Positions 1 through 64,000 of a stretch of DNA of 64,000 bases are shown piece by piece. The notes below the pieces were generated by a model. It saw only the letters and a program-made list of their open reading frames with translations. It was not told where the DNA came from and did not search any database. The stretch is from Clostridiales bacterium (GTDB lineage: Bacteria; Bacillota; Clostridia; Oscillospirales; Oscillospiraceae). How positions within the stretch are numbered: the stretch's first letter is position 1; each line of letters starts with the position of its first letter. Position numbers and translations under genes: made by a program. The stretch spans positions 7,681 through 71,680 of the forward strand of contig JALFJQ010000002.1 in the NCBI GenBank assembly GCA_022775085.1. The letters run 5' to 3'.

Positions 1-204
1 GCGCAGATACCCCTCCGACAGGAGTTGGTTGTAGGCAGTCTCCACGGTGATCTTGCTGACCTCCAGATTCTGAGCCAACGCCCGCTTGGAGGGCAGCTTT
101 TCACCGGGCTTCAGCTTGCCGGAGAGGATGTCCCCCCGGATGCAGCGGTACAGCGCCTCGTAAAGCGGTACGCCGGGGGCTTTTTTCAGTTCGTAGGTTA
201 CCAT
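1..204 (-). CDS. GntR/MocR-family transcription regulator, N-terminal winged-helix part only (gene runs off the window start)
   Basis: Reverse-strand ATG at 204..202 translates to MVTYELKKAPGVPLYEALYRCIRGDILSGKLKPGEKLPSKRALAQNLEVSKITVETAYNQLLSEGYLR. This is the typical MocR/GntR HTH pattern (PLY..LY, LPS.R.LA..L.VS..TV..AY..L..EGYL). The frame is open to position 1. Confidence 0.6.
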   Translation of the reverse strand, partial: MVTYELKKAPGVPLYEALYRCIRGDILSGKLKPGEKLPSKRALAQNLEVSKITVETAYNQLLSEGYLR

Positions 205-215
205 AGCATCCCCCG

Positions 216-845
216 TTATCGGCTGGGAAAGCCGGCCTTCCGCTCCCAGAGCACCAGAAGGCTGCCGTTTTTCACGGAAATCTCCGCTGCTTCCCCGGTA
301 AAATGGTTGCTGACCCCCAGCGGAAAGCCGCTGGTCAAGGTTCCGTTTTCCACTCCATAAAACAGGCCCGTCTCTGTGACGCCCTCGGCATCCGGCCCCA
401 TGCAGAACACGGAGATTGTTCCGGAAAGCCCTGCCGGGAAGGTGATCTTCCCATTTTTTACCACCGTCACCATGGTAGTCTTCCCAATGAGATAGCCAAC
501 CGCGCCGTGATCTGTCAGGAATTGCAGGGTCTGGAAATTTGCCACGGTGTGGTCGAGTCTTGGGCCATCCAGACTGCCGTAGAGCAGAAATTCGTCGCAG
601 CCCTGTTCCAGTCCCAGCCGAACCGCCAGCATGGCGTCGGTATCATCCTTCTCCACCGGGAACACGTTGGCCCCCTCAGGGGTGTAGCCCAGAGAATCAA
701 AATCCCCCAGCACCGCATTTGGGGTAATTCCCAGCGTTTTCGTATGCCGCAGACCGCCGTCTGCGGCGATTACGAAAGCGTCCTGCCCAATGGGCCGGGC
801 CAGCCCATCGCACTCCGCCGCGCAGAAAATCACACATTCTTTCAT
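216..845 (-). CDS. thiN: thiamine diphosphokinase
   Basis: 209-aa ORF with the GDFDS motif (AVLGDFDSLG), DDTD and a C-terminal thiamine-binding-like region. Length and layout are typical of TPK. Confidence 0.8.
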   Translation of the reverse strand: MKECVIFCAAECDGLARPIGQDAFVIAADGGLRHTKTLGITPNAVLGDFDSLGYTPEGANVFPVEKDDTDAMLAVRLGLEQGCDEFLLYGSLDGPRLDHTVANFQTLQFLTDHGAVGYLIGKTTMVTVVKNGKITFPAGLSGTISVFCMGPDAEGVTETGLFYGVENGTLTSGFPLGVSNHFTGEAAEISVKNGSLLVLWERKAGFPSR

Positions 846-865
846 TCAGTTGTCCTCCTGCCGCA

Positions 866-898
866 CTGTAGAGGCGGGTCCGTGACCCTCCCCTACAG
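866..898. repeat. REP-like GC-rich palindromic element (family A)
   Basis: ctgtagaggcgggtccgtgaccctcccctacag has CTGTAG/CTACAG ends around a GGCGGG...CCCTCC stem. It is intergenic between thiN and the deacetylase gene. Confidence 0.6.
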
Positions 899-995
899 AG
901 GGGATAGTTATGTTTTATTTTATCACACCCAGCCCTAAAGGGGAAGTCGGAATATTTCCGGCGGACGGGCATAGCCTGTGGCAAGGGGGTATGAT

Positions 996-1775
996 ATGCG
1001 GAAACGGGATCTGCTGATTTTACTGCTGGCGCTGGCGGTGGCTGTGACGGTCACCATCAGCATTTTTGCCCGCAGCGCACTGGAAACCGGCTCCTGGGGC
1101 CTGAGTTTCCGACAGGAGGGAATGCCGCCCATCGGCAACGCGGGGCGGGATCAGCTGGCACGGTACAACGCGGCTTACATCGGAAACACCGAGGAAAAGG
1201 TGCTGTATCTGACCTTCGACGCGGGCTATGAAAACGGCTGCACCGCCCAAATTCTGGACGTGCTGAAAGCAAAGGAAGTTCCCGCCGCCTTTTTTCTGGT
1301 GGGAAATTATATCGAGAAAAACCCAGACCTTGTGAGGCGGATGGTGAAGGAAGGCCACACCGTGGGCAACCACACCATGCACCACTATGACATGAGTAAG
1401 CTATCTGACAAGGCAGCGTTTTCCAAAGAACTGACCGATCTGGAAACGCTGTACCGGGACACCATCGGTTCGGAAATGCCCAAATTCTACCGCCCGCCTC
1501 AGGGCATTTACAGCGAGGAAAATCTGAAAATGGCCCAGGAATTGGGGTACAAAACGGTATTTTGGAGTCTTGCCTATATGGACTGGAAAAACGATGCCCA
1601 GCCGACGAAGGAGGAAGCCTTCCAAAAGCTCCTGCCCCGGATCCACAGCGGTGCGGTGGTGCTGCTTCACTCCACCTCCCGGACCAACGCCCAAATTCTC
1701 AATGAGCTGATTGAAAAATGGAAAGCGCTGGGCTACCGGTTCGGCACACTGGACGAATTGTTTCAGACGGTATAG
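996..1775 (+). CDS. polysaccharide deacetylase, PdaA-like (delta-lactam-biosynthetic de-N-acetylase type)
   Basis: NodB-domain motifs are present: LTFDAGYENG and GHTVGNHTMHH. There is an N-terminal signal/anchor (LLILLLALAVAV). ATG at 996 is preferred over the GTG at 978 because of an AGGGGG RBS 6 nt upstream. Confidence 0.8.
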   Translation: MRKRDLLILLLALAVAVTVTISIFARSALETGSWGLSFRQEGMPPIGNAGRDQLARYNAAYIGNTEEKVLYLTFDAGYENGCTAQILDVLKAKEVPAAFFLVGNYIEKNPDLVRRMVKEGHTVGNHTMHHYDMSKLSDKAAFSKELTDLETLYRDTIGSEMPKFYRPPQGIYSEENLKMAQELGYKTVFWSLAYMDWKNDAQPTKEEAFQKLLPRIHSGAVVLLHSTSRTNAQILNELIEKWKALGYRFGTLDELFQTV

Positions 1776-1780
1776 CAAAA

Positions 1781-1806
1781 CGCCCTCCGGCGAAAACCGG
1801 AGGGCG
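1781..1806. terminator. bidirectional hairpin terminator between the deacetylase gene (+) and groEL (-)
   Basis: cgccctccgg-cgaaaa-ccggagggcg is a perfect 10-bp stem lying between convergent genes. A-rich sequence precedes it and a T-containing run follows. Confidence 0.6.
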
Positions 1807-1828
1807 TATGGTTTATTTGGGTGGAATC

Positions 1829-3466
<1,638 letters not shown>

Positions 3467-3478
3467 TTAAGTTCCTCC

Positions 3479-3754
3479 TTAGTCAGTAACGACAGCCAGG
3501 ATCTCATCCTGCTTTACAAACTTGTACTCTTCCTTGTCGATGGTCACATCGGTGCCGACGAACTTGCCGACGACCACCTTCTGACCCACTTCCACGGTCA
3601 TGGTCACGTCCTTGGTGCCGGGGCCAACGGAAACGATCTCGTAAATCGCGGGCTTTTCCTTGTTGGTGGTGGCCAGAACGATGCCGGAAACGGTGGTCTC
3701 AGGGGCCTCGTGGGCCTTCAGCAGCACATTGTCAGCCATGGGTTTCAGTTTCAT
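3479..3754 (-). CDS. groS: co-chaperonin GroES
   Basis: MKLKPMADNVLLK... is the typical GroES N-terminus. The ATG at 3754 has a GGAGGA RBS. The gene lies 15 nt upstream of groEL. Confidence 0.95.
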   Translation of the reverse strand: MKLKPMADNVLLKAHEAPETTVSGIVLATTNKEKPAIYEIVSVGPGTKDVTMTVEVGQKVVVGKFVGTDVTIDKEEYKFVKQDEILAVVTD

Positions 3755-3814
3755 GTTGATTTCCTCCATACAAAAATGTATTTAGACTGCGGCAAACCGC
3801 ATACATCTACTTGC

Positions 3815-3841
3815 TTAGCACTCTTACTTCCTGAGTGCTAA
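3815..3841 (-). promoter_or_regulatory. CIRCE operator (HrcA binding site)
   Basis: ttagcactc-ttacttcct-gagtgctaa is a perfect match to TTAGCACTC-N9-GAGTGCTAA, directly upstream of groES. Confidence 0.9.
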
Positions 3842-3844
3842 TAC

Positions 3845-3873
3845 AATATACCCCACTTCGCAGAAAAAAGCAA
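3845..3873 (-). promoter_or_regulatory. candidate sigma-A promoter of groESL
   Basis: On the minus strand there is a TTGCTT -35 (3873..3868), a 17-nt spacer and a TATATT -10 (3850..3845). CIRCE starts 4 nt downstream. Confidence 0.4.
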
Positions 3874-3910
3874 GAGGGAAAATGGAAGAAACCGTAAATA
3901 ATTTATTAAC

Positions 3911-3985
3911 GCGGCGAGTCGCCGCTGACAATGCGTGCGCGGGCTGGTCTGTATTCGTTACACCATTGGGTTTTGCTCGGTATCG
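3911..3985 (-). repeat. CCAATGGTGTAAC element (family C), single copy, inverted orientation
   Basis: The reverse complement reads cgataccgagcaaaacccaatggtgtaacgaatacagaccagcccgcgcacgcattgtcagcggcgac. It aligns along its length with the 100-bp unit of the array at 41891..42277. Confidence 0.7.
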
Positions 3986-4030
3986 TTACCGTGTAATCGT
4001 AGGGGCAGTTCACTGACCCGCCCGTTAATA

Positions 4031-4076
4031 GTGTGGAGTGTGAAGTTAGGAGTGAACGCTCAACTACACTCCACAC
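4031..4076. repeat. GTGTGGAGTG hairpin element (family D) abutting the DD-carboxypeptidase stop codon
   Basis: gtgtggagtgt-(24 nt)-acactccacac forms an 11-bp inverted repeat. A related half-copy, agtgtggagttcggagtgaacagcg, sits at 41731..41755. Confidence 0.5.
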
Positions 4077-5222
4077 TCACTTCGCCATTGCCGCCTTCCG
4101 CAGCACCCTCATGAAAATATCCCCGGTGGTGAGCCGTTCCACCCCCTCCGCCGCCACCAGCGGAATCTGCCGCAGAGTCTGCTCCCCGGACTTGATGGAC
4201 AGGGTTCCGATCTGCTGGCCTCTCGTCACCGGGGCGGTCACCTGCTCCTCCAGCGTCACTTCTGTAGTGACGCTGCTTTTTTGCGCCTTGTCAATGAGCA
4301 GCCCTGTGGCCTCCCCCAGCGCCGCGTTTACCGTGTCCTGCCGTCCCAGCTTTACGGGCACGCCGGGTACTTCACTGAGTTCCGGGGAGATCACGGCAAA
4401 ATTCGCGAAGCCGTAGTCAAGCAGTTCCTTGCAGGCGGCGTTCCGTTCCTTACTGGTCTTGGCCCCCATGACCACCGCTACCAGCTCCATACCCTCCCGC
4501 TGGGCCGAGGCCGACAGGCAGTACCCCGCTCCGGTGGTAAAGCCGGTTTTCAGACCCGTAGCCCCTGGGTAAAAGCGGATGAGCTTATTGGTGTTGGACA
4601 GGCCGAAGGCCCCGTCCCGGACGGTATCCATCCAGATGGTGGTGTACTTTTTAATGAGGGGATGGTTTCGGAGCAGTTCCCGGGACATGAGGGCGATGTC
4701 ATAGGCGCTGGTTCGGTGCTGTTTGGCTGCATCGTCGTCGTCAAGGCCTGTGCAGTTGACAAAGTGGGTGTCCCGCATTCCCAGTTCTCTGGCCCGCTGG
4801 TTCATGGCGTCCACGAAAGCGCTCTCCGATCCGGCGATGTGCTCCGCCATGGCGCAGGCGCAGTCGTTTGCCGAGGACACAGCAATGGATTTGAGCATGT
4901 CCGACACGCTCATGGTCTCCCCGGCCTTTAAGTAAATTTGGCTGCCCCCTTTGGCGGCGGCGTTTTCCGAGGCGGTGACGGTGTCCGTCAGCGCGATCTT
5001 CCCGGAATCCACCGCCTCCATAATGAGCAGCATGGTCATCACCTTGGTGACGCTGGCAGGAGCCAGAGGCTCGTGGGAATTATTCTCATACAGCACCGTT
5101 CCCGTGGTCACGTCCATGAGCACCGCGCTTTTCCCCGCCTCTGCCAGGGCTGCCGCTCCGGCCCGCAGAGGAAGCATCCCCACGATCAAGGCCGCCGCCA
5201 GAATCCACCGCATTCGCTTCAT
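4077..5222 (-). CDS. D-alanyl-D-alanine carboxypeptidase (serine-type, PBP5/DacB-like)
   Basis: Contains SVTKVMT (SxxK), SANDCA (SxN) and KTGFT (KTG) motifs, plus an N-terminal signal peptide MKRMRWILAAALIVGML. The start at 5222 was chosen for its GGAGGG RBS; the ORF track extends it to 5279. Confidence 0.85.
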   Translation of the reverse strand: MKRMRWILAAALIVGMLPLRAGAAALAEAGKSAVLMDVTTGTVLYENNSHEPLAPASVTKVMTMLLIMEAVDSGKIALTDTVTASENAAAKGGSQIYLKAGETMSVSDMLKSIAVSSANDCACAMAEHIAGSESAFVDAMNQRARELGMRDTHFVNCTGLDDDDAAKQHRTSAYDIALMSRELLRNHPLIKKYTTIWMDTVRDGAFGLSNTNKLIRFYPGATGLKTGFTTGAGYCLSASAQREGMELVAVVMGAKTSKERNAACKELLDYGFANFAVISPELSEVPGVPVKLGRQDTVNAALGEATGLLIDKAQKSSVTTEVTLEEQVTAPVTRGQQIGTLSIKSGEQTLRQIPLVAAEGVERLTTGDIFMRVLRKAAMAK

Positions 5223-5280
5223 AGCAATCCCTCCTTGCACTCTAGTGTATTCTACGCTTGAGTTGAGGGAATATGCCACT

Positions 5281-5309
5281 GTAGGGGCGGATCACCGACC
5301 CGCCCCTAC
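5281..5309. repeat. REP-like palindromic element (family A)
   Basis: gtaggggcgg-atcaccgac-ccgcccctac. Confidence 0.6.
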
Positions 5310-5378
5310 GGTATGAGATGAGCTGACCATAGGGAAAATTCTATCCCCTTGATAAGCAGAAAAATTCTCAAATTCTCA

Positions 5379-5407
5379 TTGACATTGCACAAAATCGGTG
5401 TTAATAT
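5379..5407 (+). promoter_or_regulatory. candidate sigma-A promoter of the MATE gene
   Basis: TTGACA (5379..5384), a 17-nt spacer and TAATAT (5402..5407), about 40 nt upstream of the ATG. Confidence 0.5.
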
Positions 5408-5447
5408 TTTGTGAAAAATAACAGTTCTATATTCAGGAGGGAATTCT

Positions 5448-6845
5448 ATGTCAAGAAGCTCTGTCAGGGATCTGACTGTGGGCAGCCCCATGAAGCTGGT
5501 CCTTTCCTTTATGCTTCCGCTGCTGTTCGGCCTGCTGTTTCAGCAGTTTTACAGCATGGTGGATACGGTGGTGGTAGGCAAATTTCTGGGCGTGGACGCG
5601 CTGGCCGGCGTGGGATCCACCGGTTCCGTAAATTTTCTGGTGCTGGGCCTGTGCAACGGTGTCTGCGCCGGATTTGCTATCCCCGTGGCCCAGAAATTCG
5701 GGCAGAAGGATTTTGACGGTCTGCGCCGGTTCGTGGGCAACATGGTCTGGCTGGGTACTGCCATTGCCCTCATCGTTACACTGGCCACCACCGCTCTGTG
5801 CGATCCCATTCTTCGATGGATGGACACTCCGGAGGAGACTCTCTCCTACGCCTACGACTATATCTGGGTAATCTTTCTGGGCATCCCCGCCACCATGCTG
5901 TATAATCTGCTGTCCGGCATCATCCGTTCTCTGGGCGACTCCCGGACGCCGCTGGTGTTCCTGATCCTGTCGAGCCTGCTGAATGTGGTGCTGGATATTG
6001 TATTCATTGTGGGCTTCCACATGGGCGTGGCAGGCGCGGGCTGGGCCACGCTGCTGAGCCAGTTGATCTCCGGACTGCTGTGTCTGGGGCTTATAATCAA
6101 ACGCTTCCCCCTGCTCCACCTGCGCCGGGACGACCTGCGGTTCCGGGGTGTCTACGCCCGGCACCTGCTGAACATGGGCCTGCCCATGGGCCTGCAATAC
6201 TCCATCACCGCCATCGGCAGCATCCTGCTGCAGACCGCCGTCAACGGTCTTGGCGCCAACGCTATGGCAGCGGTCACCGCGGGCAGCAAGGTGTATATGC
6301 TCTGCGCCTGCCCCTATGATGCCATCGGCACCACTGCCGCCACCTTCGCCGGACAGAATCTGGGGGCGGGAAAACCGGAGCGGATTCATCAGGGTGTCCG
6401 CGCCTGCACCATACTGGGCGTCATTTATGCCGCCGTCATTTTCCTGGCAATGTATCTCTGGGGCAGCCAGTTGTGCCTGATGTTCCTGGACACCAAGGAT
6501 GCGGCGGCAGTGGCTTCCATCGGAGCCTTGAGCCGTCAGTTCCTGCTGATAAATCTGGCGTTCTTCGTGCCGCTGCTGTTCGTAAATCTGCTGCGCTTTA
6601 CCATTCAGGGGCTGGGCTTTTCCGAGTTCGCGGTATTCGCGGGGGTTTTTGAAATGCTGGCCCGGGGTGTGTTCGGGCTGTGCCTGGTGCCCTGGCTGGG
6701 CTTCCCCGCCGTGTGCTATGCCAGCCCGGCGGCATGGGTCATGGCGGATCTGTTCCTGTTCCCGGCCTACTGCGCCTGCATGAAGAAACGGGGCTATCAA
6801 TTCGAAAAGGCCAGGATTTTCCATCCAGGCCGTTCCAAAGCATAA
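5448..6845 (+). CDS. MATE-family multidrug/oligosaccharidyl-lipid efflux transporter
   Basis: 465-aa polytopic membrane protein. The N-terminus PMKLVLSFMLPLLFGLLFQQFYSMVDTVVVGKFLG is typical of MATE/NorM. A GGAGGG RBS is present. Confidence 0.9.
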   Translation: MSRSSVRDLTVGSPMKLVLSFMLPLLFGLLFQQFYSMVDTVVVGKFLGVDALAGVGSTGSVNFLVLGLCNGVCAGFAIPVAQKFGQKDFDGLRRFVGNMVWLGTAIALIVTLATTALCDPILRWMDTPEETLSYAYDYIWVIFLGIPATMLYNLLSGIIRSLGDSRTPLVFLILSSLLNVVLDIVFIVGFHMGVAGAGWATLLSQLISGLLCLGLIIKRFPLLHLRRDDLRFRGVYARHLLNMGLPMGLQYSITAIGSILLQTAVNGLGANAMAAVTAGSKVYMLCACPYDAIGTTAATFAGQNLGAGKPERIHQGVRACTILGVIYAAVIFLAMYLWGSQLCLMFLDTKDAAAVASIGALSRQFLLINLAFFVPLLFVNLLRFTIQGLGFSEFAVFAGVFEMLARGVFGLCLVPWLGFPAVCYASPAAWVMADLFLFPAYCACMKKRGYQFEKARIFHPGRSKA

Positions 6846-6856
6846 ACAATCTGTTC

Positions 6857-6884
6857 GCAGGGCGGGGTCATGACCCCGCCCTGC
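6857..6884. repeat. REP-like element (family A), perfect 28-nt palindrome; probable terminator of the MATE gene
   Basis: gcagggcggggtca|tgaccccgccctgc, followed by gtttct. Confidence 0.65.
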
Positions 6885-7044
6885 GTTTCTACGGCGTTTT
6901 GGATAGTGAATGTGGTGCGGACATACCCATCTTAGATATTTTTTCCAAAATTTTGAAGTTTTCTTTTTTGCTATAGAAAAATAAAAATAGTTATGGTATA
7001 TTGTAAGAGCAATAAGAAAAATAGTATATTGGAGGAGCTAACAA

Positions 7045-8550
7045 ATGCGAGGAATCCCGTCTCTCATCACAGACATCCGGAAAAACGTCTTTACCGAAGT
7101 TGCCCGCATGGCCTATGCCGGCGGCGATTACACCAACGCGGAGGACCTGCCCTACAAGATCGTCCCCGGCGACCAGCCCCTGCACCGGGAGTCCATTTTC
7201 CTGGAGCGTGCCATCGCCGGTGAGCGGGTGCGCCTTGCCATGGGCCTTGGCATCCGCCCCATCCAGACCCGGAGTCTGATGACCGAGGGCATGGATTCTG
7301 CCGCGGTAGCCGAGCAGTATTACGAGCCGCCTCTGGTCAATATCATCCCCTATGCCTGCCACGCCTGCCCTGAGAACCAGTATAAGGTCACCATTGGCTG
7401 TCAGAACTGTCTGGCCGCTTCCTGCCAGCAGGTCTGCCCCAAGGGGGCCATCTCCTTCGTAAACGGCCGCAGCTTCATTGACAAGGACAAGTGCATCAAG
7501 TGCGGCAAGTGCGCCAAGGCCTGCCCCTACCACGCCATCATCCACTTAGAGCGCCCCTGCCAGGCCTCCTGCGGCATGGATGCCATCGGTTCCGACGAGC
7601 ACGGCAAGGCCGTCATCAATCAGGACAAGTGCGTGGCCTGCGGTCAGTGTCTGGTGTCCTGCCCCTTCGGCGCCATTGTGGACAAGGGCCAGATCTTCCA
7701 GGTCATCCAGTCCATCCTGAAGGGCGACAAGGTCATCGCCATTGTGGCTCCCGCCTTCATCGGCCAGTTCAGCGGCATGGTTTCCCCCGGCAAGCTGGTC
7801 ACCGCCATGAAAATGCTGGGCTTTGACAGCGTTGTGGAAGTGGCCATCGGCGCGGATATGTGCACCATCGAGGAAGCCAAGGATTTCCTGGAAAAAGTAC
7901 CCAATGAGCAGAACTACATGGCCACTTCCTGCTGCCCGGCGTGGCACTCCATGATCGAGAAGCTGTTCCCCGGTGAAATGGACAAAATCTCCATGACCCT
8001 GACCCCCATGGTCTTTACCGCCCGGCTCATGAAGAAGGAGCACCCCGGCTGCAAGGTGGTGTTCGTTGGCCCCTGCGCCGCCAAGAAGCTGGAAGCCATC
8101 CGGGAGACCATCCGCTCCGACGTGGACTTCGTGCTGACCTTCGAGGAACTGATGGGTATGTTCGAGGCCAAGGAGATCGACTTTGCTGCCATCCCCGAGA
8201 GCGAGGGCCTGAACGAGGGCACCGCCGCGGGCCGTGGTTTCGCGGTGGCGGGAGGCGTTGCCCAGGCTGTCGCTGACCTCGTCAAGAAAGAGCACCCCGA
8301 CATGGAGGTAAAAACCGCCCGGGCTGAGGGTCTGCGGGACTGCCGCAAGCTGATGACCATGGCCAAGGCGGGCAAATATAAGGGCTATCTGCTGGAGGGC
8401 ATGGCCTGTCCCGGCGGCTGCGTAGCCGGTGCGGGCACCATTCTGCCCATTGACAAGGCCCAGAAGTTCGTGGAAAAGTACAGCAAGGAAGCCGCTTCTG
8501 CCTCCCCCCTGGAATCCCCCTACCGCCACGTGGGTGAGAACTTGGATTAA
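7045..8550 (+). CDS. [FeFe]-hydrogenase-family protein with N-terminal ferredoxin-type FeS domains
   Basis: H-cluster-type motifs are TSCCPAW, GPCAAKK and EGMACPGGC. There are two CxxCxxCxxxCP motifs (CIKCGKCAKACP, CVACGQCLVSCP) and an extra Cys cluster, CHACP...CQNCLAASCQQVCP. A GGAGGAG RBS is present. Confidence 0.8.
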   Translation: MRGIPSLITDIRKNVFTEVARMAYAGGDYTNAEDLPYKIVPGDQPLHRESIFLERAIAGERVRLAMGLGIRPIQTRSLMTEGMDSAAVAEQYYEPPLVNIIPYACHACPENQYKVTIGCQNCLAASCQQVCPKGAISFVNGRSFIDKDKCIKCGKCAKACPYHAIIHLERPCQASCGMDAIGSDEHGKAVINQDKCVACGQCLVSCPFGAIVDKGQIFQVIQSILKGDKVIAIVAPAFIGQFSGMVSPGKLVTAMKMLGFDSVVEVAIGADMCTIEEAKDFLEKVPNEQNYMATSCCPAWHSMIEKLFPGEMDKISMTLTPMVFTARLMKKEHPGCKVVFVGPCAAKKLEAIRETIRSDVDFVLTFEELMGMFEAKEIDFAAIPESEGLNEGTAAGRGFAVAGGVAQAVADLVKKEHPDMEVKTARAEGLRDCRKLMTMAKAGKYKGYLLEGMACPGGCVAGAGTILPIDKAQKFVEKYSKEAASASPLESPYRHVGENLD

Positions 8551-8555
8551 GGCGG

Positions 8556-8594
8556 CAGGTCGGTTACACCATTGGATTCTGTCTGGTATCGTTC
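8556..8594 (-). repeat. partial family C element
   Basis: The reverse complement gaacgataccagacagaatccaatggtgtaaccgacctg matches the 5-prime half of the 100-bp unit. Confidence 0.55.
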
Positions 8595-8601
8595 TATCAT
8601 A

Positions 8602-8634
8602 CTGTAGGGGAGGGTCAATGGCCCTCCCCTACAG
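8602..8634. repeat. REP-like palindromic element (family A)
   Basis: ctgtaggggagggtcaatggccctcccctacag. Confidence 0.6.
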
Positions 8635-8686
8635 ATATGGGAATACAAAGCAGCCGTTCCGCTTAATTTTTGCGGAACGGCATATC

Positions 8687-9211
8687 TTATGCTTTTTTCT
8701 TTCTCCTTCTGGGGGCGCCCTTGGCGTCAAAGAAGAAAAACGCCAGAAAATTCACAAGCAATGTCAGAACCAGCGCAATGACCGCCTGCCAGGCAAGGCA
8801 CCCGGCGGCCTTCCACACCATATCCACGACCTCCATCCCGGCAAAACCGCCGGAGATGACGTACATTACAATGGTCAGGATCAGGCCCACGCCGCCGAAG
8901 AGCATTCCGGCAATACGCTGGGTGAACCGCCATGCCTGTACGCTGCCCATGCCGAAATAGCAGCGGTAGCCAAAGTAGTAGTTGGCCTCCCGGGGGGCTA
9001 AAAACAGGTAAGCAAGTCCAAGGATAAGCAGCACTGCCGGGCCGATCATCACGGCAAAGCGGCACAGCGTCGCCAGAGAGCCAAACAGCTCACTGAGGTC
9101 CGGCAGAAGCGCTGCCGGGTCGAAGCCGTCCATGATTTTTTTAATGGAAGCAATGTCCAGCCCCGGCTCCGTGGCGGCGGTGCTCAGAATTTCAGTTGGG
9201 ATGGTGCTCAT
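8687..9211 (-). CDS. hypothetical integral membrane protein
   Basis: 174-aa ORF with about 4 hydrophobic segments and a basic C-terminal tail (RRRKKKA). Its ATG overlaps the nrdR stop codon by 1 nt (TAATG). Confidence 0.6.
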   Translation of the reverse strand: MSTIPTEILSTAATEPGLDIASIKKIMDGFDPAALLPDLSELFGSLATLCRFAVMIGPAVLLILGLAYLFLAPREANYYFGYRCYFGMGSVQAWRFTQRIAGMLFGGVGLILTIVMYVISGGFAGMEVVDMVWKAAGCLAWQAVIALVLTLLVNFLAFFFFDAKGAPRRRKKKA

Positions 9212-9666
9212 TATTTCTCCTCCAGGAATTTGCTGATCTCCCGCATAAAGCTTTGGGCATCCTGAAAGCGGTGATAGATGGAGGCAAAGCGGATATAAGC
9301 CACCTCGTCCAGGGGCTTCAGCCGCTCCATGACCATTTCACCGATCTTATCGGTGCTGATCTCCCGTTCCAGGGTATTCTGAATGGTCTGCTCGATCTCT
9401 GTGGTGATACGATCCAGGTCGTTCACGTCCACCTTCCGTTTGTCAAAAGCGCGGATCATGGAATTGAGAATTTTGTTCCGGTCAAAGGGCTGGCGGGAGC
9501 CGTTGCGCTTGACCACGATGATGGGCAGACTTTCCACGATCTCATAGGTGGTAAACCGGCGCAGGCAGGCCATGCACTCCCGGCGGCGGCGGATGCTCAG
9601 TCCGTCCTCGGATCGGCGGGAATCCACAACCTTGCTGTCCTGGTCACCGCAGTAAGGGCATTTCAT
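9211..9666 (-). CDS. nrdR: transcriptional repressor NrdR
   Basis: MKCPYCGDQDSKVVDSR...CMACLRRFTTYE is a zinc ribbon, followed by an ATP-cone. This is the canonical NrdR layout. Confidence 0.95.
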   Translation of the reverse strand: MKCPYCGDQDSKVVDSRRSEDGLSIRRRRECMACLRRFTTYEIVESLPIIVVKRNGSRQPFDRNKILNSMIRAFDKRKVDVNDLDRITTEIEQTIQNTLEREISTDKIGEMVMERLKPLDEVAYIRFASIYHRFQDAQSFMREISKFLEEK

Positions 9667-9699
9667 AGGAAATACCTCCCTTATTCTGGATATTTGTAT

Positions 9700-9728
9700 A
9701 TTATACCAGAATCTCAGGCGGCTGTCCA
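9700..9728 (-). promoter_or_regulatory. candidate sigma-A promoter of nrdR
   Basis: On the minus strand there is TGGACA (9728..9723), a 17-nt spacer and TATAAT (9705..9700). Confidence 0.45.
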
Positions 9729-9809
9729 GCTTTTTTTACGGCGGAAAGCTCTTGCCAAGACCGGAAAAATCGGGTAGAATAGGCGTAACGTCTGACTTGG
9801 GAGGCTGCT

Positions 9810-10202
9810 ATGAAAAACCAATATTTATTCGCGCTCTGGGGCGCTTTGTTTATTCTGTGCGCCGGTCTGGGCTTTATCCCGGAACCTGCCGGCGCTCTTA
9901 GGATTTTACTCACCGGGCTGTCTGCTCTTTTCTTTTTACCGCCGGCTGTGCTGGTCTGGAAGGGACACCGGGAACGGAACCGCCGCCAGCTGGCTCTGGT
10001 ACGGGACCTGAGCATCGTGTCACTGAGCCTGAGCGTTTTGCTGCTGATTGCCAATTTTCTCAGCGCGTTCCACTCGGAATTGCTGGGAAACATCCTCCAC
10101 GGAGTGCTGGTGGTGGTGTCAAGCCCCATGATCTGCAGCGGTCACTGGGCGCTGAGCCTGTTTCTGTGGGCCTGCCTGCTGATCGGCAGCCTGAAAAGAT
10201 AA
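9810..10202 (+). CDS. hypothetical small membrane protein (about 4 TM)
   Basis: 130-aa hydrophobic ORF with a GGGAGG RBS. It is followed immediately by a strong hairpin. Confidence 0.55.
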   Translation: MKNQYLFALWGALFILCAGLGFIPEPAGALRILLTGLSALFFLPPAVLVWKGHRERNRRQLALVRDLSIVSLSLSVLLLIANFLSAFHSELLGNILHGVLVVVSSPMICSGHWALSLFLWACLLIGSLKR

Positions 10203-10205
10203 AAT

Positions 10206-10256
10206 GCTGTCATAGCGAACCGACACGCGCACCGGTTCGCTATGACAGCTCTTTTT
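10206..10256. terminator. bidirectional rho-independent terminator (17-bp stem)
   Basis: gctgtcatagcgaaccg-acacgcgcac-cggttcgctatgacagc is followed by tcttttt. It sits between convergent genes. The stem sequence resembles the arms of MITE-like family B. Confidence 0.7.
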
Positions 10257-11700
10257 ACATAGACCCCTCCCGGCGGAGAACCACCAGAACGGTTTGCAGC
10301 AGGATCCGCAGGTCCAGACCCATGCTCCACTCCTGAATGTACTTCTTGTCCAGCGCCACCACCTGCTCAAAATCGGTGATCTTGCTTCTGCCGCTGACCT
10401 GCCACATTCCAGTGATGCCGGGCTTGGTGGCCAGCCTTGCCCGGTGGTGCAGCTCGTATTTATCCCACTCGTCCACCGTAGGGGGCCGGGTGCCCACCAA
10501 CGACAGGTCGCCCTTGAGGACATTCCAGAACTGGGGGAATTCATCCAGGCTCCAGTCCCGGATGAAGTTGCCGATGCCCTTCTTGACAGTGCCGTTGGGC
10601 AGTTTTTTGCTGCCAATGATCCGGGGATCAAAGTCCAGCTTAAACATCAGGCCGCCGCCCACCCGGTTTTGTGCCATCAGCTCGGCTTTCCGGGCCTCGG
10701 CATCCAGATACATGGAGCGGAATTTGTACATCTTAAACAGCTTGCCGTTTTTGCCCACCCGGGTCTGGGCGAAGAAAATAGGGCCGGGGGACTGGATGTA
10801 AATCAGAGGGCCGATGAAGATGGTCAGCACCGCAGTAATGAGACACCCCACCAGGCCGCCCACAATGTCCATGCAGCGCTTGAGCAGCAGCTGCACCGGC
10901 GTAGCCATGTTCATGCCGATGGTGAGCACGGTCCGTCCGGCGATCTTCTCCACTTCCTGACGGTTCCAGCCCAGATCGGCAAAGCCCTCCATTTCCATGT
11001 GAACCACGATGCCCATTTCCGCCAGTTTTCCAATCAGGTCGGCAGGCGGCTGATCCTCCGCAGGGAAGGAGAGCACCACCTCGTCCACCCATTCCCGGCA
11101 CAGGAACCGCAGAACGTTGCCAGCGCAGCTGGTGACAGGAACTCCCAGAATTTCGGTGCCGATCTCGTCCGCGTCCATTAGGCACAGACCGCTGATCCGG
11201 TACTGACTGACCTCCCGGGTCTGGTATCGCTCCACCACCCCGGCAGCCCGATTCTTTGTGGTGATGATGTAAATGGCAGTCTTATTTTTGTCCGGTGTCC
11301 GCTTCAGGAAGCTTTTCCAAAGCTGCCGTGCCGCATAAGCCATCACAAAGTAGTAGCAACCAAAGTAGCCGATCACCAGCCGGGAGTAGGTTTCGCTGTC
11401 CTTGACCAGGAACAGATACATCATGCACAGCAGCAGCACCAGAATCACGTGCTTCGCCGTCACGGCCAGCTCCTTGTAATACCCCCGGTACATAACGCCC
11501 CGGGTGGTCCCGCCGATAATCATGACCGCGAAATCCAGCAGCAGCAGGATCAGCGCCAGACTGACATAGATTTCCTTGTTTTGCAGATGAATGCCGTATC
11601 TGGTCAGATAGGCCAGTGAAAATGCCACCAGCAGGCAGACCAGGTCGATCACGATGAAGTCCAGGTGCTTCATCCAATCCTGTGTTTTTTCCCGATACAT
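10255..11700 (-). CDS. WbaP/EpsL-type polyprenyl-phosphate glycosyl-1-phosphate transferase (priming sugar transferase)
   Basis: N-terminal TM bundle plus a C-terminal bacterial sugar transferase domain (PIFFAQTRVGKNGKLFKMYKFRSM, DEFPQFWNVLKGDLSLVGTRP). Confidence 0.9.
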   Translation of the reverse strand: MYREKTQDWMKHLDFIVIDLVCLLVAFSLAYLTRYGIHLQNKEIYVSLALILLLLDFAVMIIGGTTRGVMYRGYYKELAVTAKHVILVLLLCMMYLFLVKDSETYSRLVIGYFGCYYFVMAYAARQLWKSFLKRTPDKNKTAIYIITTKNRAAGVVERYQTREVSQYRISGLCLMDADEIGTEILGVPVTSCAGNVLRFLCREWVDEVVLSFPAEDQPPADLIGKLAEMGIVVHMEMEGFADLGWNRQEVEKIAGRTVLTIGMNMATPVQLLLKRCMDIVGGLVGCLITAVLTIFIGPLIYIQSPGPIFFAQTRVGKNGKLFKMYKFRSMYLDAEARKAELMAQNRVGGGLMFKLDFDPRIIGSKKLPNGTVKKGIGNFIRDWSLDEFPQFWNVLKGDLSLVGTRPPTVDEWDKYELHHRARLATKPGITGMWQVSGRSKITDFEQVVALDKKYIQEWSMGLDLRILLQTVLVVLRREGSM

Positions 11701-11701
11701 A

Positions 11702-13054
11702 TTATCTCTCTCCTTCCCGGGTCCGCCAAGCGTTCATATAGCCGAGGCACATCATGAAAACAAAGTCGTAAAAATAATAGGTAATCCCGTCCGCGAACAA
11801 ATAAGGCTCCAGCATCGCGCAGACCAGCAGACTCAGCATCAGCATGGCGATGCAGCTTTCCCAAAGATTCCTGTTGTACCACAAGATTGCAGCCACATTC
11901 CACACCGCCAGAACAGTCAGCACCAGCGCCAATATCAGCCCAGCTATGCCTCTCCTGCACCAGACCTCCATCCAGGAATTGTGGGCGTGGGCCGCGGGAG
12001 TACTCCGCCCCCCCTGCTGGATCACCAAATCCACGTACTCTGTTCCTACCGTGCGCAGCTGGCTGTCATCCCGCATACGGCTCAGAATTGCCTGCCAGAT
12101 ACGTGTTCTTCCATTCAGGGTCCCCATGTTCTGTTTCAGCGTTCCCTGACGGCTGCCGGTCTTCAGCTTTCCGTTCCCGTCCAGCTGGGGCGTATCCTCG
12201 TCCATGATGCCTGTGCGCTGCGCCTGAACCGCAAGCCCTATACGATAGTCCACGTTGGAACGGAAAATCACCTGCGATGCGCCAAACAGAACCACCACAA
12301 CGGCGATTCCCGCCAGTGCTGCCAGCGCCAGCCGCTGCCAGCCGGGTCGACGCAGGGCGCAGAATACTATGCCACCCAGCATCAAGCAGGTAATCATGAT
12401 GGCTGTTCGCCCATTGGTCAGTGACATCAGAGCAAATTGCAGTGCCGCCAACACAAGGAGCAGCCCCCTGAGCCAGCGTTTTTTGCTGCGGATGCAAAAT
12501 CCGACGCAGAACGCGATCCCAATCATCAGCAGCGCGGCACACTGGTTGGGGTGACCCATGGCACAAAATCTGGCACCGTCCCATGTAACGTAGTTTTTCA
12601 AGAATGTCGGCAGCTTTCCCAACATCAGCATGGCCCCATACAGCAAAATCAGCACACCGCCGCCGACGGCTGTCATGCCAGTCAGCCGCAGACCGTACTG
12701 CTTCCCGGAATCCGCGCTGACAGTACAGAAGGGCAGCGCCAGCGCGTATACACAGGCCACCGTACCTACTTCCGCCTTGTTCATTCCCATGGTCTGATGA
12801 ATGATCTGAACCACGATATACCAGGCGATCACCGCGCCGCCCAACAACAGCATCATCTTTGTCTGCCGGGTCTGTCTGCTGCAAAGGGCGGTCCCCAGAA
12901 AGATCATGGCAGGGATCGCCATATACTGTTCCAGAATGTACCACACGATCCCACCTTTTCTATCCTCAAACAGAAGGAGCAGGACCTCCATCAGCAGTAC
13001 AGCGATCAGGCAGGCATACTGGACACGTCTGCCTTTATCACTCAGTAAATTCAT
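11702..13054 (-). CDS. O-antigen ligase / Wzy_C-family membrane protein, paralogue 1
   Basis: 450-aa polytopic protein with an HAHNSWMEVW motif and a large loop. Its stop lies 1 nt from the transferase start. Confidence 0.8.
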   Translation of the reverse strand: MNLLSDKGRRVQYACLIAVLLMEVLLLLFEDRKGGIVWYILEQYMAIPAMIFLGTALCSRQTRQTKMMLLLGGAVIAWYIVVQIIHQTMGMNKAEVGTVACVYALALPFCTVSADSGKQYGLRLTGMTAVGGGVLILLYGAMLMLGKLPTFLKNYVTWDGARFCAMGHPNQCAALLMIGIAFCVGFCIRSKKRWLRGLLLVLAALQFALMSLTNGRTAIMITCLMLGGIVFCALRRPGWQRLALAALAGIAVVVVLFGASQVIFRSNVDYRIGLAVQAQRTGIMDEDTPQLDGNGKLKTGSRQGTLKQNMGTLNGRTRIWQAILSRMRDDSQLRTVGTEYVDLVIQQGGRSTPAAHAHNSWMEVWCRRGIAGLILALVLTVLAVWNVAAILWYNRNLWESCIAMLMLSLLVCAMLEPYLFADGITYYFYDFVFMMCLGYMNAWRTREGER

Positions 13055-14402
13055 ACCTTCCCCTTTCCCCTATCCGCCACTGGTTCATATAGCCGAGGCA
13101 CAGTAGGAACAGAAAATCAAAAAAATGGTATTTTATGTTGACCGTGAACAGATATGGCTCCAAAAAGGCGCAGCCCAGCAGGCCCAGCATGACGACCGCC
13201 ACGCAGGATTTCCACAGGTCGTTATTGCGCCGCAGCAGCACCGCCGCGTTCCACAGAGCCAGCACAGTCAGCACCAGCGCCGAGACAAGCCCCGGCAGGC
13301 CCAGCTGGTAGAGGGCCTCCACCCAGGAATTGTGGGCGTGCAGCGTATCCATCCGCTGCCAGTAGGGGGAAATGGTTTCTCCCACCTTTTCCGTGCCGAT
13401 CAGCAGGATCCGGGGATTTGCCCGGAGGCCCTCCGCGGCGGCTGCCCAGATCTCCGTGCGCCCGTTCAGGGTCCGCAGATCGTTGGACATACTGCCCTGA
13501 CCGTTCTCCGTTTTCAGGGTTCCCTGGTCATTGAGCCGGACCTCGCCGGTCGTCTGCTGCCGGGCCTGCTCGGTCAGCCGGGCCTTGTTGCCGGCAAAAA
13601 TCGTCCGGGAAACGGCAAACAGGCTTACGGTAACCAAGATCGCCGCCAGCACCGCCGCAGCGGTCCGTTTCCAGCCCGGTTTTTTGAGAGCAAAAAACGT
13701 GATGGCACCAAACTGCACGCAGGCCAGAATCACCATCGTTCTGCTGTTGGTCAGAGACAGCGCCCAAAGCGGGGGCACCGCCAGCAGAAGCAGAGGGATA
13801 CGAAGCCGCCATTGTTTCACGCTCAGTGCAAAGCCCGCCGACAAGCCGGAGCCGACCATCAGCAGCGTAGCACAGATGTTTGGATGGCTCAGGATTCCCA
13901 GCCGCGCGCCGTCCCAATAGACATCGTCTGCCAGAAAATCCGGCAGCCGATCCAGCACCAGCAGAGCCGCGTAAAGGGAAAAGACTATACTGACTGCGGA
14001 AAACAGGGCCGCCATTCCCTTCAGACCCCACTGACGCTCCCCATCCCCGGCTGCTGCCGCGAAAAGGAAGCACAGGGCGTAGCCGCAAACAAAGACGCCG
14101 GGGGTTTTCGCGGTCTGTTCCAGCTGAAGGTGAAGGCTGCGCACCACATAAAACCAGATCACCGTCAGCAGCGCCAGCAGGAGCTGCCGCCTGCCGCGGC
14201 GCAGCCCGCCGCAGCAGAGGGACGCCGCCAGGAACAATATGCTGACATCCACCAGACGCCACTCCAGAAAGGTATAGAGCAGGTTGTCTGCCGGGTGCCC
14301 CGGCAGGAAATACAAAATCTCCACGCACAGAACCGCCAGCAGGCACAGATACTGCACGGCCCGTGCGGCAGACTGAAGCCGATCTCGATTTATCACACGC
14401 AT
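13038..14402 (-). CDS. O-antigen ligase / Wzy_C-family membrane protein, paralogue 2
   Basis: 454 aa with HAHNSWVEALYQLGLPG. It overlaps paralogue 1 by 17 nt. The C-terminal LCLGYMNQW tail is shared with the other paralogues. Confidence 0.8.
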   Translation of the reverse strand: MRVINRDRLQSAARAVQYLCLLAVLCVEILYFLPGHPADNLLYTFLEWRLVDVSILFLAASLCCGGLRRGRRQLLLALLTVIWFYVVRSLHLQLEQTAKTPGVFVCGYALCFLFAAAAGDGERQWGLKGMAALFSAVSIVFSLYAALLVLDRLPDFLADDVYWDGARLGILSHPNICATLLMVGSGLSAGFALSVKQWRLRIPLLLLAVPPLWALSLTNSRTMVILACVQFGAITFFALKKPGWKRTAAAVLAAILVTVSLFAVSRTIFAGNKARLTEQARQQTTGEVRLNDQGTLKTENGQGSMSNDLRTLNGRTEIWAAAAEGLRANPRILLIGTEKVGETISPYWQRMDTLHAHNSWVEALYQLGLPGLVSALVLTVLALWNAAVLLRRNNDLWKSCVAVVMLGLLGCAFLEPYLFTVNIKYHFFDFLFLLCLGYMNQWRIGERGRYEFTE

Positions 14403-14403
14403 A

Positions 14404-15786
14404 TTATGCCGCCTTCCCGCCGCGCCACAGATTCAGGTAGCCCAGGCACAGTAAGAACAGAAAATCCAAATAGTGGTAGCTGACATCCACCACGAACAGG
14501 TACGGCTCCAGCAGAGCGCAGCCCAGCAGGCACAGGGTCAGCAGCGCCACACCGCATTTCCACAGATCCCGGCTCCGCCATAGCACGTCCGCCGCGCTCC
14601 ACACCGCCAGCGCAGTGAGCGCCAACGCCGCCGCCAGTCCCGGCAGGCCCATGCGGTACAGGGCTTCCAGCCAGGAGTTATGGGTGTGGTAAAGGACAGC
14701 GGGGCTGTACCGGGTCATGATCATCTCCACATACTCGGTGCCGATCAGCAGGATCCGTGGATTTTCCCGCAGGCCGTGCAGGGCGGTCTGCCAGATGGTG
14801 GTGCGCCCGTTCAGGGTTTTCAGATCCTCGCCGAAGCTGCTTTGCTGGTTGACCACCTCCATGACCGGCGGTTCGCTTTCCGCCTGCATCAGCTGGATGG
14901 GTTCCGTGGATACCTGCCGCATGGTGAAAGCCTCCATCAGCCGGTTTTGATTCCACTGGTACAGGCCCCGGGAGACGACAAACAGACTGCCCATGACCAG
15001 CACCGCTGCCGCCAGTGCGGCAGCCAGCCGTTTCCAGCCGGGCCCCCGCAGTGCGCAGAAGGTCAGACCGCCCAGCAGGAGGCAGGTGAAAATAATGGTG
15101 GTCCGTCCATTGGTCAGGGACATGGCCGCAAATTCCGCCGCGCACAGGATCGCCAGCAGGATTTTGACCCAGCTCTTCCGGCAGGAAAGCGCCAGCGCCG
15201 CCGACAGGCCGATGCTGATCATCAGCAGCGTGGCGCAGATGTTGGCGTGACCCATAGCAGAGAAGCGGACGCCGTCCCAGTATACATAACTTTTCAATCC
15301 TTCCGGCACCCGGTTTAACAGCAGCATCCCCGCGTAAACCAAAATCAGCACACCCACCGCCAGGAACAGGCCGGTCATCATTTTCAGTCCCCGCTGGCGT
15401 TTTCCGTCCCGGGTGGCCGACGCAAAGGGGAAGCACAGGGCGTAGGCGCAGACGAAGGTGCCCGTCTCCTTGGCAGAGGATTCCAGCACCTGATGCAGGG
15501 TCTGAATGACGAAAAACAACCCCACCATCGCCAGTCCCGCATACAGCTGCCGCTTTTCCTGTCGGTTCAGATCCCGGCAGAACGACGCACCCGCAAAGGC
15601 CAACGCCGGCAGCGCCAGATACCGCTCCGCGTACAGATAGGCGATGCCGCCGGCACGGTCCTCCAGCAGGAAAAAGGCAAGCTCCATCAGGATCATCGCC
15701 AGCAGGCTGACAAACTGCACCCGCTGTGCCCGATCCTCCGGGGAAAGGGCCCCGCGTTCGGTTCTGAATTTCCACATAAATTTCAT
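14404..15786 (-). CDS. O-antigen ligase / Wzy_C-family membrane protein, paralogue 3
   Basis: HTHNSWLEALYRMGLPG motif. The start at 15786 (MKFMWKF) was chosen for a GGAGG RBS; the ORF track extends it to 15822. The stop lies 1 nt from the paralogue 2 start. Confidence 0.8.
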   Translation of the reverse strand: MKFMWKFRTERGALSPEDRAQRVQFVSLLAMILMELAFFLLEDRAGGIAYLYAERYLALPALAFAGASFCRDLNRQEKRQLYAGLAMVGLFFVIQTLHQVLESSAKETGTFVCAYALCFPFASATRDGKRQRGLKMMTGLFLAVGVLILVYAGMLLLNRVPEGLKSYVYWDGVRFSAMGHANICATLLMISIGLSAALALSCRKSWVKILLAILCAAEFAAMSLTNGRTTIIFTCLLLGGLTFCALRGPGWKRLAAALAAAVLVMGSLFVVSRGLYQWNQNRLMEAFTMRQVSTEPIQLMQAESEPPVMEVVNQQSSFGEDLKTLNGRTTIWQTALHGLRENPRILLIGTEYVEMIMTRYSPAVLYHTHNSWLEALYRMGLPGLAAALALTALAVWSAADVLWRSRDLWKCGVALLTLCLLGCALLEPYLFVVDVSYHYLDFLFLLCLGYLNLWRGGKAA

Positions 15787-15918
15787 AGTTGCCTCCTGCC
15801 TGAAACCGATGCTGCCGGCCAAAAGGGCAGACTCTCAGCTTTTTCTGACATCATACCACAGCCGGTATCTTTTTGCAACCACATCCCTTTTCCGCAGGGC
15901 ATTGGAAACGGGCACGGC

Positions 15919-15953
15919 AAAAAAGGAGGGAACCACGTTCGTGATTCCCTCCT
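15919..15953 (-). terminator. rho-independent terminator of the perR-rbr-rd-orf109 operon
   Basis: The plus strand reads aaaaaa-ggagggaa-ccacgttcgtga-ttccctcc. On the minus strand this is a hairpin followed by a T6 run, 55 nt after the orf109 stop. Confidence 0.55.
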
Positions 15954-16008
15954 TCAACAGGGTCGGTTCTTTTTTCCGGGAGCAGAATCCGCTCCCTTCC
16001 GGGGTTCC

Positions 16009-16338
16009 TTAGTCCAGGATCTCCATCAGTCTGCCGCAGCAGAAGGGGATGGGCTCACCGGCCTTGACATGCAGGGTCTTGTTGCAGGTGACGCAGTACA
16101 CATCGGTGTCATAGGGAGCACGGATAACAGGTACTTCCTTGGCCTCCTGCTCGGACAGGCCGTCGATATGGAACACGGCGGTCTTGTTTTCGCTGGGGAC
16201 ATACACGCCGATGGGAGACAGGGTCTTGTTCCCGCCGACGCAGTTGCCCATCTTCACCCACAGGGCTTCCAGTTCAGCAGCTTCCGCAGCGTGCTCGGGA
16301 GTGAACTCCACAACATCCTTATTGATACGAATTTTCAT
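16009..16338 (-). CDS. hypothetical 109-aa protein with C-terminal CxxC...CC motif, co-transcribed with rubredoxin
   Basis: A GAGGAG RBS lies inside the rubredoxin 3-prime end, with a 5-nt gap. Codon usage resembles the neighbours. The sequence contains YCVTCNKTL...PFCCG. I recognise no family. Confidence 0.6.
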   Translation of the reverse strand: MKIRINKDVVEFTPEHAAEAAELEALWVKMGNCVGGNKTLSPIGVYVPSENKTAVFHIDGLSEQEAKEVPVIRAPYDTDVYCVTCNKTLHVKAGEPIPFCCGRLMEILD

Positions 16339-16343
16339 GGCAA

Positions 16344-16478
16344 TTACTCCTCAGGGCTGAATTCGTCCTTGCCCACGCCGCACAGCTCACAGGCGAAATC
16401 CTCGGGCAGATCTTCCCACTTGACGCCGGCCTCGTCCTCATCATAGACCCAGCCGCAGACATTGCAAACGTACTTCAT
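16344..16478 (-). CDS. rubredoxin
   Basis: [44 protein letters not shown] has two CxxCG knuckles. The ORF track extends the frame upstream to 16580. Confidence 0.9.
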
Positions 16479-16524
16479 AGTGATTTGCTCCTTTTCTGGT
16501 AGAATCAGGTAAATTTTCTGCTTC

Positions 16525-16554
16525 GCAGATGGCGGGTCAGTAACCCGCCCCTGC
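16525..16554. repeat. REP-like palindromic element (family A) between rubrerythrin and rubredoxin
   Basis: gcagatggcgggtcagtaacccgcccctgc. Confidence 0.55.
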
Positions 16555-16640
16555 GGACAATGCATCGAATCGGGTGACACCCAACGGTGTTGGACTACAG
16601 AAATGTCGCAGTCACGCCATTGCCTGCGGCGGCTCGCCGC

Positions 16641-17231
16641 TTACTTGAAATAGCGCTCCAGCAGGCCCTTCAGAGCCTTGCCGTGACGGGCCTCGTCACG
16701 AGCCATCTCGTGAACGGTGTCGTGGATGGCGTCCAGGCCGTTCTTCTTGGCGCACTTGGCCAGATCGAACTTGCCGGCGGTGGCGCCGAACTCGCAGTCA
16801 ACACGCCATGCCAGGTTGTCCTTGGTGGTAGCCTTCATGTTGGGCTCCAGATCCTCGCCCAGCAGCTCAGCGAACTTAGCGGCGTGCTCAGCCTCCTCGT
16901 AGGCAGCCTTCTCCCAGTACAGGCCGATCTCGGGGTAGCCCTCGCGGTGAGCAATCCGGGCCATGCACAGGTACATACCGACCTCGCTGCACTCGCCGTT
17001 GAAGTTGGCCATCAGCTGCTCGAAGATGAACTTCTTGTCCTCGTCGGAGATGTCGGGGTTGTTCTTCACGGTCTTGGCGTAGATGCCGTACTCATGCTCA
17101 GCGGCCAGCTTGCCCTCTTCCATGACCTTGAACTTGGAGCCGTCGACCTTGCAGACGGGGCACTTGAAGCCTTCGGGGATGGACTCGCCTTCGTAGACGT
17201 AGCCGCAGACGGGGCAGACAAACTTCTTCAT
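16641..17231 (-). CDS. reverse rubrerythrin (N-terminal rubredoxin-like domain + ferritin-like diiron domain)
   Basis: [15 protein letters not shown]...KCPVC at the N-terminus is followed by EExxH motifs ([18 protein letters not shown]). The start at 17231 has a GGAGGA RBS. Confidence 0.9.
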
Positions 17232-17270
17232 AATAAATTCCTCCAATTTGATAAATTTTTCGGGTTTTAC

Positions 17271-17660
17271 TTACTTATTTGCGCATTTTCCGCACAGGCC
17301 GGTGAAGGTCAGGCGGCAGTTCTGAATACGGCAGCCGGAAACTTCTTCCGCTTCCGCGCTCAGGCTTTCGGGAATCTCCATCTGCGGCAGGTCCACGATC
17401 TCGTCGCAGCCGGTGCAGATGAAGTGCACATGGGGATGGGTCATTGCGTCGAATCGCTCAACGCCGTGGACGGTGGCAACGCTATTCACCAAGCCCTGAC
17501 TTTTGAACCGGGCCAGGTTGCGGTACACCGTCGCCAGAGAGATGTCCGGATGCTCCTTTTGCAGCATTTCGTACACCATTTCCGCCGACGGGTGGGTGGT
17601 GGCCCCTTGCAGGCAGGCGAGGATGGCGTTGCGCTTTCTGAACTGCTTCGCAGCTTCCAT
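17271..17660 (-). CDS. perR: Fur-family peroxide-responsive repressor (PerR-like)
   Basis: HPSAEMVYEMLQKEHPDISLATVYRNL is the DNA-binding helix. HFICTGCDEI and GLCGKC provide the two CxxC pairs. The gene sits upstream of rubrerythrin. The start at 17660 has a GGAGGTG RBS. Confidence 0.8.
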   Translation of the reverse strand: MEAAKQFRKRNAILACLQGATTHPSAEMVYEMLQKEHPDISLATVYRNLARFKSQGLVNSVATVHGVERFDAMTHPHVHFICTGCDEIVDLPQMEIPESLSAEAEEVSGCRIQNCRLTFTGLCGKCANK

Positions 17661-17678
17661 AGACACCTCCTGTCCTAT

Positions 17679-17701
17679 TTGCAAGTGATTCTTACTTACA
17701 A
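17679..17701. promoter_or_regulatory. candidate operator (imperfect inverted repeat) at the perR transcription start region
   Basis: ttgcaagt-gattctt-acttacaa has 7 of 8 complementary arm positions. It lies between the predicted -10 and the RBS. Confidence 0.3.
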
Positions 17702-17705
17702 GCTA

Positions 17706-17734
17706 AGTATATCATTTGGATTTTCTGATGTCAA
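17706..17734 (-). promoter_or_regulatory. candidate sigma-A promoter of the perR operon
   Basis: On the minus strand there is TTGACA (17734..17729), a 17-nt spacer and TATACT (17711..17706). Confidence 0.55.
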
Positions 17735-17785
17735 GAATTAAATGAGAATAATTTGCAAATAAATTTTGAACAGTACGGTATCCCT

Positions 17786-17927
17786 GTCATTGCGAACCAG
17801 CGCGCACGCTGGTGTGGTGACCGAAGGGAATGCCTGCGGTGCAATCCGTTCCCTTCAAGACGTTGCCCATTTGTACACGCAGCCAATGGAGAACGGATTG
17901 CCACGTCGCCGCACTCCTCGCAATGAC
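17786..17927. mobile_element. MITE-like inverted-repeat element, family B (142 bp)
   Basis: The ends are gtcattgcgaaccag... and ...cctcgcaatgac. It is homologous along its length to 19133..19253 (shared ctggtgtgg, caagaYgttg, gagaacggatt). No coding capacity is evident. Confidence 0.6.
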
Positions 17928-17947
17928 ATCAAGCGACAGGAGGCAAG

Positions 17948-18142
17948 TTACACCGCCGCTTCCTTGATGACCGCCACGCCGTCTACGAGGTTCGCCATTT
18001 CCAGGGTTCCCTCCACAGCCATCTGGCGCTCCATCAGGTCGGTTAGGATGACCATGCCGTCCTTGCACTCGATGCGCATGACGTTCTTCATCATCACCAT
18101 TTCAGGGGCCAGTTTATTCTTGTATACGGTAGAAAGGCACAT
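17948..18142 (-). CDS. CooT-family nickel-binding protein
   Basis: 64 aa starting MCLSTVYKNK, with the N-terminal Met-Cys2 typical of CooT. Size and beta-rich pattern fit, and an AAGGAG RBS is present. It lies 13 nt downstream of the His-rich gene. Confidence 0.7.
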   Translation of the reverse strand: MCLSTVYKNKLAPEMVMMKNVMRIECKDGMVILTDLMERQMAVEGTLEMANLVDGVAVIKEAAV

Positions 18143-18155
18143 AGAAATTCTCCTT

Positions 18156-18593
18156 TTATTCGTGCTCCATGCTGGTGAGCACCACGCTCAGACGCATATT
18201 GCCCTTCTCGAAGTCAGACACGGCGGCCATGACCTGCTCATAGGCGGTGTGGTCTCCGGTCTGGTCCAGCTTTGCGGCCAGATCGGCCAACTCCTTGGCG
18301 TGGGCGGCGTTGTGGCCCACCATATACTTCATCAGGGCCATCAGCTCTTCCTTGGGGGTGTGCTCGCACTGGGTCTGGCAGCTTCCGCAGGCGCCTTCGC
18401 AGCCGTGGCTGTGGGTGTGCTCCGCGCCGCTTTCGTGGATGTGGTCGTGGGTATGAGGATGGGCATGTTCATGGGTGTGCTCGTGGACGTGCTCATGGGT
18501 ATGGGTCACACCGTCGTGGGTGTGCTCGTGGGTATGGGCGTGCTCATGGGAATGCTCATGGGGAACGCCGGTATGATCGTGATCAACGTGCAT
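18156..18593 (-). CDS. histidine-rich metal-binding protein (hypothetical)
   Basis: The N-terminal 60 aa are about 40 percent His (HVDHDHTGVPHEHSHEHAHTHEHTHDGVTHTHEHVHEHTHEHAHPHTHDHIH). A Cys cluster CEGACGSCQTQC follows, then a helical C-terminal domain. An AGGAGG RBS is present. Confidence 0.7.
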   Translation of the reverse strand: MHVDHDHTGVPHEHSHEHAHTHEHTHDGVTHTHEHVHEHTHEHAHPHTHDHIHESGAEHTHSHGCEGACGSCQTQCEHTPKEELMALMKYMVGHNAAHAKELADLAAKLDQTGDHTAYEQVMAAVSDFEKGNMRLSVVLTSMEHE

Positions 18594-18622
18594 AGGATAA
18601 GTCCTCCTTTTGGTTTTTCTAT

Positions 18623-18651
18623 ATTATAGTACCAATTCGACCCCATGTCAA
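18623..18651 (-). promoter_or_regulatory. consensus sigma-A promoter of the His-rich/CooT operon
   Basis: On the minus strand there is TTGACA (18651..18646), a 17-nt spacer and TATAAT (18628..18623). Confidence 0.6.
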
Positions 18652-18670
18652 AACATTTATTTCCGTCAAA

Positions 18671-18690
18671 ATATCCCCCTCGGGGGCTTG
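18671..18690. promoter_or_regulatory. candidate CsoR-family operator (C5-N2-G5 inverted repeat)
   Basis: atatCCCCCtcGGGGGcttg sits in the divergent intergenic region. It overlaps the putative -35 (TTGCGG, 18688..18693) of the plus-strand promoter, whose -10 TATAAT is at 18711..18716. Confidence 0.35.
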
Positions 18691-18748
18691 CGGAGAATCG
18701 CCTGCCGTAGTATAATACACTTTACTATGATAAAGAGGAGGGCTGGGT

Positions 18749-19120
18749 ATGTCCGAACTTCACGAACACGAGCACTGCCATGGCCACGATCATGAACAGG
18801 AGCAGGAACACGACCACGCCTACCTCCACGCCCACGGCATCGCCCACTCCCACAGCCATGTCCACGAAAATCAGAAGGCAGTCATTAACCGCCTGTCCCG
18901 GGCCATCGGCCATCTGGAGAAGGTCAAGCGGATGGTGGAGGAGGGGCACGACTGCTCCGAGGTGCTCATCCAGCTGGCTGCCGTCCGCTCCGCCCTGGAC
19001 AACACCGGCAAGGTGATCCTGAAGGATCATATGCGGCACTGCATGGTGGATGCCGTGGCGGCGGGAGATACGGAAGCCATCGACGATCTGTGTCAGGCAA
19101 TTGATAAATTTATGAAATAA
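18749..19120 (+). CDS. CsoR/RcnR-family metal-sensing repressor with His-rich N-terminal extension
   Basis: The core NRLSRAIGHLEKVKRMVEEGHDCSEVLIQLAAVRSALDNTGKVILKDHMRHC carries Cys...His-x3-Cys ligand positions. The N-terminus reads SELHEHEHCHGHDHEQEQEHDHAYLHAHGIAHSHSHVH. A GAGGAGG RBS is present. Confidence 0.85.
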   Translation: MSELHEHEHCHGHDHEQEQEHDHAYLHAHGIAHSHSHVHENQKAVINRLSRAIGHLEKVKRMVEEGHDCSEVLIQLAAVRSALDNTGKVILKDHMRHCMVDAVAAGDTEAIDDLCQAIDKFMK

Positions 19121-19132
19121 GGGTTTTCATGT

Positions 19133-19253
19133 GTCATTGCGAACCAGTCCTCTTTACTGGTGTGGCAATCCGCATCCCCGCAAGATGTTGGTCAACCGAC
19201 ATTGGTGGGGAGAACGGATTCCCACGCCAGTGTGCGCACTGGCTCGGAATGAC
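19133..19253. mobile_element. MITE-like inverted-repeat element, family B (121 bp)
   Basis: The ends are gtcattgcgaaccag... and ...ctcggaatgac. It is homologous to 17786..17927. Confidence 0.6.
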
Positions 19254-19390
19254 ATTTCTTTTTTACCGCGTCCCGCGGTAATAATTCTGAACAGCCCTTG
19301 AATTTTTCTTGAATTATGCCGTTAGGACTGGAACTTTTTCCGCGCTTATGGTATACTGTGCGCAAGTATAAGATGCCAGAGTATGCGAAG

Positions 19391-19465
19391 GCCGCAGGGC
19401 GGCCAGCCAATGCGTTACGGACGCTGGCGGCAGTCGCTACACCATTGGGCCTGCTCGACCGGCAG
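19391..19465 (-). repeat. family C element, single copy, inverted orientation
   Basis: The reverse complement ctgccggtcgagcaggcccaatggtgtagcgactgccgccagcgtccgtaacgcattggctggccgccctgcggc aligns with the 100-bp unit. Confidence 0.6.
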
Positions 19466-19505
19466 TGCTCAGTAATCTGGTAAATTACGCTATGGAGAGA
19501 AGACT

Positions 19506-21590
19506 ATGCTGGAATTATTGGCTCCCGCCGGTTCTATGGAAGCCCTGCGTGCCGCGGTGCAGAATGGCGCCAACGCCGTGTATCTGGGCGTAGGCAATCT
19601 GAACGCCCGCCAGAGCGCGAAAAACTTTACCCCCCAGACCCTGGTGGACGCGGTGAAATACTGCCACGTCCGGGGCGCTGAGGTGCATCTGACCCTGAAT
19701 ACCCTGGTCTCCGACCGGGAGATGAAGGAGGCGGCGGAGTTAATCCGCCACGCCGCCCAGAACAATGTCGATGCCTTCATCGTGCAGGACCTGGGCGTGG
19801 TGCAGCTGTGCCGCCAGATTGCCCCCCACATCCCCATCCACGGCTCCACCCAGATGACCGTCCACTCCCTGCCGGGGGTGCAGCTGTGCGCCGCCATGGG
19901 CTTAAAACGGGTGGTGCTGAGCCGGGAACTGAGCCGGGAGGAGATCCGGTATATCTGCGCAAATTCTCCCATTGAAATTGAAGTGTTCGTTCACGGCGCC
20001 CTGTGTATGTGCTACAGCGGGCAGTGCTACCTGTCCTCCGCCATCGGCGGCCGCTCCGGCAACCGGGGCCGCTGCGCCCAGCCCTGCCGCCAGAGCTACG
20101 GCTACGGCCATTGGGAGGAAAAATACCCCCTGAGTCTTAAGGACAACTGCCTTGTCCACTATTTACAGGAGCTGGAAGCTATGGGCGTGGCCTCCGTGAA
20201 GCTGGAAGGCCGGATGAAAAAGCCCGAGTATGTGGCCACTGTCACCGCCGTGTACCGCAAGGCCATGGACGAAAAGCAGGTGACCCGGCCCATGATGGAT
20301 GCCCTGATGACCGCCTTCAACCGGCAGGGCTTCACCGACGGCTACTACACCAATCGGGTGGATAAGAAAATGTTCGGTGTCCGTCTGGACACCCGGGATG
20401 ATCCCCAATGGCTTCAGGCTGCCCGGCAGTCCTTTGAGGCGGGGGAGACCCAGCTGGTAGATCTCAAATTCCGGGCTGTGGTCACGGTGGACGGCAGCTC
20501 CCTCACCGCCACCGACCCAGAGGGCCGCACCTGTACCGTGCCCGGCCCCCGTCCGGAACGGGCCATCAATCTGGCTCTCACCGGGGAAATGCTGGCCCAG
20601 CGGGTGGCAAAAACCGGCGGCACCCCCTACCGCTGCGCCGAGGTGCGCACAAGGGTTGACCCGGGTCTCATCATCTCCGCCGCCGCCATCAACGCCATGC
20701 GCCGGGATGTGCTGAACCAGCTCACCGCCCTGCGGGCCCGGCGGGAGGAGCATCCAATCCGCCAGCCCAAGCCGGTGCCGGATTACAAGGGGCCCAATGG
20801 CCTGCCCGGCCTGACGGTACAGGTCACCACAAGGGAGCAGCTGACCCCGAATCTGCTCAACTCCGAAACCGCCATGCTCTATGTGCCCCTGCACATCCTC
20901 ACCGCCGACCCGGACATGACCCTTCGTCTTGTTCAGCGGGGGCGGCTGGCGGCGGCATTGCCGAGAATCGTCCACGACGGGGAAATGCCCAAGCTCAAAA
21001 AGGATCTGGCGCTTTTGCAGAGTCTCGGTGTCCGCCACGCGCTGGTGGGCAATCTGGGCCTTCTCGGCCCCGTCCGGGAGGCGGGCATGAAGGTTCACGG
21101 CGATTTCGGCCTGAATATCTACAACTCTGCTTCCATGAACGTGCTGCGTTCTCTGGAAGCGGCCTCCGCCACGGTGAGCTTTGAAATGACTCTGCCTCAA
21201 ATTCGCGACCTGAGCAAGGCGGTAAACACGGAGATCATCGCCTACGGCCGGCAGCCCCTGATGGTGACGGAGCACTGCCTCATTCAGGGCCGCACCGGCG
21301 AGTGCACCTGCCATCTTGGCGGCATTACCAAGCTGACGGACAAGACCGGCGCGGAATTTCCCATTATCCGCGACGGCGACAGCTGCCGCAGCGTCCTGCT
21401 CAACGGCAAGAAGCTCAGCTGGCTGGATCGGCAGGACGACCTTGCCAAGCTGGGTGTCTGGGCCATCCGGCTGTCCTTCACCACGGAAAACGCAAGGGAA
21501 GTGGATCGCATTCTGGAAGATTATCTGAATCCCACCCCCTTCGACCCCGGCGCGTGTACGAGAGGACTGTATCTGCGCGGCGTAGAATAG
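19506..21590 (+). CDS. U32-family peptidase (collagenase-like)
   Basis: MLELLAPAGSMEALRAAVQNGANAVYLG at the N-terminus and the E..VHGALC.CYSGQC motif are typical of peptidase U32. This is a long (694 aa) form. Confidence 0.88.
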   Translation: MLELLAPAGSMEALRAAVQNGANAVYLGVGNLNARQSAKNFTPQTLVDAVKYCHVRGAEVHLTLNTLVSDREMKEAAELIRHAAQNNVDAFIVQDLGVVQLCRQIAPHIPIHGSTQMTVHSLPGVQLCAAMGLKRVVLSRELSREEIRYICANSPIEIEVFVHGALCMCYSGQCYLSSAIGGRSGNRGRCAQPCRQSYGYGHWEEKYPLSLKDNCLVHYLQELEAMGVASVKLEGRMKKPEYVATVTAVYRKAMDEKQVTRPMMDALMTAFNRQGFTDGYYTNRVDKKMFGVRLDTRDDPQWLQAARQSFEAGETQLVDLKFRAVVTVDGSSLTATDPEGRTCTVPGPRPERAINLALTGEMLAQRVAKTGGTPYRCAEVRTRVDPGLIISAAAINAMRRDVLNQLTALRARREEHPIRQPKPVPDYKGPNGLPGLTVQVTTREQLTPNLLNSETAMLYVPLHILTADPDMTLRLVQRGRLAAALPRIVHDGEMPKLKKDLALLQSLGVRHALVGNLGLLGPVREAGMKVHGDFGLNIYNSASMNVLRSLEAASATVSFEMTLPQIRDLSKAVNTEIIAYGRQPLMVTEHCLIQGRTGECTCHLGGITKLTDKTGAEFPIIRDGDSCRSVLLNGKKLSWLDRQDDLAKLGVWAIRLSFTTENAREVDRILEDYLNPTPFDPGACTRGLYLRGVE

Positions 21591-21599
21591 AAAATTCGT

Positions 21600-21622
21600 T
21601 GGGCGGGTTCATGACCCCGCCG
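21600..21622. repeat. REP-like element (family A)
   Basis: tgggcgggttcatgaccccgccg. A further half-copy, catgaccccgccctac, lies at about 21717..21733. Confidence 0.5.
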
Positions 21623-21755
21623 ACCCGGTTGGAATATACACAAGTAAAAAACAACGCATACGGGTTGTTTCCGAAAATAACGCACCAGTACCATGGAATT
21701 GGTGCGTCGGCGGATGTCATGACCCCGCCCTACAACGTAAGAAAGGCACAAATCT

Positions 21756-22331
21756 ATGCAACTGATTTTAGCCTCCGGGTCGCCCCGGAGAAAGGAACTT
21801 TTATCGCTGTTCGGCGTACCATTCACCGTCCGGGCGGCGGATATTGACGAGACCATGGACCCCAATAAGGCCCCCTTCAACGAGGTAGCCCGGGTCAGCC
21901 GCCTGAAAGCGCTGGCTGTGCCCCGGGAGAAAGACGACGTGGTCGTCGCGGCGGACACCATCGTGGTCTGCGGCGGCGCCGTTCTGGGCAAGCCCCACAG
22001 CCGGGAGGAGGCCATAAGGATGCTTACCGCCCTGTCCGGCCGGGATCATCAGGTCATGACCGGCTGCACCGTGGTGCGCGGCGAAAAAGCCGAGACCTTC
22101 ACCGAGGTCACCGATCTGCACTTCCGTCCCCTGGGCGAAGCCGAAATTGCCCGGTATGTTGACTCCGGCGAGCCTATGGACAAGGCCGGGGCCTACGGCA
22201 TTCAGGGCGGTGCGGCCCTTTTCTGCGAAAAAATCGTGGGGGATTATTACAATGTCATGGGGCTTCCCGTGTGCCGCCTGGGGCAGGTGCTGCGCAAAGT
22301 CGCCCCGGAGATCACGGAGGACATTCAATGA
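21756..22331 (+). CDS. maf: Maf-family nucleoside triphosphate pyrophosphatase (septum formation protein)
   Basis: MQLILASGSPRRKELL and DKAGAYGIQG motifs. Confidence 0.92.
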   Translation: MQLILASGSPRRKELLSLFGVPFTVRAADIDETMDPNKAPFNEVARVSRLKALAVPREKDDVVVAADTIVVCGGAVLGKPHSREEAIRMLTALSGRDHQVMTGCTVVRGEKAETFTEVTDLHFRPLGEAEIARYVDSGEPMDKAGAYGIQGGAALFCEKIVGDYYNVMGLPVCRLGQVLRKVAPEITEDIQ

Positions 22332-23239
22332 GAAATCTGTTTACCGGCAAAATCGCCATTATTCTGGTGCTGGCAGTCGTTCTTGCGCTGGTGCTTTCCA
22401 TTTTCGGCGGCATCATGAACAAAAATCCGCTGGATCTGGCAGTCCAGGGCGCGCTGGCCCCCCTGCGGGCGGCTGCCACCGCCCTGACCACCACGGCTGA
22501 GAAATATTACGGCTATATGTTCCGCTATGAGGCACTGGCGGCGGAAAACGAAGTGCTGAAAAAGCAGATCGCGGAAATGGAGGACACCGCCCGTCAGGCA
22601 GAATCCGTCTCCCGTGAGAATCAGCGTCTGCGCAAGGGCATGAACCTGCAGGAGACCCATGAGGACTACAAGCTGGTGGACGCCTATATCATCGGCTGGA
22701 GCTCCAGCGACTGGGAAAATACCCTGACCATCAACCGGGGAACCAACTCCGGCATTCAGAGGAATATGTGCGCCGTGACGGAAAACGGCGAAGTGGTGGG
22801 TCTGGTGACGGATGTGGGCATCAACTATGCCGAGGTCACCACCATTCTGGACTCCACTCTGGAAATTTCCGGCACCATCGCCTCCTCCGGCTATAACGGC
22901 ATGGTCCGCGGCGGCTACATTGACGGCCACCAGACCCTGCTGCAAATGAACTACCTGCCCTCCGCCGCCATTATCCGCAACAAGGAGCAGGTGGTGACCT
23001 CCGGCTCTACCGTGTATCCCCGGGGCCTTATCATGGGCAACGTGGTGGACGCCGGCTTTGAGGAGACCGGCATCGCCAAGTACGCCTTGCTGGATCCCGC
23101 GGCGGAGATCAATTCTTTGGAGCAGATCTTCATCATCACCGAATATACCACCGAATCCGTGACCCCTGCCACCACGGCCACCGAGGCGACCCAACCGACC
23201 GTGGAGGAGACCACCGAGCCCGTGGGCGGCTTCGGTTAA
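22328..23239 (+). CDS. mreC: rod shape-determining protein MreC
   Basis: N-terminal TM, a coiled-coil, then the beta-barrel region (VVGLVTDVG, SGSTVYPRGLIMG). The ATG overlaps the maf stop. Confidence 0.9.
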   Translation: MRNLFTGKIAIILVLAVVLALVLSIFGGIMNKNPLDLAVQGALAPLRAAATALTTTAEKYYGYMFRYEALAAENEVLKKQIAEMEDTARQAESVSRENQRLRKGMNLQETHEDYKLVDAYIIGWSSSDWENTLTINRGTNSGIQRNMCAVTENGEVVGLVTDVGINYAEVTTILDSTLEISGTIASSGYNGMVRGGYIDGHQTLLQMNYLPSAAIIRNKEQVVTSGSTVYPRGLIMGNVVDAGFEETGIAKYALLDPAAEINSLEQIFIITEYTTESVTPATTATEATQPTVEETTEPVGGFG

Positions 23240-23249
23240 GGAGCGCGCC

Positions 23250-23909
23250 ATGGCTGAAAAAAAGAAACGCCGCTCCGCCGGCAGAAAACCGAAGGAACGC
23301 ACCCTGGCGGAGCTGTTCCGCCGGAATCAGCGGAAGAACCGAAATGAATTCAAGCCGGACCCTGCCGCTTCCACCTGGCTTAAGACCCAGCGGCTGACCC
23401 AGCTGCAGCGGCAGCGGCTGCTAAAGTGGACGCTGTATGTGCTCATCATCGTTGCGTGCCTGGTCATTCAGGACGTGATTATGAGCCAGCTGCGCCTGTT
23501 TGGCGCCACCACCGATCTGGCCGTGGGGGCCATCCTGCTGATCACGGTCATCGAGGGCACCGATGTGGGTAGTGTGTTCGTGCTGTTCGCCTCGGCTCTG
23601 TACTGGTTCTCCGGTTCCGCGCCGACCCCCGTCTGCATCGCCCTGCTCACGTTTTTCGGTATCGGCACCACCATGTTCCGGCAGCTGTTCTGGCACCGCA
23701 GCCGGGGCACCCTGACGCTGTGCGCCTGCCTTGCCCTGACGCTGTACGAGCTGGGCCTGTTCGTCACGGGTCTGTCTCAGGGCCTGACCTACTGGGGAAG
23801 GCTCCATTCCTACCTGCTGACAAGCATCTATACCAGTCTCATTATGATCCCGCTGTATTCTCTGGTCTGCAAGACCGGCCTGATTGGAGGTAACACATGG
23901 AAAGAATAA
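23250..23909 (+). CDS. mreD: rod shape-determining protein MreD-like, with basic N-terminal extension
   Basis: Polytopic membrane protein sitting between mreC and mrdA. The first 60 or so residues are highly basic (KKKRRSAGRKPKER...). Confidence 0.65.
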   Translation: MAEKKKRRSAGRKPKERTLAELFRRNQRKNRNEFKPDPAASTWLKTQRLTQLQRQRLLKWTLYVLIIVACLVIQDVIMSQLRLFGATTDLAVGAILLITVIEGTDVGSVFVLFASALYWFSGSAPTPVCIALLTFFGIGTTMFRQLFWHRSRGTLTLCACLALTLYELGLFVTGLSQGLTYWGRLHSYLLTSIYTSLIMIPLYSLVCKTGLIGGNTWKE

Positions 23910-26065
23910 GCCGCGTTCGCGCGGGTGTGTTTCTGGGCCTGTTCGCCTTTATTCTGCTTCTGTTCTCTCTGCGGCTTTTCAAGCTGCAGATCATCGACAC
24001 CAAGGGCGACACCGATAATACCCAGGTCTACGGCACCATTACCACCGTCCGCGCGTCCCGGGGTGATATTCTGGATCGCAACGGTAACGTGCTGGTGGGC
24101 AATCGGGCTTCTTACAACCTGGTGTTCAACCACTACGTCATCAAATCCAACCCCAACTGCAACCAGGCACTCTTTGATCTGGTGCAGAAGTGCCGGGAGC
24201 TGGGCATCACCTACTCCGACCACTTCCCCGTGTCCGCAACCCGCCCCTTTACCTACACCCTTACCGAATTCAACACCTCCTGGCAGAACAACTTCCAGCT
24301 GTTCATGGTGGACCGTGGCCTGGATTCCGACATCACCGCCCCGCTGCTGGTGGAGAAGATGCGCACCCGTTATTCCATTCCTGACGAATGGTCTGACGAG
24401 GATGCCCGGGCCGTTATCGGCTTCCGGTACGAATTTGACCTGCGCGGCATCACATACCTTCCTACCTATACCTTCCTGGAGGACGTTACCGACCAGCAGC
24501 TGTCCGCCATTCTGGAGCTGAACACCCCCGGCCTCAACGTCGAGGCCTCCACTGTCCGGGAATACCACACCAAGTACGCCGCCCACGTCCTTGGCTATCT
24601 GGGCGGCATGAACGACGCGCAGTGGGAGGAATATAAGAAGCAGGGCTACTCCATGGACGCCAAGGTGGGCCAGACCGGCTTCGAGCTGGCCTTTGAGGAA
24701 TACCTCCACGGCATTGACGGCACCCGCTATGACGAAGTCAACAAGGACGGCGCTACCACCAAGTCCTACTATACCAAAGACCCCATCGCCGGAAACTCGG
24801 TGGAGACCACCATTGACATCAAAATTCAGGAAGTGGCGGAAAAGGCGCTGGAGCAGGTCATGCACAACATCACCGACCCGGAGCAGCGCAAAGCAGGAGA
24901 CGATGGGGCTGGTCTGGATGCCGAAGGCGCTGCGGTGGTGGTCATGCAACCGCAGACCGGCGAAATTCTCGCCTGTGCCAGCTATCCCACCTTCAACCTT
25001 GCCACCATGTACGAGGACTGGAACGACATCATGGCAGACCCGTTGAAGCCCTTCTTCAACCGGGCTTTCGGCGCGGAATACCCCCCCGGTTCCTCCTTCA
25101 AAATGTGTACCCTGATCTCCGCCATGGAGCACCGCAACAAAGAAGGCAACTTCATTTACAACTACGGTGAAAAAATCGAGGATAAGGGTGTGTTCACCAA
25201 GTACGAAGGCTTCGCACCCACGTGCCTCGCCTGGACATCCGGTCATTTCGTCCACACCGCCTTCGACGGCTCCCCCGGCGGCATCGACGCTACCGATGCC
25301 CTGTGCTACTCCTGCAACTACTTCTTCTATGTGTTGGGCGACCTGAACAACGAGAAGAACATGGAGGAAACCTGCAAGGCCCTGGGCCTGGGCGTGCCTA
25401 CCGGCATCGAGCTGGTGGAGAAGACCGGACGGATCAACACCAGCGCGGTCAAGCGTCAGGTCTACGGTGCCGGCGTCAACGGCAACTTCTCCGCAGGCGA
25501 CCGTGTTCTGGGCGCCATCGGTCAGGGCGAAAACCGCTTCACTCCCATGCAGTTGGCGGTCTACGCCTCCACCCTTGCCAACAAGGGCACCCGGATGAAG
25601 GCCACCTTCCTGAGCCGTGTGGTGTCCTCCGACTACCGCACCCTGATTAAGGAAAACCAGCCGGAAATCGCGAACCAGCTGGAAATGGCCCCCACCACCA
25701 TTGAGAGCTATTGGACCGGTATGCGCAAGGTCATTACCCAGATGGGCGGCACCGCCACGGCCTACTTCGGCGGCCCCAAGGATCTGTATGGTGAGGGCGA
25801 CGGTGTGTGGCCCCTGAAGGGTGAGGTCATCGTCTACGCCAAGACCGGCACCGCCGAGCACGCCTCCCTTGGCTCCGACCATGGTGCCTTCATCTGCTTT
25901 GCCCACCGCAAGGACGAGACCCAGCCGGACATTGCCGTGGCCCTCTACGGCGAGAAGGTGGCCCACGGTTCCTGGCTGGCTCCCGTGGCTGAGCAGATCC
26001 TGCTGAGCTACTACGAAATGGACGCCGCCAGCGAAGTCACCGCCTTTGAAAATCAGGCTGGCTAA
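23897..26065 (+). CDS. mrdA: penicillin-binding protein 2 (elongation transpeptidase)
   Basis: PBP dimerisation domain plus a transpeptidase with SSFK (SxxK), SCN (YSCNYFF; SxN) and KTGTAE (KTG) motifs. Confidence 0.9.
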   Translation: MERISRVRAGVFLGLFAFILLLFSLRLFKLQIIDTKGDTDNTQVYGTITTVRASRGDILDRNGNVLVGNRASYNLVFNHYVIKSNPNCNQALFDLVQKCRELGITYSDHFPVSATRPFTYTLTEFNTSWQNNFQLFMVDRGLDSDITAPLLVEKMRTRYSIPDEWSDEDARAVIGFRYEFDLRGITYLPTYTFLEDVTDQQLSAILELNTPGLNVEASTVREYHTKYAAHVLGYLGGMNDAQWEEYKKQGYSMDAKVGQTGFELAFEEYLHGIDGTRYDEVNKDGATTKSYYTKDPIAGNSVETTIDIKIQEVAEKALEQVMHNITDPEQRKAGDDGAGLDAEGAAVVVMQPQTGEILACASYPTFNLATMYEDWNDIMADPLKPFFNRAFGAEYPPGSSFKMCTLISAMEHRNKEGNFIYNYGEKIEDKGVFTKYEGFAPTCLAWTSGHFVHTAFDGSPGGIDATDALCYSCNYFFYVLGDLNNEKNMEETCKALGLGVPTGIELVEKTGRINTSAVKRQVYGAGVNGNFSAGDRVLGAIGQGENRFTPMQLAVYASTLANKGTRMKATFLSRVVSSDYRTLIKENQPEIANQLEMAPTTIESYWTGMRKVITQMGGTATAYFGGPKDLYGEGDGVWPLKGEVIVYAKTGTAEHASLGSDHGAFICFAHRKDETQPDIAVALYGEKVAHGSWLAPVAEQILLSYYEMDAASEVTAFENQAG

Positions 26066-26080
26066 ACAGGAGGAATGGAT

Positions 26081-27085
26081 ATGGATCTGAAAATCGGGCG
26101 CATGGAGCATGGCCCAAGAAACGCCATTACGGATGTCGCCGGGGTGCGGGTCGGACACTGCACCGTGGACGACGACCGGCACAAAACCGGCGTGACTGTG
26201 GTTCTGCCCTGCGAGGACGACATTTTTCAAAACAAAATGGTTGCGGCATACCATGTGCTCAACGGCTTCGGCAAAACTGCCGGGTTGATGCAGATCGGGG
26301 AGCTGGGCACACTGGAAACGCCTATTGCCCTGACCAACACTCTGAACGTCGGTCTGGTGCACGATGCCATGGTGGAATATATGTGCCGTCAGGCGGAACA
26401 GCGGAATTACCGGATCGCCTCCGTGAATCCCGTGGTCTGCGAGTGCAACGACGCCTCTCTGAATGACATCCGCCATCGGGCGGTGGGGCAGGCGGAGGTC
26501 TTTGCCGCCATCGAAAACGCCTCGGAGGATTTCCGGTTGGGTGACGTGGGCGCGGGCAAGGGCATGACCTGCCACGACCTGAAGGGCGGCATCGGCACCG
26601 CCTCCCGGATCGTGGAGGTGGGCGCAGAGCGGTTCACCCTGGGAATGCTGGTGCTGACCAACCACGGCTGCCTTCGGGATCTGACCATCGGCGGAAAGAA
26701 CGTGGGCGCTGAAATCGAAGGACGCATCCGGGAGGACTCCCCGGATCAGGGAAGCTGCATCATGATTTTGGGCACAGACCTGCCGGTGACCTCCCGGCAG
26801 CTGGGACGAATCATCCGCCGGTGCAGCGTGGGACTGGCCCGGCTGGGCAGCTACATCGGCCACGGCAGCGGTGAGGTCATGGTGGGCTTTTCCACCGCCA
26901 ACCGCATCCCCCCGGAAGGCGGATGCCTGAATTTCCGGTGCATTCACGAATCCCACATGGACGATGCCTTCCGGGCGGCGGCAGAGGCCACGGAGGAAGC
27001 GGTGCTTCGCTCCATGCTGGAAGCCGGCACCGTCACCGGATATACCGGCAAGGTGCGCAGGAGTCTGCGGGAGTTCTGGCCGTAA
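26081..27085 (+). CDS. P1/S58 (DmpA-type) aminopeptidase family protein
   Basis: NAITDVAGVRVGH...KTGVTVVL at the N-terminus and the GTDLP...RLG layout are typical of the DmpA/Ntn family. The ATG at 26081 has better RBS spacing than the one at 26075. Confidence 0.8.
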   Translation: MDLKIGRMEHGPRNAITDVAGVRVGHCTVDDDRHKTGVTVVLPCEDDIFQNKMVAAYHVLNGFGKTAGLMQIGELGTLETPIALTNTLNVGLVHDAMVEYMCRQAEQRNYRIASVNPVVCECNDASLNDIRHRAVGQAEVFAAIENASEDFRLGDVGAGKGMTCHDLKGGIGTASRIVEVGAERFTLGMLVLTNHGCLRDLTIGGKNVGAEIEGRIREDSPDQGSCIMILGTDLPVTSRQLGRIIRRCSVGLARLGSYIGHGSGEVMVGFSTANRIPPEGGCLNFRCIHESHMDDAFRAAAEATEEAVLRSMLEAGTVTGYTGKVRRSLREFWP

Positions 27086-27095
27086 CACAGATGCC

Positions 27096-27134
27096 AAAGA
27101 GAGGAAGCGGAGTGTTCCGCTTCCTCTCTTTTTC
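27096..27134. terminator. bidirectional rho-independent terminator
   Basis: aaagagaggaagcgg-agtgtt-ccgcttcctctcttt is followed by ttc. It lies between convergent genes. Confidence 0.7.
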
Positions 27135-27168
27135 ATGGAGTACGGGGCAGCGATGCCGTCCCGGCTGT

Positions 27169-30100
27169 TCATTTCAGAACCTTTACCGTCAGCCTCACCT
27201 GGATGGGATTCCGATTTACCGCGTTGTTTTTGGGCGTCACGTCCAGATAGAGGGTGTAGCTCTTCCCAGCCTTCAGCAGGCCGGTATTCTGAACAGCCAG
27301 CTCAAGCGCAGCGGTTTTTCCGCTGAGCTGTGCATGGAACCCATTTTCTCCAAGCGCGGCAACCAGTTCCGACGAACTTCTGGCGCTGACAGCGACCTTT
27401 TCAATTTCTCCGACGGAAACGGTCAGGCTCCCGCTCAGCGGTGCGGACTGGGACTGGAACAGAGTCAGGGTCAACGGGGAAGCGGTAACCTTCATGGTGC
27501 TTTGGGTGACCCTGACGCTCAGCACCGGGGACAGGATCGTCTGCCCGCAGACGGTCAGTCGGAAGCGTACCTTGTAGGTGACATTGGTGGCGTACGCTTC
27601 GCCTTCCTTCAAGGTCAGACGGACGGTTCCATCCACCGCCACAACGCTGAAATTCCGGCTGTACTGTTCATCCAGCTCCGCACCCGTAATCGTTCCGACG
27701 CAGTTGGTCAGCCTGGGTGTGTAGACGATGGCGCTGTCCGGATTCAGGGTGTCCAGCTTGCCCTTGGAGTACAGAGTCACCTTGGGCGTGCCTTTGTACA
27801 CCTGCACCGTCAGTTTCAGAGCGGTGGGCAGGGTCACTTCCTGACCGGTTCCATCCTGGCGAAGGACAGGCCGCAGGCTGAGAGTGTGCTTGCCCACAGC
27901 CGCGCCTTCGGGCAGACTGACCTGGAGAACTCCCTCCTCAAAGGTCTGCCATTCCTGCGCTCCTTCGCACCCAACCAGCGTATATCCCGCGCCGCCGGTT
28001 ATGGTGGGGGTGATCTTTACGGTTTCCGCCCCGGCAAGGGTCTGGTTCAGCTTTATGCTGGTCGCGGACAGCTTCACTCTGGGCAGGTCGCTGGAAACGG
28101 TAACTCTCACGGTACCGCCGGTAATGGGCGTGCCGTCAGACAGGGTTCCACTGTAAACGAAGCTGTAGGTTCCCGCCTTGGGGATGTCGGCAGGCTCCTC
28201 AAAATACGCAGTGAGGCTTTGGGTTTCCGCGTCATACTCCCAGCCGATCTTGTCCGCCTGGTCACGGGTGCTGGAGCCTTCCTTCGCGGTGGATACCGGA
28301 AGTTTGACGCTGTCAAGCGTCAGATTGGTCTGGGACAGGATCACGGAAGTCTGGGCGGTCTGCTGCGTGAAATAGCTGTTGAGCTTCAGCGTCGCGGTAT
28401 CCAGCTTCAGAGTGGGGGCTTTGGTGCTGACCGTGACCTTGTGGGTCAGCTTCACGCTGGACGCCCAGCCCGGCTCCCGGACATAGATCGTGGCTGTACC
28501 GCCGGTCTTACCCGCCTTCAGGGTCAGGGACAAGCGCTCTGCCTCAACGGATACATCGGCGAAGCTGGCTGCGCAGGTGACCTCTGCCTCAGAGAGGTTT
28601 ACATAATATCCGGTCACTTTGTTCAGCACCCGCAGTACGGCAGTGCGGTTCCCGCTCAGGGCGGTATTGATCACGCTGGACGCCGGGTCCGCGGTGAGCT
28701 TGGGCGCTGTGGTTACCGTAGAAATGGTGATGGTCTTGGATACCGGTTCGTTGTAGCCATCCAGCCAGACTTTCAGTGTCGCCCTGGTATCCGGCTTTGC
28801 CGCAGGATTTTCAAGGAATGTGTCGGAATAGGCAATAGTGGCTGTTCCGCTTTCCTTGCTATAGTTTACAGAAAAGTCGTTGGTATCCGCCAGCTCCACA
28901 TGTTCAATGGTCTGCCCGGAAGCGATGATGTTCAGCTTCGCTGTGCTGTTCAGATAGAACAGATTGAATTTTTCCGTCTGCTTTACACTGACGGAGGGCA
29001 GAAAATTCGCAGCCCTGATCTGGAGACTGTATCGGTACGTCAGCCCATCGCTGCACAGGACATCCAGCAGCTGGCTGTAGGTTCCGTTTTTCAGCTCCTC
29101 CGCCGCCTGCACGGTGCCGTCTGCACGGATCGTGAACCGGGTCGAAATCTCATTGGTGCCGCTGCTCTCCCGAAGGGTCAGTTTCTGAATGGAATTACCA
29201 TAGCTCTCCCGCAGATCCACTGCCGCGCCGGCGTCCGTATAGCAGTTCAGCGTCAGCTTATTGGTCAGCAGTCTGGGGGCGTAGTCCCGGACGGAGATGA
29301 CGGTCTGGGCGCTGACCTTGTTCAGATCCTTGGAGACTGCCGTGATGACGCATTCACCGGTGACACCTCCGGGAATTGTCAGCACAGCGGTTCCATCTTT
29401 GGCAAAAGTGATCTTCGCCACAGAGGTGTCCGAGCTGCTCCAGCGCACGTTTGCCGTATCCACCCATTCTTCCCGATAATTCCGCATCCGGGCTGTAAGG
29501 GGGTAGGTGCGGCTTTCCGCAGACTTTGCCAGCGCCAGCTCTGTCTGATCCTCACCGTTCACGGCCAGCTTCATGGCTTCCGCCTGGAGGGCAATCACGG
29601 GAATCCTGACGGACACCGTCCGCTCCAGCGGGTCACCTCTCAGGGACGCGGTAATGACAGCAGTCCCAGGGGTATCTCCGCCGGTGATCGTGCCGCTGGC
29701 ATCCACTTTGGCAATGGCTTCATTGGAGGAATGGAAGTTCAGATGATTGGCGGTAATGACCGAGATGCCGGATACGACCATGGCGGTATCCTGCCCAGGC
29801 TGCAAACCGATGGAGGGCAGCTCCACAGCCGCCGTCAGTTTTTCCGCCGGATCCAGATAAAATACATTCAGCGTTACGCTGGCAGTCACGTCGGAGCCGT
29901 CGGCGGCATCGGCGGTGATGACTGCGGTGCCGGGATAGTTCAAGGTGACTGCACCGGTTTCCCGGTCCACTTCCGCCACTCTGGTATTGCTGCTGGTCCA
30001 GACAACCGTCTGCGGGGCGTCCGCCGGCAGAATCTGAGCGGACAGCGTCAGAACGGTGCCGACAGACATATCAGCATCCAATGTGCCGCCCAGCACTTTA

Positions 30101-32031
30101 TTCCCGCACTTCAGAACCAGTTCCACCCCCAGGTCGAGGAGGCCGTCGGGCCAGATGGCCGTTCCGCCATAGCTGCCGTCTCTTGCGACCTCCTTCCAGC
30201 TTTGGGTCACCGGGCAGGAGGCAATCGTCACAACGTGTCCGGCAAAGGCCTGCTCTCCAATATAGGGCGGCTCGGTTCCTTCAAAGAAAAGCGTCAGTTC
30301 CTCCGCGCAGCCCTCCAGCGAGCCGTTCAGCAGATAGCGGCAGTAGTCGCGGAAGCGGATGGAGGTAATATTCTCGCAGCCCAACAGTGCACCGGGGAAG
30401 AGCACGCCGTAATTCGGCATATCGAAATGGCCCTCCACGCTGGGGGAAACGATGGCAACCCCTATCCCCATGCTGTCGGTGAATTGAAGCAGGACCGGTC
30501 CGTCTGCGAAATATCTTCCGATCGTTTCGCCGCTCTCAATCACGAAATTCGTAAGCGCCGTGCAGCCGGCAAAGGCGCCGGGTGTCACGTTCTCCAGCGT
30601 GTCAGGCAGACGGATATAAGCAGCCTTCGACAAATCCTTGAAAGCGTTCACACCAATGGTGGTGCCCGCCTGCATATCGATGGCGGTGATCTGGTCAGCC
30701 AGTCCTGCCCATGGGGCCGGTACGGCTTCGCTGTAGTCCGTCATCGCGCCGGGTGTACCGGTATCGGCGGCGTAGATGGTAAGTGTGCCATCCTGCACTT
30801 TCCACAGCAGATTCTCCCCGCAGCCTGCCTGCGGTACCACCGTGCCGGGGACATAGTCGTCGGTATCCATGGGATAGGCGGCGTTGAAGGCATCGGTGTC
30901 GTATTTGTCGTCACGCACATGGTTGCTGTTGAATTCTGTTCCTTTCAGGAAATAACTGTAGGTAGATTTTCCGGCGTCCCAAGTGGAATCCGCGTTGTAG
31001 TATTTGTCCCCCAACTGGATGATATTCCAGCCATGGGGGCCGCCGCCTCCGATGCCGCTGATGAACCGGCAGTCCACACCCAATTCCAGCGCCAGACGGT
31101 ACAGCAGCAGCGCGTAGCCCTGACACACCGCCGTCTTGTCGTGCAGCGCGGCGTAGGCTGTGAATTTCAGCTTGTAGCTGTCGTCGTTGAGATTTTTGTT
31201 GTCATATGTAACATTTTTGCAGATATAGTCGTAAATGCCCTTGGCCTTTTCATACGTGCTCTTGCCATTCAGACCCAGTACCGTGAGGAGGGAATCGATT
31301 TCGTCGTCCACCCACTGCTCCTGTTCGGCCGTTGTATAGTAAGGAACCGTAAAGGTCATGGTGTACTGATAAACGCCGTCAGCGATGCTATGGCTGTATG
31401 AGGCTTTCCAGCCCGCATACTGCCACGCCAGATAATCGCCCTCAGTAGGGAAACCAGTATGTTCCATTGCTTGGTCCAACAGTGCCTGAATATCCGCTTT
31501 CACATATTCTTCTTTCTCGGTAACGAAATATACCGTAAAGCTCTCCACCCGGGCACACATATAGGCCCGGATCAACTTGGCCGCTTCTTCCTCTGTCAGA
31601 TATTCGTCTTGGAGGGCATAGGTGCTGGGTGCGATGACCTCCGGTTCCCAGTCCTCATAGTCCGACGGGTCAACGATGCCTTCATACAGCGGGTTGACCT
31701 GGAAGGGGATCTCGAATACTTGTCCATCATCCTCCGGAGCCGCGGCGACCTGCTCAGCTTCCAGCAGCAGCATTTCCTCCGTCTCCTCGGGCAAGGTTTC
31801 CCCCGTGGTTTCGGCCACAGTCTCCTCCGTTACCTCGGCCACAGTCTCCTCCGTTACCTCGTCCGCGGTTTCCTCCGTGACCTCAGCGGCGGTTTCCACC
31901 GTGATTTCCGAGTCGGTAACTTCTTCCAGCAGCGCGGGCTCCTCTGCCAGCGCGGTTACCGGGAGCGTTCCCAGCACCAGCACCCACGCAAGAAGGGCGC
32001 ACAGCAGCCGCCTGAATACCGGGTGATTCAT
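27169..32031 (-). CDS. large secreted surface protein: acidic repeats + transglutaminase-like core + leucine-rich repeats + many Ig-like (Big_2-type) domains
   Basis: Signal peptide MNHPVFRRLLCALLAWVLVLGTLPVTALA with an AGGAGG RBS. Transglutaminase triad context: CQGYALLL, PHGWNII, ADSTWD (about 30970..31130). BspA-type LRR segment: AFAGCTALTNFVI... Repeated about 90-aa beta domains follow (VTLNV..., TAVITA...). I see no LPXTG or other recognisable anchor. Confidence 0.85.
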   Translation of the reverse strand: MNHPVFRRLLCALLAWVLVLGTLPVTALAEEPALLEEVTDSEITVETAAEVTEETADEVTEETVAEVTEETVAETTGETLPEETEEMLLLEAEQVAAAPEDDGQVFEIPFQVNPLYEGIVDPSDYEDWEPEVIAPSTYALQDEYLTEEEAAKLIRAYMCARVESFTVYFVTEKEEYVKADIQALLDQAMEHTGFPTEGDYLAWQYAGWKASYSHSIADGVYQYTMTFTVPYYTTAEQEQWVDDEIDSLLTVLGLNGKSTYEKAKGIYDYICKNVTYDNKNLNDDSYKLKFTAYAALHDKTAVCQGYALLLYRLALELGVDCRFISGIGGGGPHGWNIIQLGDKYYNADSTWDAGKSTYSYFLKGTEFNSNHVRDDKYDTDAFNAAYPMDTDDYVPGTVVPQAGCGENLLWKVQDGTLTIYAADTGTPGAMTDYSEAVPAPWAGLADQITAIDMQAGTTIGVNAFKDLSKAAYIRLPDTLENVTPGAFAGCTALTNFVIESGETIGRYFADGPVLLQFTDSMGIGVAIVSPSVEGHFDMPNYGVLFPGALLGCENITSIRFRDYCRYLLNGSLEGCAEELTLFFEGTEPPYIGEQAFAGHVVTIASCPVTQSWKEVARDGSYGGTAIWPDGLLDLGVELVLKCGNKVLGGTLDADMSVGTVLTLSAQILPADAPQTVVWTSSNTRVAEVDRETGAVTLNYPGTAVITADAADGSDVTASVTLNVFYLDPAEKLTAAVELPSIGLQPGQDTAMVVSGISVITANHLNFHSSNEAIAKVDASGTITGGDTPGTAVITASLRGDPLERTVSVRIPVIALQAEAMKLAVNGEDQTELALAKSAESRTYPLTARMRNYREEWVDTANVRWSSSDTSVAKITFAKDGTAVLTIPGGVTGECVITAVSKDLNKVSAQTVISVRDYAPRLLTNKLTLNCYTDAGAAVDLRESYGNSIQKLTLRESSGTNEISTRFTIRADGTVQAAEELKNGTYSQLLDVLCSDGLTYRYSLQIRAANFLPSVSVKQTEKFNLFYLNSTAKLNIIASGQTIEHVELADTNDFSVNYSKESGTATIAYSDTFLENPAAKPDTRATLKVWLDGYNEPVSKTITISTVTTAPKLTADPASSVINTALSGNRTAVLRVLNKVTGYYVNLSEAEVTCAASFADVSVEAERLSLTLKAGKTGGTATIYVREPGWASSVKLTHKVTVSTKAPTLKLDTATLKLNSYFTQQTAQTSVILSQTNLTLDSVKLPVSTAKEGSSTRDQADKIGWEYDAETQSLTAYFEEPADIPKAGTYSFVYSGTLSDGTPITGGTVRVTVSSDLPRVKLSATSIKLNQTLAGAETVKITPTITGGAGYTLVGCEGAQEWQTFEEGVLQVSLPEGAAVGKHTLSLRPVLRQDGTGQEVTLPTALKLTVQVYKGTPKVTLYSKGKLDTLNPDSAIVYTPRLTNCVGTITGAELDEQYSRNFSVVAVDGTVRLTLKEGEAYATNVTYKVRFRLTVCGQTILSPVLSVRVTQSTMKVTASPLTLTLFQSQSAPLSGSLTVSVGEIEKVAVSARSSSELVAALGENGFHAQLSGKTAALELAVQNTGLLKAGKSYTLYLDVTPKNNAVNRNPIQVRLTVKVLK
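31813..31908. repeat. in-frame 24-nt tandem repeat (about 4 copies) encoding (EVTEETxA)n
   Basis: ggccacagtctcctccgttacctc occurs twice perfectly (31813..31836 and 31837..31860), followed by two diverged copies. It encodes AEVTEETADEVTEETVAEVTEETVAE. Confidence 0.8.
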
Positions 32032-32333
32032 ATCTGTTTCCTCCTGTTTCTGCCTGATTCTTTCCTTGACAGTATAACACGGGAAACTGCTTTTTGTACA
32101 GAGACAGTTGTTTTTTTCTGGAAAAATTTCTGCCTGCTTCCTGCCGGGAAGCCTGTTCAGCAGCGCTGTCCCGGCAATCAGAATCCCCGTCGCCAGAAAG
32201 ATCCCCGCCATACCCCAGTCAACAACGGGAAGAACCGCCAGCAGATTTTCTTCCATAACAGCCCCCCAAAGGTTTTCTTCCGCTTATCCTATCAGATTTG
32301 GCCCACGGATTTCGGCAGAACCGTCAGAGGCGC

Positions 32334-32364
32334 AAAAAATACCGGCAGCTTTCGCTGCCGGTAT
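32334..32364 (-). terminator. rho-independent terminator after the peptide-binding protein gene
   Basis: The plus strand reads aaaaaa-taccggcagc-tttc-gctgccggta. On the minus strand this is a hairpin followed by a T-run, 14 nt after the stop. Confidence 0.7.
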
Positions 32365-32377
32365 TGGCTTGGAGAAA

Positions 32378-34201
32378 TCAGGCGATGGTGGTGTACATGA
32401 AGTACTTGAAGCCCAGGGGGTTGGAGAAGGAGCCCTGAACGGAATCATCGATCATGTAGATGTCGGTGTAGAAGTACAGAGGCACGATGCAGCCGGTGCT
32501 CATCAGCAGATCCTCGGCGCGGTGCATCAGCTCGTAACGGGTCGCGGTGTCGGTGCAGGTCTTGATCAGATTGATGATCACGTCGTAGGTCTCAGCCCAG
32601 GTGCCGTCCACAACGTTCACGTCGAAGCCCAGGTCGGTCAGATCCAGAGAGTAAGCCTTGACATCGGCGTTGGCGCCCTTACCGAACTGCACGTCGTTGT
32701 TGCCGGAGCCGGTGACCCACATATCCAGGAAGGAGATGGGATCGTTGTAGTCGGCCAGCCAGCCGTTACGGGCAATGCTGTAGTCGCCGTTCTTACGGGT
32801 GTTCAGGAAGGTGTTCCACTCCTGATTCTCCAGGTTCATGGTGATGCCCACGGCAGCCAGAGCGGAGGACAGGTACTCACCGATGGCCTTGTGGCCCTCA
32901 GAGGTGTTGTACAGGTAGGTCAGAGTGGGGAAGTCGGTGAACATGCCGGTGGCCTCGTCGTAAGTGTAGTACTTCTTCAGAGTCTCGATAGCGGTCTCGT
33001 AGTTGGACTCGTAAGCGTCCTCGGACACATCGTAGTAGCCAACAAAGCCGTCGTTGTGGCCGGCGTTCTCATAGAACTGGGAGCCGTCGGCATCGGTCAT
33101 ACCCATGGCGACGAAGGAGGAAGCGGGAACCTGACCAGCCTGGCCGATCTCCTCAACGATGTAGTTCCGGTCGAACAGCAGGGTGATGGCGTTGCGGATC
33201 TCTTCCTTGGCGTTCTCAGCCTCAGCACCGGTCAGAGTGCAGCCGGCGGGCAGGATCTCCTCGTTGATGTTCCAGCAGACATAGTAGGTGCCGATCTGGC
33301 CAGCAACCTTGAACTCATCGGGATAGTTCTCCTTCAGAGAGGGGATCTCGTTGGTGGGCACGTCGTCGATCAACAGCCACTCGCCGTTCTTGAAGTTGGA
33401 CAGCATGTTGTTGGCATCGTCGGACAGATAGAAGTTGATCTCCTTCATGGTGACGGCGTCAGCGTTCCAGTAGCTGTCGTTCTTGGTCAGGGTGATGACG
33501 GAGTTGTGGGTCCAGCTGGTCATGGTGTAAGCACCGTTGGAAATATAGGTGGAAGGATCGGTAGCCCAGCCCTCGTTGGCCACCACGTCCTCACGGACGG
33601 GGTAGTAGGTGGGGAAGGCCATCAGCTCATTCCAGTAGGCAACAGCGTTGTTCAGGGTAACCACCAGAGTCTTGTCGTCGGTGGCTTCCACAGCCAGCTC
33701 GTCGGGATAGCCCTTGATGACCTCGAACATGTAGCCGTAGTCAGCGCCCAGAGCGGTGGAAGCGGCGCGCTTCCAAGCAAAGGCGAAGTCGCCGGCGGTC
33801 AGATCCTGACCATCGGACCACTTCAGGCCGTCCCGGAGGGTGTAGGTGTAGGTGACGGTGCCGTCCTCGTTCTCAACACCCTCCACCAGCTCGGTGGCGC
33901 AGTCGGGCATGATGACCAGATGGCCGTCGGCATCCTGATCCCACTTAGCCAGACCGGCGAACAGGTGGGAGCACATGGTGCCGCCGTCAACAGCGGAGTT
34001 CAGAGCGGGGTCGATGGAGTCAGGCTCGGAAGCCAGACACACGTTCAGCTTGTCAGCGGAGACGGCAGCGGGAGCGGCAGTCTCGCCAGCAGCGGCGGGA
34101 GCGGTGGTAGCGGCAGGAGCGGTGGTATTGGAGGAGCCGCCGCAGGCAGCCAGGGACAGAACCATGACCAGTGCCAGCACCATGCAGATGAGTTTCTTCA
34201 T
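32378..34201 (-). CDS. peptide ABC transporter substrate-binding lipoprotein (family 5, OppA/DppA-like)
   Basis: Lipobox MKKLICMVLALVMVLSLAAC. 607 aa of SBP_bac_5-type sequence. Confidence 0.9.
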   Translation of the reverse strand: MKKLICMVLALVMVLSLAACGGSSNTTAPAATTAPAAAGETAAPAAVSADKLNVCLASEPDSIDPALNSAVDGGTMCSHLFAGLAKWDQDADGHLVIMPDCATELVEGVENEDGTVTYTYTLRDGLKWSDGQDLTAGDFAFAWKRAASTALGADYGYMFEVIKGYPDELAVEATDDKTLVVTLNNAVAYWNELMAFPTYYPVREDVVANEGWATDPSTYISNGAYTMTSWTHNSVITLTKNDSYWNADAVTMKEINFYLSDDANNMLSNFKNGEWLLIDDVPTNEIPSLKENYPDEFKVAGQIGTYYVCWNINEEILPAGCTLTGAEAENAKEEIRNAITLLFDRNYIVEEIGQAGQVPASSFVAMGMTDADGSQFYENAGHNDGFVGYYDVSEDAYESNYETAIETLKKYYTYDEATGMFTDFPTLTYLYNTSEGHKAIGEYLSSALAAVGITMNLENQEWNTFLNTRKNGDYSIARNGWLADYNDPISFLDMWVTGSGNNDVQFGKGANADVKAYSLDLTDLGFDVNVVDGTWAETYDVIINLIKTCTDTATRYELMHRAEDLLMSTGCIVPLYFYTDIYMIDDSVQGSFSNPLGFKYFMYTTIA

Positions 34202-34303
34202 GCTTTTTCATTTCCTTTCATAAGTGATAAATAATTTATTTCAGACCCGGGTTCCGTTCTCCGGCAGAATCCGGATTTGAATACAATGAGGGTCAGCCGA
34301 TTG

Positions 34304-34330
34304 GTAGGGCGGTGGCAAGTCCCCGCCCTG
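34304..34330. repeat. REP-like element (family A) between the ATPase gene and the binding-protein gene
   Basis: gtagggcggtggcaagtccccgccctg. Confidence 0.5.
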
Positions 34331-34415
34331 GCTTTGCGCTGACAGAGCACCATACGTGAAAGTAACACTTGACTCTCACGGTGTTCTTTTGTACAAAAAA
34401 ACCGTCGTTTTGATC

Positions 34416-35393
34416 TTAATTGACCTTATCCATATTGTGGCAGGCCACGAAGTGGCCGCCGCCTACGTCCTTGAATTCCGGCATGCTCTGAGCGCAGATG
34501 TCGCTTGCGTAGGGGCAGCGGGTGCGGAAGGGACAGCCGGAGGGGGCGTTCAGGGGGCTGGGGATGTCGCCGGACAGGACAATGCGCTTGTTTTCCCGCG
34601 CCATCTTGGGATCGGGCAGAGGCACGGCGGACATGAGACTGCGGGTGTAGGGGTGCAGGGGGTGGTCGTAGATTTCCCGGGCGTCCGCCAGTTCCACCAT
34701 TTTACCAAGATACATGACGGCGATTCTGTCGGAAATGTGCCGCACCACCAAAAGATCGTGGGCAATGAACAGGTAGGTCAGGCCCATTTTGTCCTGCAGC
34801 TCATCAAACATATTGATGACCTGGGCCTGAATGGACACGTCCAGAGCGGAAACCGGCTCGTCGCAGACCACGAACTGGGGCTTCATGGCCAGCGCCCGCG
34901 CGATGCCGATACGCTGCCGCTGACCGCCGGAGAACTCGTGGGCGTAGCGGTTGGCGTGCTCAGAGTTCAGGCCCACCTGTCCCATCAGTTCCAGAATGCG
35001 TTCCTTGCGCTCTGCTTCGCTGCTGTACATCTTGTGTACATCCAGCGGCTCACCGATGATGTCTGCAACGGTCATACGGGGGTTCAGAGAGGAATAGGGA
35101 TCCTGGAAAACCATGGCGCTTTTCCGGCGGTACTCGGCAATGTCCTTTTTTGTGACAATCTGCTTGCCGTCAAACCAGATTTCGCCTGCGGTGGGCTTGT
35201 ACAGATGCAGCAGAGTGCGGCCCACGGTGGTCTTTCCGCAGCCGGACTCGCCGACCAGGCCCAGGGTCTCGCCCCGGCGGATGGAGAAGGAAACATCGTC
35301 CACAGCCTTCAGCGGCTTGTTGGAAAACATACCGGTATTGATATTGAAGTATTCCTTCAGGTTCTTGACTTCAACCAGCATATCCTGACTCAT
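34416..35393 (-). CDS. oppF: oligopeptide ABC transporter ATP-binding protein (OppF-type)
   Basis: Walker [10 protein letters not shown], signature FSGGQRQR, and the C-terminal oligopeptide-type extension with CPFRTRCP. Confidence 0.9.
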
Positions 35394-36385
35394 TCGGCTT
35401 CACCGCCTTCCTCTTTCATTGCGTCCCGGACATTGACCCAGCAGGCAGCCTGATGGCTGTCGTTGATCTGCATCCGCTGGCAGCGCTGCCGCAGGCAAAT
35501 CTTCATGGCGGCATCGCACCGGGGGGCAAAGGCACAGCCGGCAGGCATATTCAGCAGGTCGATGGGAGTGCCGGTAATGGGCTGGAGCCGCTGTCCGTCG
35601 CTTTCCAGCGTGGGGATGGAGCGCATCAGGCCCTTGGTGTATTCATGCTTGGGGTTGTAGAAAATCTCGTCGGCAGTGCCCTGCTCACAGATGGAGCCGG
35701 CGTACATGACGATGACCTCGTCACACATCTGGGCCACAACGCCCAGATCGTGGGTAATCATGATGATGGCCATACCCATCTCCTTCTGCAAGGACTGCAT
35801 CAGCTCCAGAATCTGGGCCTGAATGGTCACGTCCAGGGCGGTAGTCGGCTCATCGGCGATCAGGATGTCCGGCTCGCAGGCCAGTGCCATGGCGATCATA
35901 ACTCTCTGGCGCATACCGCCGGAGAACTCAAAGGGATACTGTTTCATCCGTTTTTCCGGCTCATTGACATTGACCAGCCGCAGCATCTCCACGGCACGGT
36001 CCCAAGCCTGCTGCTTGTTGCGGGGAGTGTGCAGCATGATGGCCTCCATCAACTGGTGGCCGATGGTGTAGGTCGGATTCAGGGAGGTCATGGGGTCCTG
36101 GAAGATGATGGAGATCTTGTTGCCGCGAATCTTCTTCATGCCCTCCTCGCCGATGCCCACCAGCTCCTGACCGTCAAACTTGACGGAGCCGGAGACAATC
36201 TTGCCGGTTTTTTCCAGAATCTGCATGATGGAGTAGGCGGTGACGGACTTACCGGAACCGGACTCACCCACGATGCCCAGCACCTTGCCGCGATCCAGAG
36301 TAAAGGATACGCCGTTGACCGCCTTGACCTCACCGGCAGGGGTGTAGAAGGAGGTATGCAGGTCGTTTACTTCGAGAAGTGCCAT
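35390..36385 (-). CDS. oppD: oligopeptide ABC transporter ATP-binding protein (OppD-type)
   Basis: Walker A GESGSGKS, signature FSGGMRQR, and C-terminal CAFAPRC. Confidence 0.9.
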   Translation of the reverse strand: MALLEVNDLHTSFYTPAGEVKAVNGVSFTLDRGKVLGIVGESGSGKSVTAYSIMQILEKTGKIVSGSVKFDGQELVGIGEEGMKKIRGNKISIIFQDPMTSLNPTYTIGHQLMEAIMLHTPRNKQQAWDRAVEMLRLVNVNEPEKRMKQYPFEFSGGMRQRVMIAMALACEPDILIADEPTTALDVTIQAQILELMQSLQKEMGMAIIMITHDLGVVAQMCDEVIVMYAGSICEQGTADEIFYNPKHEYTKGLMRSIPTLESDGQRLQPITGTPIDLLNMPAGCAFAPRCDAAMKICLRQRCQRMQINDSHQAACWVNVRDAMKEEGGEAE

Positions 36386-36404
36386 AGAAATCTACACTCC
36401 TTTC

Positions 36405-37466
36405 TCAAGATTTCAGCTTGGGGTCAAAAGCGTCCCGCAGGCCGTCGCCGAACAGGTTCAGGGACAGCACAATCAGCGAAATGGTAAGTGCGGGAATGAC
36501 CATACGGTAGGGATAACTGCTCAGACCATTCAGCGCCTCGGAGGCCAGGCTGCCCAGAGAGGGCATGGGAGCGTTGACACCCAGACCCAGATAGGACAGG
36601 AAGCTCTCGGTGAAGATGGCGCTGGGAATCTGCAAAGCGGTGGAGATGATGATGACGCTGATGCAGTTGGGGATCAGGTGCTTTGTGATGATCCAGCCAG
36701 CTTTGGCGCCGGTAGAGCGGGCAGCCAGCACATATTCCTGTTCTTTCAGGCTGAGGATCTGGCCGCGAATCTGCCGGGCCATGCTGACCCAATACAGCAG
36801 AGCGAACACAATGAACAGGGAGATCATATTGGTGCCCAGCCGGTTCAGCAGCGGGTTATTCTCGATAATGGGGCCAAGAGCAACCTTCATGACAGAGGCC
36901 AGCAGAATGATCATCAGGGTGTCCGGCAGGGAGTAGATGATGTCCACCAGACGCATGATGAGCATATCCACCTTGCCGCCGCAATAGCCCGCGATGGAGC
37001 CCATGGTGATGCCGATGACCAGCACGATGAGGCTGGCGAAGAAGCCTACGCCAAGGGAGACCCGGGTTCCGTAGACTACACGGATGAAGTAGTCCCGTCC
37101 GGCGGAGTCGGTGCCGAAGACGTGGGGGAAGACCTTCTCTCCCGCTTCAATCCGCTTCAGCTCCGTCTTGCCGTACTTAAAGGGTGCCAGATTATTGAAG
37201 GAAGCGTCCACAGGCTTGCCGGGACGGACACCCAGCATGGTGTCGTAGGAATAAGGCCAGAAGAAGGGGATGATGATGGCGGCAAGCGTAATCACAATAA
37301 TGATGATCATGCTCACCGTGGCGACCTTGTTGCGCAGAAGCCGCTTCATGCCGTCCTTGAAGAAGGTGGTAGAGGGGCGCATCTGCACCATATATTCTTT
37401 TTCCGCGTCAGTCGCGGGCAGGAAGTCCTCCATGTCAACCTGGAGGCTCAGAGGGTTTTTCTTCAT
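36405..37466 (-). CDS. oppC: oligopeptide ABC transporter permease (OppC-type)
   Basis: BPD_transp_1-type permease with an N-terminal OppC-like extension. Confidence 0.9.
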   Translation of the reverse strand: MKKNPLSLQVDMEDFLPATDAEKEYMVQMRPSTTFFKDGMKRLLRNKVATVSMIIIIVITLAAIIIPFFWPYSYDTMLGVRPGKPVDASFNNLAPFKYGKTELKRIEAGEKVFPHVFGTDSAGRDYFIRVVYGTRVSLGVGFFASLIVLVIGITMGSIAGYCGGKVDMLIMRLVDIIYSLPDTLMIILLASVMKVALGPIIENNPLLNRLGTNMISLFIVFALLYWVSMARQIRGQILSLKEQEYVLAARSTGAKAGWIITKHLIPNCISVIIISTALQIPSAIFTESFLSYLGLGVNAPMPSLGSLASEALNGLSSYPYRMVIPALTISLIVLSLNLFGDGLRDAFDPKLKS

Positions 37467-37480
37467 TTCGCGTTTCTCCT

Positions 37481-38410
37481 TTACTCCAGATTGATTCGCG
37501 GATCCACCAGCTTATACAGAATATCGCTGACCAGGTTCATAATAACGATCAGCGTTGCCAGCACGATGGTGGTGCCCATAATCAGGGGATAGTCACGGCC
37601 GGTGATGGAGCTGACGAAGGCTCTGCCGATGCCGGGAACCGCGAAGACCTGCTCGATGACCAGAGAACCGGTGACAATGTAGGCCAGCATGGGGCCGACA
37701 TAGGTGATGACGGGAATCAGGGAGTTCTTCAGCGCGTGGCCGAAGAGGATCTTCATTGGGGGCACACCCTTGGCCCGGGCGGTGCGGATATAGTCCTGAC
37801 CCAGCACATCCAGCATGGAGCTGCGGGTCAGACGGGTGATATTCGCCATGGGGGACAGGGACAGGGCAATGATGGGGAGCACCAGTCCCTTGGCCGTCTC
37901 GCCGTTGGCAGGGAACCAGCCCAGCTTGACGGACAGGATCAGCACCATCAGGGAGCCGATGATGAACGACGGCATGGAGATGAAGGCGGTGGTCAGCACC
38001 ATGATGGCCTTATCGGCAAAGCCGTTTCGCCGCAGGGCAGCCACAGCGCCCAGCACCACGCCGAAGACCAGCGCGATGGCGGCGGCAATGACACCCAGCT
38101 TGGCGGAGGTGCGCAGACCGTCGGTGATGACGTCGATGACCATACGACCGCGAAGCTTGATGGAGGGGCCGAAGTCGAATTTGGTGACAATATCCTTAAG
38201 ATACGTGAAATACTGCACCATCAGGGGCTTGTCCATGCCATACTTGGCCTCCAAAGCCTTCTGGGCCGCTTCGGACACGGCCTTCTCTGACAGGAAGGGG
38301 CCGCCGGGGACGGCGCGCATGACGAAGAAGGTGACGGTGATAACAATCCAGATTGTCAGGATCGCCATGGCGATTCGTTTCAGAATGTACTTCAGGGTTT
38401 TGGAACTCAT
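37481..38410 (-). CDS. oppB: oligopeptide ABC transporter permease (OppB-type)
   Basis: The ILKRIAMAILTIWIVITVTFFVMRAVPGGPF N-terminus is typical of OppB/DppB. Confidence 0.9.
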   Translation of the reverse strand: MSSKTLKYILKRIAMAILTIWIVITVTFFVMRAVPGGPFLSEKAVSEAAQKALEAKYGMDKPLMVQYFTYLKDIVTKFDFGPSIKLRGRMVIDVITDGLRTSAKLGVIAAAIALVFGVVLGAVAALRRNGFADKAIMVLTTAFISMPSFIIGSLMVLILSVKLGWFPANGETAKGLVLPIIALSLSPMANITRLTRSSMLDVLGQDYIRTARAKGVPPMKILFGHALKNSLIPVITYVGPMLAYIVTGSLVIEQVFAVPGIGRAFVSSITGRDYPLIMGTTIVLATLIVIMNLVSDILYKLVDPRINLE

Positions 38411-38495
38411 CCGGAATCCTACCTTTCACGGGTTACTGAAGGGCGCTTCCGTCAGCCCCTCTCCCTTTTTTGCGCTAGTTCGCTAAATACTATGT

Positions 38496-38524
38496 ATTAT
38501 ACCGCATTATATACAAAATAGCAA
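38496..38524 (-). promoter_or_regulatory. candidate sigma-A promoter of the oppBCDFA operon
   Basis: On the minus strand there is TTGCTA (38524..38519), a 17-nt spacer and TATAAT (38501..38496). Confidence 0.5.
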
Positions 38525-38785
38525 CTGGAACTATAGCTAATTATGTAGAAATTTCGATTCTTTCTTTGTTAATATCGCCTTTTTTTGTGGTTTTTCTCAG
38601 GAAAAGCCTGCCTGGGCGTCCTGATTTTCCATTTTTCAGAAACAGGTGTGCTCTCCATAGGAACGTCCCGCTCAGCCAGCGCATATTTATCCTGTATATC
38701 TGTATATCATAAAAGTCAGCGGTAAACAAGCCCCGCCCCGGCACTTTTCAGCACCGAGGCGGTCGGTTTTCATACAGGCTCTTGA

Positions 38786-38954
38786 TTAAGGCAGCACTGC
38801 ACAATGGGGGCTGCGGGCTTCCGGGTATCTTTTGTCCCAATCGTGCAGTATGGAAAATGGGAAATACATCCAGTATTCCCACATTTTCCATACTTTCGCT
38901 TGGTTCAAAATCTCTCGCCGAATCTCCTTGCCCCATTATGCAGTGTTGCCTTAA
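38786..38954. mobile_element. MITE-like element, family E (169 bp) with 24-nt terminal inverted repeats
   Basis: ttaaggcagcactgcacaatgggg ... ccccattatgcagtgttgccttaa. An internal second hairpin reads tggaaaatgggaaata...tattcccacattttcca. Related copies lie at 46908..46980 and 51941..51992. Confidence 0.55.
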
Positions 38955-38999
38955 AATGTTTCATTCTTGCGAATTGAACATTTTATGCAAATATCAGTA

Positions 39000-40481
39000 T
39001 CAGCCTTTTTTCAGTCTGCCGTACAGGTCGGTCATGCGGCGGATCTTCTGCGCCAGCCGGTCGGAGTCGAAGCCCTCCTCCGCCCGCCAGGTCCAGTTGG
39101 CAGCGGACAGCGTGCCGGGGAAATTCATCCGGGCCTCGCCGCCCAGTTCCAGATAATCCTGCATCTGCGCAATAAACAGCCGGGAGACGCTGCTCATGCC
39201 TCCCCGGATCACACCCCAGGTGTAGCCCTCGGACCGGTTCAGCCCCAGATAGGCCTTGGCATAAGCCTTATCCTTGCGGCTTGCCTCGTCAAACCACTGT
39301 TTCAGGGTCACGTTGTCGTGGGTGCCGGTGTAACACACGGAATCCACCGGGTACAGGTGGGGCAGGTAATCGCTTTCCTCCCGGGAATCGAAGGCAAATT
39401 CCAGCACCTTCATGCCGGGGTAGCCGGAATCCAGCTGAAGTTTGCGCACCTCATCGGTGACGAAACCCAGATCCTCGGCAATAAAGTCCAGCTCCGGCAG
39501 AGCCTTCTGCACGGCCCGGATAAAGTCCATGCCCGGGCCTTTGACCCAGCGGCCGTTCCGGGCGGTTTTGTCCCCGGCGGGAACGGCCCAGTAGCTTTCA
39601 AAGCCACGGAAATGGTCGAAGCGAACCACGTCGTACATCCCGGCGGCGGCAGAAAGCCGCTTTATCCACCAGCTGTAGCCGGTATCCGCCATGGCCTGCC
39701 AGTCATAAATGGGGTTGCCCCAGAGCTGGCCGTCGGCTGTGAAGCCATCCGGCGGGCAGCCCGCAACCACCACCGGGTGCCGGGTTTCGTCCAGCTGGAA
39801 CAGCTTGTAATTGACCCACACATCGGCGGAATCCAGCGGCACGTAGATGGGCACGTCGCCGATGATCCGGATCCCCTTGCTGTTGGCGTAAAGACGCAGC
39901 GCCTTCCACTGGCGGAAGAACTGGTACTGCACAAAGCACTGATACCCGATCTCATCAGCACACACCGCCCGGGCCTGATTCAGCGCGTTTTCCTCCCGCA
40001 GACGCAGGGGTTCCGCCCACTGGAGCCAGGGCGCTCCGCCGTTCTGCTCCTTCAGCGCCATGAACAGCGCATAGTCCGGCAGCCATTGGGCGTTGTCTTT
40101 CAGGAATGCTTCGTAGGCCGCGTCCGGGGTAAACCGGCTGAAGGCCAGATGCAGAAGCTTTCCCCGCTCCTCATACAGCTTTCCAAAGCTGACCCGCTTG
40201 GGCTCTTCCCCCCAGCTGACAGACTTCGGCTCCCATTCTTCCAGCAGGCCCTCCTCCACCAGGGTATCCAGGTCGATCAGATAGGGGTTCCCGGCGCAGG
40301 CGGAAAAGGACTGGTAGGGGGAATCGCCGTAGCCCGTGGGGGTCAGCGGCAGGATCTGCCAGCAGGACTGCCCCGCCTTATCCAGAAAATCCACGAAGTG
40401 ATAGGCATTCTTTCCCATGGTGCCCACGCCGTAAGGGCCGGGCAGGGAGGTGATATGCATTAAGATGCCGCTTTCACGCAT
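39000..40481 (-). CDS. malQ: 4-alpha-glucanotransferase (amylomaltase)
   Basis: MRESGILMHITSLPGPYGVGTMG N-terminus; GH77 motifs VRFDHFRGF and IAEDLG. Confidence 0.95.
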   Translation of the reverse strand: MRESGILMHITSLPGPYGVGTMGKNAYHFVDFLDKAGQSCWQILPLTPTGYGDSPYQSFSACAGNPYLIDLDTLVEEGLLEEWEPKSVSWGEEPKRVSFGKLYEERGKLLHLAFSRFTPDAAYEAFLKDNAQWLPDYALFMALKEQNGGAPWLQWAEPLRLREENALNQARAVCADEIGYQCFVQYQFFRQWKALRLYANSKGIRIIGDVPIYVPLDSADVWVNYKLFQLDETRHPVVVAGCPPDGFTADGQLWGNPIYDWQAMADTGYSWWIKRLSAAAGMYDVVRFDHFRGFESYWAVPAGDKTARNGRWVKGPGMDFIRAVQKALPELDFIAEDLGFVTDEVRKLQLDSGYPGMKVLEFAFDSREESDYLPHLYPVDSVCYTGTHDNVTLKQWFDEASRKDKAYAKAYLGLNRSEGYTWGVIRGGMSSVSRLFIAQMQDYLELGGEARMNFPGTLSAANWTWRAEEGFDSDRLAQKIRRMTDLYGRLKKG

Positions 40482-40698
40482 AGGATTCTGTCTCCTTGCT
40501 CTCTAAAAATTGCGCTTTACCGCGCAGAATGTAAAAAGGCTGACAATGGATAGTTGAAAGTTGAAAATCATGCCATCTTCTCAGGGTAAACCGGTCCGCT
40601 TCAGATATGTGCCCAAAGATACCCTGAGCACATCGCCTGGGACTAGCCGATTTCATCAGAACGTCCCCGACTTTCCACTTTCAACTGTCCACTTTCCA

Positions 40699-41709
40699 TT
40701 ATTCTGTCAGTTCCCGGACGCTCTCCCTGCGATAGATCCGGAAAGGGATCGTTTCATGCTGTGCCTTCGCACCCTCGGCGATCCCCCGCAGCAGAATTTC
40801 CACGCTGCGCCGCGCCATGGCGCTGACGGACTGTCCCACGGTGGTCAGCTGAGGGATCAGATAGTCTCCAATGGGAAGTCCGTCCATTCCCATGACGGAT
40901 ACGTCCTCCGGGACCTGTTTGCCGGATTCCTGGAGGGCCCGGATGGCGCCGATGGCCATAACATCCGCACTGGCAAACAGGGCGGTAAATTCCCGGCCCG
41001 AGGAAAGCAATGCTTTCGTAGCCCGGTAGCCGTCCTGATAGGAATAGCGCACACCCTGATAATCCCGGTCTGGGTCGAAGGGGATCCCGTGGTCGGCAAA
41101 GGCATCCACACAGCCCTCAAACCGCAGGCGGCTGGTATCGGATATTTCCCGGTCGCCGCCGATGACTGCGATCTTCCGGTGTCCCAGGGCAATGAGCATC
41201 TCGATGGCGCAGCGGCCTGCCTCCCGGTCGTCGGTGGTAACGCTGGACAGGTTCTCAAAGGAAAGCTGGGACGCGTCGTTGGTCACCACCACGCAAGGAA
41301 TGTCAATGGCGGCAAAATCTCGCTGAAAATGCTCATTGATGCCCCCTAGAAACAAAATTCCCAGGGGTTTTTTCTCCCGGAACAGCTGCACCGCCCGGGC
41401 GACCTCGTTGGCATCCTCATCCATGTAGTCCACCACCAGCTGGTAACTGGTATAGGAGATGAGATGCTGGATGGACTCCACCATCTCGCCGAACAGCTCG
41501 TTGCCAATACCCTTGACCACCACCAGCACGGTGTTGGAGTGGGTCTGCTTGAGCTGCTTGGCGTTCATATTGATCTCAAAGCCAACCTCCTGCGCCGCCT
41601 GCAAAATGGCCGTCCGGGCTTTTTCGCTGACGTTGGGATGGTTATTGAGAGCACGGGAGACAGTGCCGACGGCATAGCCGGTCTTGGCGGCAAGGTCTTT
41701 GATCGTCAT
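40699..41709 (-). CDS. LacI-family transcriptional regulator
   Basis: MTIKDLAAKTGYAVGTVSRALNNHPNVSEKARTAIL forms the HTH, followed by a periplasmic-binding-like fold. The start at 41709 has an AAGGAGG RBS; the ORF track extends it to 41835. Confidence 0.9.
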   Translation of the reverse strand: MTIKDLAAKTGYAVGTVSRALNNHPNVSEKARTAILQAAQEVGFEINMNAKQLKQTHSNTVLVVVKGIGNELFGEMVESIQHLISYTSYQLVVDYMDEDANEVARAVQLFREKKPLGILFLGGINEHFQRDFAAIDIPCVVVTNDASQLSFENLSSVTTDDREAGRCAIEMLIALGHRKIAVIGGDREISDTSRLRFEGCVDAFADHGIPFDPDRDYQGVRYSYQDGYRATKALLSSGREFTALFASADVMAIGAIRALQESGKQVPEDVSVMGMDGLPIGDYLIPQLTTVGQSVSAMARRSVEILLRGIAEGAKAQHETIPFRIYRRESVRELTE

Positions 41710-41754
41710 ATCGGCAGACCTCCTTATTTGAGTGTGGAGTTCGGAGTGAACAGC

Positions 41755-41786
41755 GTATGGCGGGGGGGGGCAAGCCCCCGCCATAC
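41755..41786. repeat. REP-like element (family A) in the lacI-family gene leader
   Basis: gtatggcgggggggggcaagcccccgccatac. Confidence 0.55.
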
Positions 41787-41890
41787 GATGACATTGTCCG
41801 TCCAAATTCGACTCGATTATACTGCATACGTGCATCCATTGTCAACGGTAATTGGCTGACGATGCCGAGCGTGGTGCTCCGCGCAGCGAA

Positions 41891-42277
41891 ATTGACCGCC
41901 AATCTGCCGATACCGAGCGGTACCCAATGGTGTAACGGCTACAGACCAGCCGAGCACGCGTTGGCTCGCCGCCCTGCGGTTCACACGTTGATTTGCCATC
42001 TATCTACCGACACCGAGCGGTGCCCAATGGTATAACGACTACAGACCAGCCGAGCACGCGTTGGCTGGCCGCCCTGCGGTTCACACGTTGATTTGCCATC
42101 TATCTGCCGACACCGAGCGGTGCCCAATGGTGTAACGATCATCGACCAGCCGAGCACGCGTTGGCTCGCTGCCCTGCGGTTCACACGTTGATTTGCCATC
42201 TATCTACCGACACCGAGCGGTACCCAATGGTGTAACGGCTACAGACCAGCCGAGCACGCGTTGGCTGGCCGCCCTGC
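41891..42277 (+). repeat. tandem array, about 3.9 copies of a 100-bp unit (family C element)
   Basis: The ccaatgg landmark recurs at 41924, 42024, 42124 and 42224, an exact 100-nt period. Units are about 93 percent identical by eye. The array ends 5 nt from the permease stop codon. Confidence 0.9.
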
Positions 42278-42282
42278 CGCCC

Positions 42283-43140
42283 TTAGCCCTTGACAGCGCC
42301 GGCGGCAACACCCTTGATGATGTGCTTCTGGCAGAACATGTATACCAGAATGATGGGGATGATGCTCAGCATGATGACTGCCATGGTGGCGCCCAAGTCA
42401 ACAGAACCGTAGGAGCCTTTCAGATACTGAACATGGATGGGGATGGTCATGTACTTGGTACGGTCCAGCACCAGATAGGGCAGCAGGTAGTCGTTCCAGA
42501 CCCACATCAGTTCCAGAATACCCACGGAAATCAGGGTGGGCTTCAGCATGGGCAGCACCACCAGGAAGAAGGTGCGCAGGGGGCCGCAGCCGTCAATGGC
42601 TGCCGCTTCCTCAATTTCCATGGGCAGGCCCTTGACGAAGCCCAGGAACATGAAGATGGCAAGACCGGCGCCGAAGCCCAGATACACGATGGGAATGGTA
42701 AAGGGGGTGTTCAGCTTCAGGTTGTCGGCGGTGAAGGTCAGAGTGAACATGACCATCTGGAAAGGAACGATCATGCTGAACAGGCACAGATAGTAAAAGA
42801 CCTTGGACATCATGCTGTTGACCCGGGCAATGTACCATGCGGACATGGAGCAGAACAGCAGAATCAGGAACACGGATGCCACGGTGATGAACAGGCTGTA
42901 GCTGACAGACTTGAGGAAGGGATAGTTGCCGAAGGTCATGCCCTTGATGTAGTTGGCGAAGCCCACAAAGCTCTCGGAATTGGGCAGGGCGAAGGGATTC
43001 AGGTTGACGAAGGCGTTCTCCTTGAAGGAGTTGATAACGACTTCAAAAATGGGGATCAGCCAGGCGATGCTCAGCAGGGCAAAGAACAGGGTCAGGATCT
43101 TGCTCAGCGGAGTATACTGTTCCGTCTTCTTGTTTTTCAT
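42283..43140 (-). CDS. carbohydrate ABC transporter permease (MalG-type)
   Basis: 285-aa permease with an EAAAIDGCGPLRTFFLVVLPMLKP (EAA loop) motif. Confidence 0.9.
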   Translation of the reverse strand: MKNKKTEQYTPLSKILTLFFALLSIAWLIPIFEVVINSFKENAFVNLNPFALPNSESFVGFANYIKGMTFGNYPFLKSVSYSLFITVASVFLILLFCSMSAWYIARVNSMMSKVFYYLCLFSMIVPFQMVMFTLTFTADNLKLNTPFTIPIVYLGFGAGLAIFMFLGFVKGLPMEIEEAAAIDGCGPLRTFFLVVLPMLKPTLISVGILELMWVWNDYLLPYLVLDRTKYMTIPIHVQYLKGSYGSVDLGATMAVIMLSIIPIILVYMFCQKHIIKGVAAGAVKG

Positions 43141-44033
43141 TACTGAACCTCCTTGCTGCGGGTGGCGGCCTGCTGGGCAATGGCCAGCACAGCAACCAGG
43201 ATAAAGAACACCACAGCCTTGGCCTGGGCCACACCGTGCCAGTTCTTATTTATATTGTATGTGGAGTAGATATTCAGAGCCAGCAGCTCGGTGATGTTGA
43301 CTTTGGCGCCGTTCTGCATGACAGAGGGAAGGCCGCCGGTCAGGGCCATGTTCTGGTCGAACATCTTGAAGGAGTTGGTGAGCGTCAGGAAGGTGCAGGT
43401 GGTGATGGCGGGCATTACGTTGGGGATAACCACCTGGAACAGGGTCTGGGTGCCGTTGGCGCCGTCGATCTTGGCGGCCTCCATCATATCCTCGGAAATG
43501 GATTGCAGTCCGGCGATGTAAATAATCATCATATAGCCGATCTGCTGCCAGGCCACCAGAATCACCAGACCCCAGAAGCCATAGGTGCCGTTGGCGGTCA
43601 GGTAGGTGCCGTAGCGCTTCAGAATACCGTCGAAGATCATGCTCCAGATGTAGCCCAGCACCACGCCGCCGATCAGGTTTGGCATGAAGAACACGGTGCG
43701 GAACAGGTTGGCGCCACGCATCTTCTGGGTCAGGGCGTAGGCGATCATGAAGGCGATGACGTTGATGAGAATGATGGACACGATGGCGAAGGCGGCGGTG
43801 TTCTTAAACGCGTTCAGGAAGCCCGCGTCGGAGAATACCTTCAGGTAGTTGCTGATACCCACCCATTTGGCGTCCTTGGGGGTATTGAACTTGCAGAAGG
43901 ACAGGTAAATACCCTGAATGAAGGGCCAGACGAAACCGATGAGGAACGCCGCGAAGGTGGGAAGGATGAAAATGGGTGCAAACTTTTTGATGGGCCGCTG
44001 CACCAGATTCACGCTCTGTTTGGATTTGGCCAA
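43140..44033 (-). CDS. carbohydrate ABC transporter permease (MalF-type)
   Basis: 297-aa permease with an EAAKIDGANGTQTLFQVVIPNVMP motif. Confidence 0.9.
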   Translation of the reverse strand: MAKSKQSVNLVQRPIKKFAPIFILPTFAAFLIGFVWPFIQGIYLSFCKFNTPKDAKWVGISNYLKVFSDAGFLNAFKNTAAFAIVSIILINVIAFMIAYALTQKMRGANLFRTVFFMPNLIGGVVLGYIWSMIFDGILKRYGTYLTANGTYGFWGLVILVAWQQIGYMMIIYIAGLQSISEDMMEAAKIDGANGTQTLFQVVIPNVMPAITTCTFLTLTNSFKMFDQNMALTGGLPSVMQNGAKVNITELLALNIYSTYNINKNWHGVAQAKAVVFFILVAVLAIAQQAATRSKEVQ

Positions 44034-44137
44034 GTAAATCTTCCTTTCTATCCTGTTTTTGCCCGGATACTGCCGGACGCAGCCTGTATTTTTTCAGCAC
44101 AGTGTTGTCTGCGCTGTATCCGATGACGATGACCCAC

Positions 44138-44375
44138 TATAGGGCGGGGGTCTGGCCCCGCCTTTCGTACCGCGTTCTGCTTCACAGACGGCGGGGGGCA
44201 AGCCCCCGCCCTACAGTGAGTTGGATATTCGAGTCCAGATGTTGCTTCGCTCCTCGCAATGACATACAAAGAACGATACCGAGCCGCGCCCAATGGCGGA
44301 ACGATCACGTACCAGCCGGGCACGCATCGGCTGGCCGTCCTACGGCCAAAAAGGGACGGGCAGTACGCCCGCCCC
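44138..44375. repeat. mosaic repeat cluster (2-3 family A palindromes, a family B arm fragment, one family C element)
   Basis: Components are tatagggcgggggtctggccccgcctttcgta (44138..44169), cagacggcggggggcaagcccccgccctacag (44185..44216), gcttcgctcctcgcaatgac (about 44243..44262), family C at 44271..44347, and gggacgggcagtacgcccgcccc (44353..44375). Confidence 0.7.
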
Positions 44376-44392
44376 TTTCGGTGGTTCATAAA

Positions 44393-45757
44393 TTAGCCGT
44401 TGACGATGGCGTACTCGGCAGCCCAGCCGTCCACGAAGGCGGAGACGACGTCAGCCCAGGTAGCATCGGAAGGAGCGGCGGAGTAAGCGGCCAGAGCGGT
44501 CACAACGGTAGCTCTCCAGGAATCAACGTTGGGAGTGTGGTTGAAGGCCCAGGACACGTTGTAGCAGCCGTTCGCCAGCAGATCATTGCCGTTGGCCAGG
44601 AAGGTGTTGGAAGAAGTGGGAGCGGACTTGAAGGGCAGAGCACCCAGAGTGTCGACCATCTTCTGAGCGGCGACCTCATCGGTAACCAGCCAGTACAGGA
44701 AGTCCAGAGAAGCCTTCTGATCGGCCTCGGAGACCTGGCTGTTCACAGCCCAACAGTTCTCAGTGCCGGAGCACAGACCGGCCTTCTCTTCGCCTTCAAC
44801 ACCGCAGTAGATGGGGATCATGCAGATGTCGGTCATGCCAGCCTCGGTCAGGGAAGCGAACTCCCAAGTGCCGTTCTGATAGAAGGCGGCCTTGCCTTCG
44901 GTGAACTGAGCCTTGCTCTCGTCGCCGGTGCCGGACATCAGAGTCTTGGCGTCAGCAGCGGTGTCGGTGATGTACAGATCCCAGATGTTGCGGAAAGCAT
45001 CCATGTAGGTGCCCTTGATGGTAGCGGGCTGCTCGGTGATGCCGTCATCCCGGAACTCGTAGAACAGGGGCATGTTGGCCAGGTGGCCGGAGAAACGCCA
45101 GGAGGAGGAGCCGTCCAGGCCGGGAGCGGAGAAGGCATCGAAGCCCAGCTCAGCGCTGCGGGCGTGGATGTCGTCAGCGACAGCCTTCAGGGTCTCGAAG
45201 TTGGTGATCTCGTCGATGGAGTGGCCGGCCTGCTCCAGCAGAGCCTTGTTGACGATGATGCCGTAGGACTCGAAGCAGTGGCCGATGGCCTTCAGCTCGC
45301 CGGCGTCATTGTAGAGGTTGAACTCATCGGTGGTCAGCTCGCCGGCCACAGCGGTGCCGGTCAGATCCAGAGCGTAGTCGTCCCAGTCGTTCAGGCCGGA
45401 TTTGTTGCCGATGTTGTAGATGGTGGGAGCCTCGGACTTGGCCATCTCAGCGGTCAGGGTGTCGGAGTAGGTGCCGGAAGCGGCGGTGACGACCTTGACG
45501 GGGATGCCGGTAGTCTCGGTGTAGAGCTTGGCCAGCTCCTGCATGGTGCCGTCAGCCTCGGGCTTGAAGTTCAGGTAGTAGACACGGCCCTCAGCAGCGG
45601 GGGCAGCTGCCTCGGTGGCAGCGGGTGCTGCGTCGGCAGCGGGTGCTGCGTCGGCAGCGGCGGGCGCCTGAGTAGCGGCAGGGGCGGAAGAACCGCCGCA
45701 GGCAGCCAGGCCCAGAACCATAACCAGAGCCAGCAGCATAGCAATCAGCTTTTTCAT
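44393..45757 (-). CDS. carbohydrate ABC transporter substrate-binding lipoprotein
   Basis: Lipobox MKKLIAMLLALVMVLGLAAC followed by an Ala/Pro-rich linker and an SBP_bac_1-type sequence. The start at 45757 has an AGGAGG RBS. Confidence 0.9.
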   Translation of the reverse strand: MKKLIAMLLALVMVLGLAACGGSSAPAATQAPAAADAAPAADAAPAATEAAAPAAEGRVYYLNFKPEADGTMQELAKLYTETTGIPVKVVTAASGTYSDTLTAEMAKSEAPTIYNIGNKSGLNDWDDYALDLTGTAVAGELTTDEFNLYNDAGELKAIGHCFESYGIIVNKALLEQAGHSIDEITNFETLKAVADDIHARSAELGFDAFSAPGLDGSSSWRFSGHLANMPLFYEFRDDGITEQPATIKGTYMDAFRNIWDLYITDTAADAKTLMSGTGDESKAQFTEGKAAFYQNGTWEFASLTEAGMTDICMIPIYCGVEGEEKAGLCSGTENCWAVNSQVSEADQKASLDFLYWLVTDEVAAQKMVDTLGALPFKSAPTSSNTFLANGNDLLANGCYNVSWAFNHTPNVDSWRATVVTALAAYSAAPSDATWADVVSAFVDGWAAEYAIVNG

Positions 45758-45801
45758 TATGTTTCCTCCTATTGTTTTGCGGGTTAAACCCTCATGTGAT
45801 T

Positions 45802-45817
45802 TTGGAAACGATTCCAA
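45802..45817. promoter_or_regulatory. candidate LacI-family operator / cre-like palindrome
   Basis: TTGGAAACGATTCCAA has perfect 6-bp arms. The core TGGAAACGATTCCA fits the TGNAANCGNWNNCA pattern. It lies about 45 nt upstream of the binding-protein ATG. Confidence 0.45.
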
Positions 45818-46080
45818 CGCTTCCATGACTTGAGTTTAGCGCAAGTTTCGTAAGAAATCAACCCCTTTTTCCGTCAGAAACGAAAGTTCCGCAGTTTCCA
45901 CAATCTGTCATATGCCTTTTTGGGCAGTTTCACAGATGGCCCGCGCCAAAGTCCCTTTTGTCGGCATTCATGTGTCCATTTTTGAGGATGCCTTGACTTT
46001 CCGGTTCAAAGTGCTATGATGCCCATAAGAAAAAACCTTCCCCGAGGGGGAAGCCGCTCCGTATATGTGGGAGGTATCCT

Positions 46081-46905
46081 ATGGGCACACAGGAAAAAAT
46101 CTATCAAACACCCTCCGGCGCTATCCACTACTGGGTCACCCCGGGGCAGCCGGGCAAGCCCTGGCTGGTGTTTCTGCCGGGACTGAGCGCTGACCATCAT
46201 TTATTCGATCAGCAAATTCCCGCTTTTCCGGAATATAACCGTCTGGTCTGGGACGCTCCGGCTCATGCCGTCTCCCGGCCCTTCCCCCTGAACTTCTCCA
46301 TGGACGACATGGCCCGCTACCTTCACGGGATTCTGGAGGCGGAAGGGGCGGAAAACATGATCCTGCTGGGCCAGTCCCTGGGCGGGTATGTTGCCCAGTG
46401 CTATCTGGCCCTGTACCCCGGTACGGTTTCCGGCTTTGTTTCCATTGATTCCGCGCCCCTGAGCCGAAAGTATTTTTCCGGGTGGGAACTGGCCCTTCTC
46501 AAAAACACCCGCTGGATGTACGCGATCCTCCCGTGGAAATTTCTGCTGAACTGGGGCATCACCGGCACCTCTCAGACACCTTATGGACGGGAGCTGATGG
46601 CGAGGACCTGGGCTGTCTATACCCGTGATGAGTACCTTGACCTTGCCGATCATGGCTACCGAATCCTCGCCGAGGCCGTGGAGGCCCGTCCGGAATATAC
46701 AATTGACTGCCCCGCCATGCTTCTGTGCGGCGAAAAGGACGCCGCCGGCTCTGCAAAAAGCTACAACCGCCGCTGGACAAAAATTGACGGCCTGCCCCTT
46801 CACTGGATCAAAGGCGCGGGCCATAACTCCAATACCGACGCGCCCGACAAGGTTAACAGGCTGATCGGGGAATTCTTGAATTCTCTGATACTGGGGCATA
46901 TCTAA
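46081..46905 (+). CDS. alpha/beta hydrolase fold protein
   Basis: Nucleophile elbow GQSLGG, a C-terminal GAGHNS histidine motif, and 274 aa. Confidence 0.8.
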   Translation: MGTQEKIYQTPSGAIHYWVTPGQPGKPWLVFLPGLSADHHLFDQQIPAFPEYNRLVWDAPAHAVSRPFPLNFSMDDMARYLHGILEAEGAENMILLGQSLGGYVAQCYLALYPGTVSGFVSIDSAPLSRKYFSGWELALLKNTRWMYAILPWKFLLNWGITGTSQTPYGRELMARTWAVYTRDEYLDLADHGYRILAEAVEARPEYTIDCPAMLLCGEKDAAGSAKSYNRRWTKIDGLPLHWIKGAGHNSNTDAPDKVNRLIGEFLNSLILGHI

Positions 46906-46907
46906 AA

Positions 46908-46980
46908 TAGGGCATCACCGCATAATGGGACAAAAGATCCGCTGAAGCCCGAAGTTCCCATTGTGCGGTGCTGCCTTAAG
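46908..46980. mobile_element. short family E inverted-repeat element (73 bp)
   Basis: tagggcatcaccgcataatggga ... tcccattgtgcggtgctgccttaag. Confidence 0.5.
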
Positions 46981-46994
46981 GTACGCCCTGGAAT

Positions 46995-47044
46995 AAAATC
47001 CCCAGAGTGTTCCTCTAATAAGAAGAGGAATCTCTGGGGATTTT
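46995..47044. terminator. bidirectional nested hairpin terminator
   Basis: aaaatccccagag-(ttcctct aataag aagaggaa)-ctctggggatttt lies between convergent genes. Confidence 0.6.
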
Positions 47045-47057
47045 GAATGCCGCTGTT

Positions 47058-47723
47058 TCAAAGGTCTGCCATACAGGCTTCGCCGATCCGGTGGCAGGCA
47101 GCCATGCGGTCGCCGTAGGCTTTCAGCTCCGGTTTTTCGGTGCGGCAGCGCTCCGTGGCGTAGGGGCAGCGGGTGTGGAAGCAGCAGCCGCTGGGGGGAT
47201 TCACCGGGCTGGGCACCTCTCCCGTAAGAAGCTTGCGGTGGGCGCTGCGCAGGTGGGGATCTGCCTTAGGGATGGCATCCAGCAGGAAACTGGTATAGGG
47301 GTGCAGAGGCTTGCGGTACAGCGCTTCCTTGGGGGCTATCTCGCACACGTGTCCAAGGAACATCACGCAGACCCGGTCAGCGATAAAGTTGATGACGGAC
47401 AGGTCGTGACCGATGAACAGGTAGGTCAGATGGTACTGCTCCTGCAAATCCTTCAATAGATTCAGCACCTGGCTCTGCACCGATACGTCCAGCGCCGACA
47501 CAGGCTCATCGCAGACAATGAGATCCGGCTGCAGGGCGATGGCCCGGGCAATGCCGATGCGCTGGCGCTGACCGCCGCTGAACTGGTGGGGATAGCAGTT
47601 GAGGAACTCCGCGGGAATGCCGACGGAGCGCATCAGCTCCAAAGCCCGCAGGGTGGTCTCCTCCCGGCTGCCGCAGACGTGATAGGTTTCCAGTGGCTCC
47701 GCGATGATGTCCCGCACCGTCAT
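47058..47723 (-). pseudogene. 5-prime-truncated OppF-type ABC ATPase remnant (no Walker A)
   Basis: Aligns with OppF (34416..35393) from its [12 protein letters not shown] region onward. It retains FSGGQRQR, Walker [13 protein letters not shown] and the C-terminal CCFHTRCP. About 105 N-terminal residues, including the P-loop, are absent. An in-frame stop lies at 47766..47768. There are no partner permease genes. Confidence 0.7.
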
Positions 47724-47833
47724 CCGGGGGAGTTTCGCTGTAATACCTGATAAAGCCGTTTGGTTTTATCGGGCAGACACCGCTTTCCGTGTTGTCGTAT
47801 CCATGTTTTTCGGGGGCACCGGACCAGAATGCG

Positions 47834-48826
47834 TCACGGCGCTGGCTGTACGGTTTCGGTTCCCTCCGCCAGGGCCACAATGGCCTTCGCCAGTTCTTCC
47901 GCGGCCCGCTGGGCCTCCGGGTGGGTGTTGCCTGCCGCGCCCACCTCCACCAGCAGAGTGCCGGGACACAGATCCTGATTGAACCGGGCGGCCCGGAGCT
48001 GCAGGGGCCGGGTAATACCGGGGCACTGGGCTTCCAGCTGGGCATGAACCTTCAGGGCCAGGGACAGGTTGTCCTCATAAGTATCGTAGTTGGTGCCCAT
48101 CACCAACATCAGCTGGGCAGAGGGTTCTCCGTCCACAGCAGCGAGGGTGCGCATCTGATGGCTTCCCTCCCCCGCCGCGTCCCGGTGCAGGTCAAGAATG
48201 AGCTGAATGCTGCCGTTTTGGTTTACATAATCTATAATCGCCGCCCGGGTGCGGGTATAGGAGCCGTTATAGGAGGGGTAGTCGTGAAGCTCCCGGTCAT
48301 GGATCACCGGGATGCCGTTTTCCTCCAGAATTTCCCTGACCACTTCCCCGATGGACACCATGTTGTAGCCTTCATCCGTGGTGCGCCAGGCGGCGGATTC
48401 CGTATACGGCTCGTCCACCCGAGTGTAGCTCTCGGTGGTATGGGTGTGGATAATCAGCACCGTGGGCTCCTCTCCCCGCAGATTCCATTGGAGGGGCTGC
48501 GCCAGCAGCGCGGGAATATCCGGCTCCTTCGTGGAAGCGTAGTATAATTCCAGGCCGTCGGCATCGGAAAAAGACGGAAGGGTTGGTTCCGTGACCGGGA
48601 GGGTCGCCGCCGGGGGAGACTCCATGAAATCCGGCGAAAAAGCCGGTAAAGACGGCGAAAACCGGACATCCCGTCCGGTTTCCAAATAGATATAGAAGGC
48701 GGCGGCCCCGGGGCTGGTCAGAAGGTTCAGGAGCTTGTCCCCATACCCCTCGTCCCACAGCCGCAGTACAAGGGCGCACAATATGGCGCACAGCCCCACC
48801 CGCCGGGCACGGCTCAGTTGCTTCAA
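47834..48826 (-). CDS. spoIIP: stage II sporulation protein P (SpoIIP-type amidase/endopeptidase)
   Basis: TVLIIHTHTTESYT and DLHRDA motifs with an N-terminal membrane anchor. The TTG start at 48826 was chosen for an AAGGAGGG RBS 8 nt upstream; the ORF track extends it to 48880, inside a repeat. Confidence 0.78.
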   Translation of the reverse strand: MKQLSRARRVGLCAILCALVLRLWDEGYGDKLLNLLTSPGAAAFYIYLETGRDVRFSPSLPAFSPDFMESPPAATLPVTEPTLPSFSDADGLELYYASTKEPDIPALLAQPLQWNLRGEEPTVLIIHTHTTESYTRVDEPYTESAAWRTTDEGYNMVSIGEVVREILEENGIPVIHDRELHDYPSYNGSYTRTRAAIIDYVNQNGSIQLILDLHRDAAGEGSHQMRTLAAVDGEPSAQLMLVMGTNYDTYEDNLSLALKVHAQLEAQCPGITRPLQLRAARFNQDLCPGTLLVEVGAAGNTHPEAQRAAEELAKAIVALAEGTETVQPAP

Positions 48827-48965
48827 TCCCACAGCCCTCCTTCGGAAATAAAAAAGGTGGTCGTAGGGGGCGATGCCCACATCGCCCCTTTACAAGTGTC
48901 CGGTATTTGCCTTGAGGTTGGGGATGACGCACCGCCATGCTGCGGGCCGATGTGGGCATCGGCCC

Positions 48966-49460
48966 CTACGGTGTTGTTCCAGGCGGTTTCGGCTTCCACT
49001 TTGGCCTTGTCCGCAGTTCCACACGGAGTTTTTGGAAAAACGCAGTTAATAGTTCCCCGCATTCTTCTTCCAGCACCCCGGCTTCCACTGCGGGATGATG
49101 ATTAAACCGCATATCGAACAGGCTGCACACGGAGCGCACCGCACCGCATTTTGCGTCCGACGCGCCGTAGACCACCCGTTGGATTCTTGCGTTGACAATG
49201 GCTCCGGCGCACATGGGACAGGGTTCCAGGGTGACGTACAGAGTGCACTCCCACAGCCGCCAGCCTCCCAAGGTTTGACAGGCATCGTTGATGGCCTCGA
49301 TTTCCGCATGGGCCAGAGCGTTTCTGGCTCCCTCCCGGCGGTTTCGACCCCGTCCGACAATTTCCTCGCCCCGCACGATCACGCAGCCCACCGGCACTTC
49401 CCCCTCGTCAAAGGCTTCCCGCGCCAAAGTCAGCGCTTCCTTCATAAATGTTTCGTCCAT
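48966..49460 (-). CDS. tadA: tRNA adenosine(34) deaminase
   Basis: HAEIEAI and TLEPCPMCAGA zinc-binding motifs. Confidence 0.93.
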   Translation of the reverse strand: MDETFMKEALTLAREAFDEGEVPVGCVIVRGEEIVGRGRNRREGARNALAHAEIEAINDACQTLGGWRLWECTLYVTLEPCPMCAGAIVNARIQRVVYGASDAKCGAVRSVCSLFDMRFNHHPAVEAGVLEEECGELLTAFFQKLRVELRTRPKWKPKPPGTTP

Positions 49461-49605
49461 GTCCGCCCCCTCCGGCCTTGTTTGCGCTCAGCCGCCTCTC
49501 CCATAAGGAGAGGCAAGTTGTTTCGTTTATCATACTGAAAACCAAGGGAAGCGTCAAGGACATGATAGCAGAGCCGGCCTAAAAAATATGTCGGACGCCG
49601 TCCGC

Positions 49606-49635
49606 GGGACAAAGAAAGCTCTCCTTTGCTATAAT
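49606..49635 (+). promoter_or_regulatory. candidate promoter of the small three-gene cassette
   Basis: GGGACA (49606..49611), an 18-nt spacer and TATAAT (49630..49635), 30 nt upstream of the first ATG. Confidence 0.4.
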
Positions 49636-49664
49636 CTCGGCAAATCCAAAAAGGAGGAGCCAAC

Positions 49665-49790
49665 ATGGAAGGAACCCTGTATTACGACCCCCAGGCGGCA
49701 CGGCCCGCCTGCTTCTGCCCCCGGTGCGGCGGCGAGTGCTACGCGCCCAGCTTCACCTGCATCTACTGCGAAAGGAGGGACGCGGCATGA
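49665..49790 (+). CDS. 41-aa four-cysteine zinc-ribbon-like peptide (not in the supplied ORF track, below its size cut-off)
   Basis: An AAAGGAGGAG RBS lies 5 nt upstream. The sequence is MEGTLYYDPQAARPACFCPRCGGECYAPSFTCIYCERRDAA, with CxCxxC ... CxxC spacing. Its stop overlaps the next start (ATGA). Confidence 0.5.
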   Translation: MEGTLYYDPQAARPACFCPRCGGECYAPSFTCIYCERRDAA

Positions 49791-50020
49791 CGATGGAAGC
49801 GCTGAGCGAAACCTACCGGGCGGCGGCCAAGCCTCTGCGGGAGCGCCTAAACCAGCTGCGCATGGAGCTGGTGACGGAAACCGATCCCCAGATTGCCTTC
49901 TGCCTGAAAACCCGCATTGCCCAGATGACCCCCATTCTGACCCAGCTGAACGAACTGGCGGATCTGACGGAACACTACTATGAAAGGGGGTACTGGCGCA
50001 GTGAGAAATATACCCAATGA
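49787..50020 (+). CDS. hypothetical 77-aa helical protein
   Basis: Starts MTMEALSETYRAAAKPLRERLNQLRMEL..., with a GGAGGG RBS and ATGA coupling to the upstream peptide. Confidence 0.55.
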   Translation: MTMEALSETYRAAAKPLRERLNQLRMELVTETDPQIAFCLKTRIAQMTPILTQLNELADLTEHYYERGYWRSEKYTQ

Positions 50021-50033
50021 ATTTGAGGGGAAA

Positions 50034-50294
50034 ATGGAGCTTGTCAGGAAGATCATGGACCGGGAGCTGACGCTCCTGCAAAGGGACACGGTGGAAAAAT
50101 ACTATTTGCTGGATATGACTCTGGCCCAGATCGCCGAAGAGCGCGGCGTAAACGTGACCACCGTCTGGCGCACCCTGCTGGGGGCCATGCGCAAAATCCG
50201 GCGCTTTCTGCTGCTGGATGAAAGCGAATATGAAGAAACCGTAAACTCTGTCCGAAAAAAGCGGGGCAAGGGTTGCAATAATCCCGGGAAATGA
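50034..50294 (+). CDS. small sigma-70 region-4-like HTH protein (86 aa)
   Basis: LTLLQRDTVEKYYLLDMTLAQIAEERGVNVTTVWRTLLGAMRKIRRFL resembles region 4.2 / YlxM-type HTH. No region 2 is present. Confidence 0.6.
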   Translation: MELVRKIMDRELTLLQRDTVEKYYLLDMTLAQIAEERGVNVTTVWRTLLGAMRKIRRFLLLDESEYEETVNSVRKKRGKGCNNPGK

Positions 50295-50298
50295 TATA

Positions 50299-51228
50299 AT
50301 GTCCAGCGAAAGGATGATGGGATACTCCATGAAAAAGATGCTGTTCATTATGAACCCCTTTGCCGGACAGAAGCGGGCCAACCGGGTGCTGCCGGACATT
50401 CTGCTCCAATTCAGCGAGGCAGGGTATGAGATAAACACGGTGATGACCACCGGCACCGGCGCTGCCACCCGGGCGGCGGAAGCCTTTGGAAAGGACGTGG
50501 AGCTGGTGGTCTGCTGCGGCGGCGACGGCACCCTGAATGAGACCCTCACCGGCCTGCTCCGGGCAGGAGCCGATACCCCCCTGGGCTACATCCCCACCGG
50601 CACCACCAACGATTTTGCCGCCAGCATGGGTCTGTCCCACAATCCGGTGCAGGCGGCGAAGGATATTCTGGAGGGCAAGCCCTACGACTATGACGCGGGC
50701 CGGTTCGGCAATCGGAATTTTGCGTATGTTGCTTCCTTTGGCGCCTTCACCCGGTCCAGCTACATCGTTCCCCAGAACATCAAAAACGCCCTGGGCCACA
50801 CCGCCTATGTGCTGGGGGGCATTTCCGAGCTGTCCCAGATTCGTAACGAGCACATCCGCATGGAGCTTGACGGCGAGATCGTGGAGGATGATTTTCTCTT
50901 CGGCGCCATCTGCAACTCCACCTCTATCGGCGGCATCCTGACCCTGGACCCGGATCACGTGGACATGGGCGACGGCCTGTTTGAGGTCATGCTGGTGCGG
51001 ATGCCCCACAGTCTCATGGAGCTGTCCGAGTGCATCCGGGCGGTGCAGTCCCAGGACTACAACTGCGAGATGATCACCTTCCGCTCCGCCCACCACATTG
51101 TGGTGGAGGCTGACCCAGAGATGCCCTGGTCGCTGGACGGCGAAAAGGAGGAGGGCCACGCCCTGGTGGAGGTGGAAAATCTGCACCGCGCCATCCACCT
51201 GATCCAGAGAAAGGAAACCGATGCTTAA
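50299..51228 (+). CDS. diacylglycerol/lipid kinase family protein (YegS/DagK-like)
   Basis: FIMNPFAGQKR, VVCCGGDGTLNE and GTTNDFA motifs. The true start may be the MKKMLF ATG at 50329. Confidence 0.85.
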   Translation: MSSERMMGYSMKKMLFIMNPFAGQKRANRVLPDILLQFSEAGYEINTVMTTGTGAATRAAEAFGKDVELVVCCGGDGTLNETLTGLLRAGADTPLGYIPTGTTNDFAASMGLSHNPVQAAKDILEGKPYDYDAGRFGNRNFAYVASFGAFTRSSYIVPQNIKNALGHTAYVLGGISELSQIRNEHIRMELDGEIVEDDFLFGAICNSTSIGGILTLDPDHVDMGDGLFEVMLVRMPHSLMELSECIRAVQSQDYNCEMITFRSAHHIVVEADPEMPWSLDGEKEEGHALVEVENLHRAIHLIQRKETDA

Positions 51229-51688
51229 TACCACGCTGTGTTATGTCACCCGGGGCGACGAGGTGCTGATGCTCCACCGGGTCAAAAAGAAGAACGACAT
51301 CAATAAGGACAAATGGATCGGCATCGGCGGCAAGTTCGAAGGGGAGGAAAGTCCCGACGAGTGCCTCCTGCGGGAAGCCAAAGAGGAGACGGGCCTGGAT
51401 TTGACCCGCTGGCGCTGCCGGGGTGTGGTGACCTTCTTAAGCGATGCTTACGAGGGCGAGTTTATGTACCTGTTCACTGCCGACGGCTTTGAGGGAGAAC
51501 TTGCGGACTGTCCCGAGGGGGATCTGCAATGGGTCAGCCGGGAATTTGTGAATCAGCTCCCCACCTGGGAGGGAGATAAAATTTTTCTGGATCTTCTGTG
51601 GCAGGACGCTCCCTTTTTTCTGCTGAAGCTGCGCTATGAAGGTGAAAAGCTGACAGAAGCCGTGCTGAACGGGAAGAAGATCCGATAA
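51221..51688 (+). CDS. NUDIX hydrolase (MutT/8-oxo-dGTPase-like)
   Basis: Nudix box GGKFEGEESPDECLLREAKEETGL. Confidence 0.85.
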   Translation: MLNTTLCYVTRGDEVLMLHRVKKKNDINKDKWIGIGGKFEGEESPDECLLREAKEETGLDLTRWRCRGVVTFLSDAYEGEFMYLFTADGFEGELADCPEGDLQWVSREFVNQLPTWEGDKIFLDLLWQDAPFFLLKLRYEGEKLTEAVLNGKKIR

Positions 51689-51707
51689 AGTTGTCTCATA
51701 ATACGCA

Positions 51708-51738
51708 CTCCGGACCCATCAGGGTCCGGAGTTTTTTT
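51708..51738 (+). terminator. rho-independent terminator
   Basis: ctccggaccc-atca-gggtccggag followed by ttttttt. Confidence 0.8.
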
Positions 51739-51940
51739 CCCGGAACAGCCCGACCCCGTAGGCTGGTGATAATGCGCAAAACCCATTTTTGTATAACATT
51801 GTATTATACAAACCGGATTGTTCCGGTATTGGACTTTTTCCAGGATTTCCGTATAATAAAACTATCCGGATAACCGCGGTTAATCAACACAGCAAACCAA
51901 ATTCAACATAAAGCGAAAGGAAAGAAAGATATGACAATGT

Positions 51941-51992
51941 TAGGGCATCACCGCATAATGGGGCAAGGAGATTCGGCGAGAGATTTTGCCCG
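51941..51992. repeat. half-copy of family E element
   Basis: tagggcatcaccgcataatggggcaaggagattcggcgagagattttgccc matches the reverse complement of 38899..38950. Confidence 0.5.
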
Positions 51993-52428
51993 TCAGGAGG
52001 CGTCCCGTACTGTCCAATAGGGACATCTGGCCTTGGCAGAAATACATTTTTTGTTATACTTTCACAAAAAAATGCAGTATGTATTCATTTATCATGCAAC
52101 ATTACACTTTACTAAATGAAATTTGTGTGATAAACTAATGGCGTTATCTTACTATTTTGAAATATAGCAATCACTGGAAATTCATTTTCCCCGGGCAGTC
52201 TCCCGGCAGCTGCCCGGATGGAGCCGTACGCCGCCCGTTTCTGCGGGTTCAGCACCCGGCCGCCCCATTTTTCACCTGTAAAATGGCATCCGCCATCTTA
52301 TGGGCTGCCTGTCTTCCCTGCACCGCCGCCGTCCGGAAGAAACGTCCGGCGGACCCGGAAACCGGCAGGTGCTCTTTCCGGCCCTTCCCGGAACCAAGCA
52401 ACCAGAGAACAAGAAAGGAATGATGTCA

Positions 52429-54423
52429 ATGAACACCATGAAACGACTGCTTTCCGCCGTGCTGACCCTGACGATGGTCTTTGCATTGGCCGCCTGCGGC
52501 GGCAGCAGCTCCGGCACCTCCGCCCCCTCCACCACCGCTCCCGCGGCTGCCCCCGCTGAGACTGCCGCGGCTGTGACCGAGAACGCGGTATACAGAACTC
52601 TGTACGCCGCCGAAGTCACCACTCTGAACTACCTGATCACCGGACAGACCAACGAGCTGACCATCGCCGCCAACGTGGTGGACTGCCTGGTGGAGTACGA
52701 TTCCTACGGCAACGTGGAGCCCGCTCTGGCTACCAGCTGGGAGCAGAACGAGGACGCCACCGTCTGGACCTTCCACATCCGTGAGGGTGTGAACTGGATG
52801 GACAAGGACGGCAACGTTGTGGCCCCCGTCACCGCCAACGACTGGGTTTCTTCCGCTCAGTACGCCTGTGACGCCGTCAACGAATCCGACACCTTCTACA
52901 CCATGAGCGGCGTGGTCGCCGGCGCGGATGCCTACTACGACTGGACTGCCTATCAGATGGCCCTGCCCACCGCCGTGGACGGCACCGATGAAAACGGCAA
53001 CCCCGTGAAGTTCGTCACCAATGAGGACGGCGAGCAGGAAGTGCTGGAGGAGGTTCCCGAGGCTTCCGCTGAGGACATCGGCGTTAAGGCTCTGGATGAC
53101 TACACTCTGGAGTTCACTCTGGAGTCCCCCCGTCCCTATTTCCTGTCCATGGTCTCCTTCGGACCCTACATGCCCGTCTATGGCCCCTTCCTGACCGAGT
53201 GCGGCAGCAAGTTCGGCACCGACAACGATAACCTGCTGTACTGCGGCGCTTTCATCCTGTCCACCTATGAGCCCCAGCAGCAGCGGATCCTGACCAAGAA
53301 CCCCGAATACTGGGATAAGGACAACGTATTCCTGGATGCCATCCAGATGACCTACAACGCCGAGGCTGCCTCCATCTCCACCACCATGTACCAGTCCGGC
53401 GAAGTGGATCAGGCGGACATTTCCTCCAACCTGCTGACCGCCATGATGGCCGATCCCGCCACCGCGGATCTGATCCATCCCACTCGCTCCGATACATCCT
53501 ACGCTTACTGGTACCTGTTCAACTTCGATCCCAACTTCGATGCCGAGTTCGAGCCTGACAACTGGAGCATCGCCGTGAACAACGAGAACTTCCGTAAGTC
53601 CATTGTCCACGCCTTCAACCGGATGCCCGCTCTGGCCACCAACGACCGGGTCGATCCCGAATCCCTGAAGAGCAACACCATCACCCCCGCCGCCTTTGCC
53701 TCCGCCTCCAAGGACTTCGCCTACTACGGCGATCTGGCCAAGTACACCGAGGGCGACAACTTCAATCAGGAGCTGGCCCTGCAGTATAAGGAAAAGGCTG
53801 TGGAGGAGCTGACCGCCGCCGGCGCCAAGTTCCCCGTGAAGATGCTCATGTGCTACAACCCCACCACCACCAACTGGGCCGAGGAGTGCCAGGTGGTAGA
53901 GCAGACCATTGAGAACATCCTGGGTACCGACTACATCGACATCATTGTCCAGGCCGGCCCCGAGACCGGCTTCCTGGGCGCCATCCGCCGCACCGGCAAG
54001 TACGCCTTCATGAAGTGCAACTGGGGCGCTGACTACGCCGACCCCGAGACCTGGACCGATCCCTTCACCGACGACTCCAACTACAACTTCATCTATAAGA
54101 GCACCGACGCTAACACTCAGGCCCTGTACGCCGAGTATCAGCAGCTGGTCGCCGATGCCAAGGCCATTACCGATGACATGGATGCCCGCTACACTGCCTT
54201 TGCCAAGGCCGAAGCCTTCCTGCTGGATCACGCCTTTGCCGTTCCCTTCTCCATCAGCAACCGCAGCTATCAGATGTGCAACCTGAACGTATTCGAGGGC
54301 CAGTACGCCTCCTTCGGCATGGCCAGCCTGCGTTATAAGGACCAGCACCTGTACGACACCTCCATGAGTCTGGAGGAGTACCAGGCCGCCTACGCCGAGT
54401 GGCAGGCCAAGATGGCTGGTTAA
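52429..54423 (+). CDS. peptide ABC transporter substrate-binding lipoprotein (family 5)
   Basis: Lipobox LTLTMVFALAACGG followed by SBP_bac_5-type sequence. The start is uncertain: there are in-frame ATGs at 52420, 52423, 52429 and 52438. Confidence 0.88.
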   Translation: MNTMKRLLSAVLTLTMVFALAACGGSSSGTSAPSTTAPAAAPAETAAAVTENAVYRTLYAAEVTTLNYLITGQTNELTIAANVVDCLVEYDSYGNVEPALATSWEQNEDATVWTFHIREGVNWMDKDGNVVAPVTANDWVSSAQYACDAVNESDTFYTMSGVVAGADAYYDWTAYQMALPTAVDGTDENGNPVKFVTNEDGEQEVLEEVPEASAEDIGVKALDDYTLEFTLESPRPYFLSMVSFGPYMPVYGPFLTECGSKFGTDNDNLLYCGAFILSTYEPQQQRILTKNPEYWDKDNVFLDAIQMTYNAEAASISTTMYQSGEVDQADISSNLLTAMMADPATADLIHPTRSDTSYAYWYLFNFDPNFDAEFEPDNWSIAVNNENFRKSIVHAFNRMPALATNDRVDPESLKSNTITPAAFASASKDFAYYGDLAKYTEGDNFNQELALQYKEKAVEELTAAGAKFPVKMLMCYNPTTTNWAEECQVVEQTIENILGTDYIDIIVQAGPETGFLGAIRRTGKYAFMKCNWGADYADPETWTDPFTDDSNYNFIYKSTDANTQALYAEYQQLVADAKAITDDMDARYTAFAKAEAFLLDHAFAVPFSISNRSYQMCNLNVFEGQYASFGMASLRYKDQHLYDTSMSLEEYQAAYAEWQAKMAG

Positions 54424-54575
54424 AATCGGTTCATACACCTTACGGGAGAAGCCCTCTTTGAGGGCTTCTCCCAACACGCTTCCTTTTTCCGCGAAAAAGC
54501 TCGGAGCCTGTACCGGTACTGCTTCCCATGGGCGGCAGCAGCGGTATTGGCTCTGAAGAATTCGGAGGACATATT

Positions 54576-55544
54576 ATGGCAAAATACATTACAAAACGGG
54601 TTCTGCGATCCATTCTCACCATGTTCATCATCATCACCGTTCTGTTTGCCCTGCTGCGGCTCATGCCCGTGGAAGGCTACTTTGAGAACTACGACAAAAT
54701 GAGCTCCACCCAGGTGCAGGTGAAGCTGCAGTCCCTGGGTCTGACCGACCCGCTGCCCAAGCAGCTGCTGCGCTTCTACAATCAGATTCTTCACGGGGAT
54801 CTGGGAGAGTCCAACGTCTACCGCAAGGGCGTAGCCATCACCGAGATCATCGGCGACAAGATCGCGATTTCCCTGAAGCTGGGCCTCATTTCCCTGGCCA
54901 TCGCCCTGTCGCTGGGACTTCCGCTGGGTGTCATCATGGCCCGCAGCACCCGGACCCGATTCAAGATCGGTGACCGGCTGGGCACGGTGTTCATTGTGCT
55001 GGTGGAGGCCATGCCCTCGGCGGTGTACCACATCCTCATCCAGTTCGCCGGTTCCCAGACCCATCTGGGCAAGGACATTCTGGGGCTTCCCATGCTGTTC
55101 GACGCGGCAAACTTCAAAAGCTACATTCTGCCGGTGATCTCCCTGTCTATCGGCAACATCGCCTACTATGCCATGTGGCTGCGGCGGTACATGGTGGACG
55201 AGGCCAATAAGGACTACATCCGTCTGGCCCGGGCCAAGGGCGTACCCAGCACCAGAATTTCCTTCAGCCATGTATTCCGCAACGCCTTTGTGCCGCTGGT
55301 GCAGTACATCCCCAACTCCATCCTGTTCACCCTGATGGGCTCGCTGTACGTCGAATCCCTGTACTCCGTGCCCGGCATGGGCGGCCTGCTGGTCACCGCC
55401 ATCAAGCGTCAGGACAACACCCTGGTGCAGGCGCTGGTGCTGATCTACGCCGTCATTTCCATTCTTGGCCTGCTGTTCGGCGACATCCTCATGGGCATCG
55501 TCGATCCCCGTATCAGTTTTTCGAAAAAGGAGGGCGCCCGCTGA
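54576..55544 (+). CDS. peptide ABC transporter permease (DppB/OppB-type)
   Basis: MAKYITKRVLRSILTMFIIITVLFALLRLMP, with a GGAGGA RBS. Confidence 0.9.
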   Translation: MAKYITKRVLRSILTMFIIITVLFALLRLMPVEGYFENYDKMSSTQVQVKLQSLGLTDPLPKQLLRFYNQILHGDLGESNVYRKGVAITEIIGDKIAISLKLGLISLAIALSLGLPLGVIMARSTRTRFKIGDRLGTVFIVLVEAMPSAVYHILIQFAGSQTHLGKDILGLPMLFDAANFKSYILPVISLSIGNIAYYAMWLRRYMVDEANKDYIRLARAKGVPSTRISFSHVFRNAFVPLVQYIPNSILFTLMGSLYVESLYSVPGMGGLLVTAIKRQDNTLVQALVLIYAVISILGLLFGDILMGIVDPRISFSKKEGAR

Positions 55545-56575
55545 TGAAACTCAATCCCCTGAAACCCATCCGTCATCAGATGACCGACGCCCTGTCGGAC
55601 AAGCTCACCGAGCAGATGAAACAGGACGCGGCCGGAGGAATGTCCGACGAGGAGGCCTTCTCCTTTGCCGAATTTGACGCCGAAAATGCGGAGCGGGGCG
55701 GTTATTCCGACTATTCCTACTGGAAATCCACCCTCCGGGCCTTCTTCAAAAACAAGGTCGCCGTGTTCTTCCTGTTCGTCATGGTGACGGTGCTGCTGTT
55801 CACCTTCATCCAGCCCTATCTTCCCAATCAGAAGGATCCTCTGCTGATTCACAACGACCAATGGGGCCTGCCCCTGAACAACGTGGCTCCCTGTGAGGAA
55901 TTCTGGTTTGGCACCAACGCCATCGGTCAGGATCTCTGGGCACGGATCTGGGCCGGCACCCGCACCTCCCTGTTCATCGGCTTCGCCGTAGCGGTGGTGG
56001 AGGCCGTGGTGGGCATCTTGGTGGGCGTGCTGTGGGGCTATGTCCGCAAGCTGGACTTCTTCTTCACCGAGCTGTATAACGTGCTGGACAACATCCCCCA
56101 GACCTTGCTTCTGATCCTCATTTCCTATGTGATGAATCCCGGCGTCAGCACCATCATCTTCGCCCTGTCCCTGACAGGCTGGCTGGGCATGGCCCGGTTC
56201 ATCCGCAACCAGATCATCATCATCCGTGACCGGGACTACAACCTGGCCTCCCGGTGCCTGGGCATCTCCACCGGACGGATCATTGTGAAAAACCTGCTTC
56301 CTTATCTGGTGTCCGTCATCACCATGCGGATGGCGCTGGCCATCCCCTCCGCCATCGGCAACGAGGTGTTCGTCACCTACATCGGCATCGGCCTGCCTGT
56401 GGACACGCCGTCTCTGGGCAACCTCATTCAGACCGGCCGTTCCCTGATGACCGTGGCCTCCCTGCGTTATCAGCTGTTCTTCCCCGTGGCCGTGCTGGTA
56501 GCCATTACCGTGTCCTTCTACATCATCGGCAACGCCTTCGCCGATGCCGCAGACCCCAAAAACCACGTCAGCTGA
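55544..56575 (+). CDS. peptide ABC transporter permease (DppC/OppC-type)
   Basis: 343-aa permease. Its start overlaps the previous stop (ATGA). Confidence 0.9.
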   Translation: MKLNPLKPIRHQMTDALSDKLTEQMKQDAAGGMSDEEAFSFAEFDAENAERGGYSDYSYWKSTLRAFFKNKVAVFFLFVMVTVLLFTFIQPYLPNQKDPLLIHNDQWGLPLNNVAPCEEFWFGTNAIGQDLWARIWAGTRTSLFIGFAVAVVEAVVGILVGVLWGYVRKLDFFFTELYNVLDNIPQTLLLILISYVMNPGVSTIIFALSLTGWLGMARFIRNQIIIIRDRDYNLASRCLGISTGRIIVKNLLPYLVSVITMRMALAIPSAIGNEVFVTYIGIGLPVDTPSLGNLIQTGRSLMTVASLRYQLFFPVAVLVAITVSFYIIGNAFADAADPKNHVS

Positions 56576-56588
56576 GGAGGGAATTGCT

Positions 56589-57635
56589 GTGGACGAAAAG
56601 AATGTGATCCTCTCCGTTCGGGATCTGAACGTGAAATTCACCCTGCGGGGCCAGGTGCTCCATGCCATCCGGGGCATTTCTCTGGATGTGCATCAGGGCG
56701 AGAGCCTCGCCATCGTGGGCGAGTCCGGCTCCGGTAAGTCCGTGTTCGTCAAGTGCGCCATGGGCCTTCTGGACGCCAACGGCTTTATTGACAGCGGATC
56801 CATCCTCTACAACGGCATGGATCTGACCAAATTCCGCACCGATAAGGACTGGCAGTCCATCCGTGGCCGGGAGATCGCCATGGTCTTTCAGGACCCCATG
56901 ACCTCCCTGAACCCTCTGAAAACCATCGGCAAACAGATTCAAGAGGCGGTGGAGCTGCATCAGGGCCTGAAGGGCAAGGCAGCCTACGACGCCGTGCTGG
57001 AGGTTTTGACGGATGTGGGCATCGACGACCCCCGGCGGCGGTACAAGCAGTACCCCCACGAGTTTTCCGGCGGTATGCGCCAGCGGGTGGTCATCGCCAT
57101 CGCCGTGGCCTGCCGCCCCCGCATCCTCATCTGCGATGAGCCTACCACCGCTCTGGACGTGACCATTCAGGCCCAGATCCTGGAGCTTATCAAAGCCATG
57201 CAGAAAAAATACGACCTCACCACCATCTACATCACCCACGATCTGGGTGTGGTGGCCAACGTGGCTGACCGGATCGCCGTCATGTACGCCGGCGACATCA
57301 TCGAGCTGGGCACCTGCGACGAGGTGTTCTACGACCCCCGGCACCCCTACACCTGGGCGCTATTGTCGTCTCTGCCCCAGCTGGGCGTCAAGAACGAGCC
57401 GCTGTACTCCATTCAGGGCACCCCGCCAAACCTGTTCCACGAGGTCAAGGGCGATGCCTTCGCCCCCAGAAACCCCAGAGCGCTGAAAATCGATTTTGTG
57501 GAGCGTCCGCCCCTCTTTGCGGTCACGCCGACCCACTTTGCCCGTACCTGGCTCATGGATCCCCGGGCTCCCAAGGTGGAGCCGCCGGAGCACGTCCGCG
57601 TTCTGCGGGAGAAAGGAGTGAACCGCGTTGGCTGA
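56589..57635 (+). CDS. peptide ABC transporter ATP-binding protein (DppD/OppD-type)
   Basis: Walker A GESGSGKS and signature FSGGMRQR. The GTG start at 56589 lies 8 nt after a GAGGAGGG RBS. An alternative ATG at 56544 would overlap the permease gene. Confidence 0.88.
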
Positions 57636-58563
57636 AGAAAGAAAGAAGCTGGTGGAGGTTCAGGACCTCACCGTCCGCTTTGGCTCCCGCCGCCATCCCT
57701 TCACCGCGGTGGATCAGGTCTCCTTCCACATCTATCAGGGCGAAACCTTCGGTCTGGTGGGCGAGTCCGGCTCCGGTAAGACCACCATCGGCCGTGCCAT
57801 CATCCGCATCCACCCCACCGCCGGCGGCAAAATCCTGTTTGACGGCAAGCAGATCAACGGCCGCATCCCCAAGGCCCTGGATCAGGAGGTCACCCGGCGG
57901 ATCCAGATGATCTTCCAGGACCCCATGTCCTCTTTGAACGAACGGGCCAAGGTGGGCTATATCGTCAGTGAGGGACTGTACGCCAGCGGCCACCACCTGT
58001 CCGAGGAGGAACGCAAGGCGAAGGTTGCCAAGGCTCTGTCCGACGTGGGATTGCTCCCCGAATTTGCCAGCCGGTTCCCCCACGAATTTTCCGGCGGTCA
58101 GCGCCAGCGCATCGGCATCGCCCGAGCACTGGTCATGGAACCGGACTTCATCATCGCTGACGAGCCGATTTCCGCTCTGGACGTGTCCATCCGGGCTCAG
58201 GTGCTGAACCTGCTGTCTCAGCTGCAGAAGGAGCGGAACCTGACCTATCTGTTCGTTGCCCACGACCTTTCGGTGGTCCGCTTTATCTGTGACCGGATCG
58301 CCGTCATCCACAAGGGTAAGATCGTGGAGCTGGCGGAAAGTGAGGAGCTGTTCGCTCATCCCCTGCACCCCTACACCCGGGCGCTGCTGTCCGCCATTCC
58401 CCAGCCGGACCCCATCGCGGAGCGGCAGAAAAAGCTCATCGTCTACGACCCCAGCTGCCACAACTACAGTAAGACCAACCAGCCCCACTGGTACGAGATC
58501 GTCCCCGGACATTTTATCCTCGCCAGTGAAGAAGAGCTGGAAGCTTATCGGAAACAGTTTTAA
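57628..58563 (+). CDS. peptide ABC transporter ATP-binding protein (DppF/OppF-type)
   Basis: Walker [10 protein letters not shown] and signature FSGGQRQR. The TTG start overlaps the previous stop. Confidence 0.88.
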
Positions 58564-58638
58564 GAGTCCCGTCGTACAGGCGGTCATCGGCCCTCTGTAC
58601 GGCCGCCTATTCCTTATATATATAAGAGGTAATCTGTC

Positions 58639-59556
58639 ATGATCGAACCCAAGCCTTTGTTTCCCGGTGCCCGGGTGGCACTGGTGGCTCCCGCCTCCGC
58701 CGTGCCGGAGGAACGGCTCCAGCCGGCCCTGGACCTGGTGCGTTCTCTGGGCATGGAGCCGGTACTGTACCCCTCCTGTTTTTTCGCCAACCGGGACGGC
58801 TATTTTGCCGCCACCGATGCCCAGCGGGCAGAGGATATAAACCGGGCCTTCGCCGACCCCGCCATTGACGGCGTGTGGTGTATCCGGGGCGGATACGGCG
58901 CCCACCGGCTTCTGCCCCTGCTGGATCTGGACACGATTCAAAACAATCCCAAGTGGTTCGGAGGCTATTCCGACATCACCGCCCTGCACACCGCCTTCAA
59001 CCAGCTGTGCGCTCTGGCAACCTACCACTGTACCATGCCCTCCACCGAGCCGCATCCCGATGAATACACCATGGGATACCTGAAAAAGGCCCTGTTCGGC
59101 GGTCTGTCCGGTGCCCTTTCCAACCCGGAGAGCCAGAGCGTCCGCACACTGGTGCCCGGTCAGGCGGAGGGGGTTCTCTGCGGCGGCAACCTGTCCCTGC
59201 TGGCGGCCTCCATCGGCACCCCCTGGGAGATTGACTGCAAGGATAAGATCCTGTTTCTGGAGGACATCGGTGAAAAAACCTACCGCATTGACGGAATGCT
59301 GACCCAGCTGCGCAACGCTGGAAAATTCCGGGACTGCGCCGGCATCGTGCTGGGAGCCTGGACGGACTGCGTCCCGGAGATCCCGGAGCGGACGCTGACT
59401 CTGGGGCAGATTTTTGACCAGCTCATCGTTCCGGCGGGAAAGCCCGCCGTCATGGATCTGGCCTGCGGCCACTGCGCCACCACCATGGCTCTGCCGCTTG
59501 GCAAAAAATGTCGTCTTAACGCAGATACCTGTGAAATTTCCGTGAAAGAAGGATAA
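58639..59556 (+). CDS. LD-carboxypeptidase (S66, muramoyltetrapeptide carboxypeptidase LdcA-like)
   Basis: GARVALVAPAS..., IRGGYGA and GYSDITALH (nucleophile Ser context) motifs, with C-terminal GHC...LPLG. Confidence 0.85.
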   Translation: MIEPKPLFPGARVALVAPASAVPEERLQPALDLVRSLGMEPVLYPSCFFANRDGYFAATDAQRAEDINRAFADPAIDGVWCIRGGYGAHRLLPLLDLDTIQNNPKWFGGYSDITALHTAFNQLCALATYHCTMPSTEPHPDEYTMGYLKKALFGGLSGALSNPESQSVRTLVPGQAEGVLCGGNLSLLAASIGTPWEIDCKDKILFLEDIGEKTYRIDGMLTQLRNAGKFRDCAGIVLGAWTDCVPEIPERTLTLGQIFDQLIVPAGKPAVMDLACGHCATTMALPLGKKCRLNADTCEISVKEG

Positions 59557-59558
59557 AA

Positions 59559-60362
59559 ATGGAAACTCTCACCCAGCGTCTGGAAGCGCTCATGGACGCG
59601 TTTCCAGCGAAAACCGCGCTGTACTGCGTGGAGCTCACCACCGGCGCACCCATCGCCGCCATCCGGGAGGATACCCGGGCTGTCTCCGCCTCCACCATTA
59701 AGGTGGCACTCCTGTGCTGCGCCCTTCAGGACGTGATGGAGGGAACGCTGACGCTGGAACAGTTTGTCCCCATTTCCGCCGGGGACTACTGCGATGACAC
59801 GGCAGTCTTTGAGCCGAACTACCGGCAGGATGGGGCCAGCCTTTGGGAAATGCTGTACTGGATGATCGTTTCCAGCGACAACACCGCTACCAACGCCGTG
59901 ATCTCCCTGTTGGGCTATGACCATGTGAACGCCTACTGCCGGAAACTCGGCCTGACCCAGACCAGTCTCCAGCGGAAAATGTTGGACTTTCAGGCCGTCG
60001 CGGAGGGGCGCAACAACTATACCTCTCTCAAAGACCTGTACCTGCTTTTCTCCGCACTGTACCGCGGGGAAATTCTGAACCAGCCCCTGCGGGACACCGC
60101 ACTGGACTTTCTGTCCCGCTGCCGCCACACCGACGGCCTGCAGCGCTACATCCCGGATCCTGTGGTTGTGGCCCATAAGCCCGGCGGGCTGGATCATCTG
60201 GACCACGACGCCGGCATCTTCCTGCTGAAGGACCGTCCCTATTATCTGGGCGTGTTCACCTGGGACGGCCCCGCGCTGGACGGTCAGCCTCAGCAGTGTC
60301 GGCTCATCGGACAGCTGTCCCGAATGGTCTATGACACCGTAAAAGGAGGAAACGCGGAATGA
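59559..60362 (+). CDS. class A beta-lactamase-like serine hydrolase
   Basis: SASTIK (SxxK), SSDNTATN (SDN) and HKPGG (KTG-like, with Pro) motifs. 267 aa with no obvious signal peptide. Confidence 0.7.
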   Translation: METLTQRLEALMDAFPAKTALYCVELTTGAPIAAIREDTRAVSASTIKVALLCCALQDVMEGTLTLEQFVPISAGDYCDDTAVFEPNYRQDGASLWEMLYWMIVSSDNTATNAVISLLGYDHVNAYCRKLGLTQTSLQRKMLDFQAVAEGRNNYTSLKDLYLLFSALYRGEILNQPLRDTALDFLSRCRHTDGLQRYIPDPVVVAHKPGGLDHLDHDAGIFLLKDRPYYLGVFTWDGPALDGQPQQCRLIGQLSRMVYDTVKGGNAE

Positions 60363-61177
60363 AAGCCATTGTTATCTCCCCGGTCTGTGCCCTGCTGGCC
60401 GCTCCTACCCGGGAGAGCACCCTGGTGGACGAGGCTCTGTACGGCATGGTGGTGGACATTCTGGAGGAGCCCGCCCCCGGCTGGTACCGGGTGCGCACCC
60501 ATTACCGCTACGAGGGCATCGTCTGCGGAAATGACCTTTTGATGGATGATGACGCTGCCGCCGCATGGGACGCGCTTCCGAAAAAAGTCGTCCGCAATAA
60601 GAATTTCTGCGATGTGCTGTCCGCCCCCAGGGTGCAGGGCTGGATCCTGGCATCCCTTCCCCGGGGCGCTGTGGTCTGTGCCGAGGGTCAGCCGGAAAAC
60701 GGCTGGCAAAAGGTGCATCTGGCGGATGGCCGCACCGGCTTCGTGCCGGAAAGCATTCTGGCTAAGCACCTGACCGGGCCTCTGTCTGACGATGAGGATA
60801 CTCTGCGGAAAGCGCTGGTGGATTCCGCCATGCTCTACCGGGGTACCCACTACCGCTGGGGCGGCAAGTCCCCCATGGGCATCGACTGCTCCGGTCTGGT
60901 CTCCATGGCCTATATGCTCTGCGGTATCCTCATTTACCGGGATGCCGACATCCGGGAAGGCTTCCCCATTCATGAAATTCCTGTGGAGGCCGTCAAGCCC
61001 GGTGATCTGCTGTTCTTTCCGGGCCATGTGGCAATGTACATCGGTCACGGACATTACTGCCACAGCACCGGCAGGAACGGAGACAACGGCTTCGCCATAA
61101 ACTCCCTGATCCCCAGCGACCCGGATTATCGGGACGACCTGCGCCGGAATATCACCCAGGTCGGCACCTATTTTTAA
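60359..61177 (+). CDS. NlpC/P60 (C40) peptidase with N-terminal SH3-like domains (YkfC-type gamma-D-glutamyl-L-diamino acid endopeptidase-like)
   Basis: YRWGGKSPMGIDCSGLVSMAY (catalytic Cys) and GHVAMYIGHGHYCHS (His) motifs. There is no signal peptide. Confidence 0.85.
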   Translation: MKAIVISPVCALLAAPTRESTLVDEALYGMVVDILEEPAPGWYRVRTHYRYEGIVCGNDLLMDDDAAAAWDALPKKVVRNKNFCDVLSAPRVQGWILASLPRGAVVCAEGQPENGWQKVHLADGRTGFVPESILAKHLTGPLSDDEDTLRKALVDSAMLYRGTHYRWGGKSPMGIDCSGLVSMAYMLCGILIYRDADIREGFPIHEIPVEAVKPGDLLFFPGHVAMYIGHGHYCHSTGRNGDNGFAINSLIPSDPDYRDDLRRNITQVGTYF

Positions 61178-61202
61178 CTGAAAACAGAAAGGATGAATCC
61201 AA

Positions 61203-62012
61203 ATGAAAGTATTCCTAAGCGCAGATATGGAAGGCACCTGCGGCATTGTCTGCTGGCCTGAGACCGAGAGAACCACATCCTTTGACTACAGTCCGCTGCA
61301 AAAGCAGATGACCCGCGAGGTTGCCGCCGCCTGCCGGGGCGCACTCGCCGCCGGTGCTGAGGAAGTTCTGGTGAAGGACTCCCACGATTCCGCCCGGAAC
61401 ATCGACCCCACCGTTCTGCCCCGGCACACCCGGATCCACCGGGGATGGTCCGGCGATCCCTTGAGCATGATGACGGGCCTCAATCAGGAGCACTTTGACG
61501 CCGTGTTCTTCACCGGCTATCACGCCTGGGTCAGCTGCCCCGGCAATCCCCTGAGCCACACCATGAATCTGCGCAACAACCGTGTCTGGCTGAATGGCAC
61601 CCTGTGCAGTGAATTCCTGCTCAATTCCTATACCGCAGGCTACTACGGTGTCCCCGTGGCCATGGTCACCGGCGATCAGGCCCTGTGCGACTTCGCAAAG
61701 ACCCTGATTCCCGCCATCACCACGGTTCCTGTGAACGTGGGCCGGGGCAACGGCACCACCTCCCTGCACCCGGATGAAGCTGTGGAGCGTATTGAAGCGG
61801 CTGCGAAGGAAGCTGCCGCCAAGGCGTCCCAGTGCGTCGTTCCCATGCCGGAGCACTTCCACATGGAGATCGACTTCATCAAGCATCACATGGCCTACTC
61901 CAAGAGCTTCTACCCCGGCGCCGTTCTCAAGGACGATAAGATCGTCTGCTTCGACTCCGATGACTGGTTTGAGATCCTGCGGTTCTGTCACTTCGTCCTC
62001 AGCGACGCCTGA
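61203..62012 (+). CDS. dppA: M55-family D-aminopeptidase (DppA-like)
   Basis: MKVFLSADMEGTCGI N-terminus and the overall 269-aa layout are typical of DppA/M55. Confidence 0.85.
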   Translation: MKVFLSADMEGTCGIVCWPETERTTSFDYSPLQKQMTREVAAACRGALAAGAEEVLVKDSHDSARNIDPTVLPRHTRIHRGWSGDPLSMMTGLNQEHFDAVFFTGYHAWVSCPGNPLSHTMNLRNNRVWLNGTLCSEFLLNSYTAGYYGVPVAMVTGDQALCDFAKTLIPAITTVPVNVGRGNGTTSLHPDEAVERIEAAAKEAAAKASQCVVPMPEHFHMEIDFIKHHMAYSKSFYPGAVLKDDKIVCFDSDDWFEILRFCHFVLSDA

Positions 62013-62050
62013 TAAAAGCAGAAATACGCATCTGCCTATAACGGTTTTCC

Positions 62051-62081
62051 GCCCGTACAGCCCCTGCTGTACGGGCTTTTT
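62051..62081 (+). terminator. rho-independent terminator
   Basis: gcccgtacagc-ccct-gctgtacgggc followed by ttttt. Confidence 0.8.
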
Positions 62082-62197
62082 CTAAGTTTCCTGAAAACTT
62101 TACATAGATTTTACACAGGTTTTGCATAGATTCCATGGATTTTACAAAGGTGTGGAATTATGATTGTCGTAGAATTCAAACTATAAGGAGAATGTCT

Positions 62198-63970
62198 ATG
62201 ACAGTCTATCTATTAAAGCTGATTTCCCTGCTGGGCGGACTGGCTCTGTTCCTGTTCGGCATGGATACCATGGGAAAGGCCCTGGAACGCACTGCCGGCG
62301 GCAAATTACAGACCATCCTCGCCAAGATGAGCTCCAGCGTGCCCAAGGGCTTCCTGCTGGGTCTGGCGGTCACCGCCGTCATTCAGTCCTCCTCGGCAAC
62401 CACTGTCATGGTGGTGGGCTTCGTCAACTCCGGCATCATGACGCTGAAACAGGCTGTGGGTGTCATCATGGGCAGCAACGTTGGCACTACCGTCACCGCC
62501 TGGATTCTCTCCTTAAGCGGTCTGGAAGGCGACAGCTTCCTGGTGCAGGTGCTCAAGCCCTCCACCCTGGCCCCCTTGCTCGGTACCACCGGTATCATCC
62601 TCTATATGTTCATGAAATCCGAGAAAAGCAAGAATATCGGCACGATCTTACTGGGCTTTATGGCATTGATGACCGGCATGGAGCTGATGAGCGGCTCTAT
62701 GAAATTTCTTAAGGATGAAGCGTGGTTCGCTCAGCTGATGGTATCCTTCAGCAACCCCATCATCGGCATTCTGGTGGGCGCCGCGCTGACTGCCATTATT
62801 CAGTCCTCCTCCGCCTCCGTGGGTATTTTGCAGAGTATGTGCTCCACCGGGGCAGTGAGCTTCGGCTGCGCTATCCCTGTGATCCTGGGCCAGAACATCG
62901 GCACCTGCGTCACCGCCATGATGGGCTCCATCGGTGCCAACAAGAACGCCCGCCGCACCGCCATGGTTCACCTGTACTTCAACATCATTGGCACCCTGAT
63001 TTTCCTGGTGCTGTTCTATGGGCTGGGCCTGTTCTTCCCCTGGAAGTTCCTGAATGAAGCCTGCAATGAGATGAACATCGCGGTCATTCACACCGCCTTC
63101 AACATTGCCGCCACCGCCATTCTGCTGCCGATGAACGGACTGCTGGTAAAACTGGCAACCCTGTCCGTTCCCGACGACAAGCAGGAGGAAAAGACGGAGC
63201 TTCTGGACGAGCGTCTGCTGGGCACCCCCGCCGTGGCCATCCAGCGGGCACATGAGATCGCCGTCCGCATGGCAGAAGATGCCGCGGAAGCCATGGATCT
63301 TGCCATGGGCCTGACCCGGGAATTTGACAGCACAACCATGGAGCAGGTGCTCTCTCTGGAGGACAGCACTGACCGCTACGAGGATGCGCTGGGAACCTAC
63401 CTTGTGAAGCTCTCCGGCATCAATCTGACTGTAGCCGACAACCGCATCCTCAACACGCTCCTGTACACCGTTTCCGACATCGAGCGTATCGCCGACCACG
63501 CAGTATCTGTGGGCCGGGCGGCGATGGAGATGAAGGAAAAGAATATTCAATTCTCCCAGCAGGCCCAGGCCGAGCTGGCGGTGCTGGAACGGGCGGTATC
63601 CGACATTCTCAGCCGCACGGTGGATTCTTACCGGTGCTTTGACCGGAACCTTGCCATGAAGGTGGAGCCTCAGGAACAGGTGGTGGACGCGCTGGTGCGG
63701 GAGGTCAAATCCCGGCACATCCGCCGTCTGCGGGACGGGCTGTGCAGCGTGGAGTACGGCTTCGTACTGGAAGACCTGCTCACCGCCTTTGAGCGTTCTG
63801 CCGACCACTGCTCCAATGTGGCTGTGGAAATTTTGCAGGTAGCCGAGGGTAAGCTGGAAGCCCACGAATATCTGAACTCGCTGAAATCCGGCGAGCTTCA
63901 GGAAAGCGCGGCTTTCGCCGAACGCTTCGCCCGGTACAAGGCCCAGTACGCCTTCCCGGAGGAAAAATAA
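62198..63970 (+). CDS. Na+/phosphate cotransporter family protein with C-terminal PhoU-like repeats
   Basis: LFLFGMDTMGKALE and QSSSATTVM / QSSSASVGIL repeats indicate a Na_Pi_cotrans domain. The helical C-terminal half is PhoU-like. The ATG at 62198 lies 7 nt after an AAGGAG RBS. Confidence 0.9.
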   Translation: MTVYLLKLISLLGGLALFLFGMDTMGKALERTAGGKLQTILAKMSSSVPKGFLLGLAVTAVIQSSSATTVMVVGFVNSGIMTLKQAVGVIMGSNVGTTVTAWILSLSGLEGDSFLVQVLKPSTLAPLLGTTGIILYMFMKSEKSKNIGTILLGFMALMTGMELMSGSMKFLKDEAWFAQLMVSFSNPIIGILVGAALTAIIQSSSASVGILQSMCSTGAVSFGCAIPVILGQNIGTCVTAMMGSIGANKNARRTAMVHLYFNIIGTLIFLVLFYGLGLFFPWKFLNEACNEMNIAVIHTAFNIAATAILLPMNGLLVKLATLSVPDDKQEEKTELLDERLLGTPAVAIQRAHEIAVRMAEDAAEAMDLAMGLTREFDSTTMEQVLSLEDSTDRYEDALGTYLVKLSGINLTVADNRILNTLLYTVSDIERIADHAVSVGRAAMEMKEKNIQFSQQAQAELAVLERAVSDILSRTVDSYRCFDRNLAMKVEPQEQVVDALVREVKSRHIRRLRDGLCSVEYGFVLEDLLTAFERSADHCSNVAVEILQVAEGKLEAHEYLNSLKSGELQESAAFAERFARYKAQYAFPEEK

Positions 63971-63975
63971 AAACA

Positions 63976-64000
63976 GTCCCGCCGGACACCCGGCGGGACT
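63976..64000 (+). terminator. hairpin terminator (cut by window end)
   Basis: agtcccgccgg-acac-ccggcgggact. The downstream T-run cannot be seen. Confidence 0.5.

Follow-up and report, generated by a model that had tools for sequence, protein, structure and literature searches.

A Wzy_C and phosphoglycosyl transferase operon that may encode the first and last steps of an envelope glycan pathway

We analysed a 64-kb stretch of DNA (the window) and found four genes, three for Wzy_C proteins and one for a phosphoglycosyl transferase (PGT), arranged as one operon on the minus strand (15786→10255). Our main proposal, to which we give a probability of about 0.5, is that the enzymes of this operon carry out the first and the last, membrane-bound steps of an Und-PP-dependent cell-envelope glycan pathway in a spore-forming, Faecousia-like Oscillospiraceae bacterium of the pig gut. 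On the best reading the Wzy_C proteins are most likely ligase-type (WaaL/TacL-like) end-step enzymes that work alongside the primer, and the remaining genes of an ordinary envelope glycan pathway most likely lie elsewhere. Cytoplasmic glycosyltransferases (GTs) encoded outside the window would extend the glycan, and a MOP-family flippase would move it outward. At the outer face, judging from fold and residues, each Wzy_C protein would bind Und-PP through two conserved arginines, use a conserved histidine as base, and hand over the glycan en bloc to an acceptor, a reaction comparable to that of WaaL on lipid A-core and of TacL on a glycolipid. Because their clades are anciently separated and individually conserved, the three proteins most likely have different preferences for acceptor or donor, and one of them could be the polymerase.

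The operon and its flanks

The features of the locus are:
15850..15878, minus strand: promoter-like site found by consensus scan, TTGCAA and TATGAT with a 17-nt spacer and an upstream TG
14404..15786, minus strand: Wzy_C paralogue 1 (clade C1), 460 aa; Pfam Wzy_C 54.2 bits; R228/R328/H369 motifs
13038..14402, minus strand: Wzy_C paralogue 2 (clade C2), 454 aa; Pfam Wzy_C 51.2 bits; R221/R315/H357
11702..13054, minus strand: Wzy_C paralogue 3 (clade C3), 450 aa; Pfam Wzy_C 49.2 bits; R216/R316/H358 motifs
10255..11700, minus strand: WbaP/CpsE/WcaJ-class PGT, 481 aa; Bac_transf 197 bits plus CoA_binding_3
10206..10249, no strand assigned: intrinsic-terminator hairpin, 20-bp perfect stem with T-runs on both strands
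9810..10202, plus strand: 130-aa membrane protein with four hydrophobic segments, convergent to the operon and linked to it by synteny

Together the four genes make up a real unit of operon size: it is preceded by a promoter-like site of its own, each junction carries a ribosome-binding site, and a strong terminator closes it. The original prediction described them as closely packed, and the ORF coordinates agree: the junctions at 14402/14404 and 11700/11702 read TAA-T-ATG with a 1-nt gap, and genes 2 and 3 overlap by 17 nt (13038-13054). This tight packing suggests translational coupling, and every junction has a purine-rich Shine-Dalgarno sequence within the 3' end of the preceding gene. The first ORF spans 14404-15822(-), but its probable start is the ATG at 15786, since AGGAGG lies 6 nt 5' of it and the alternative TTG at 15822 abuts the -10 box. 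The promoter-like site is ~64 nt 5' of the first start codon, just 3' of a terminator-like hairpin that closes a 109-aa ORF, and the terminator hairpin at the other end is common to the operon and the convergent gene. Metatranscriptome contigs bridge all three operon junctions; because depth is flat across intergenic DNA, this RNA evidence could be DNA carry-over.

ORFs and family scans confirmed that the flanks are unrelated to the operon. Upstream lie the 109-aa ORF, rubredoxin, rubrerythrin and a Fur/PerR-like gene, and downstream the convergent 130-aa membrane gene, nrdR and an SdpI-like gene. The predicted lack of a flippase or further GTs nearby extends to the entire 64-kb window, where scans of all sizeable genes detected no GT family, Polysacc_synt/Wzx, LCP or Wzz. 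The sole MOP-superfamily gene in the window, a MatE at 5448-6845, is only 32% identical to the MatE beside the L009 homologue. The 130-aa gene is kept wherever a relative's contig extends to that side, the PGT-less L100/L105 among them, at 62-80% identity, and on the basis of synteny its product is possibly associated with the operon. It matched no Pfam family even at E<=10 and had no GtrA/SMR similarity.

Judged by its family profiles, the last gene is a large polyprenyl-phosphate hexose-1-phosphate transferase. Its expected WbaP-type character was borne out by Bac_transf, CoA_binding_3 and TIGR03025 (EPS_sugtrans, 340.7 bits vs an NCBIfam cutoff of 295.55); the NCBIfam models for WbaP and WcaJ themselves stayed below their cutoffs. 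Identity of this PGT is 84-89% in close relatives and 48-57% to those beside Wzy_C genes in L008, L010 and L090.

Fold and conserved residues of the paralogues

Profile-HMM searches assigned all three polytopic proteins to Wzy_C, above the PF04932 gathering score of 31.7 bits, and the last gene to Bac_transf, as proposed. The paralogues are 41–49% identical to one another and have in common the motifs WDGxR, SLTN(G/S)RT, LNGRTxIW, HxHNSWxE, EPYLF and a CLGY(M/L)NxWR tail. The HxHNSW motif and C-terminal tail had been noted before and are indeed shared, but LCLGY is not found in all three: the tail of paralogue 3 starts MCLGY. Orthologues in relatives are 61-68% identical to paralogue 1 and 57-68% to paralogue 3 (P0122-P0127; L081). 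Paralogue 3 is lacking in two-gene relatives, is present in L081, and branches outside C1+C2 in a neighbour-joining tree. All three window genes are intact, with a high GC3 of 0.70-0.80, and by sequence comparison the paralogues are old, intact clades.

The AlphaFold2 model of paralogue 2 (pLDDT 91.5, pTM 0.92) shows 12 TM helices, of which TM9 and TM10 are joined by a long outer loop; the paralogues are predicted to be 12-TM WaaL-fold GT-C enzymes. A Foldseek search with this model ranked WaaL first (7tpg_B, E 3.4e-6, TM 0.49/0.54) as the only significant PDB fold match, with FtsW next. Residues R221/R315/H357 are in register and co-linear with R215/R288/H338 of E. coli WaaL, which are reported to be important for WaaL function and conserved in PglL (PMC3643930). 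None of R221, R315 and H355/H357 varies among 61 homologues or between the three clades; 58 residues reach at least 95% conservation and are the same in the three clades, about half of them in outer loops. The 12 clade-specific fixed differences fall in TM2-4, TM10 and one short outer loop. The loop alignment therefore upheld the conservation of catalytic residues and not the suggested divergence of the large acceptor-facing loop, which holds none of the 12. All three paralogues retain ligase-type catalytic residues, so none is a decaying duplicate.

The locus in relatives and alternative readings

About 14 related contigs carry the Wzy_C array (+PGT) at the same chromosomal site beside nrdR, among transport and housekeeping genes unrelated to it. 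On this comparison, the array is not a rearrangement remnant. Three copies are not the conserved state: two are commonest (range 1-3), and L081, a second organism with three Wzy_C genes and the PGT in the same order, is the only one of these contigs with three. We picture the array as a long-lived locus beside nrdR that varies by lineage in copy number (1-3) and PGT presence. Mean identity is 70-73% for Wzy_C, 88% for the PGT, 94% for an Opp permease/ATPase and 98% for nrdR. The Wzy_C genes are thus the fastest-evolving of the syntenic neighbourhood, as expected for enzymes tracking a variable surface glycan.

The operon had been predicted to be self-contained. In such a minimal system, the Und-PP-monosaccharide made by the PGT might cross the membrane on a non-dedicated transporter, and the Wzy_C ligases would attach that single sugar, or a homopolymer of it, to two or three different acceptors without any further GT. 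The absence of GT and Wzx genes within 64 kb fits this, as do the tightly packed, apparently coupled genes and the fact that PGT-Wzy_C pairs with no GT beside them recur in the Faecousia clade, L008/L108, L090 and L095. The chemistry is feasible, since enzymes of the PglL type are able to use very short Und-PP-linked glycans as donors. However, in the distant relative L010 the orthologous PGT-Wzy_C pair forms the 3' end of a conventional cluster, with LicD, GT2, GT32, GT2, Wzx and TagF-like genes immediately upstream; L095 has nucleotidyltransferase and choline-kinase genes (LicC/LicA-like) with its Wzy_C locus; L100/L105 have tandem Wzy_C genes at the same site without a PGT; and Wzy_C stands alone in 6 of ~11 independent contexts. 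These cases suggest that the Wzy_C enzymes are independent of a co-encoded primer and act on lipid-linked glycans primed and built elsewhere. By gene family, the additional L010 and L095 genes point to a phosphocholine or teichoic-acid-type polymer. A flippase would still be needed; the operon encodes none, and the properties of the 130-aa protein and the MatE given above also speak against the self-contained system, which we regard as improbable.

We consider it possible, though unlikely, that the three proteins instead act as Wzy-type repeat-unit polymerases, or that one is a polymerase and the others are ligases; each would join Und-PP repeat units of a different glycan or make a different linkage, the shared PGT would prime all units, and LCP enzymes encoded elsewhere would attach the product to the wall. 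The L010 Wzy_C could be such a polymerase, completing its PGT/GT/Wzx/TagF-like cluster, because no other candidate is visible in the 8.5 kb upstream of the pair; the high divergence of Wzy_C within the syntenic block is also typical of wzy. Polymerase annotations exist for Firmicute Wzy_C proteins of S. aureus (SscD/TuaE-like) and C. difficile (CD2777) (PMC11841062, PMC5065235), and pneumococcal teichoic acid depends on a Wzy-like polymerase as well as on the Wzy_C ligase TacL (PMC5727136). Among NCBIfam models, EpaQ_fam and the repeat-unit polymerase model TIGR04370 gave weak sub-threshold matches, the latter far under its cutoff (19 vs 40 bits). O-antigen ligases have two Arg and a His, and in related inverting polymerases Asp or Glu takes the place of this His (PMC10920833), a rule drawn from a few curated CAZy families and not a proven discriminator; the His is invariant here. 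Furthermore, in 10 of ~11 independent contexts Wzy_C is alone or PGT-paired in a housekeeping region outside any GT cluster, which by analogy is the pattern of ligases like TacL (PMC5727136) and not of repeat-unit polymerases, and no locus examined had a Wzz/CpsCD-type chain-length regulator. The sequence link of the Wzy_C family to WaaL is weak (hhalign E about 0.09) and the fold TM-scores are only about 0.5, both of which count against the ligase reading. We think it very improbable that the paralogues are redundant or decaying duplicates, or non-glycan Wzy_C-fold proteins, with no three-enzyme logic: the second copy is split into two ORFs in L105/L106 and copy number varies, but the 58 conserved residues, the orthologues of each clade in other species, the intact window genes with their GC3 values and the transcript-derived contigs covering all three argue otherwise.

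Comparison with known systems

WaaL (CAZy GT121; E. coli K-12; Cupriavidus metallidurans PDB 7TPG) has in common with the paralogues a Wzy_C domain, a GT-C fold of 12 TM helices, a long outer loop ahead of TM10 and the order and register of the Arg/Arg/His residues, and its donors are Und-PP-linked glycans. Our proteins differ in several ways: their sequences are not significantly similar to those of the solved or E. coli proteins (an HMM search of the PDB gave no match at E<=10), they add conserved WDGxR...HPN, EPYLF and CLGYxNxWR tail motifs, and they occur as two to three tandem paralogues in an operon with a PGT. A lipid A-core acceptor is absent, since the host is a Clostridia bacterium of Gram-positive type. 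The PglL, TfpO/PilO and PglS enzymes of Acinetobacter/Neisseria share the Arg/Arg/His residues and offer a parallel of several Wzy_C paralogues per genome that use one lipid-linked glycan pool with differing acceptors (PMC3643930, PMC9829042). They are Gram-negative systems, however; a Pfam scan did not detect PglL_A (PF15864) in our three paralogues, and PglL/TfpO genes usually adjoin an acceptor gene, whereas no candidate acceptor lies beside the operon.

Among Firmicutes, TacL (RafX, the S. pneumoniae lipoteichoic acid ligase) is likewise a Wzy_C membrane protein encoded outside the glycan-assembly cluster, and transfers a teichoic acid chain built on Und-PP to a membrane glycolipid (PMC5727136). 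Compared by description, it differs as a single 397-aa gene without PGT pairing or tandem paralogues. WsaP/WsaB of Geobacillus stearothermophilus and WsfP/WsfB of Paenibacillus alvei also combine a WbaP-type five-TM primer with a Wzy_C transferase, but lie in slg clusters with rhamnosyl/GT genes, a Wzm/Wzt ABC exporter and an adjoining S-layer gene (PMC2943079). WsfB has a C-terminal TPR; here we found no TPR, GTs, exporter or S-layer gene. In P. alvei, the S-layer transferase gene is transcribed on its own (PMC2943079). The Wzx/Wzy wall-polymer clusters (B. subtilis tua, S. aureus ssc, C. difficile PSII) pair a PGT with a Wzy_C-type enzyme acting on Und-PP-linked units (PMC11841062, PMC5065235), yet always have at least one GT and a MOP flippase beside the polymerase, whereas our operon has neither and carries three Wzy_C genes. 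The S. aureus ssc cluster is similarly small, with five genes.

The four genes and their products

As originally predicted, four minus-strand ORFs were called between a promoter-like site and a terminal hairpin, both located by sequence scan:

15878–15850, minus strand: promoter-like site TTGCAA-17-TATGAT with an upstream TG
14404-15786, minus strand: Wzy_C paralogue 1 (clade C1)
13038-14402, minus strand: Wzy_C paralogue 2 (clade C2)
11702-13054, minus strand: Wzy_C paralogue 3 (clade C3)
10255-11700, minus strand: phosphoglycosyl transferase (PGT)
10249–10206, 3' of the array: 20-bp perfect hairpin with T-runs
9810-10202, plus strand: 130-aa membrane protein with four hydrophobic segments, convergent to the array, no Pfam family

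Within the array, two junctions have the sequence TAA-T-ATG and the third pair of genes overlaps by 17 nt; each junction has a Shine-Dalgarno sequence sited within the preceding gene. Since AGGAGG precedes the ATG at 15786, TTG 15822 is an unlikely start for paralogue 1. All three internal junctions were bridged by contigs of one pig-gut metatranscriptome, whose flat depth over intergenic DNA makes DNA carry-over a possible source of these contigs.

In Pfam, the fourth gene product scored 197.1 bits with Bac_transf and 37.7 bits with CoA_binding_3, and it scored 340.7 against NCBIfam TIGR03025 (exopolysaccharide polyprenyl glycosylphosphotransferase, cutoff 295.55), which predicts a large polyprenyl-phosphate hexose-1-phosphate transferase of the WbaP/CpsE/WcaJ class, characterised by a Bac_transf catalytic domain, an N-terminal TM block and a CoA_binding_3-like domain. 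Because it scored below the equivalog cutoffs of both WbaP (Gal-1-P, 268.4 vs 403) and WcaJ (Glc-1-P, 269.7 vs 410.75), its sugar can be assigned to neither Gal-1-P nor Glc-1-P.

Paralogues 1-3 matched Wzy_C (PF04932) with whole-protein scores of 54.2, 51.2 and 49.2 bits (gathering score 31.7), and every listed homologue carries this domain. Pairwise identity among the three is 41–49%, and they have several motifs in common: WDGxR, SLTN(G/S)RT, LNGRTxIW, HxHNSWxE, EPYLF and a CLGYxNxWR tail. Among 1.84 billion representatives, the subfamily comprises 156 clusters (50% identity) at E<=1e-30 and 1623 at E<=1e-3. Four family representatives of 555-685 aa (P0277, P0303, P0316 and P0344) matched the profile in two stretches, which may mean that Wzy_C was fused or duplicated in them.

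An AlphaFold2 model of paralogue 2, with 61 homologues as input, had a pLDDT of 91.5 and a pTM of 0.92. It predicts 12 TM segments and a large outer loop at residues 266–358 between TM9 and TM10; the positive-inside rule would place both termini inside. The sole significant match of this model in a fold search of the PDB was the WaaL O-antigen ligase 7TPG (7tpg_B; E 3.4e-6, TM 0.49/0.54), followed by FtsW at E 2e-3. The family profiles A1 and A2 matched no WaaL or other relevant PDB chain at E<=10. A first hhalign run against E. coli K-12 WaaL aligned the HxHN motif alone, while a permissive run gave one co-linear alignment of 366 columns with weak statistics (E about 0.09). In that alignment and by motif, R221, R315 and H357 (paralogue 2 numbering) correspond to EcWaaL R215, R288 and H338; given the weak statistics (E 0.088), this equivalence rests on motif co-linearity. 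None of these residues varies among 61 sequences or within any of the three clades.

Among 149 homologues, 58 residues reach at least 95% conservation and are identical across the three clades, about half of them in outer loops, and only 12 positions show fixed clade-specific differences. The proposed divergence of an acceptor-facing loop was not borne out, as the large loop contains none of these 12 positions, which fall in TM2–4, in TM10 and in a single short outer loop. Decay of some paralogues, which would have undermined the idea of three working enzymes, was not seen in any of them: conserved residues are kept across clades.

O-antigen ligases have 12 TM helices, with a long extracytoplasmic loop towards the C-terminal end, and in the solved CmWaaL R191 and R265 bind Und-PP while H313 activates the acceptor (PMC10920833). 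The equivalent R215, R288 and H338 of EcWaaL were reported to matter for WaaL and to be conserved in PglL (PMC3643930). Our paralogues share the 12-TM layout, the long outer loop and the Arg/Arg/His set with the WaaL class (CAZy GT121), but sequence homology to characterised WaaL was not detectable and the link is by fold search only. Related inverting polymerases have Asp/Glu at the WaaL His position (PMC10920833); unlike these Wzy polymerases (inverting BP-Pol, clan GT-C1), the paralogues have an invariant His there. TIGR04370 (oligosaccharide repeat unit polymerase, NCBIfam) reached 19 bits against a 40-bit cutoff, with paralogue 3 alone. In PglL, PglL_A (PF15864) and PglL_B motifs flank Wzy_C (PMC3643930). 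No paralogue matched PglL_A at E<=0.01 or, for the C-terminal TPR of PglL and WsfB, any Pfam TPR family. Also unlike the PglL type, the array adjoins no acceptor gene, its neighbours being a rubredoxin-operon ORF, the 130-aa membrane protein gene and nrdR.

Conservation and genomic contexts of the family

A genome scan identified seven related Clostridia MAGs, including one Faecousia sp., and further contigs came from protein look-ups and from metagenome scanning. The metagenome scan using the distant-clade alignment A3 gave no matches; the second, using A2, yielded loci L098-L117. The Caulobacter loci of the genome scan (L011-L080) matched only in the short HxHNSW/LNGR motif region and were set aside.

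All close relatives have the same gene order: sugar-ABC transporter, LacI, GH77, Opp operon, Wzy_C, Wzy_C and PGT, then the convergent 130-aa membrane gene, nrdR, SdpI-like, hydA, MatE and PBP5. Their two Wzy_C genes are orthologous to paralogues 1 and 2. Orthologues of paralogue 3 exist (57–68% identity), and C1-C2-C3-PGT occurs in the same order in another organism (L081–L084). Because C3 branches outside C1+C2 in a neighbour-joining tree, C3 was most likely lost from the two-gene genomes. The second gene of two-gene relatives is C2-like over its full length by sliding-window identity, and we therefore rejected a C2/C3 chimera formed by deletion of paralogue 3; DNA alignment into 11702-11985 reflects the conserved 3' tail only.

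At this site the more distant L100/L105 (nrdR 95% identical) carry a tandem of two Wzy_C genes that stops about 20 nt short of the convergent 130-aa gene, and both the PGT and the Opp operon are absent. The second tandem copy is split into two ORFs in L105 (10750-12073) and L106 (1899-2843), which could reflect a pseudogene or an assembly error. Every relative with a contig extending to that side has the 130-aa gene, including the PGT-less L100/L105; its product may be a partner of the array or merely syntenic with nrdR. It had no Pfam match to GtrA or SMR-type flippases even at E<=10, and we rejected it as a flippase of that type.

Mean identities over eight species were 70–73% for Wzy_C, 82% for the 130-aa protein, 88% for the PGT, 94% for the Opp permease/ATPase and 98% for nrdR. 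Between the window and its relative L001, the Wzy_C genes are 67/63% identical and the flanks 89–100%, so that Wzy_C divergence lies far above the flank-based expectation.

Beyond the close clade, Wzy_C adjoins an orthologous PGT in L008/L108, L010, L090 and L095 (PGTs of L008, L010 and L090 48–57% identical), stands alone among housekeeping genes in L009, L089/L096, L091, L093 and L094, and forms a convergent pair in L092. In L095 the PGT is followed by nucleotidyltransferase and choline-kinase-type genes, and in L090 a double GT2 stands with wall-associated proteins at a distance of 4.5 kb. Unlike Wzy polymerases, the array lies outside a GT/Wzx cluster, as do family members in 10 of about 11 independent contexts; L010 is the exception. 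There (L010 1-13653), genes for LicD, GT2, GT32-like, GT2, Wzx, TagF-like and dehydrogenase proteins lie directly upstream of the PGT–Wzy_C pair, which is followed by a PLP-dependent decarboxylase and then a PylC-like ATP-grasp enzyme. Because the upstream block has a GC content of 39.7% and the PGT and Wzy_C genes look native (GC3 0.72–0.77), L010 appears to be a variable glycan cassette attached to a resident pair. Its gene set suggests an amide-decorated teichoic-acid-like polymer.

In the window itself, a Pfam scan of every sizeable gene found no glycosyltransferase family and no Polysacc_synt/Wzx, in agreement with the original prediction, and no LCP or Wzz. Of a complete Wzx/Wzy-dependent cluster (PGT, GTs, Wzx and polymerase), only the PGT and Wzy_C genes are there. 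LPS genes, relevant to the ligation of O-antigen to lipid A-core by WaaL, did not turn up in the window either. Its sole MOP-superfamily gene encodes MatE (5448–6845, plus strand), 3.4 kb from the PGT on the opposite strand and syntenic in relatives (84-91% identity). Another MatE gene is found 600 nt downstream of the L009 homologue, and a MurJ gene beside the L008 homologue. We rejected MatE as a dedicated flippase, since the window and L009 proteins are only 32% identical and the L008 gene is MurJ (22%); the proteins are not orthologous and give no evidence of a conserved partner.

The host belongs to a spore-forming Clostridia lineage, and the window contains spoIIP (47834-48880). Family members often have sporulation- or cortex-type neighbours, as in L089/L096, L091, L092, L093 and L095 (yabP-divIC-S1, spoVT, a SpoVT_C-bearing serine recombinase and Spo0A_C proteins). 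The window regions 978-1775 and 4077-5279 belong to this observation, and the window also has a polysaccharide deacetylase. One family member lies beside a PBP5-type carboxypeptidase 71% identical to that of the window. We regard these neighbours as a weak lead to a spore-envelope role of the family.

Possible functions of the array

The conserved unit is one or more Wzy_C genes, often but not always with one PGT family and almost never with GTs or a flippase. This pattern matches enzymes with Und-PP-proximal specificity and a constant acceptor, such as WaaL and TacL, and does not fit repeat-unit polymerases, which travel with their GTs. TacL transfers Und-PP-built teichoic acid to a glycolipid, and its Wzy_C gene lies apart from the assembly genes (PMC5727136). 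In gene placement, the genomic pattern of the array resembles that of TacL. Based on the context pattern, the WaaL-like fold and the Arg/Arg/His set, we propose, with a probability of about 0.5, that the paralogues are ligase-type end-step enzymes that would be fed by the co-encoded primer, the GTs and flippase being encoded elsewhere. Gene content, operon structure, conservation, fold and residue pattern are shown directly by the analysis, and from these we infer the donor, the acceptors, the choice of ligase over polymerase and the presence of partner genes elsewhere.

We think it unlikely that the paralogues are polymerases, a role for which the lack of another visible polymerase in L010 and the high divergence of the Wzy_C genes argue and to which the His set and the scarcity of adjacent GTs are poorly suited; the finding would then be routine. 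The self-contained system of the original prediction is chemically possible, but it is weakened by the full cluster around the L010 pair, the PGT-less array of L100/L105 and family members that occur as lone genes, and now seems improbable. We would likewise give long odds on a GT-independent 'two-component' surface modification by the PGT and tandem WaaL-fold enzymes, in which a single Und-PP-sugar or its homopolymer would be placed onto two or three envelope acceptors, one per clade, and the always-adjacent 130-aa protein might be a helper or flippase. The acceptors would be a glycolipid, wall polymer, protein or spore layer.

All parts of the array belong to known families. The view that a triple-ligase-plus-primer operon is undescribed stands, as the literature searched held no counterpart, among Gram-positive gut anaerobes, to an operon that occupies a fixed site and couples two to three ancient WaaL-fold paralogues to a PGT. 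The envelope glycans of gut Oscillospiraceae have hardly been studied, and very few Gram-positive Wzy_C functions have been assigned (TacL, S-layer transferases and a few presumed polymerases). The locus defines a small, compact subfamily whose members have a WaaL-type catalytic set, pair repeatedly with one PGT family and form old tandem arrays whose chromosomal position is fixed. Should the array encode ligases with different acceptors, one lipid-linked glycan pool would be shared out to several envelope targets in Firmicutes, and these ligases would offer new en bloc glycan transferases for glycoengineering.

The segment between the array and the Opp operon

Housekeeping genes spanning about 16.4 kb (15884–32335) separate the array from the Opp operon (32378–38410) in this genome only. 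Because about 12 related contigs have the Opp binding-protein gene directly beside the first Wzy_C gene, we read this as a lineage-specific rearrangement. The housekeeping content (maf-mreC-mreD-PBP2, U32 peptidase, rubrerythrin) led us to reject a mobile-element origin and to favour a chromosomal rearrangement over an island. Besides these, the segment encodes rubredoxin and PerR-like proteins, an S58 peptidase and the following:

17948-18142: CooT-like gene, in a metal-handling group (17948-19120)
18156-18593: 145-aa His-rich protein, no Pfam match, same group
18749-19120: CsoR-type metal-sensing repressor, divergent, with a His-rich N-terminus, same group
27169-32256, minus strand: 1695-aa protein with transglutaminase-like core, Big_2 and BspA-type LRR_5 domains

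The 1695-aa protein is probably a surface protein; long opposite-strand ORFs near its gene (26923-31401, plus strand; 23828-27172, minus strand) are spurious by GC3. Elsewhere in the window, beside spoIIP, lies an OppF-like ABC ATPase remnant (~47076-47849, minus strand) that matches only residues 68-324 of intact OppF and lacks the N-terminal ~67 residues, the expected place of Walker A.

Follow-up and report, generated by a model that had tools for sequence, protein, structure and literature searches.

The three genes and their products

The window, that is, the whole stretch of 64,000 nucleotides that was analysed, contains three open reading frames between positions 17948 and 19120, exactly where they were first noted. 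Two of them are read on the minus strand and encode a His-rich protein of 145 residues (18156..18593) and, after a gap of 13 nt, a protein of 64 residues (17948..18142). The third, which is divergent and lies on the plus strand (18749..19120), encodes a metal sensor of 123 residues. The positions, the motifs, the gap and the Met-Cys start of the smallest protein were all recovered as first described, and no membrane-spanning segment was found in any of the three proteins. Since dozens of other genomes show the same gene pair and divergent sensor, this association is not due to chance. The region is best read as encoding two putative nickel chaperones, one CooJ-like and the other CooT, controlled by an InrS-type sensor.

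The module is bordered by two MITE-like palindromic repeat elements. The first one (17785..17935), whose termini are TGTCATTGCGA and TCGCAATGACA, separates the module from the PerR operon; its predicted fold has an energy of -68 kcal/mol and dozens of copies are found genome-wide. The second one (19132..19262; -75 kcal/mol) is related to the first, lies 3' of the sensor gene and is followed by a T-run. The genome contains 37 long copies of this element family.

The 64-residue protein is a true CooT, as established by its Pfam match, its Cys2 and its predicted fold. It matched PF10133 over the full length of the model (positions 1-60 of 60) with 63.2 bits for a cut-off of 27, which bears out the earlier assignment as a CooT homologue. 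It begins with Met-Cys (MCL), and Cys2, the nickel ligand in CooT (PMC6006190), is invariant across 27 syntenic CooT partners. Furthermore, the profile of these syntenic partners matched the Rhodospirillum rubrum CooT (5N76) with an E value of 6.5e-5. The AF2 model (pLDDT 91) has the CooT fold: Foldseek ranks 1 to 7 were occupied by 6FAN, 5N76 and 6Y8V (TM 0.78-0.85, probability 1.00), with a sharp drop thereafter. The putative nickel chaperone thus resembles the CooT proteins of R. rubrum (5N76) and Carboxydothermus hydrogenoformans (6FAN) in length, Met-Cys start, all-beta fold and Pfam family, and its genome, like theirs, encodes a CODH. It differs from them in that it is only ~24% identical to RrCooT, its gene is located away from cooS and cooC, and its partner is a PF26551 protein instead of CooJ.

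The His-rich protein is made of three parts. A His-rich region (residues 1-63; 18405-18593, minus strand) is followed by a C-x3-C-x2-C-x3-C cluster, CEGACGSCQTQC, with Cys at 65, 69, 72 and 76 (residues 65-76; 18366-18401), and by a conserved helical hairpin (residues 78-145; 18159-18362) which carries Y90, H94, N95, H98 and E101. There are 24 His within residues 1-60 and 31 overall. Although it had previously been assigned to no family, this protein is not an orphan: it is a member of a large, conserved and uncharacterised family, with 5,403 homologues and 1,112 clusters at 50% identity. The family is designated here by PF26551, the precomputed tag borne by all 120 close homologues listed. 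Its members combine a variable His-rich head, with at least five His in 86 of 147 representatives, and a conserved two-helix domain containing an H-N-x2-H-x2-E motif. The motif [YF][ML]xxHNxxHxxE was found in ~147 of 150 representatives, and the family alignment shows no variation at the residues H, N, H, E, G, N and L.

The AF2 model of the helical domain is a two-helix hairpin predicted with a pLDDT of 97. When it was submitted to Foldseek, only generic helical hairpins were returned (E of at least 0.77), a two-helix hairpin being too simple to discriminate. PF26551 was named in no paper found. In public records, members of the family are labelled 'cobalt transporter'; since the His-rich protein has no membrane segment, this name is a mislabel, and its correction removes a systematic annotation error from a widespread, unstudied CooT partner of more than 1,100 sequence clusters.

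By sequence comparison, the sensor comes nearest to InrS, a nickel sensor, and shares its His-Cys-His-Cys ligand set. HMM searches for CooT and for DUF156 were both positive, and residues 42-120 of the sensor matched PF02583 with 98.3 bits (cut-off 22.8). Its closest solved relatives were InrS 5FMN and 6AHX (85 bits), against ~46 bits for the Cu-CsoRs and ~32 bits for FrmR, and it remained far below every cut-off of the NCBIfam RicR, FrmR and RcnR models. At the W-X-Y-Z positions, His37 (or His39), Cys69, His94 and Cys98 were aligned with His21, Cys53, His78 and Cys82 of InrS (PMC7055735, PMC4235346); the two Cys and His94 belong to the GHDC (Cys69) and DHMRHC (His94, Cys98) motifs. The nickel reading and the InrS-like nature of the sensor, both put forward in the earlier note, are supported. 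In the orthologues, HxH[VT]HEN, DCSEVL and DHxxHC are kept.

Like InrS of Synechocystis PCC 6803 (5FMN), the sensor belongs to the CsoR/RcnR fold family, lacks a Tyr ahead of the first Cys and possesses a His-rich N-terminal extension (PMC7055735, PMC4235346). The residue preceding Cys69 is Asp68, where Cu-CsoR has Tyr and InrS has Pro (PMC4235346). The extension, with 14 His in residues 1-40, far exceeds that of InrS in length and His content, an extra conserved His stands beside the second Cys and, unlike in InrS, no nrsD-type nickel exporter gene is adjacent.

These data also bear on a copper or zinc system, in which the sensor would be a variant of Cu(I)-CsoR and the buffering of Cu or Zn would fall to the His/Cys-rich protein. 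Cu(I)-CsoR has the very same C-H-C core, His/Cys-rich stretches readily bind both metals, and InrS itself tightly binds Cu(I) and Zn(II) in vitro (PMC4235346). Such a system is nevertheless very improbable, given the missing Tyr, the 85 bits to InrS against ~46 to the CsoRs, and the fact that every contextual link is to nickel proteins, while copper and zinc genes neither adjoin the module nor carry the DNA site described below. In addition, the genome has a separate, classical csoR-copA copper operon on contig C58, where a second CsoR with a Tyr-Cys pair is encoded directly 5' of a CopA-type ATPase with a GMSCAAC motif.

Conserved pairing with cooT and association with CODH/ACS

The earlier suggestion to check whether the His-rich family and CooT occur together gave a positive outcome: cooT lies directly 3' of the His-rich gene in ~27 of 33 loci and in 70 of 75 named related loci. 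At the class level, 22 of 29 CooT loci have no partner of the PF26551 family, and a canonical CooJ was found beside none of these 29 CooT genes.

In other genera, the pair heads a Wood-Ljungdahl CODH/ACS operon. At one such locus (L064), the order is His-rich gene, cooT, cooC, acsD, acsC, acsE, acsB, acsV; at another (L045), it is His-rich gene, cooT, metF, cooC, cooS, cooC, acsB. The same association was observed at the genome level. Among 301 genomes of the taxonomic family, 65 contained both the domain of the His-rich family and AcsB, 13 the domain only (all weak matches), 15 AcsB only and 208 neither, so that acsB is present in 65 of the 78 genomes carrying the domain.

In the genome studied here, contig C67 carries metF-cooC-acsDCEB-acsV and cooS-cooC-acsB, and two further cooC genes are on contig C51; altogether, contigs other than that of the window encode CooS, four CooC-like ATPases, two AcsB, LarA, LarC and two CbiM-type transporters. 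The earlier premise that nickel enzyme genes are missing is therefore correct for the window and wrong for the genome, in which a complete CODH/ACS set lies on another contig. The pair is not adjacent to its presumed clients in this genome, and in the closest 80 loci, which represent this clade, the module always stands apart from any nickel enzyme gene. No nickel-pincer (lar) genes were seen beside the sensor in the loci examined from relatives.

From these results, the three-gene region probably encodes a nickel-supply module for the CODH/ACS of a gut Oscillospiraceae bacterium. The earlier note had suggested a nickel (or cobalt) buffering or storage unit. Taken as a free-standing device for storage and detoxification, the module would have no specific link to CODH/ACS. 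Upon a rise in nickel, the sensor would leave the DNA, and the His-rich sponge and CooT would then buffer the excess. The detachment of the module in all 80 closest loci is in favour of this scheme, as are the need of restraint for a perfect-consensus operon promoter, the release from DNA by metal of all characterised metal-sensing CsoR/RcnR-family proteins (PMC7055735) and the likeness of the His-rich head to the low-affinity multi-nickel sites of the Hpn and CooJ types (PMC6006190). However, CooS and AcsB are encoded on other contigs, the PF26551 family tracks ACS across genomes and, in other genera, the pair starts the CODH/ACS operon itself. For a pure sponge, moreover, a structured domain kept so strictly that its H, N, H and E are invariant would be superfluous, as would the obligatory partnership with CooT. 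Storage without an enzyme link is consequently rather unlikely; it overlaps the preferred reading, since buffering and delivery are not exclusive, and nickel buffering by the His-rich head is a plausible part of the function.

Promoters and candidate operator

The operon of the His-rich gene and cooT is preceded, on the minus strand, by a promoter (18623..18651) matching the consensus at 12 of 12 positions, TTGACA (18651-18646) and TATAAT (18628-18623) being separated by 17 nt. This arrangement is kept in related loci. The sensor promoter (18688..18716, plus strand), read from the sequence, consists of TTGCGG, 17 nt and TATAAT (18711-18716). Its weaker -35 hexamer was missed by the consensus scan, and its geometry is kept in 24 loci.

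A candidate operator, ATATCCCCCTCGGGGGCTTGCGG, was located at 18671..18693, with a core palindrome at 18673-18686. Its right end overlaps the sensor -35 hexamer TTGCGG (18688-18693), and the palindrome takes at this place the form ATATCCCCC-N2-GGGGG. In order to follow this site, the relaxed pattern [AT]ATATCCCCC-N2-4-G3-5-CTTGCG-N17-TATAAT was searched in 80 named loci. It was present in 24 of 38 loci bearing the sensor and in 1 of 40 sensor-less loci; it was absent from the 14 other sensor-bearing loci and degenerate in two relatives of the same genus. Genomes without an adjacent sensor encode elsewhere a sensor that is 74-90% identical, and in one of them (G456) the site is retained on the promoter of the relocated sensor gene. 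The palindrome on the sensor -35, which is new here, is a candidate operator that travels with the sensor gene.

When intergenic regions were searched genome-wide, only three matches were obtained, all at nickel-related places: the window site and two others, which precede cooS and a fused cbiMN gene. The palindrome again lies upstream of cooS in genomes G504 and G518, and it precedes genes for Nik/Opp-type importers in G504 and G456. It was not found at the metF-cooC-acs cluster, larC, larA or the C51 cooC genes of this genome. As the site precedes both cooS and the fused, NikMN-like cbiMN, one nickel sensor appears to tie together uptake, chaperones and the client enzyme. The site shared with cooS also points to an enzyme link and counts against mere storage.

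Several other candidates were discarded. With a strict C5-N-G5 palindrome, no conservation was apparent in a small group of loci; the sensor-tied site emerged with the relaxed pattern. GC-flanked CCCCC..GGGGG hairpins belong to an unrelated abundant repeat. A match on contig C54 lies inside an open frame, and most matches in the genomes of relatives fall in coding-like, GC-rich sequence.

The site upstream of a CbiM-family gene raises the question of cobalt, which the module might handle for AcsC/AcsD, the corrinoid iron-sulfur protein that takes part in the CODH/ACS pathway. In relatives, cooC-acsD-acsC immediately follows the pair, the database name mentions cobalt, and InrS-type sites bind Co(II) in vitro too (PMC4235346). 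We consider this function improbable: the name is an error for a protein without membrane segment, and CooT is a nickel protein, with a Kd of 9 nM (PMC6006190). The CbiM copy bearing the site is a divergent M-N fusion that scored below all cobalt-CbiM cut-offs, the canonical CbiMNQ cobalt transporter on contig C80 has no operator site, and the remaining site stands before the gene of a nickel enzyme, cooS. Furthermore, the step at which corrinoids acquire their cobalt is cobalamin synthesis and not AcsCD.

Resemblance to CooJ and proposed role in nickel supply

CooJ has been described as a protein that is difficult to identify from its sequence and in which a His-rich region, at either end, accompanies a helical domain that binds metal (10.64898/2026.03.10.710785; PMC6006190). 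By analogy, these descriptions fit the architecture of the His-rich protein. Both R. rubrum CooJ (PDB 6HK5) and the His-rich protein are small and cytoplasmic, and both combine a disordered His-rich region with a helical domain of ~60-65 residues bearing His/Glu ligands, which is a prediction for the protein of the window. The His-rich region is N-terminal here and at either terminus in CooJ; variants with the N-terminal arrangement occur in Shewanella fodinae and Clostridium pasteurianum BC1. Like cooJ, the His-rich gene adjoins cooT and, in relatives, cooC, cooS and acs genes as well (10.64898/2026.03.10.710785; PMC6006190).

There are also differences. The motif that defines CooJ, H(W/F)xxHxxxH, is replaced by [YF][ML]xxHNxxHxxE and was found in none of 150 PF26551-family domains. 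Searches of the PDB with the single His-rich sequence and with the helical-domain profile returned no chain, not even 6HK5, up to an E value of 10, and kinship with CooJ was not detected at the sequence level. Similarly, 6HK5 was absent from the best 50 Foldseek matches of the hairpin model. Many PF26551 members have an extra Cys cluster, unlike CooJ. The His-rich gene precedes cooT, whereas the order is cooT then cooJ in CooJ systems, and the family is mostly found with ACS-type clusters in gut Oscillospiraceae, CooJ with CO-oxidising coo operons. The nickel storage proteins Hpn and Hpn-like of Helicobacter pylori are, like the His-rich protein, very rich in His and presumed to buffer several nickel ions. 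Low-complexity sequence makes up nearly the whole of the Hpn proteins; the PF26551 family, unlike them, possesses a folded domain under strict conservation, is linked to CODH/ACS and has CooT as an obligatory partner.

Nickel delivery to the C-cluster of CODH and especially to the A-cluster of ACS is still poorly understood. CooT and CooJ themselves have been said to have "unclear functions" (PMC6006190). For the nickel-supply module proposed here, the two-gene operon would be transcribed from its perfect sigma-70 promoter. The disordered head, with its 24-31 His and four Cys, would hold several Ni(II) ions loosely, and the conserved two-helix domain would probably pair into a helical bundle, offering a specific His-x3-His-x2-Glu site. 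Together with CooT, which would bind Ni through Cys2, the His-rich protein may gather nickel when it is scarce and hand it over to the CooC ATPases, from which it would reach the CODH C-cluster and the ACS A-cluster.

As for the control of this process, nickel would be the effector. The sensor, through its InrS-type site, would bind the C-tract/G-tract palindrome on its own -35, 23 nt upstream of the operon -35. Because the site lies upstream of the -35 of the His-rich and cooS promoters and not over it, repression is not self-evident there. InrS controls both an efflux and an import promoter; the putative targets of the present sensor differ from these, being chaperone genes, cooS and importer genes. 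An importer induced by nickel would be unusual.

A bolder form of this scheme can be put forward only tentatively. The PF26551 protein might be the missing dedicated nickel metallochaperone of the ACS A-cluster (and of CODH) in gut acetogens, acting with CooT and CooC via a His-x3-His-x2-Glu site unrelated to that of CooJ, while the InrS-like sensor might run a feed-forward regulon switching on uptake, chaperones and CODH when nickel is available. The module bears on the nickel economy of gut acetogens. In Oscillospiraceae that abound in the gut (Faecousia and relatives), the PF26551 family follows the presence of ACS, and a clear candidate metal site, a candidate nickel sensor, a candidate operator and a small putative regulon go with it. 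At least one carrier, Pseudoflavonifractor sp. MSJ-30, is in culture.

The three genes and their surroundings

The three open reading frames of the earlier note were recovered with exactly the positions and features described: a sensor gene (18749-19120, plus strand, 123 aa) and, on the minus strand, the genes of a His-rich protein (18156-18593, 145 aa) and of CooT (17948-18142, 64 aa), the latter starting 13 nt beyond the end of the former. No hydrophobic segment long enough to span a membrane was found in the three products. An abundant MITE-like palindrome flanks the module on both sides (left, 17785-17935; right, 19132-19262; termini TGTCATTGCGA...TCGCAATGACA); it occurs in dozens of copies genome-wide, and its predicted folding energy is -68 to -75 kcal/mol. 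A further copy (contig C24, around 52300-52420) immediately precedes an operator-like site at cbiMN.

To the left, a separate minus-strand oxidative-stress operon with its own promoter (16009-17761) encodes a Fur-family regulator of PerR type (17271-17684), a rubrerythrin carrying a rubredoxin-like domain at its N-terminus (16641-17246) and a rubredoxin (16344-16580). Its promoter (TTGACA-17-TATACT, 17734-17706) is enclosed in a 23-nt inverted repeat (17676-17698 / 17739-17761) which could be a PerR box. The operon ends with a 109-aa protein (16009-16338) containing CxxC and CC motifs (VTCNKTL...PFCCGRL), for which Pfam and NCBIfam searches gave no match.

The His-rich protein family and CooT

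The His-rich protein contains 24 His in residues 1-60, as well as Cys65, Cys69, Cys72 and Cys76 in CEGACGSCQTQC. It gave no significant match to the Pfam and NCBIfam profiles used, a set which lacks PF26551. The idea that it belongs to no family had to be abandoned: 5,403 relatives were retrieved from a large protein collection, the precomputed Pfam tag PF26551 was present on all matches listed among them (a literature search found no mention of this tag), and an exhaustive profile search yielded 1,112 clusters at 50% identity, with E <1e-10 in 464. The family domain is C-terminal in every case; the head before it varies in length, is rich in His in most members and contains at least three Cys in about one third. 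The invariant residues of the domain are His, Asn, His, Glu, Gly, Asn and Leu, and about 147 of 150 representatives carry the pattern [YF][ML]xxH-N-xxH-xx-E ... G-N-x-x-L. The AlphaFold2 model is a two-helix hairpin (pLDDT 97). In public databases, members are named 'cobalt transporter', a label which was ruled out because the protein is soluble and only 145 aa long. Many database entries of this gene have a length of only 64-65 aa; an internal Met is often taken as the start by gene callers, and the entire His-rich head is lost.

In published forms of CooJ, the His-rich nickel accessory protein of CO dehydrogenase (R. rubrum, 6HK5), the His-rich region may lie at either end of the protein, and the helical domain, ~60 residues in length, carries the nickel site H(W/F)xxHxxxH (10.64898/2026.03.10.710785; PMC6006190). 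The present family agrees with CooJ in size, architecture and gene neighbourhood, but it fails the H(W/F)xxHxxxH motif test, and no similarity to 6HK5 was detectable in single-sequence and profile searches. Foldseek on the predicted two-helix hairpin was uninformative. By analogy, the protein would be CooJ-like in its way of working, while membership of the CooJ family is unsupported by sequence.

The assignment of the 64-aa protein as a CooT homologue was borne out. It begins with Met-Cys and matches Pfam CooT from end to end (63 bits, cut-off 27). All 27 syntenic partners from other genomes start with Met-Cys-Leu, and a profile of these partners retrieved R. rubrum CooT (5N76) with an E value of 6.5e-5. 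The CooT fold, on which the assignment depended, is present in the predicted structure: the AlphaFold2 model is all-beta (pLDDT 91), and the top seven Foldseek hits were CooT structures (6FAN, 5N76, 6Y8V; TM 0.78-0.85), after which the scores fell steeply.

Association of the pair with CODH/ACS

The suggested co-occurrence of the His-rich family with CooT was confirmed. Among the 80 closest named loci, all from gut Oscillospiraceae (for the most part Faecousia MAGs of human, ruminant, chicken and rabbit origin, with the cultured Pseudoflavonifractor sp. MSJ-30), cooT follows the His-rich gene in 70 of the 75 with enough sequence, and about half have a divergent sensor. In a set of 33 loci drawn from this taxonomic family and its class, cooT comes directly after the His-rich gene in about 27 and the divergent sensor is found in about 17. 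The dependence does not run both ways: of 29 CooT loci at class level, only 7 have the His-rich domain nearby.

When 19-kb views of 20 genomes were compared, the pair repeatedly came first in a conserved block, identified with NCBIfam as the Wood-Ljungdahl CO dehydrogenase/acetyl-CoA synthase (CODH/ACS) cluster. The order is His-rich, cooT, MinD-type (CooC-like) ATPase, acsD, acsC, acsE, acsB, acsV, DUF3786 in one extracted locus (L064), and His-rich, cooT, metF, cooC, cooS, cooC, acsB, acsD in another (L045). The acs cluster of many of these genomes ends with a DUF3786 protein (L064 130-879; C67:80738-81394 in the window's own genome).

The His-rich domain tracks AcsB across 301 genomes of the taxonomic family: 65 have the domain and full AcsB, 13 the domain only (weak matches in all 13), 15 AcsB only, and 208 neither. 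These relatives are not independent, and the p-value is accordingly given no weight, but the trend is plain. Several genomes with only weak domain matches (G405, G494, G537, G591, G618, G660 and G683) also encode a ~250-aa protein matching AcsB positions 306-460 only, which may point to a separate pairing where full ACS is lacking.

The earlier note had seen no nickel enzyme beside the module. This is correct for the window and wrong for the genome (2.72 Mb, 98.8% complete), since CooS and a complete acs set lie on contig C67, with CooC-like proteins, AcsB and LarA also encoded outside the window. The CooS is a true one (TIGR01702, 613 bits, cut-off 478) and adjoins a CooC-like ATPase. By tblastn, C67 holds metF, cooC, acsD, acsC, acsE, acsB and acsV (metF-cooC-acsDCEB-acsV, C67:70645-81394), together with cooS-cooC followed by a second full-length AcsB paralogue (C67:41558-46508). 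The latter, apart from the main cluster, is 58% identical to the L064 AcsB used as query; many relatives also have two AcsB genes. Two further cooC-like genes lie on C51, and LarA, LarC and two CbiM-type transporters were found. Searches of this genome for [NiFe] hydrogenase and urease found neither. The pair has simply become separated from the acs cluster in the genus concerned and its nearest relatives.

The cooT pairing and the CODH/ACS neighbourhood point to the function of the pair. In the best reading, which we consider fairly probable, a CooJ-like protein and CooT act as nickel chaperones for CODH/ACS, and their genes are under an InrS-type sensor. Nickel buffering, as proposed in the earlier note, is a less probable rival that overlaps with this reading. 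The earlier interpretation is supported in part: for the nickel reading, the InrS-like sensor and CooT, but not for the absence of a nickel enzyme beyond the window.

The sensor and its candidate operator

The sensor belongs to the CsoR/RcnR family (PF02583, 98 bits) and has Cys69 within GHDC, His94 and Cys98 within DHMRHC, and 14 His in residues 1-40. Its nearest solved structures are 5FMN (85 bits), which is InrS, the Synechocystis nickel sensor, and 6AHX, a relative without a name, against ~46 bits for Cu(I)-CsoRs and ~32 for FrmR. The Ni(II) ligands of InrS, His21, Cys53, His78 and Cys82 (PMC7055735; PMC4235346), align with His37, Cys69, His94 and Cys98, so that the W-X-Y-Z positions and the scores both agree with the proposed InrS likeness. 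The residue preceding the first Cys is Asp68 in the sensor, Pro in InrS and Tyr in Cu(I)-CsoRs. Orthologues adjoining the same pair keep HxH[VT]HEN ahead of helix 1, DCSEVL and DHxxHC, with an additional His adjoining the second Cys.

A sensor answering to Cu(I) only is argued against by a second CsoR paralogue (C58:8193-8432), which has the Tyr-Cys pair and directly precedes a CopA-type P1B ATPase gene with a GMSCAAC motif. This arrangement (L084 1444-3238) is that of a classical csoR-copA operon, which already provides copper sensing. The C58 CsoR has a Cys-rich N-terminus (CGCCGK). On sequence grounds, the window sensor would be of InrS type, with nickel as its putative metal.

The His-rich/cooT promoter is perfect (TTGACA-17-TATAAT) and kept in relatives. 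Between it and the sensor gene lies a candidate operator, ATATCCCCCTCGGGGGCTTGCGG (18671-18693), which at its right end forms the -35 of the sensor promoter (TTGCGG-17-TATAAT). When the 80 named loci were searched for the pattern [AT]ATATCCCCC-N2-4-G3-5-CTTGCG-N17-TATAAT, it was present in 24 of the 38 with a sensor (14 lack it) and in 1 of the 40 without, probably a spurious match; the candidate operator therefore belongs to the sensor promoter. Two same-genus relatives have a degenerate version. Known RcnR/CsoR operators are G/C tracts with AT-rich repeats on their flanks, and a repressor of this family that regulates itself would be expected to have such a site on its own promoter.

Only four places in the genome match ATCCCCC-N0-3-GGGGG, one of them within an open frame. 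The others are the sensor promoter, a site on C24 immediately next to the -35 of a cbiM-cbiN fusion gene, and a site on C67, 36 nt upstream of the cooS -35. The C24 transporter scores under every cobalt-CbiM cut-off; the canonical CbiM-CbiN-CbiQ set on C80 is without the site, and none was found at the acs, lar and C51 cooC promoters. These sites may define a candidate operator and regulon, newly described here. The site is upstream of the -35 at the His-rich/cooT promoter and at that of cooS, so control there may be of either sign; InrS itself does both, repressing an exporter and enhancing an importer (PMC7055735).

Genomes without a sensor beside the pair encode a 74-90% identical sensor elsewhere, and in one of them (G456) the candidate site is retained on the relocated sensor's promoter. 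Similar sites were observed upstream of cooS in G504 and G518, and ahead of importer genes of Nik/Opp type, SBP_bac_5 in G504 and oligo_HPY ATPases in G456.
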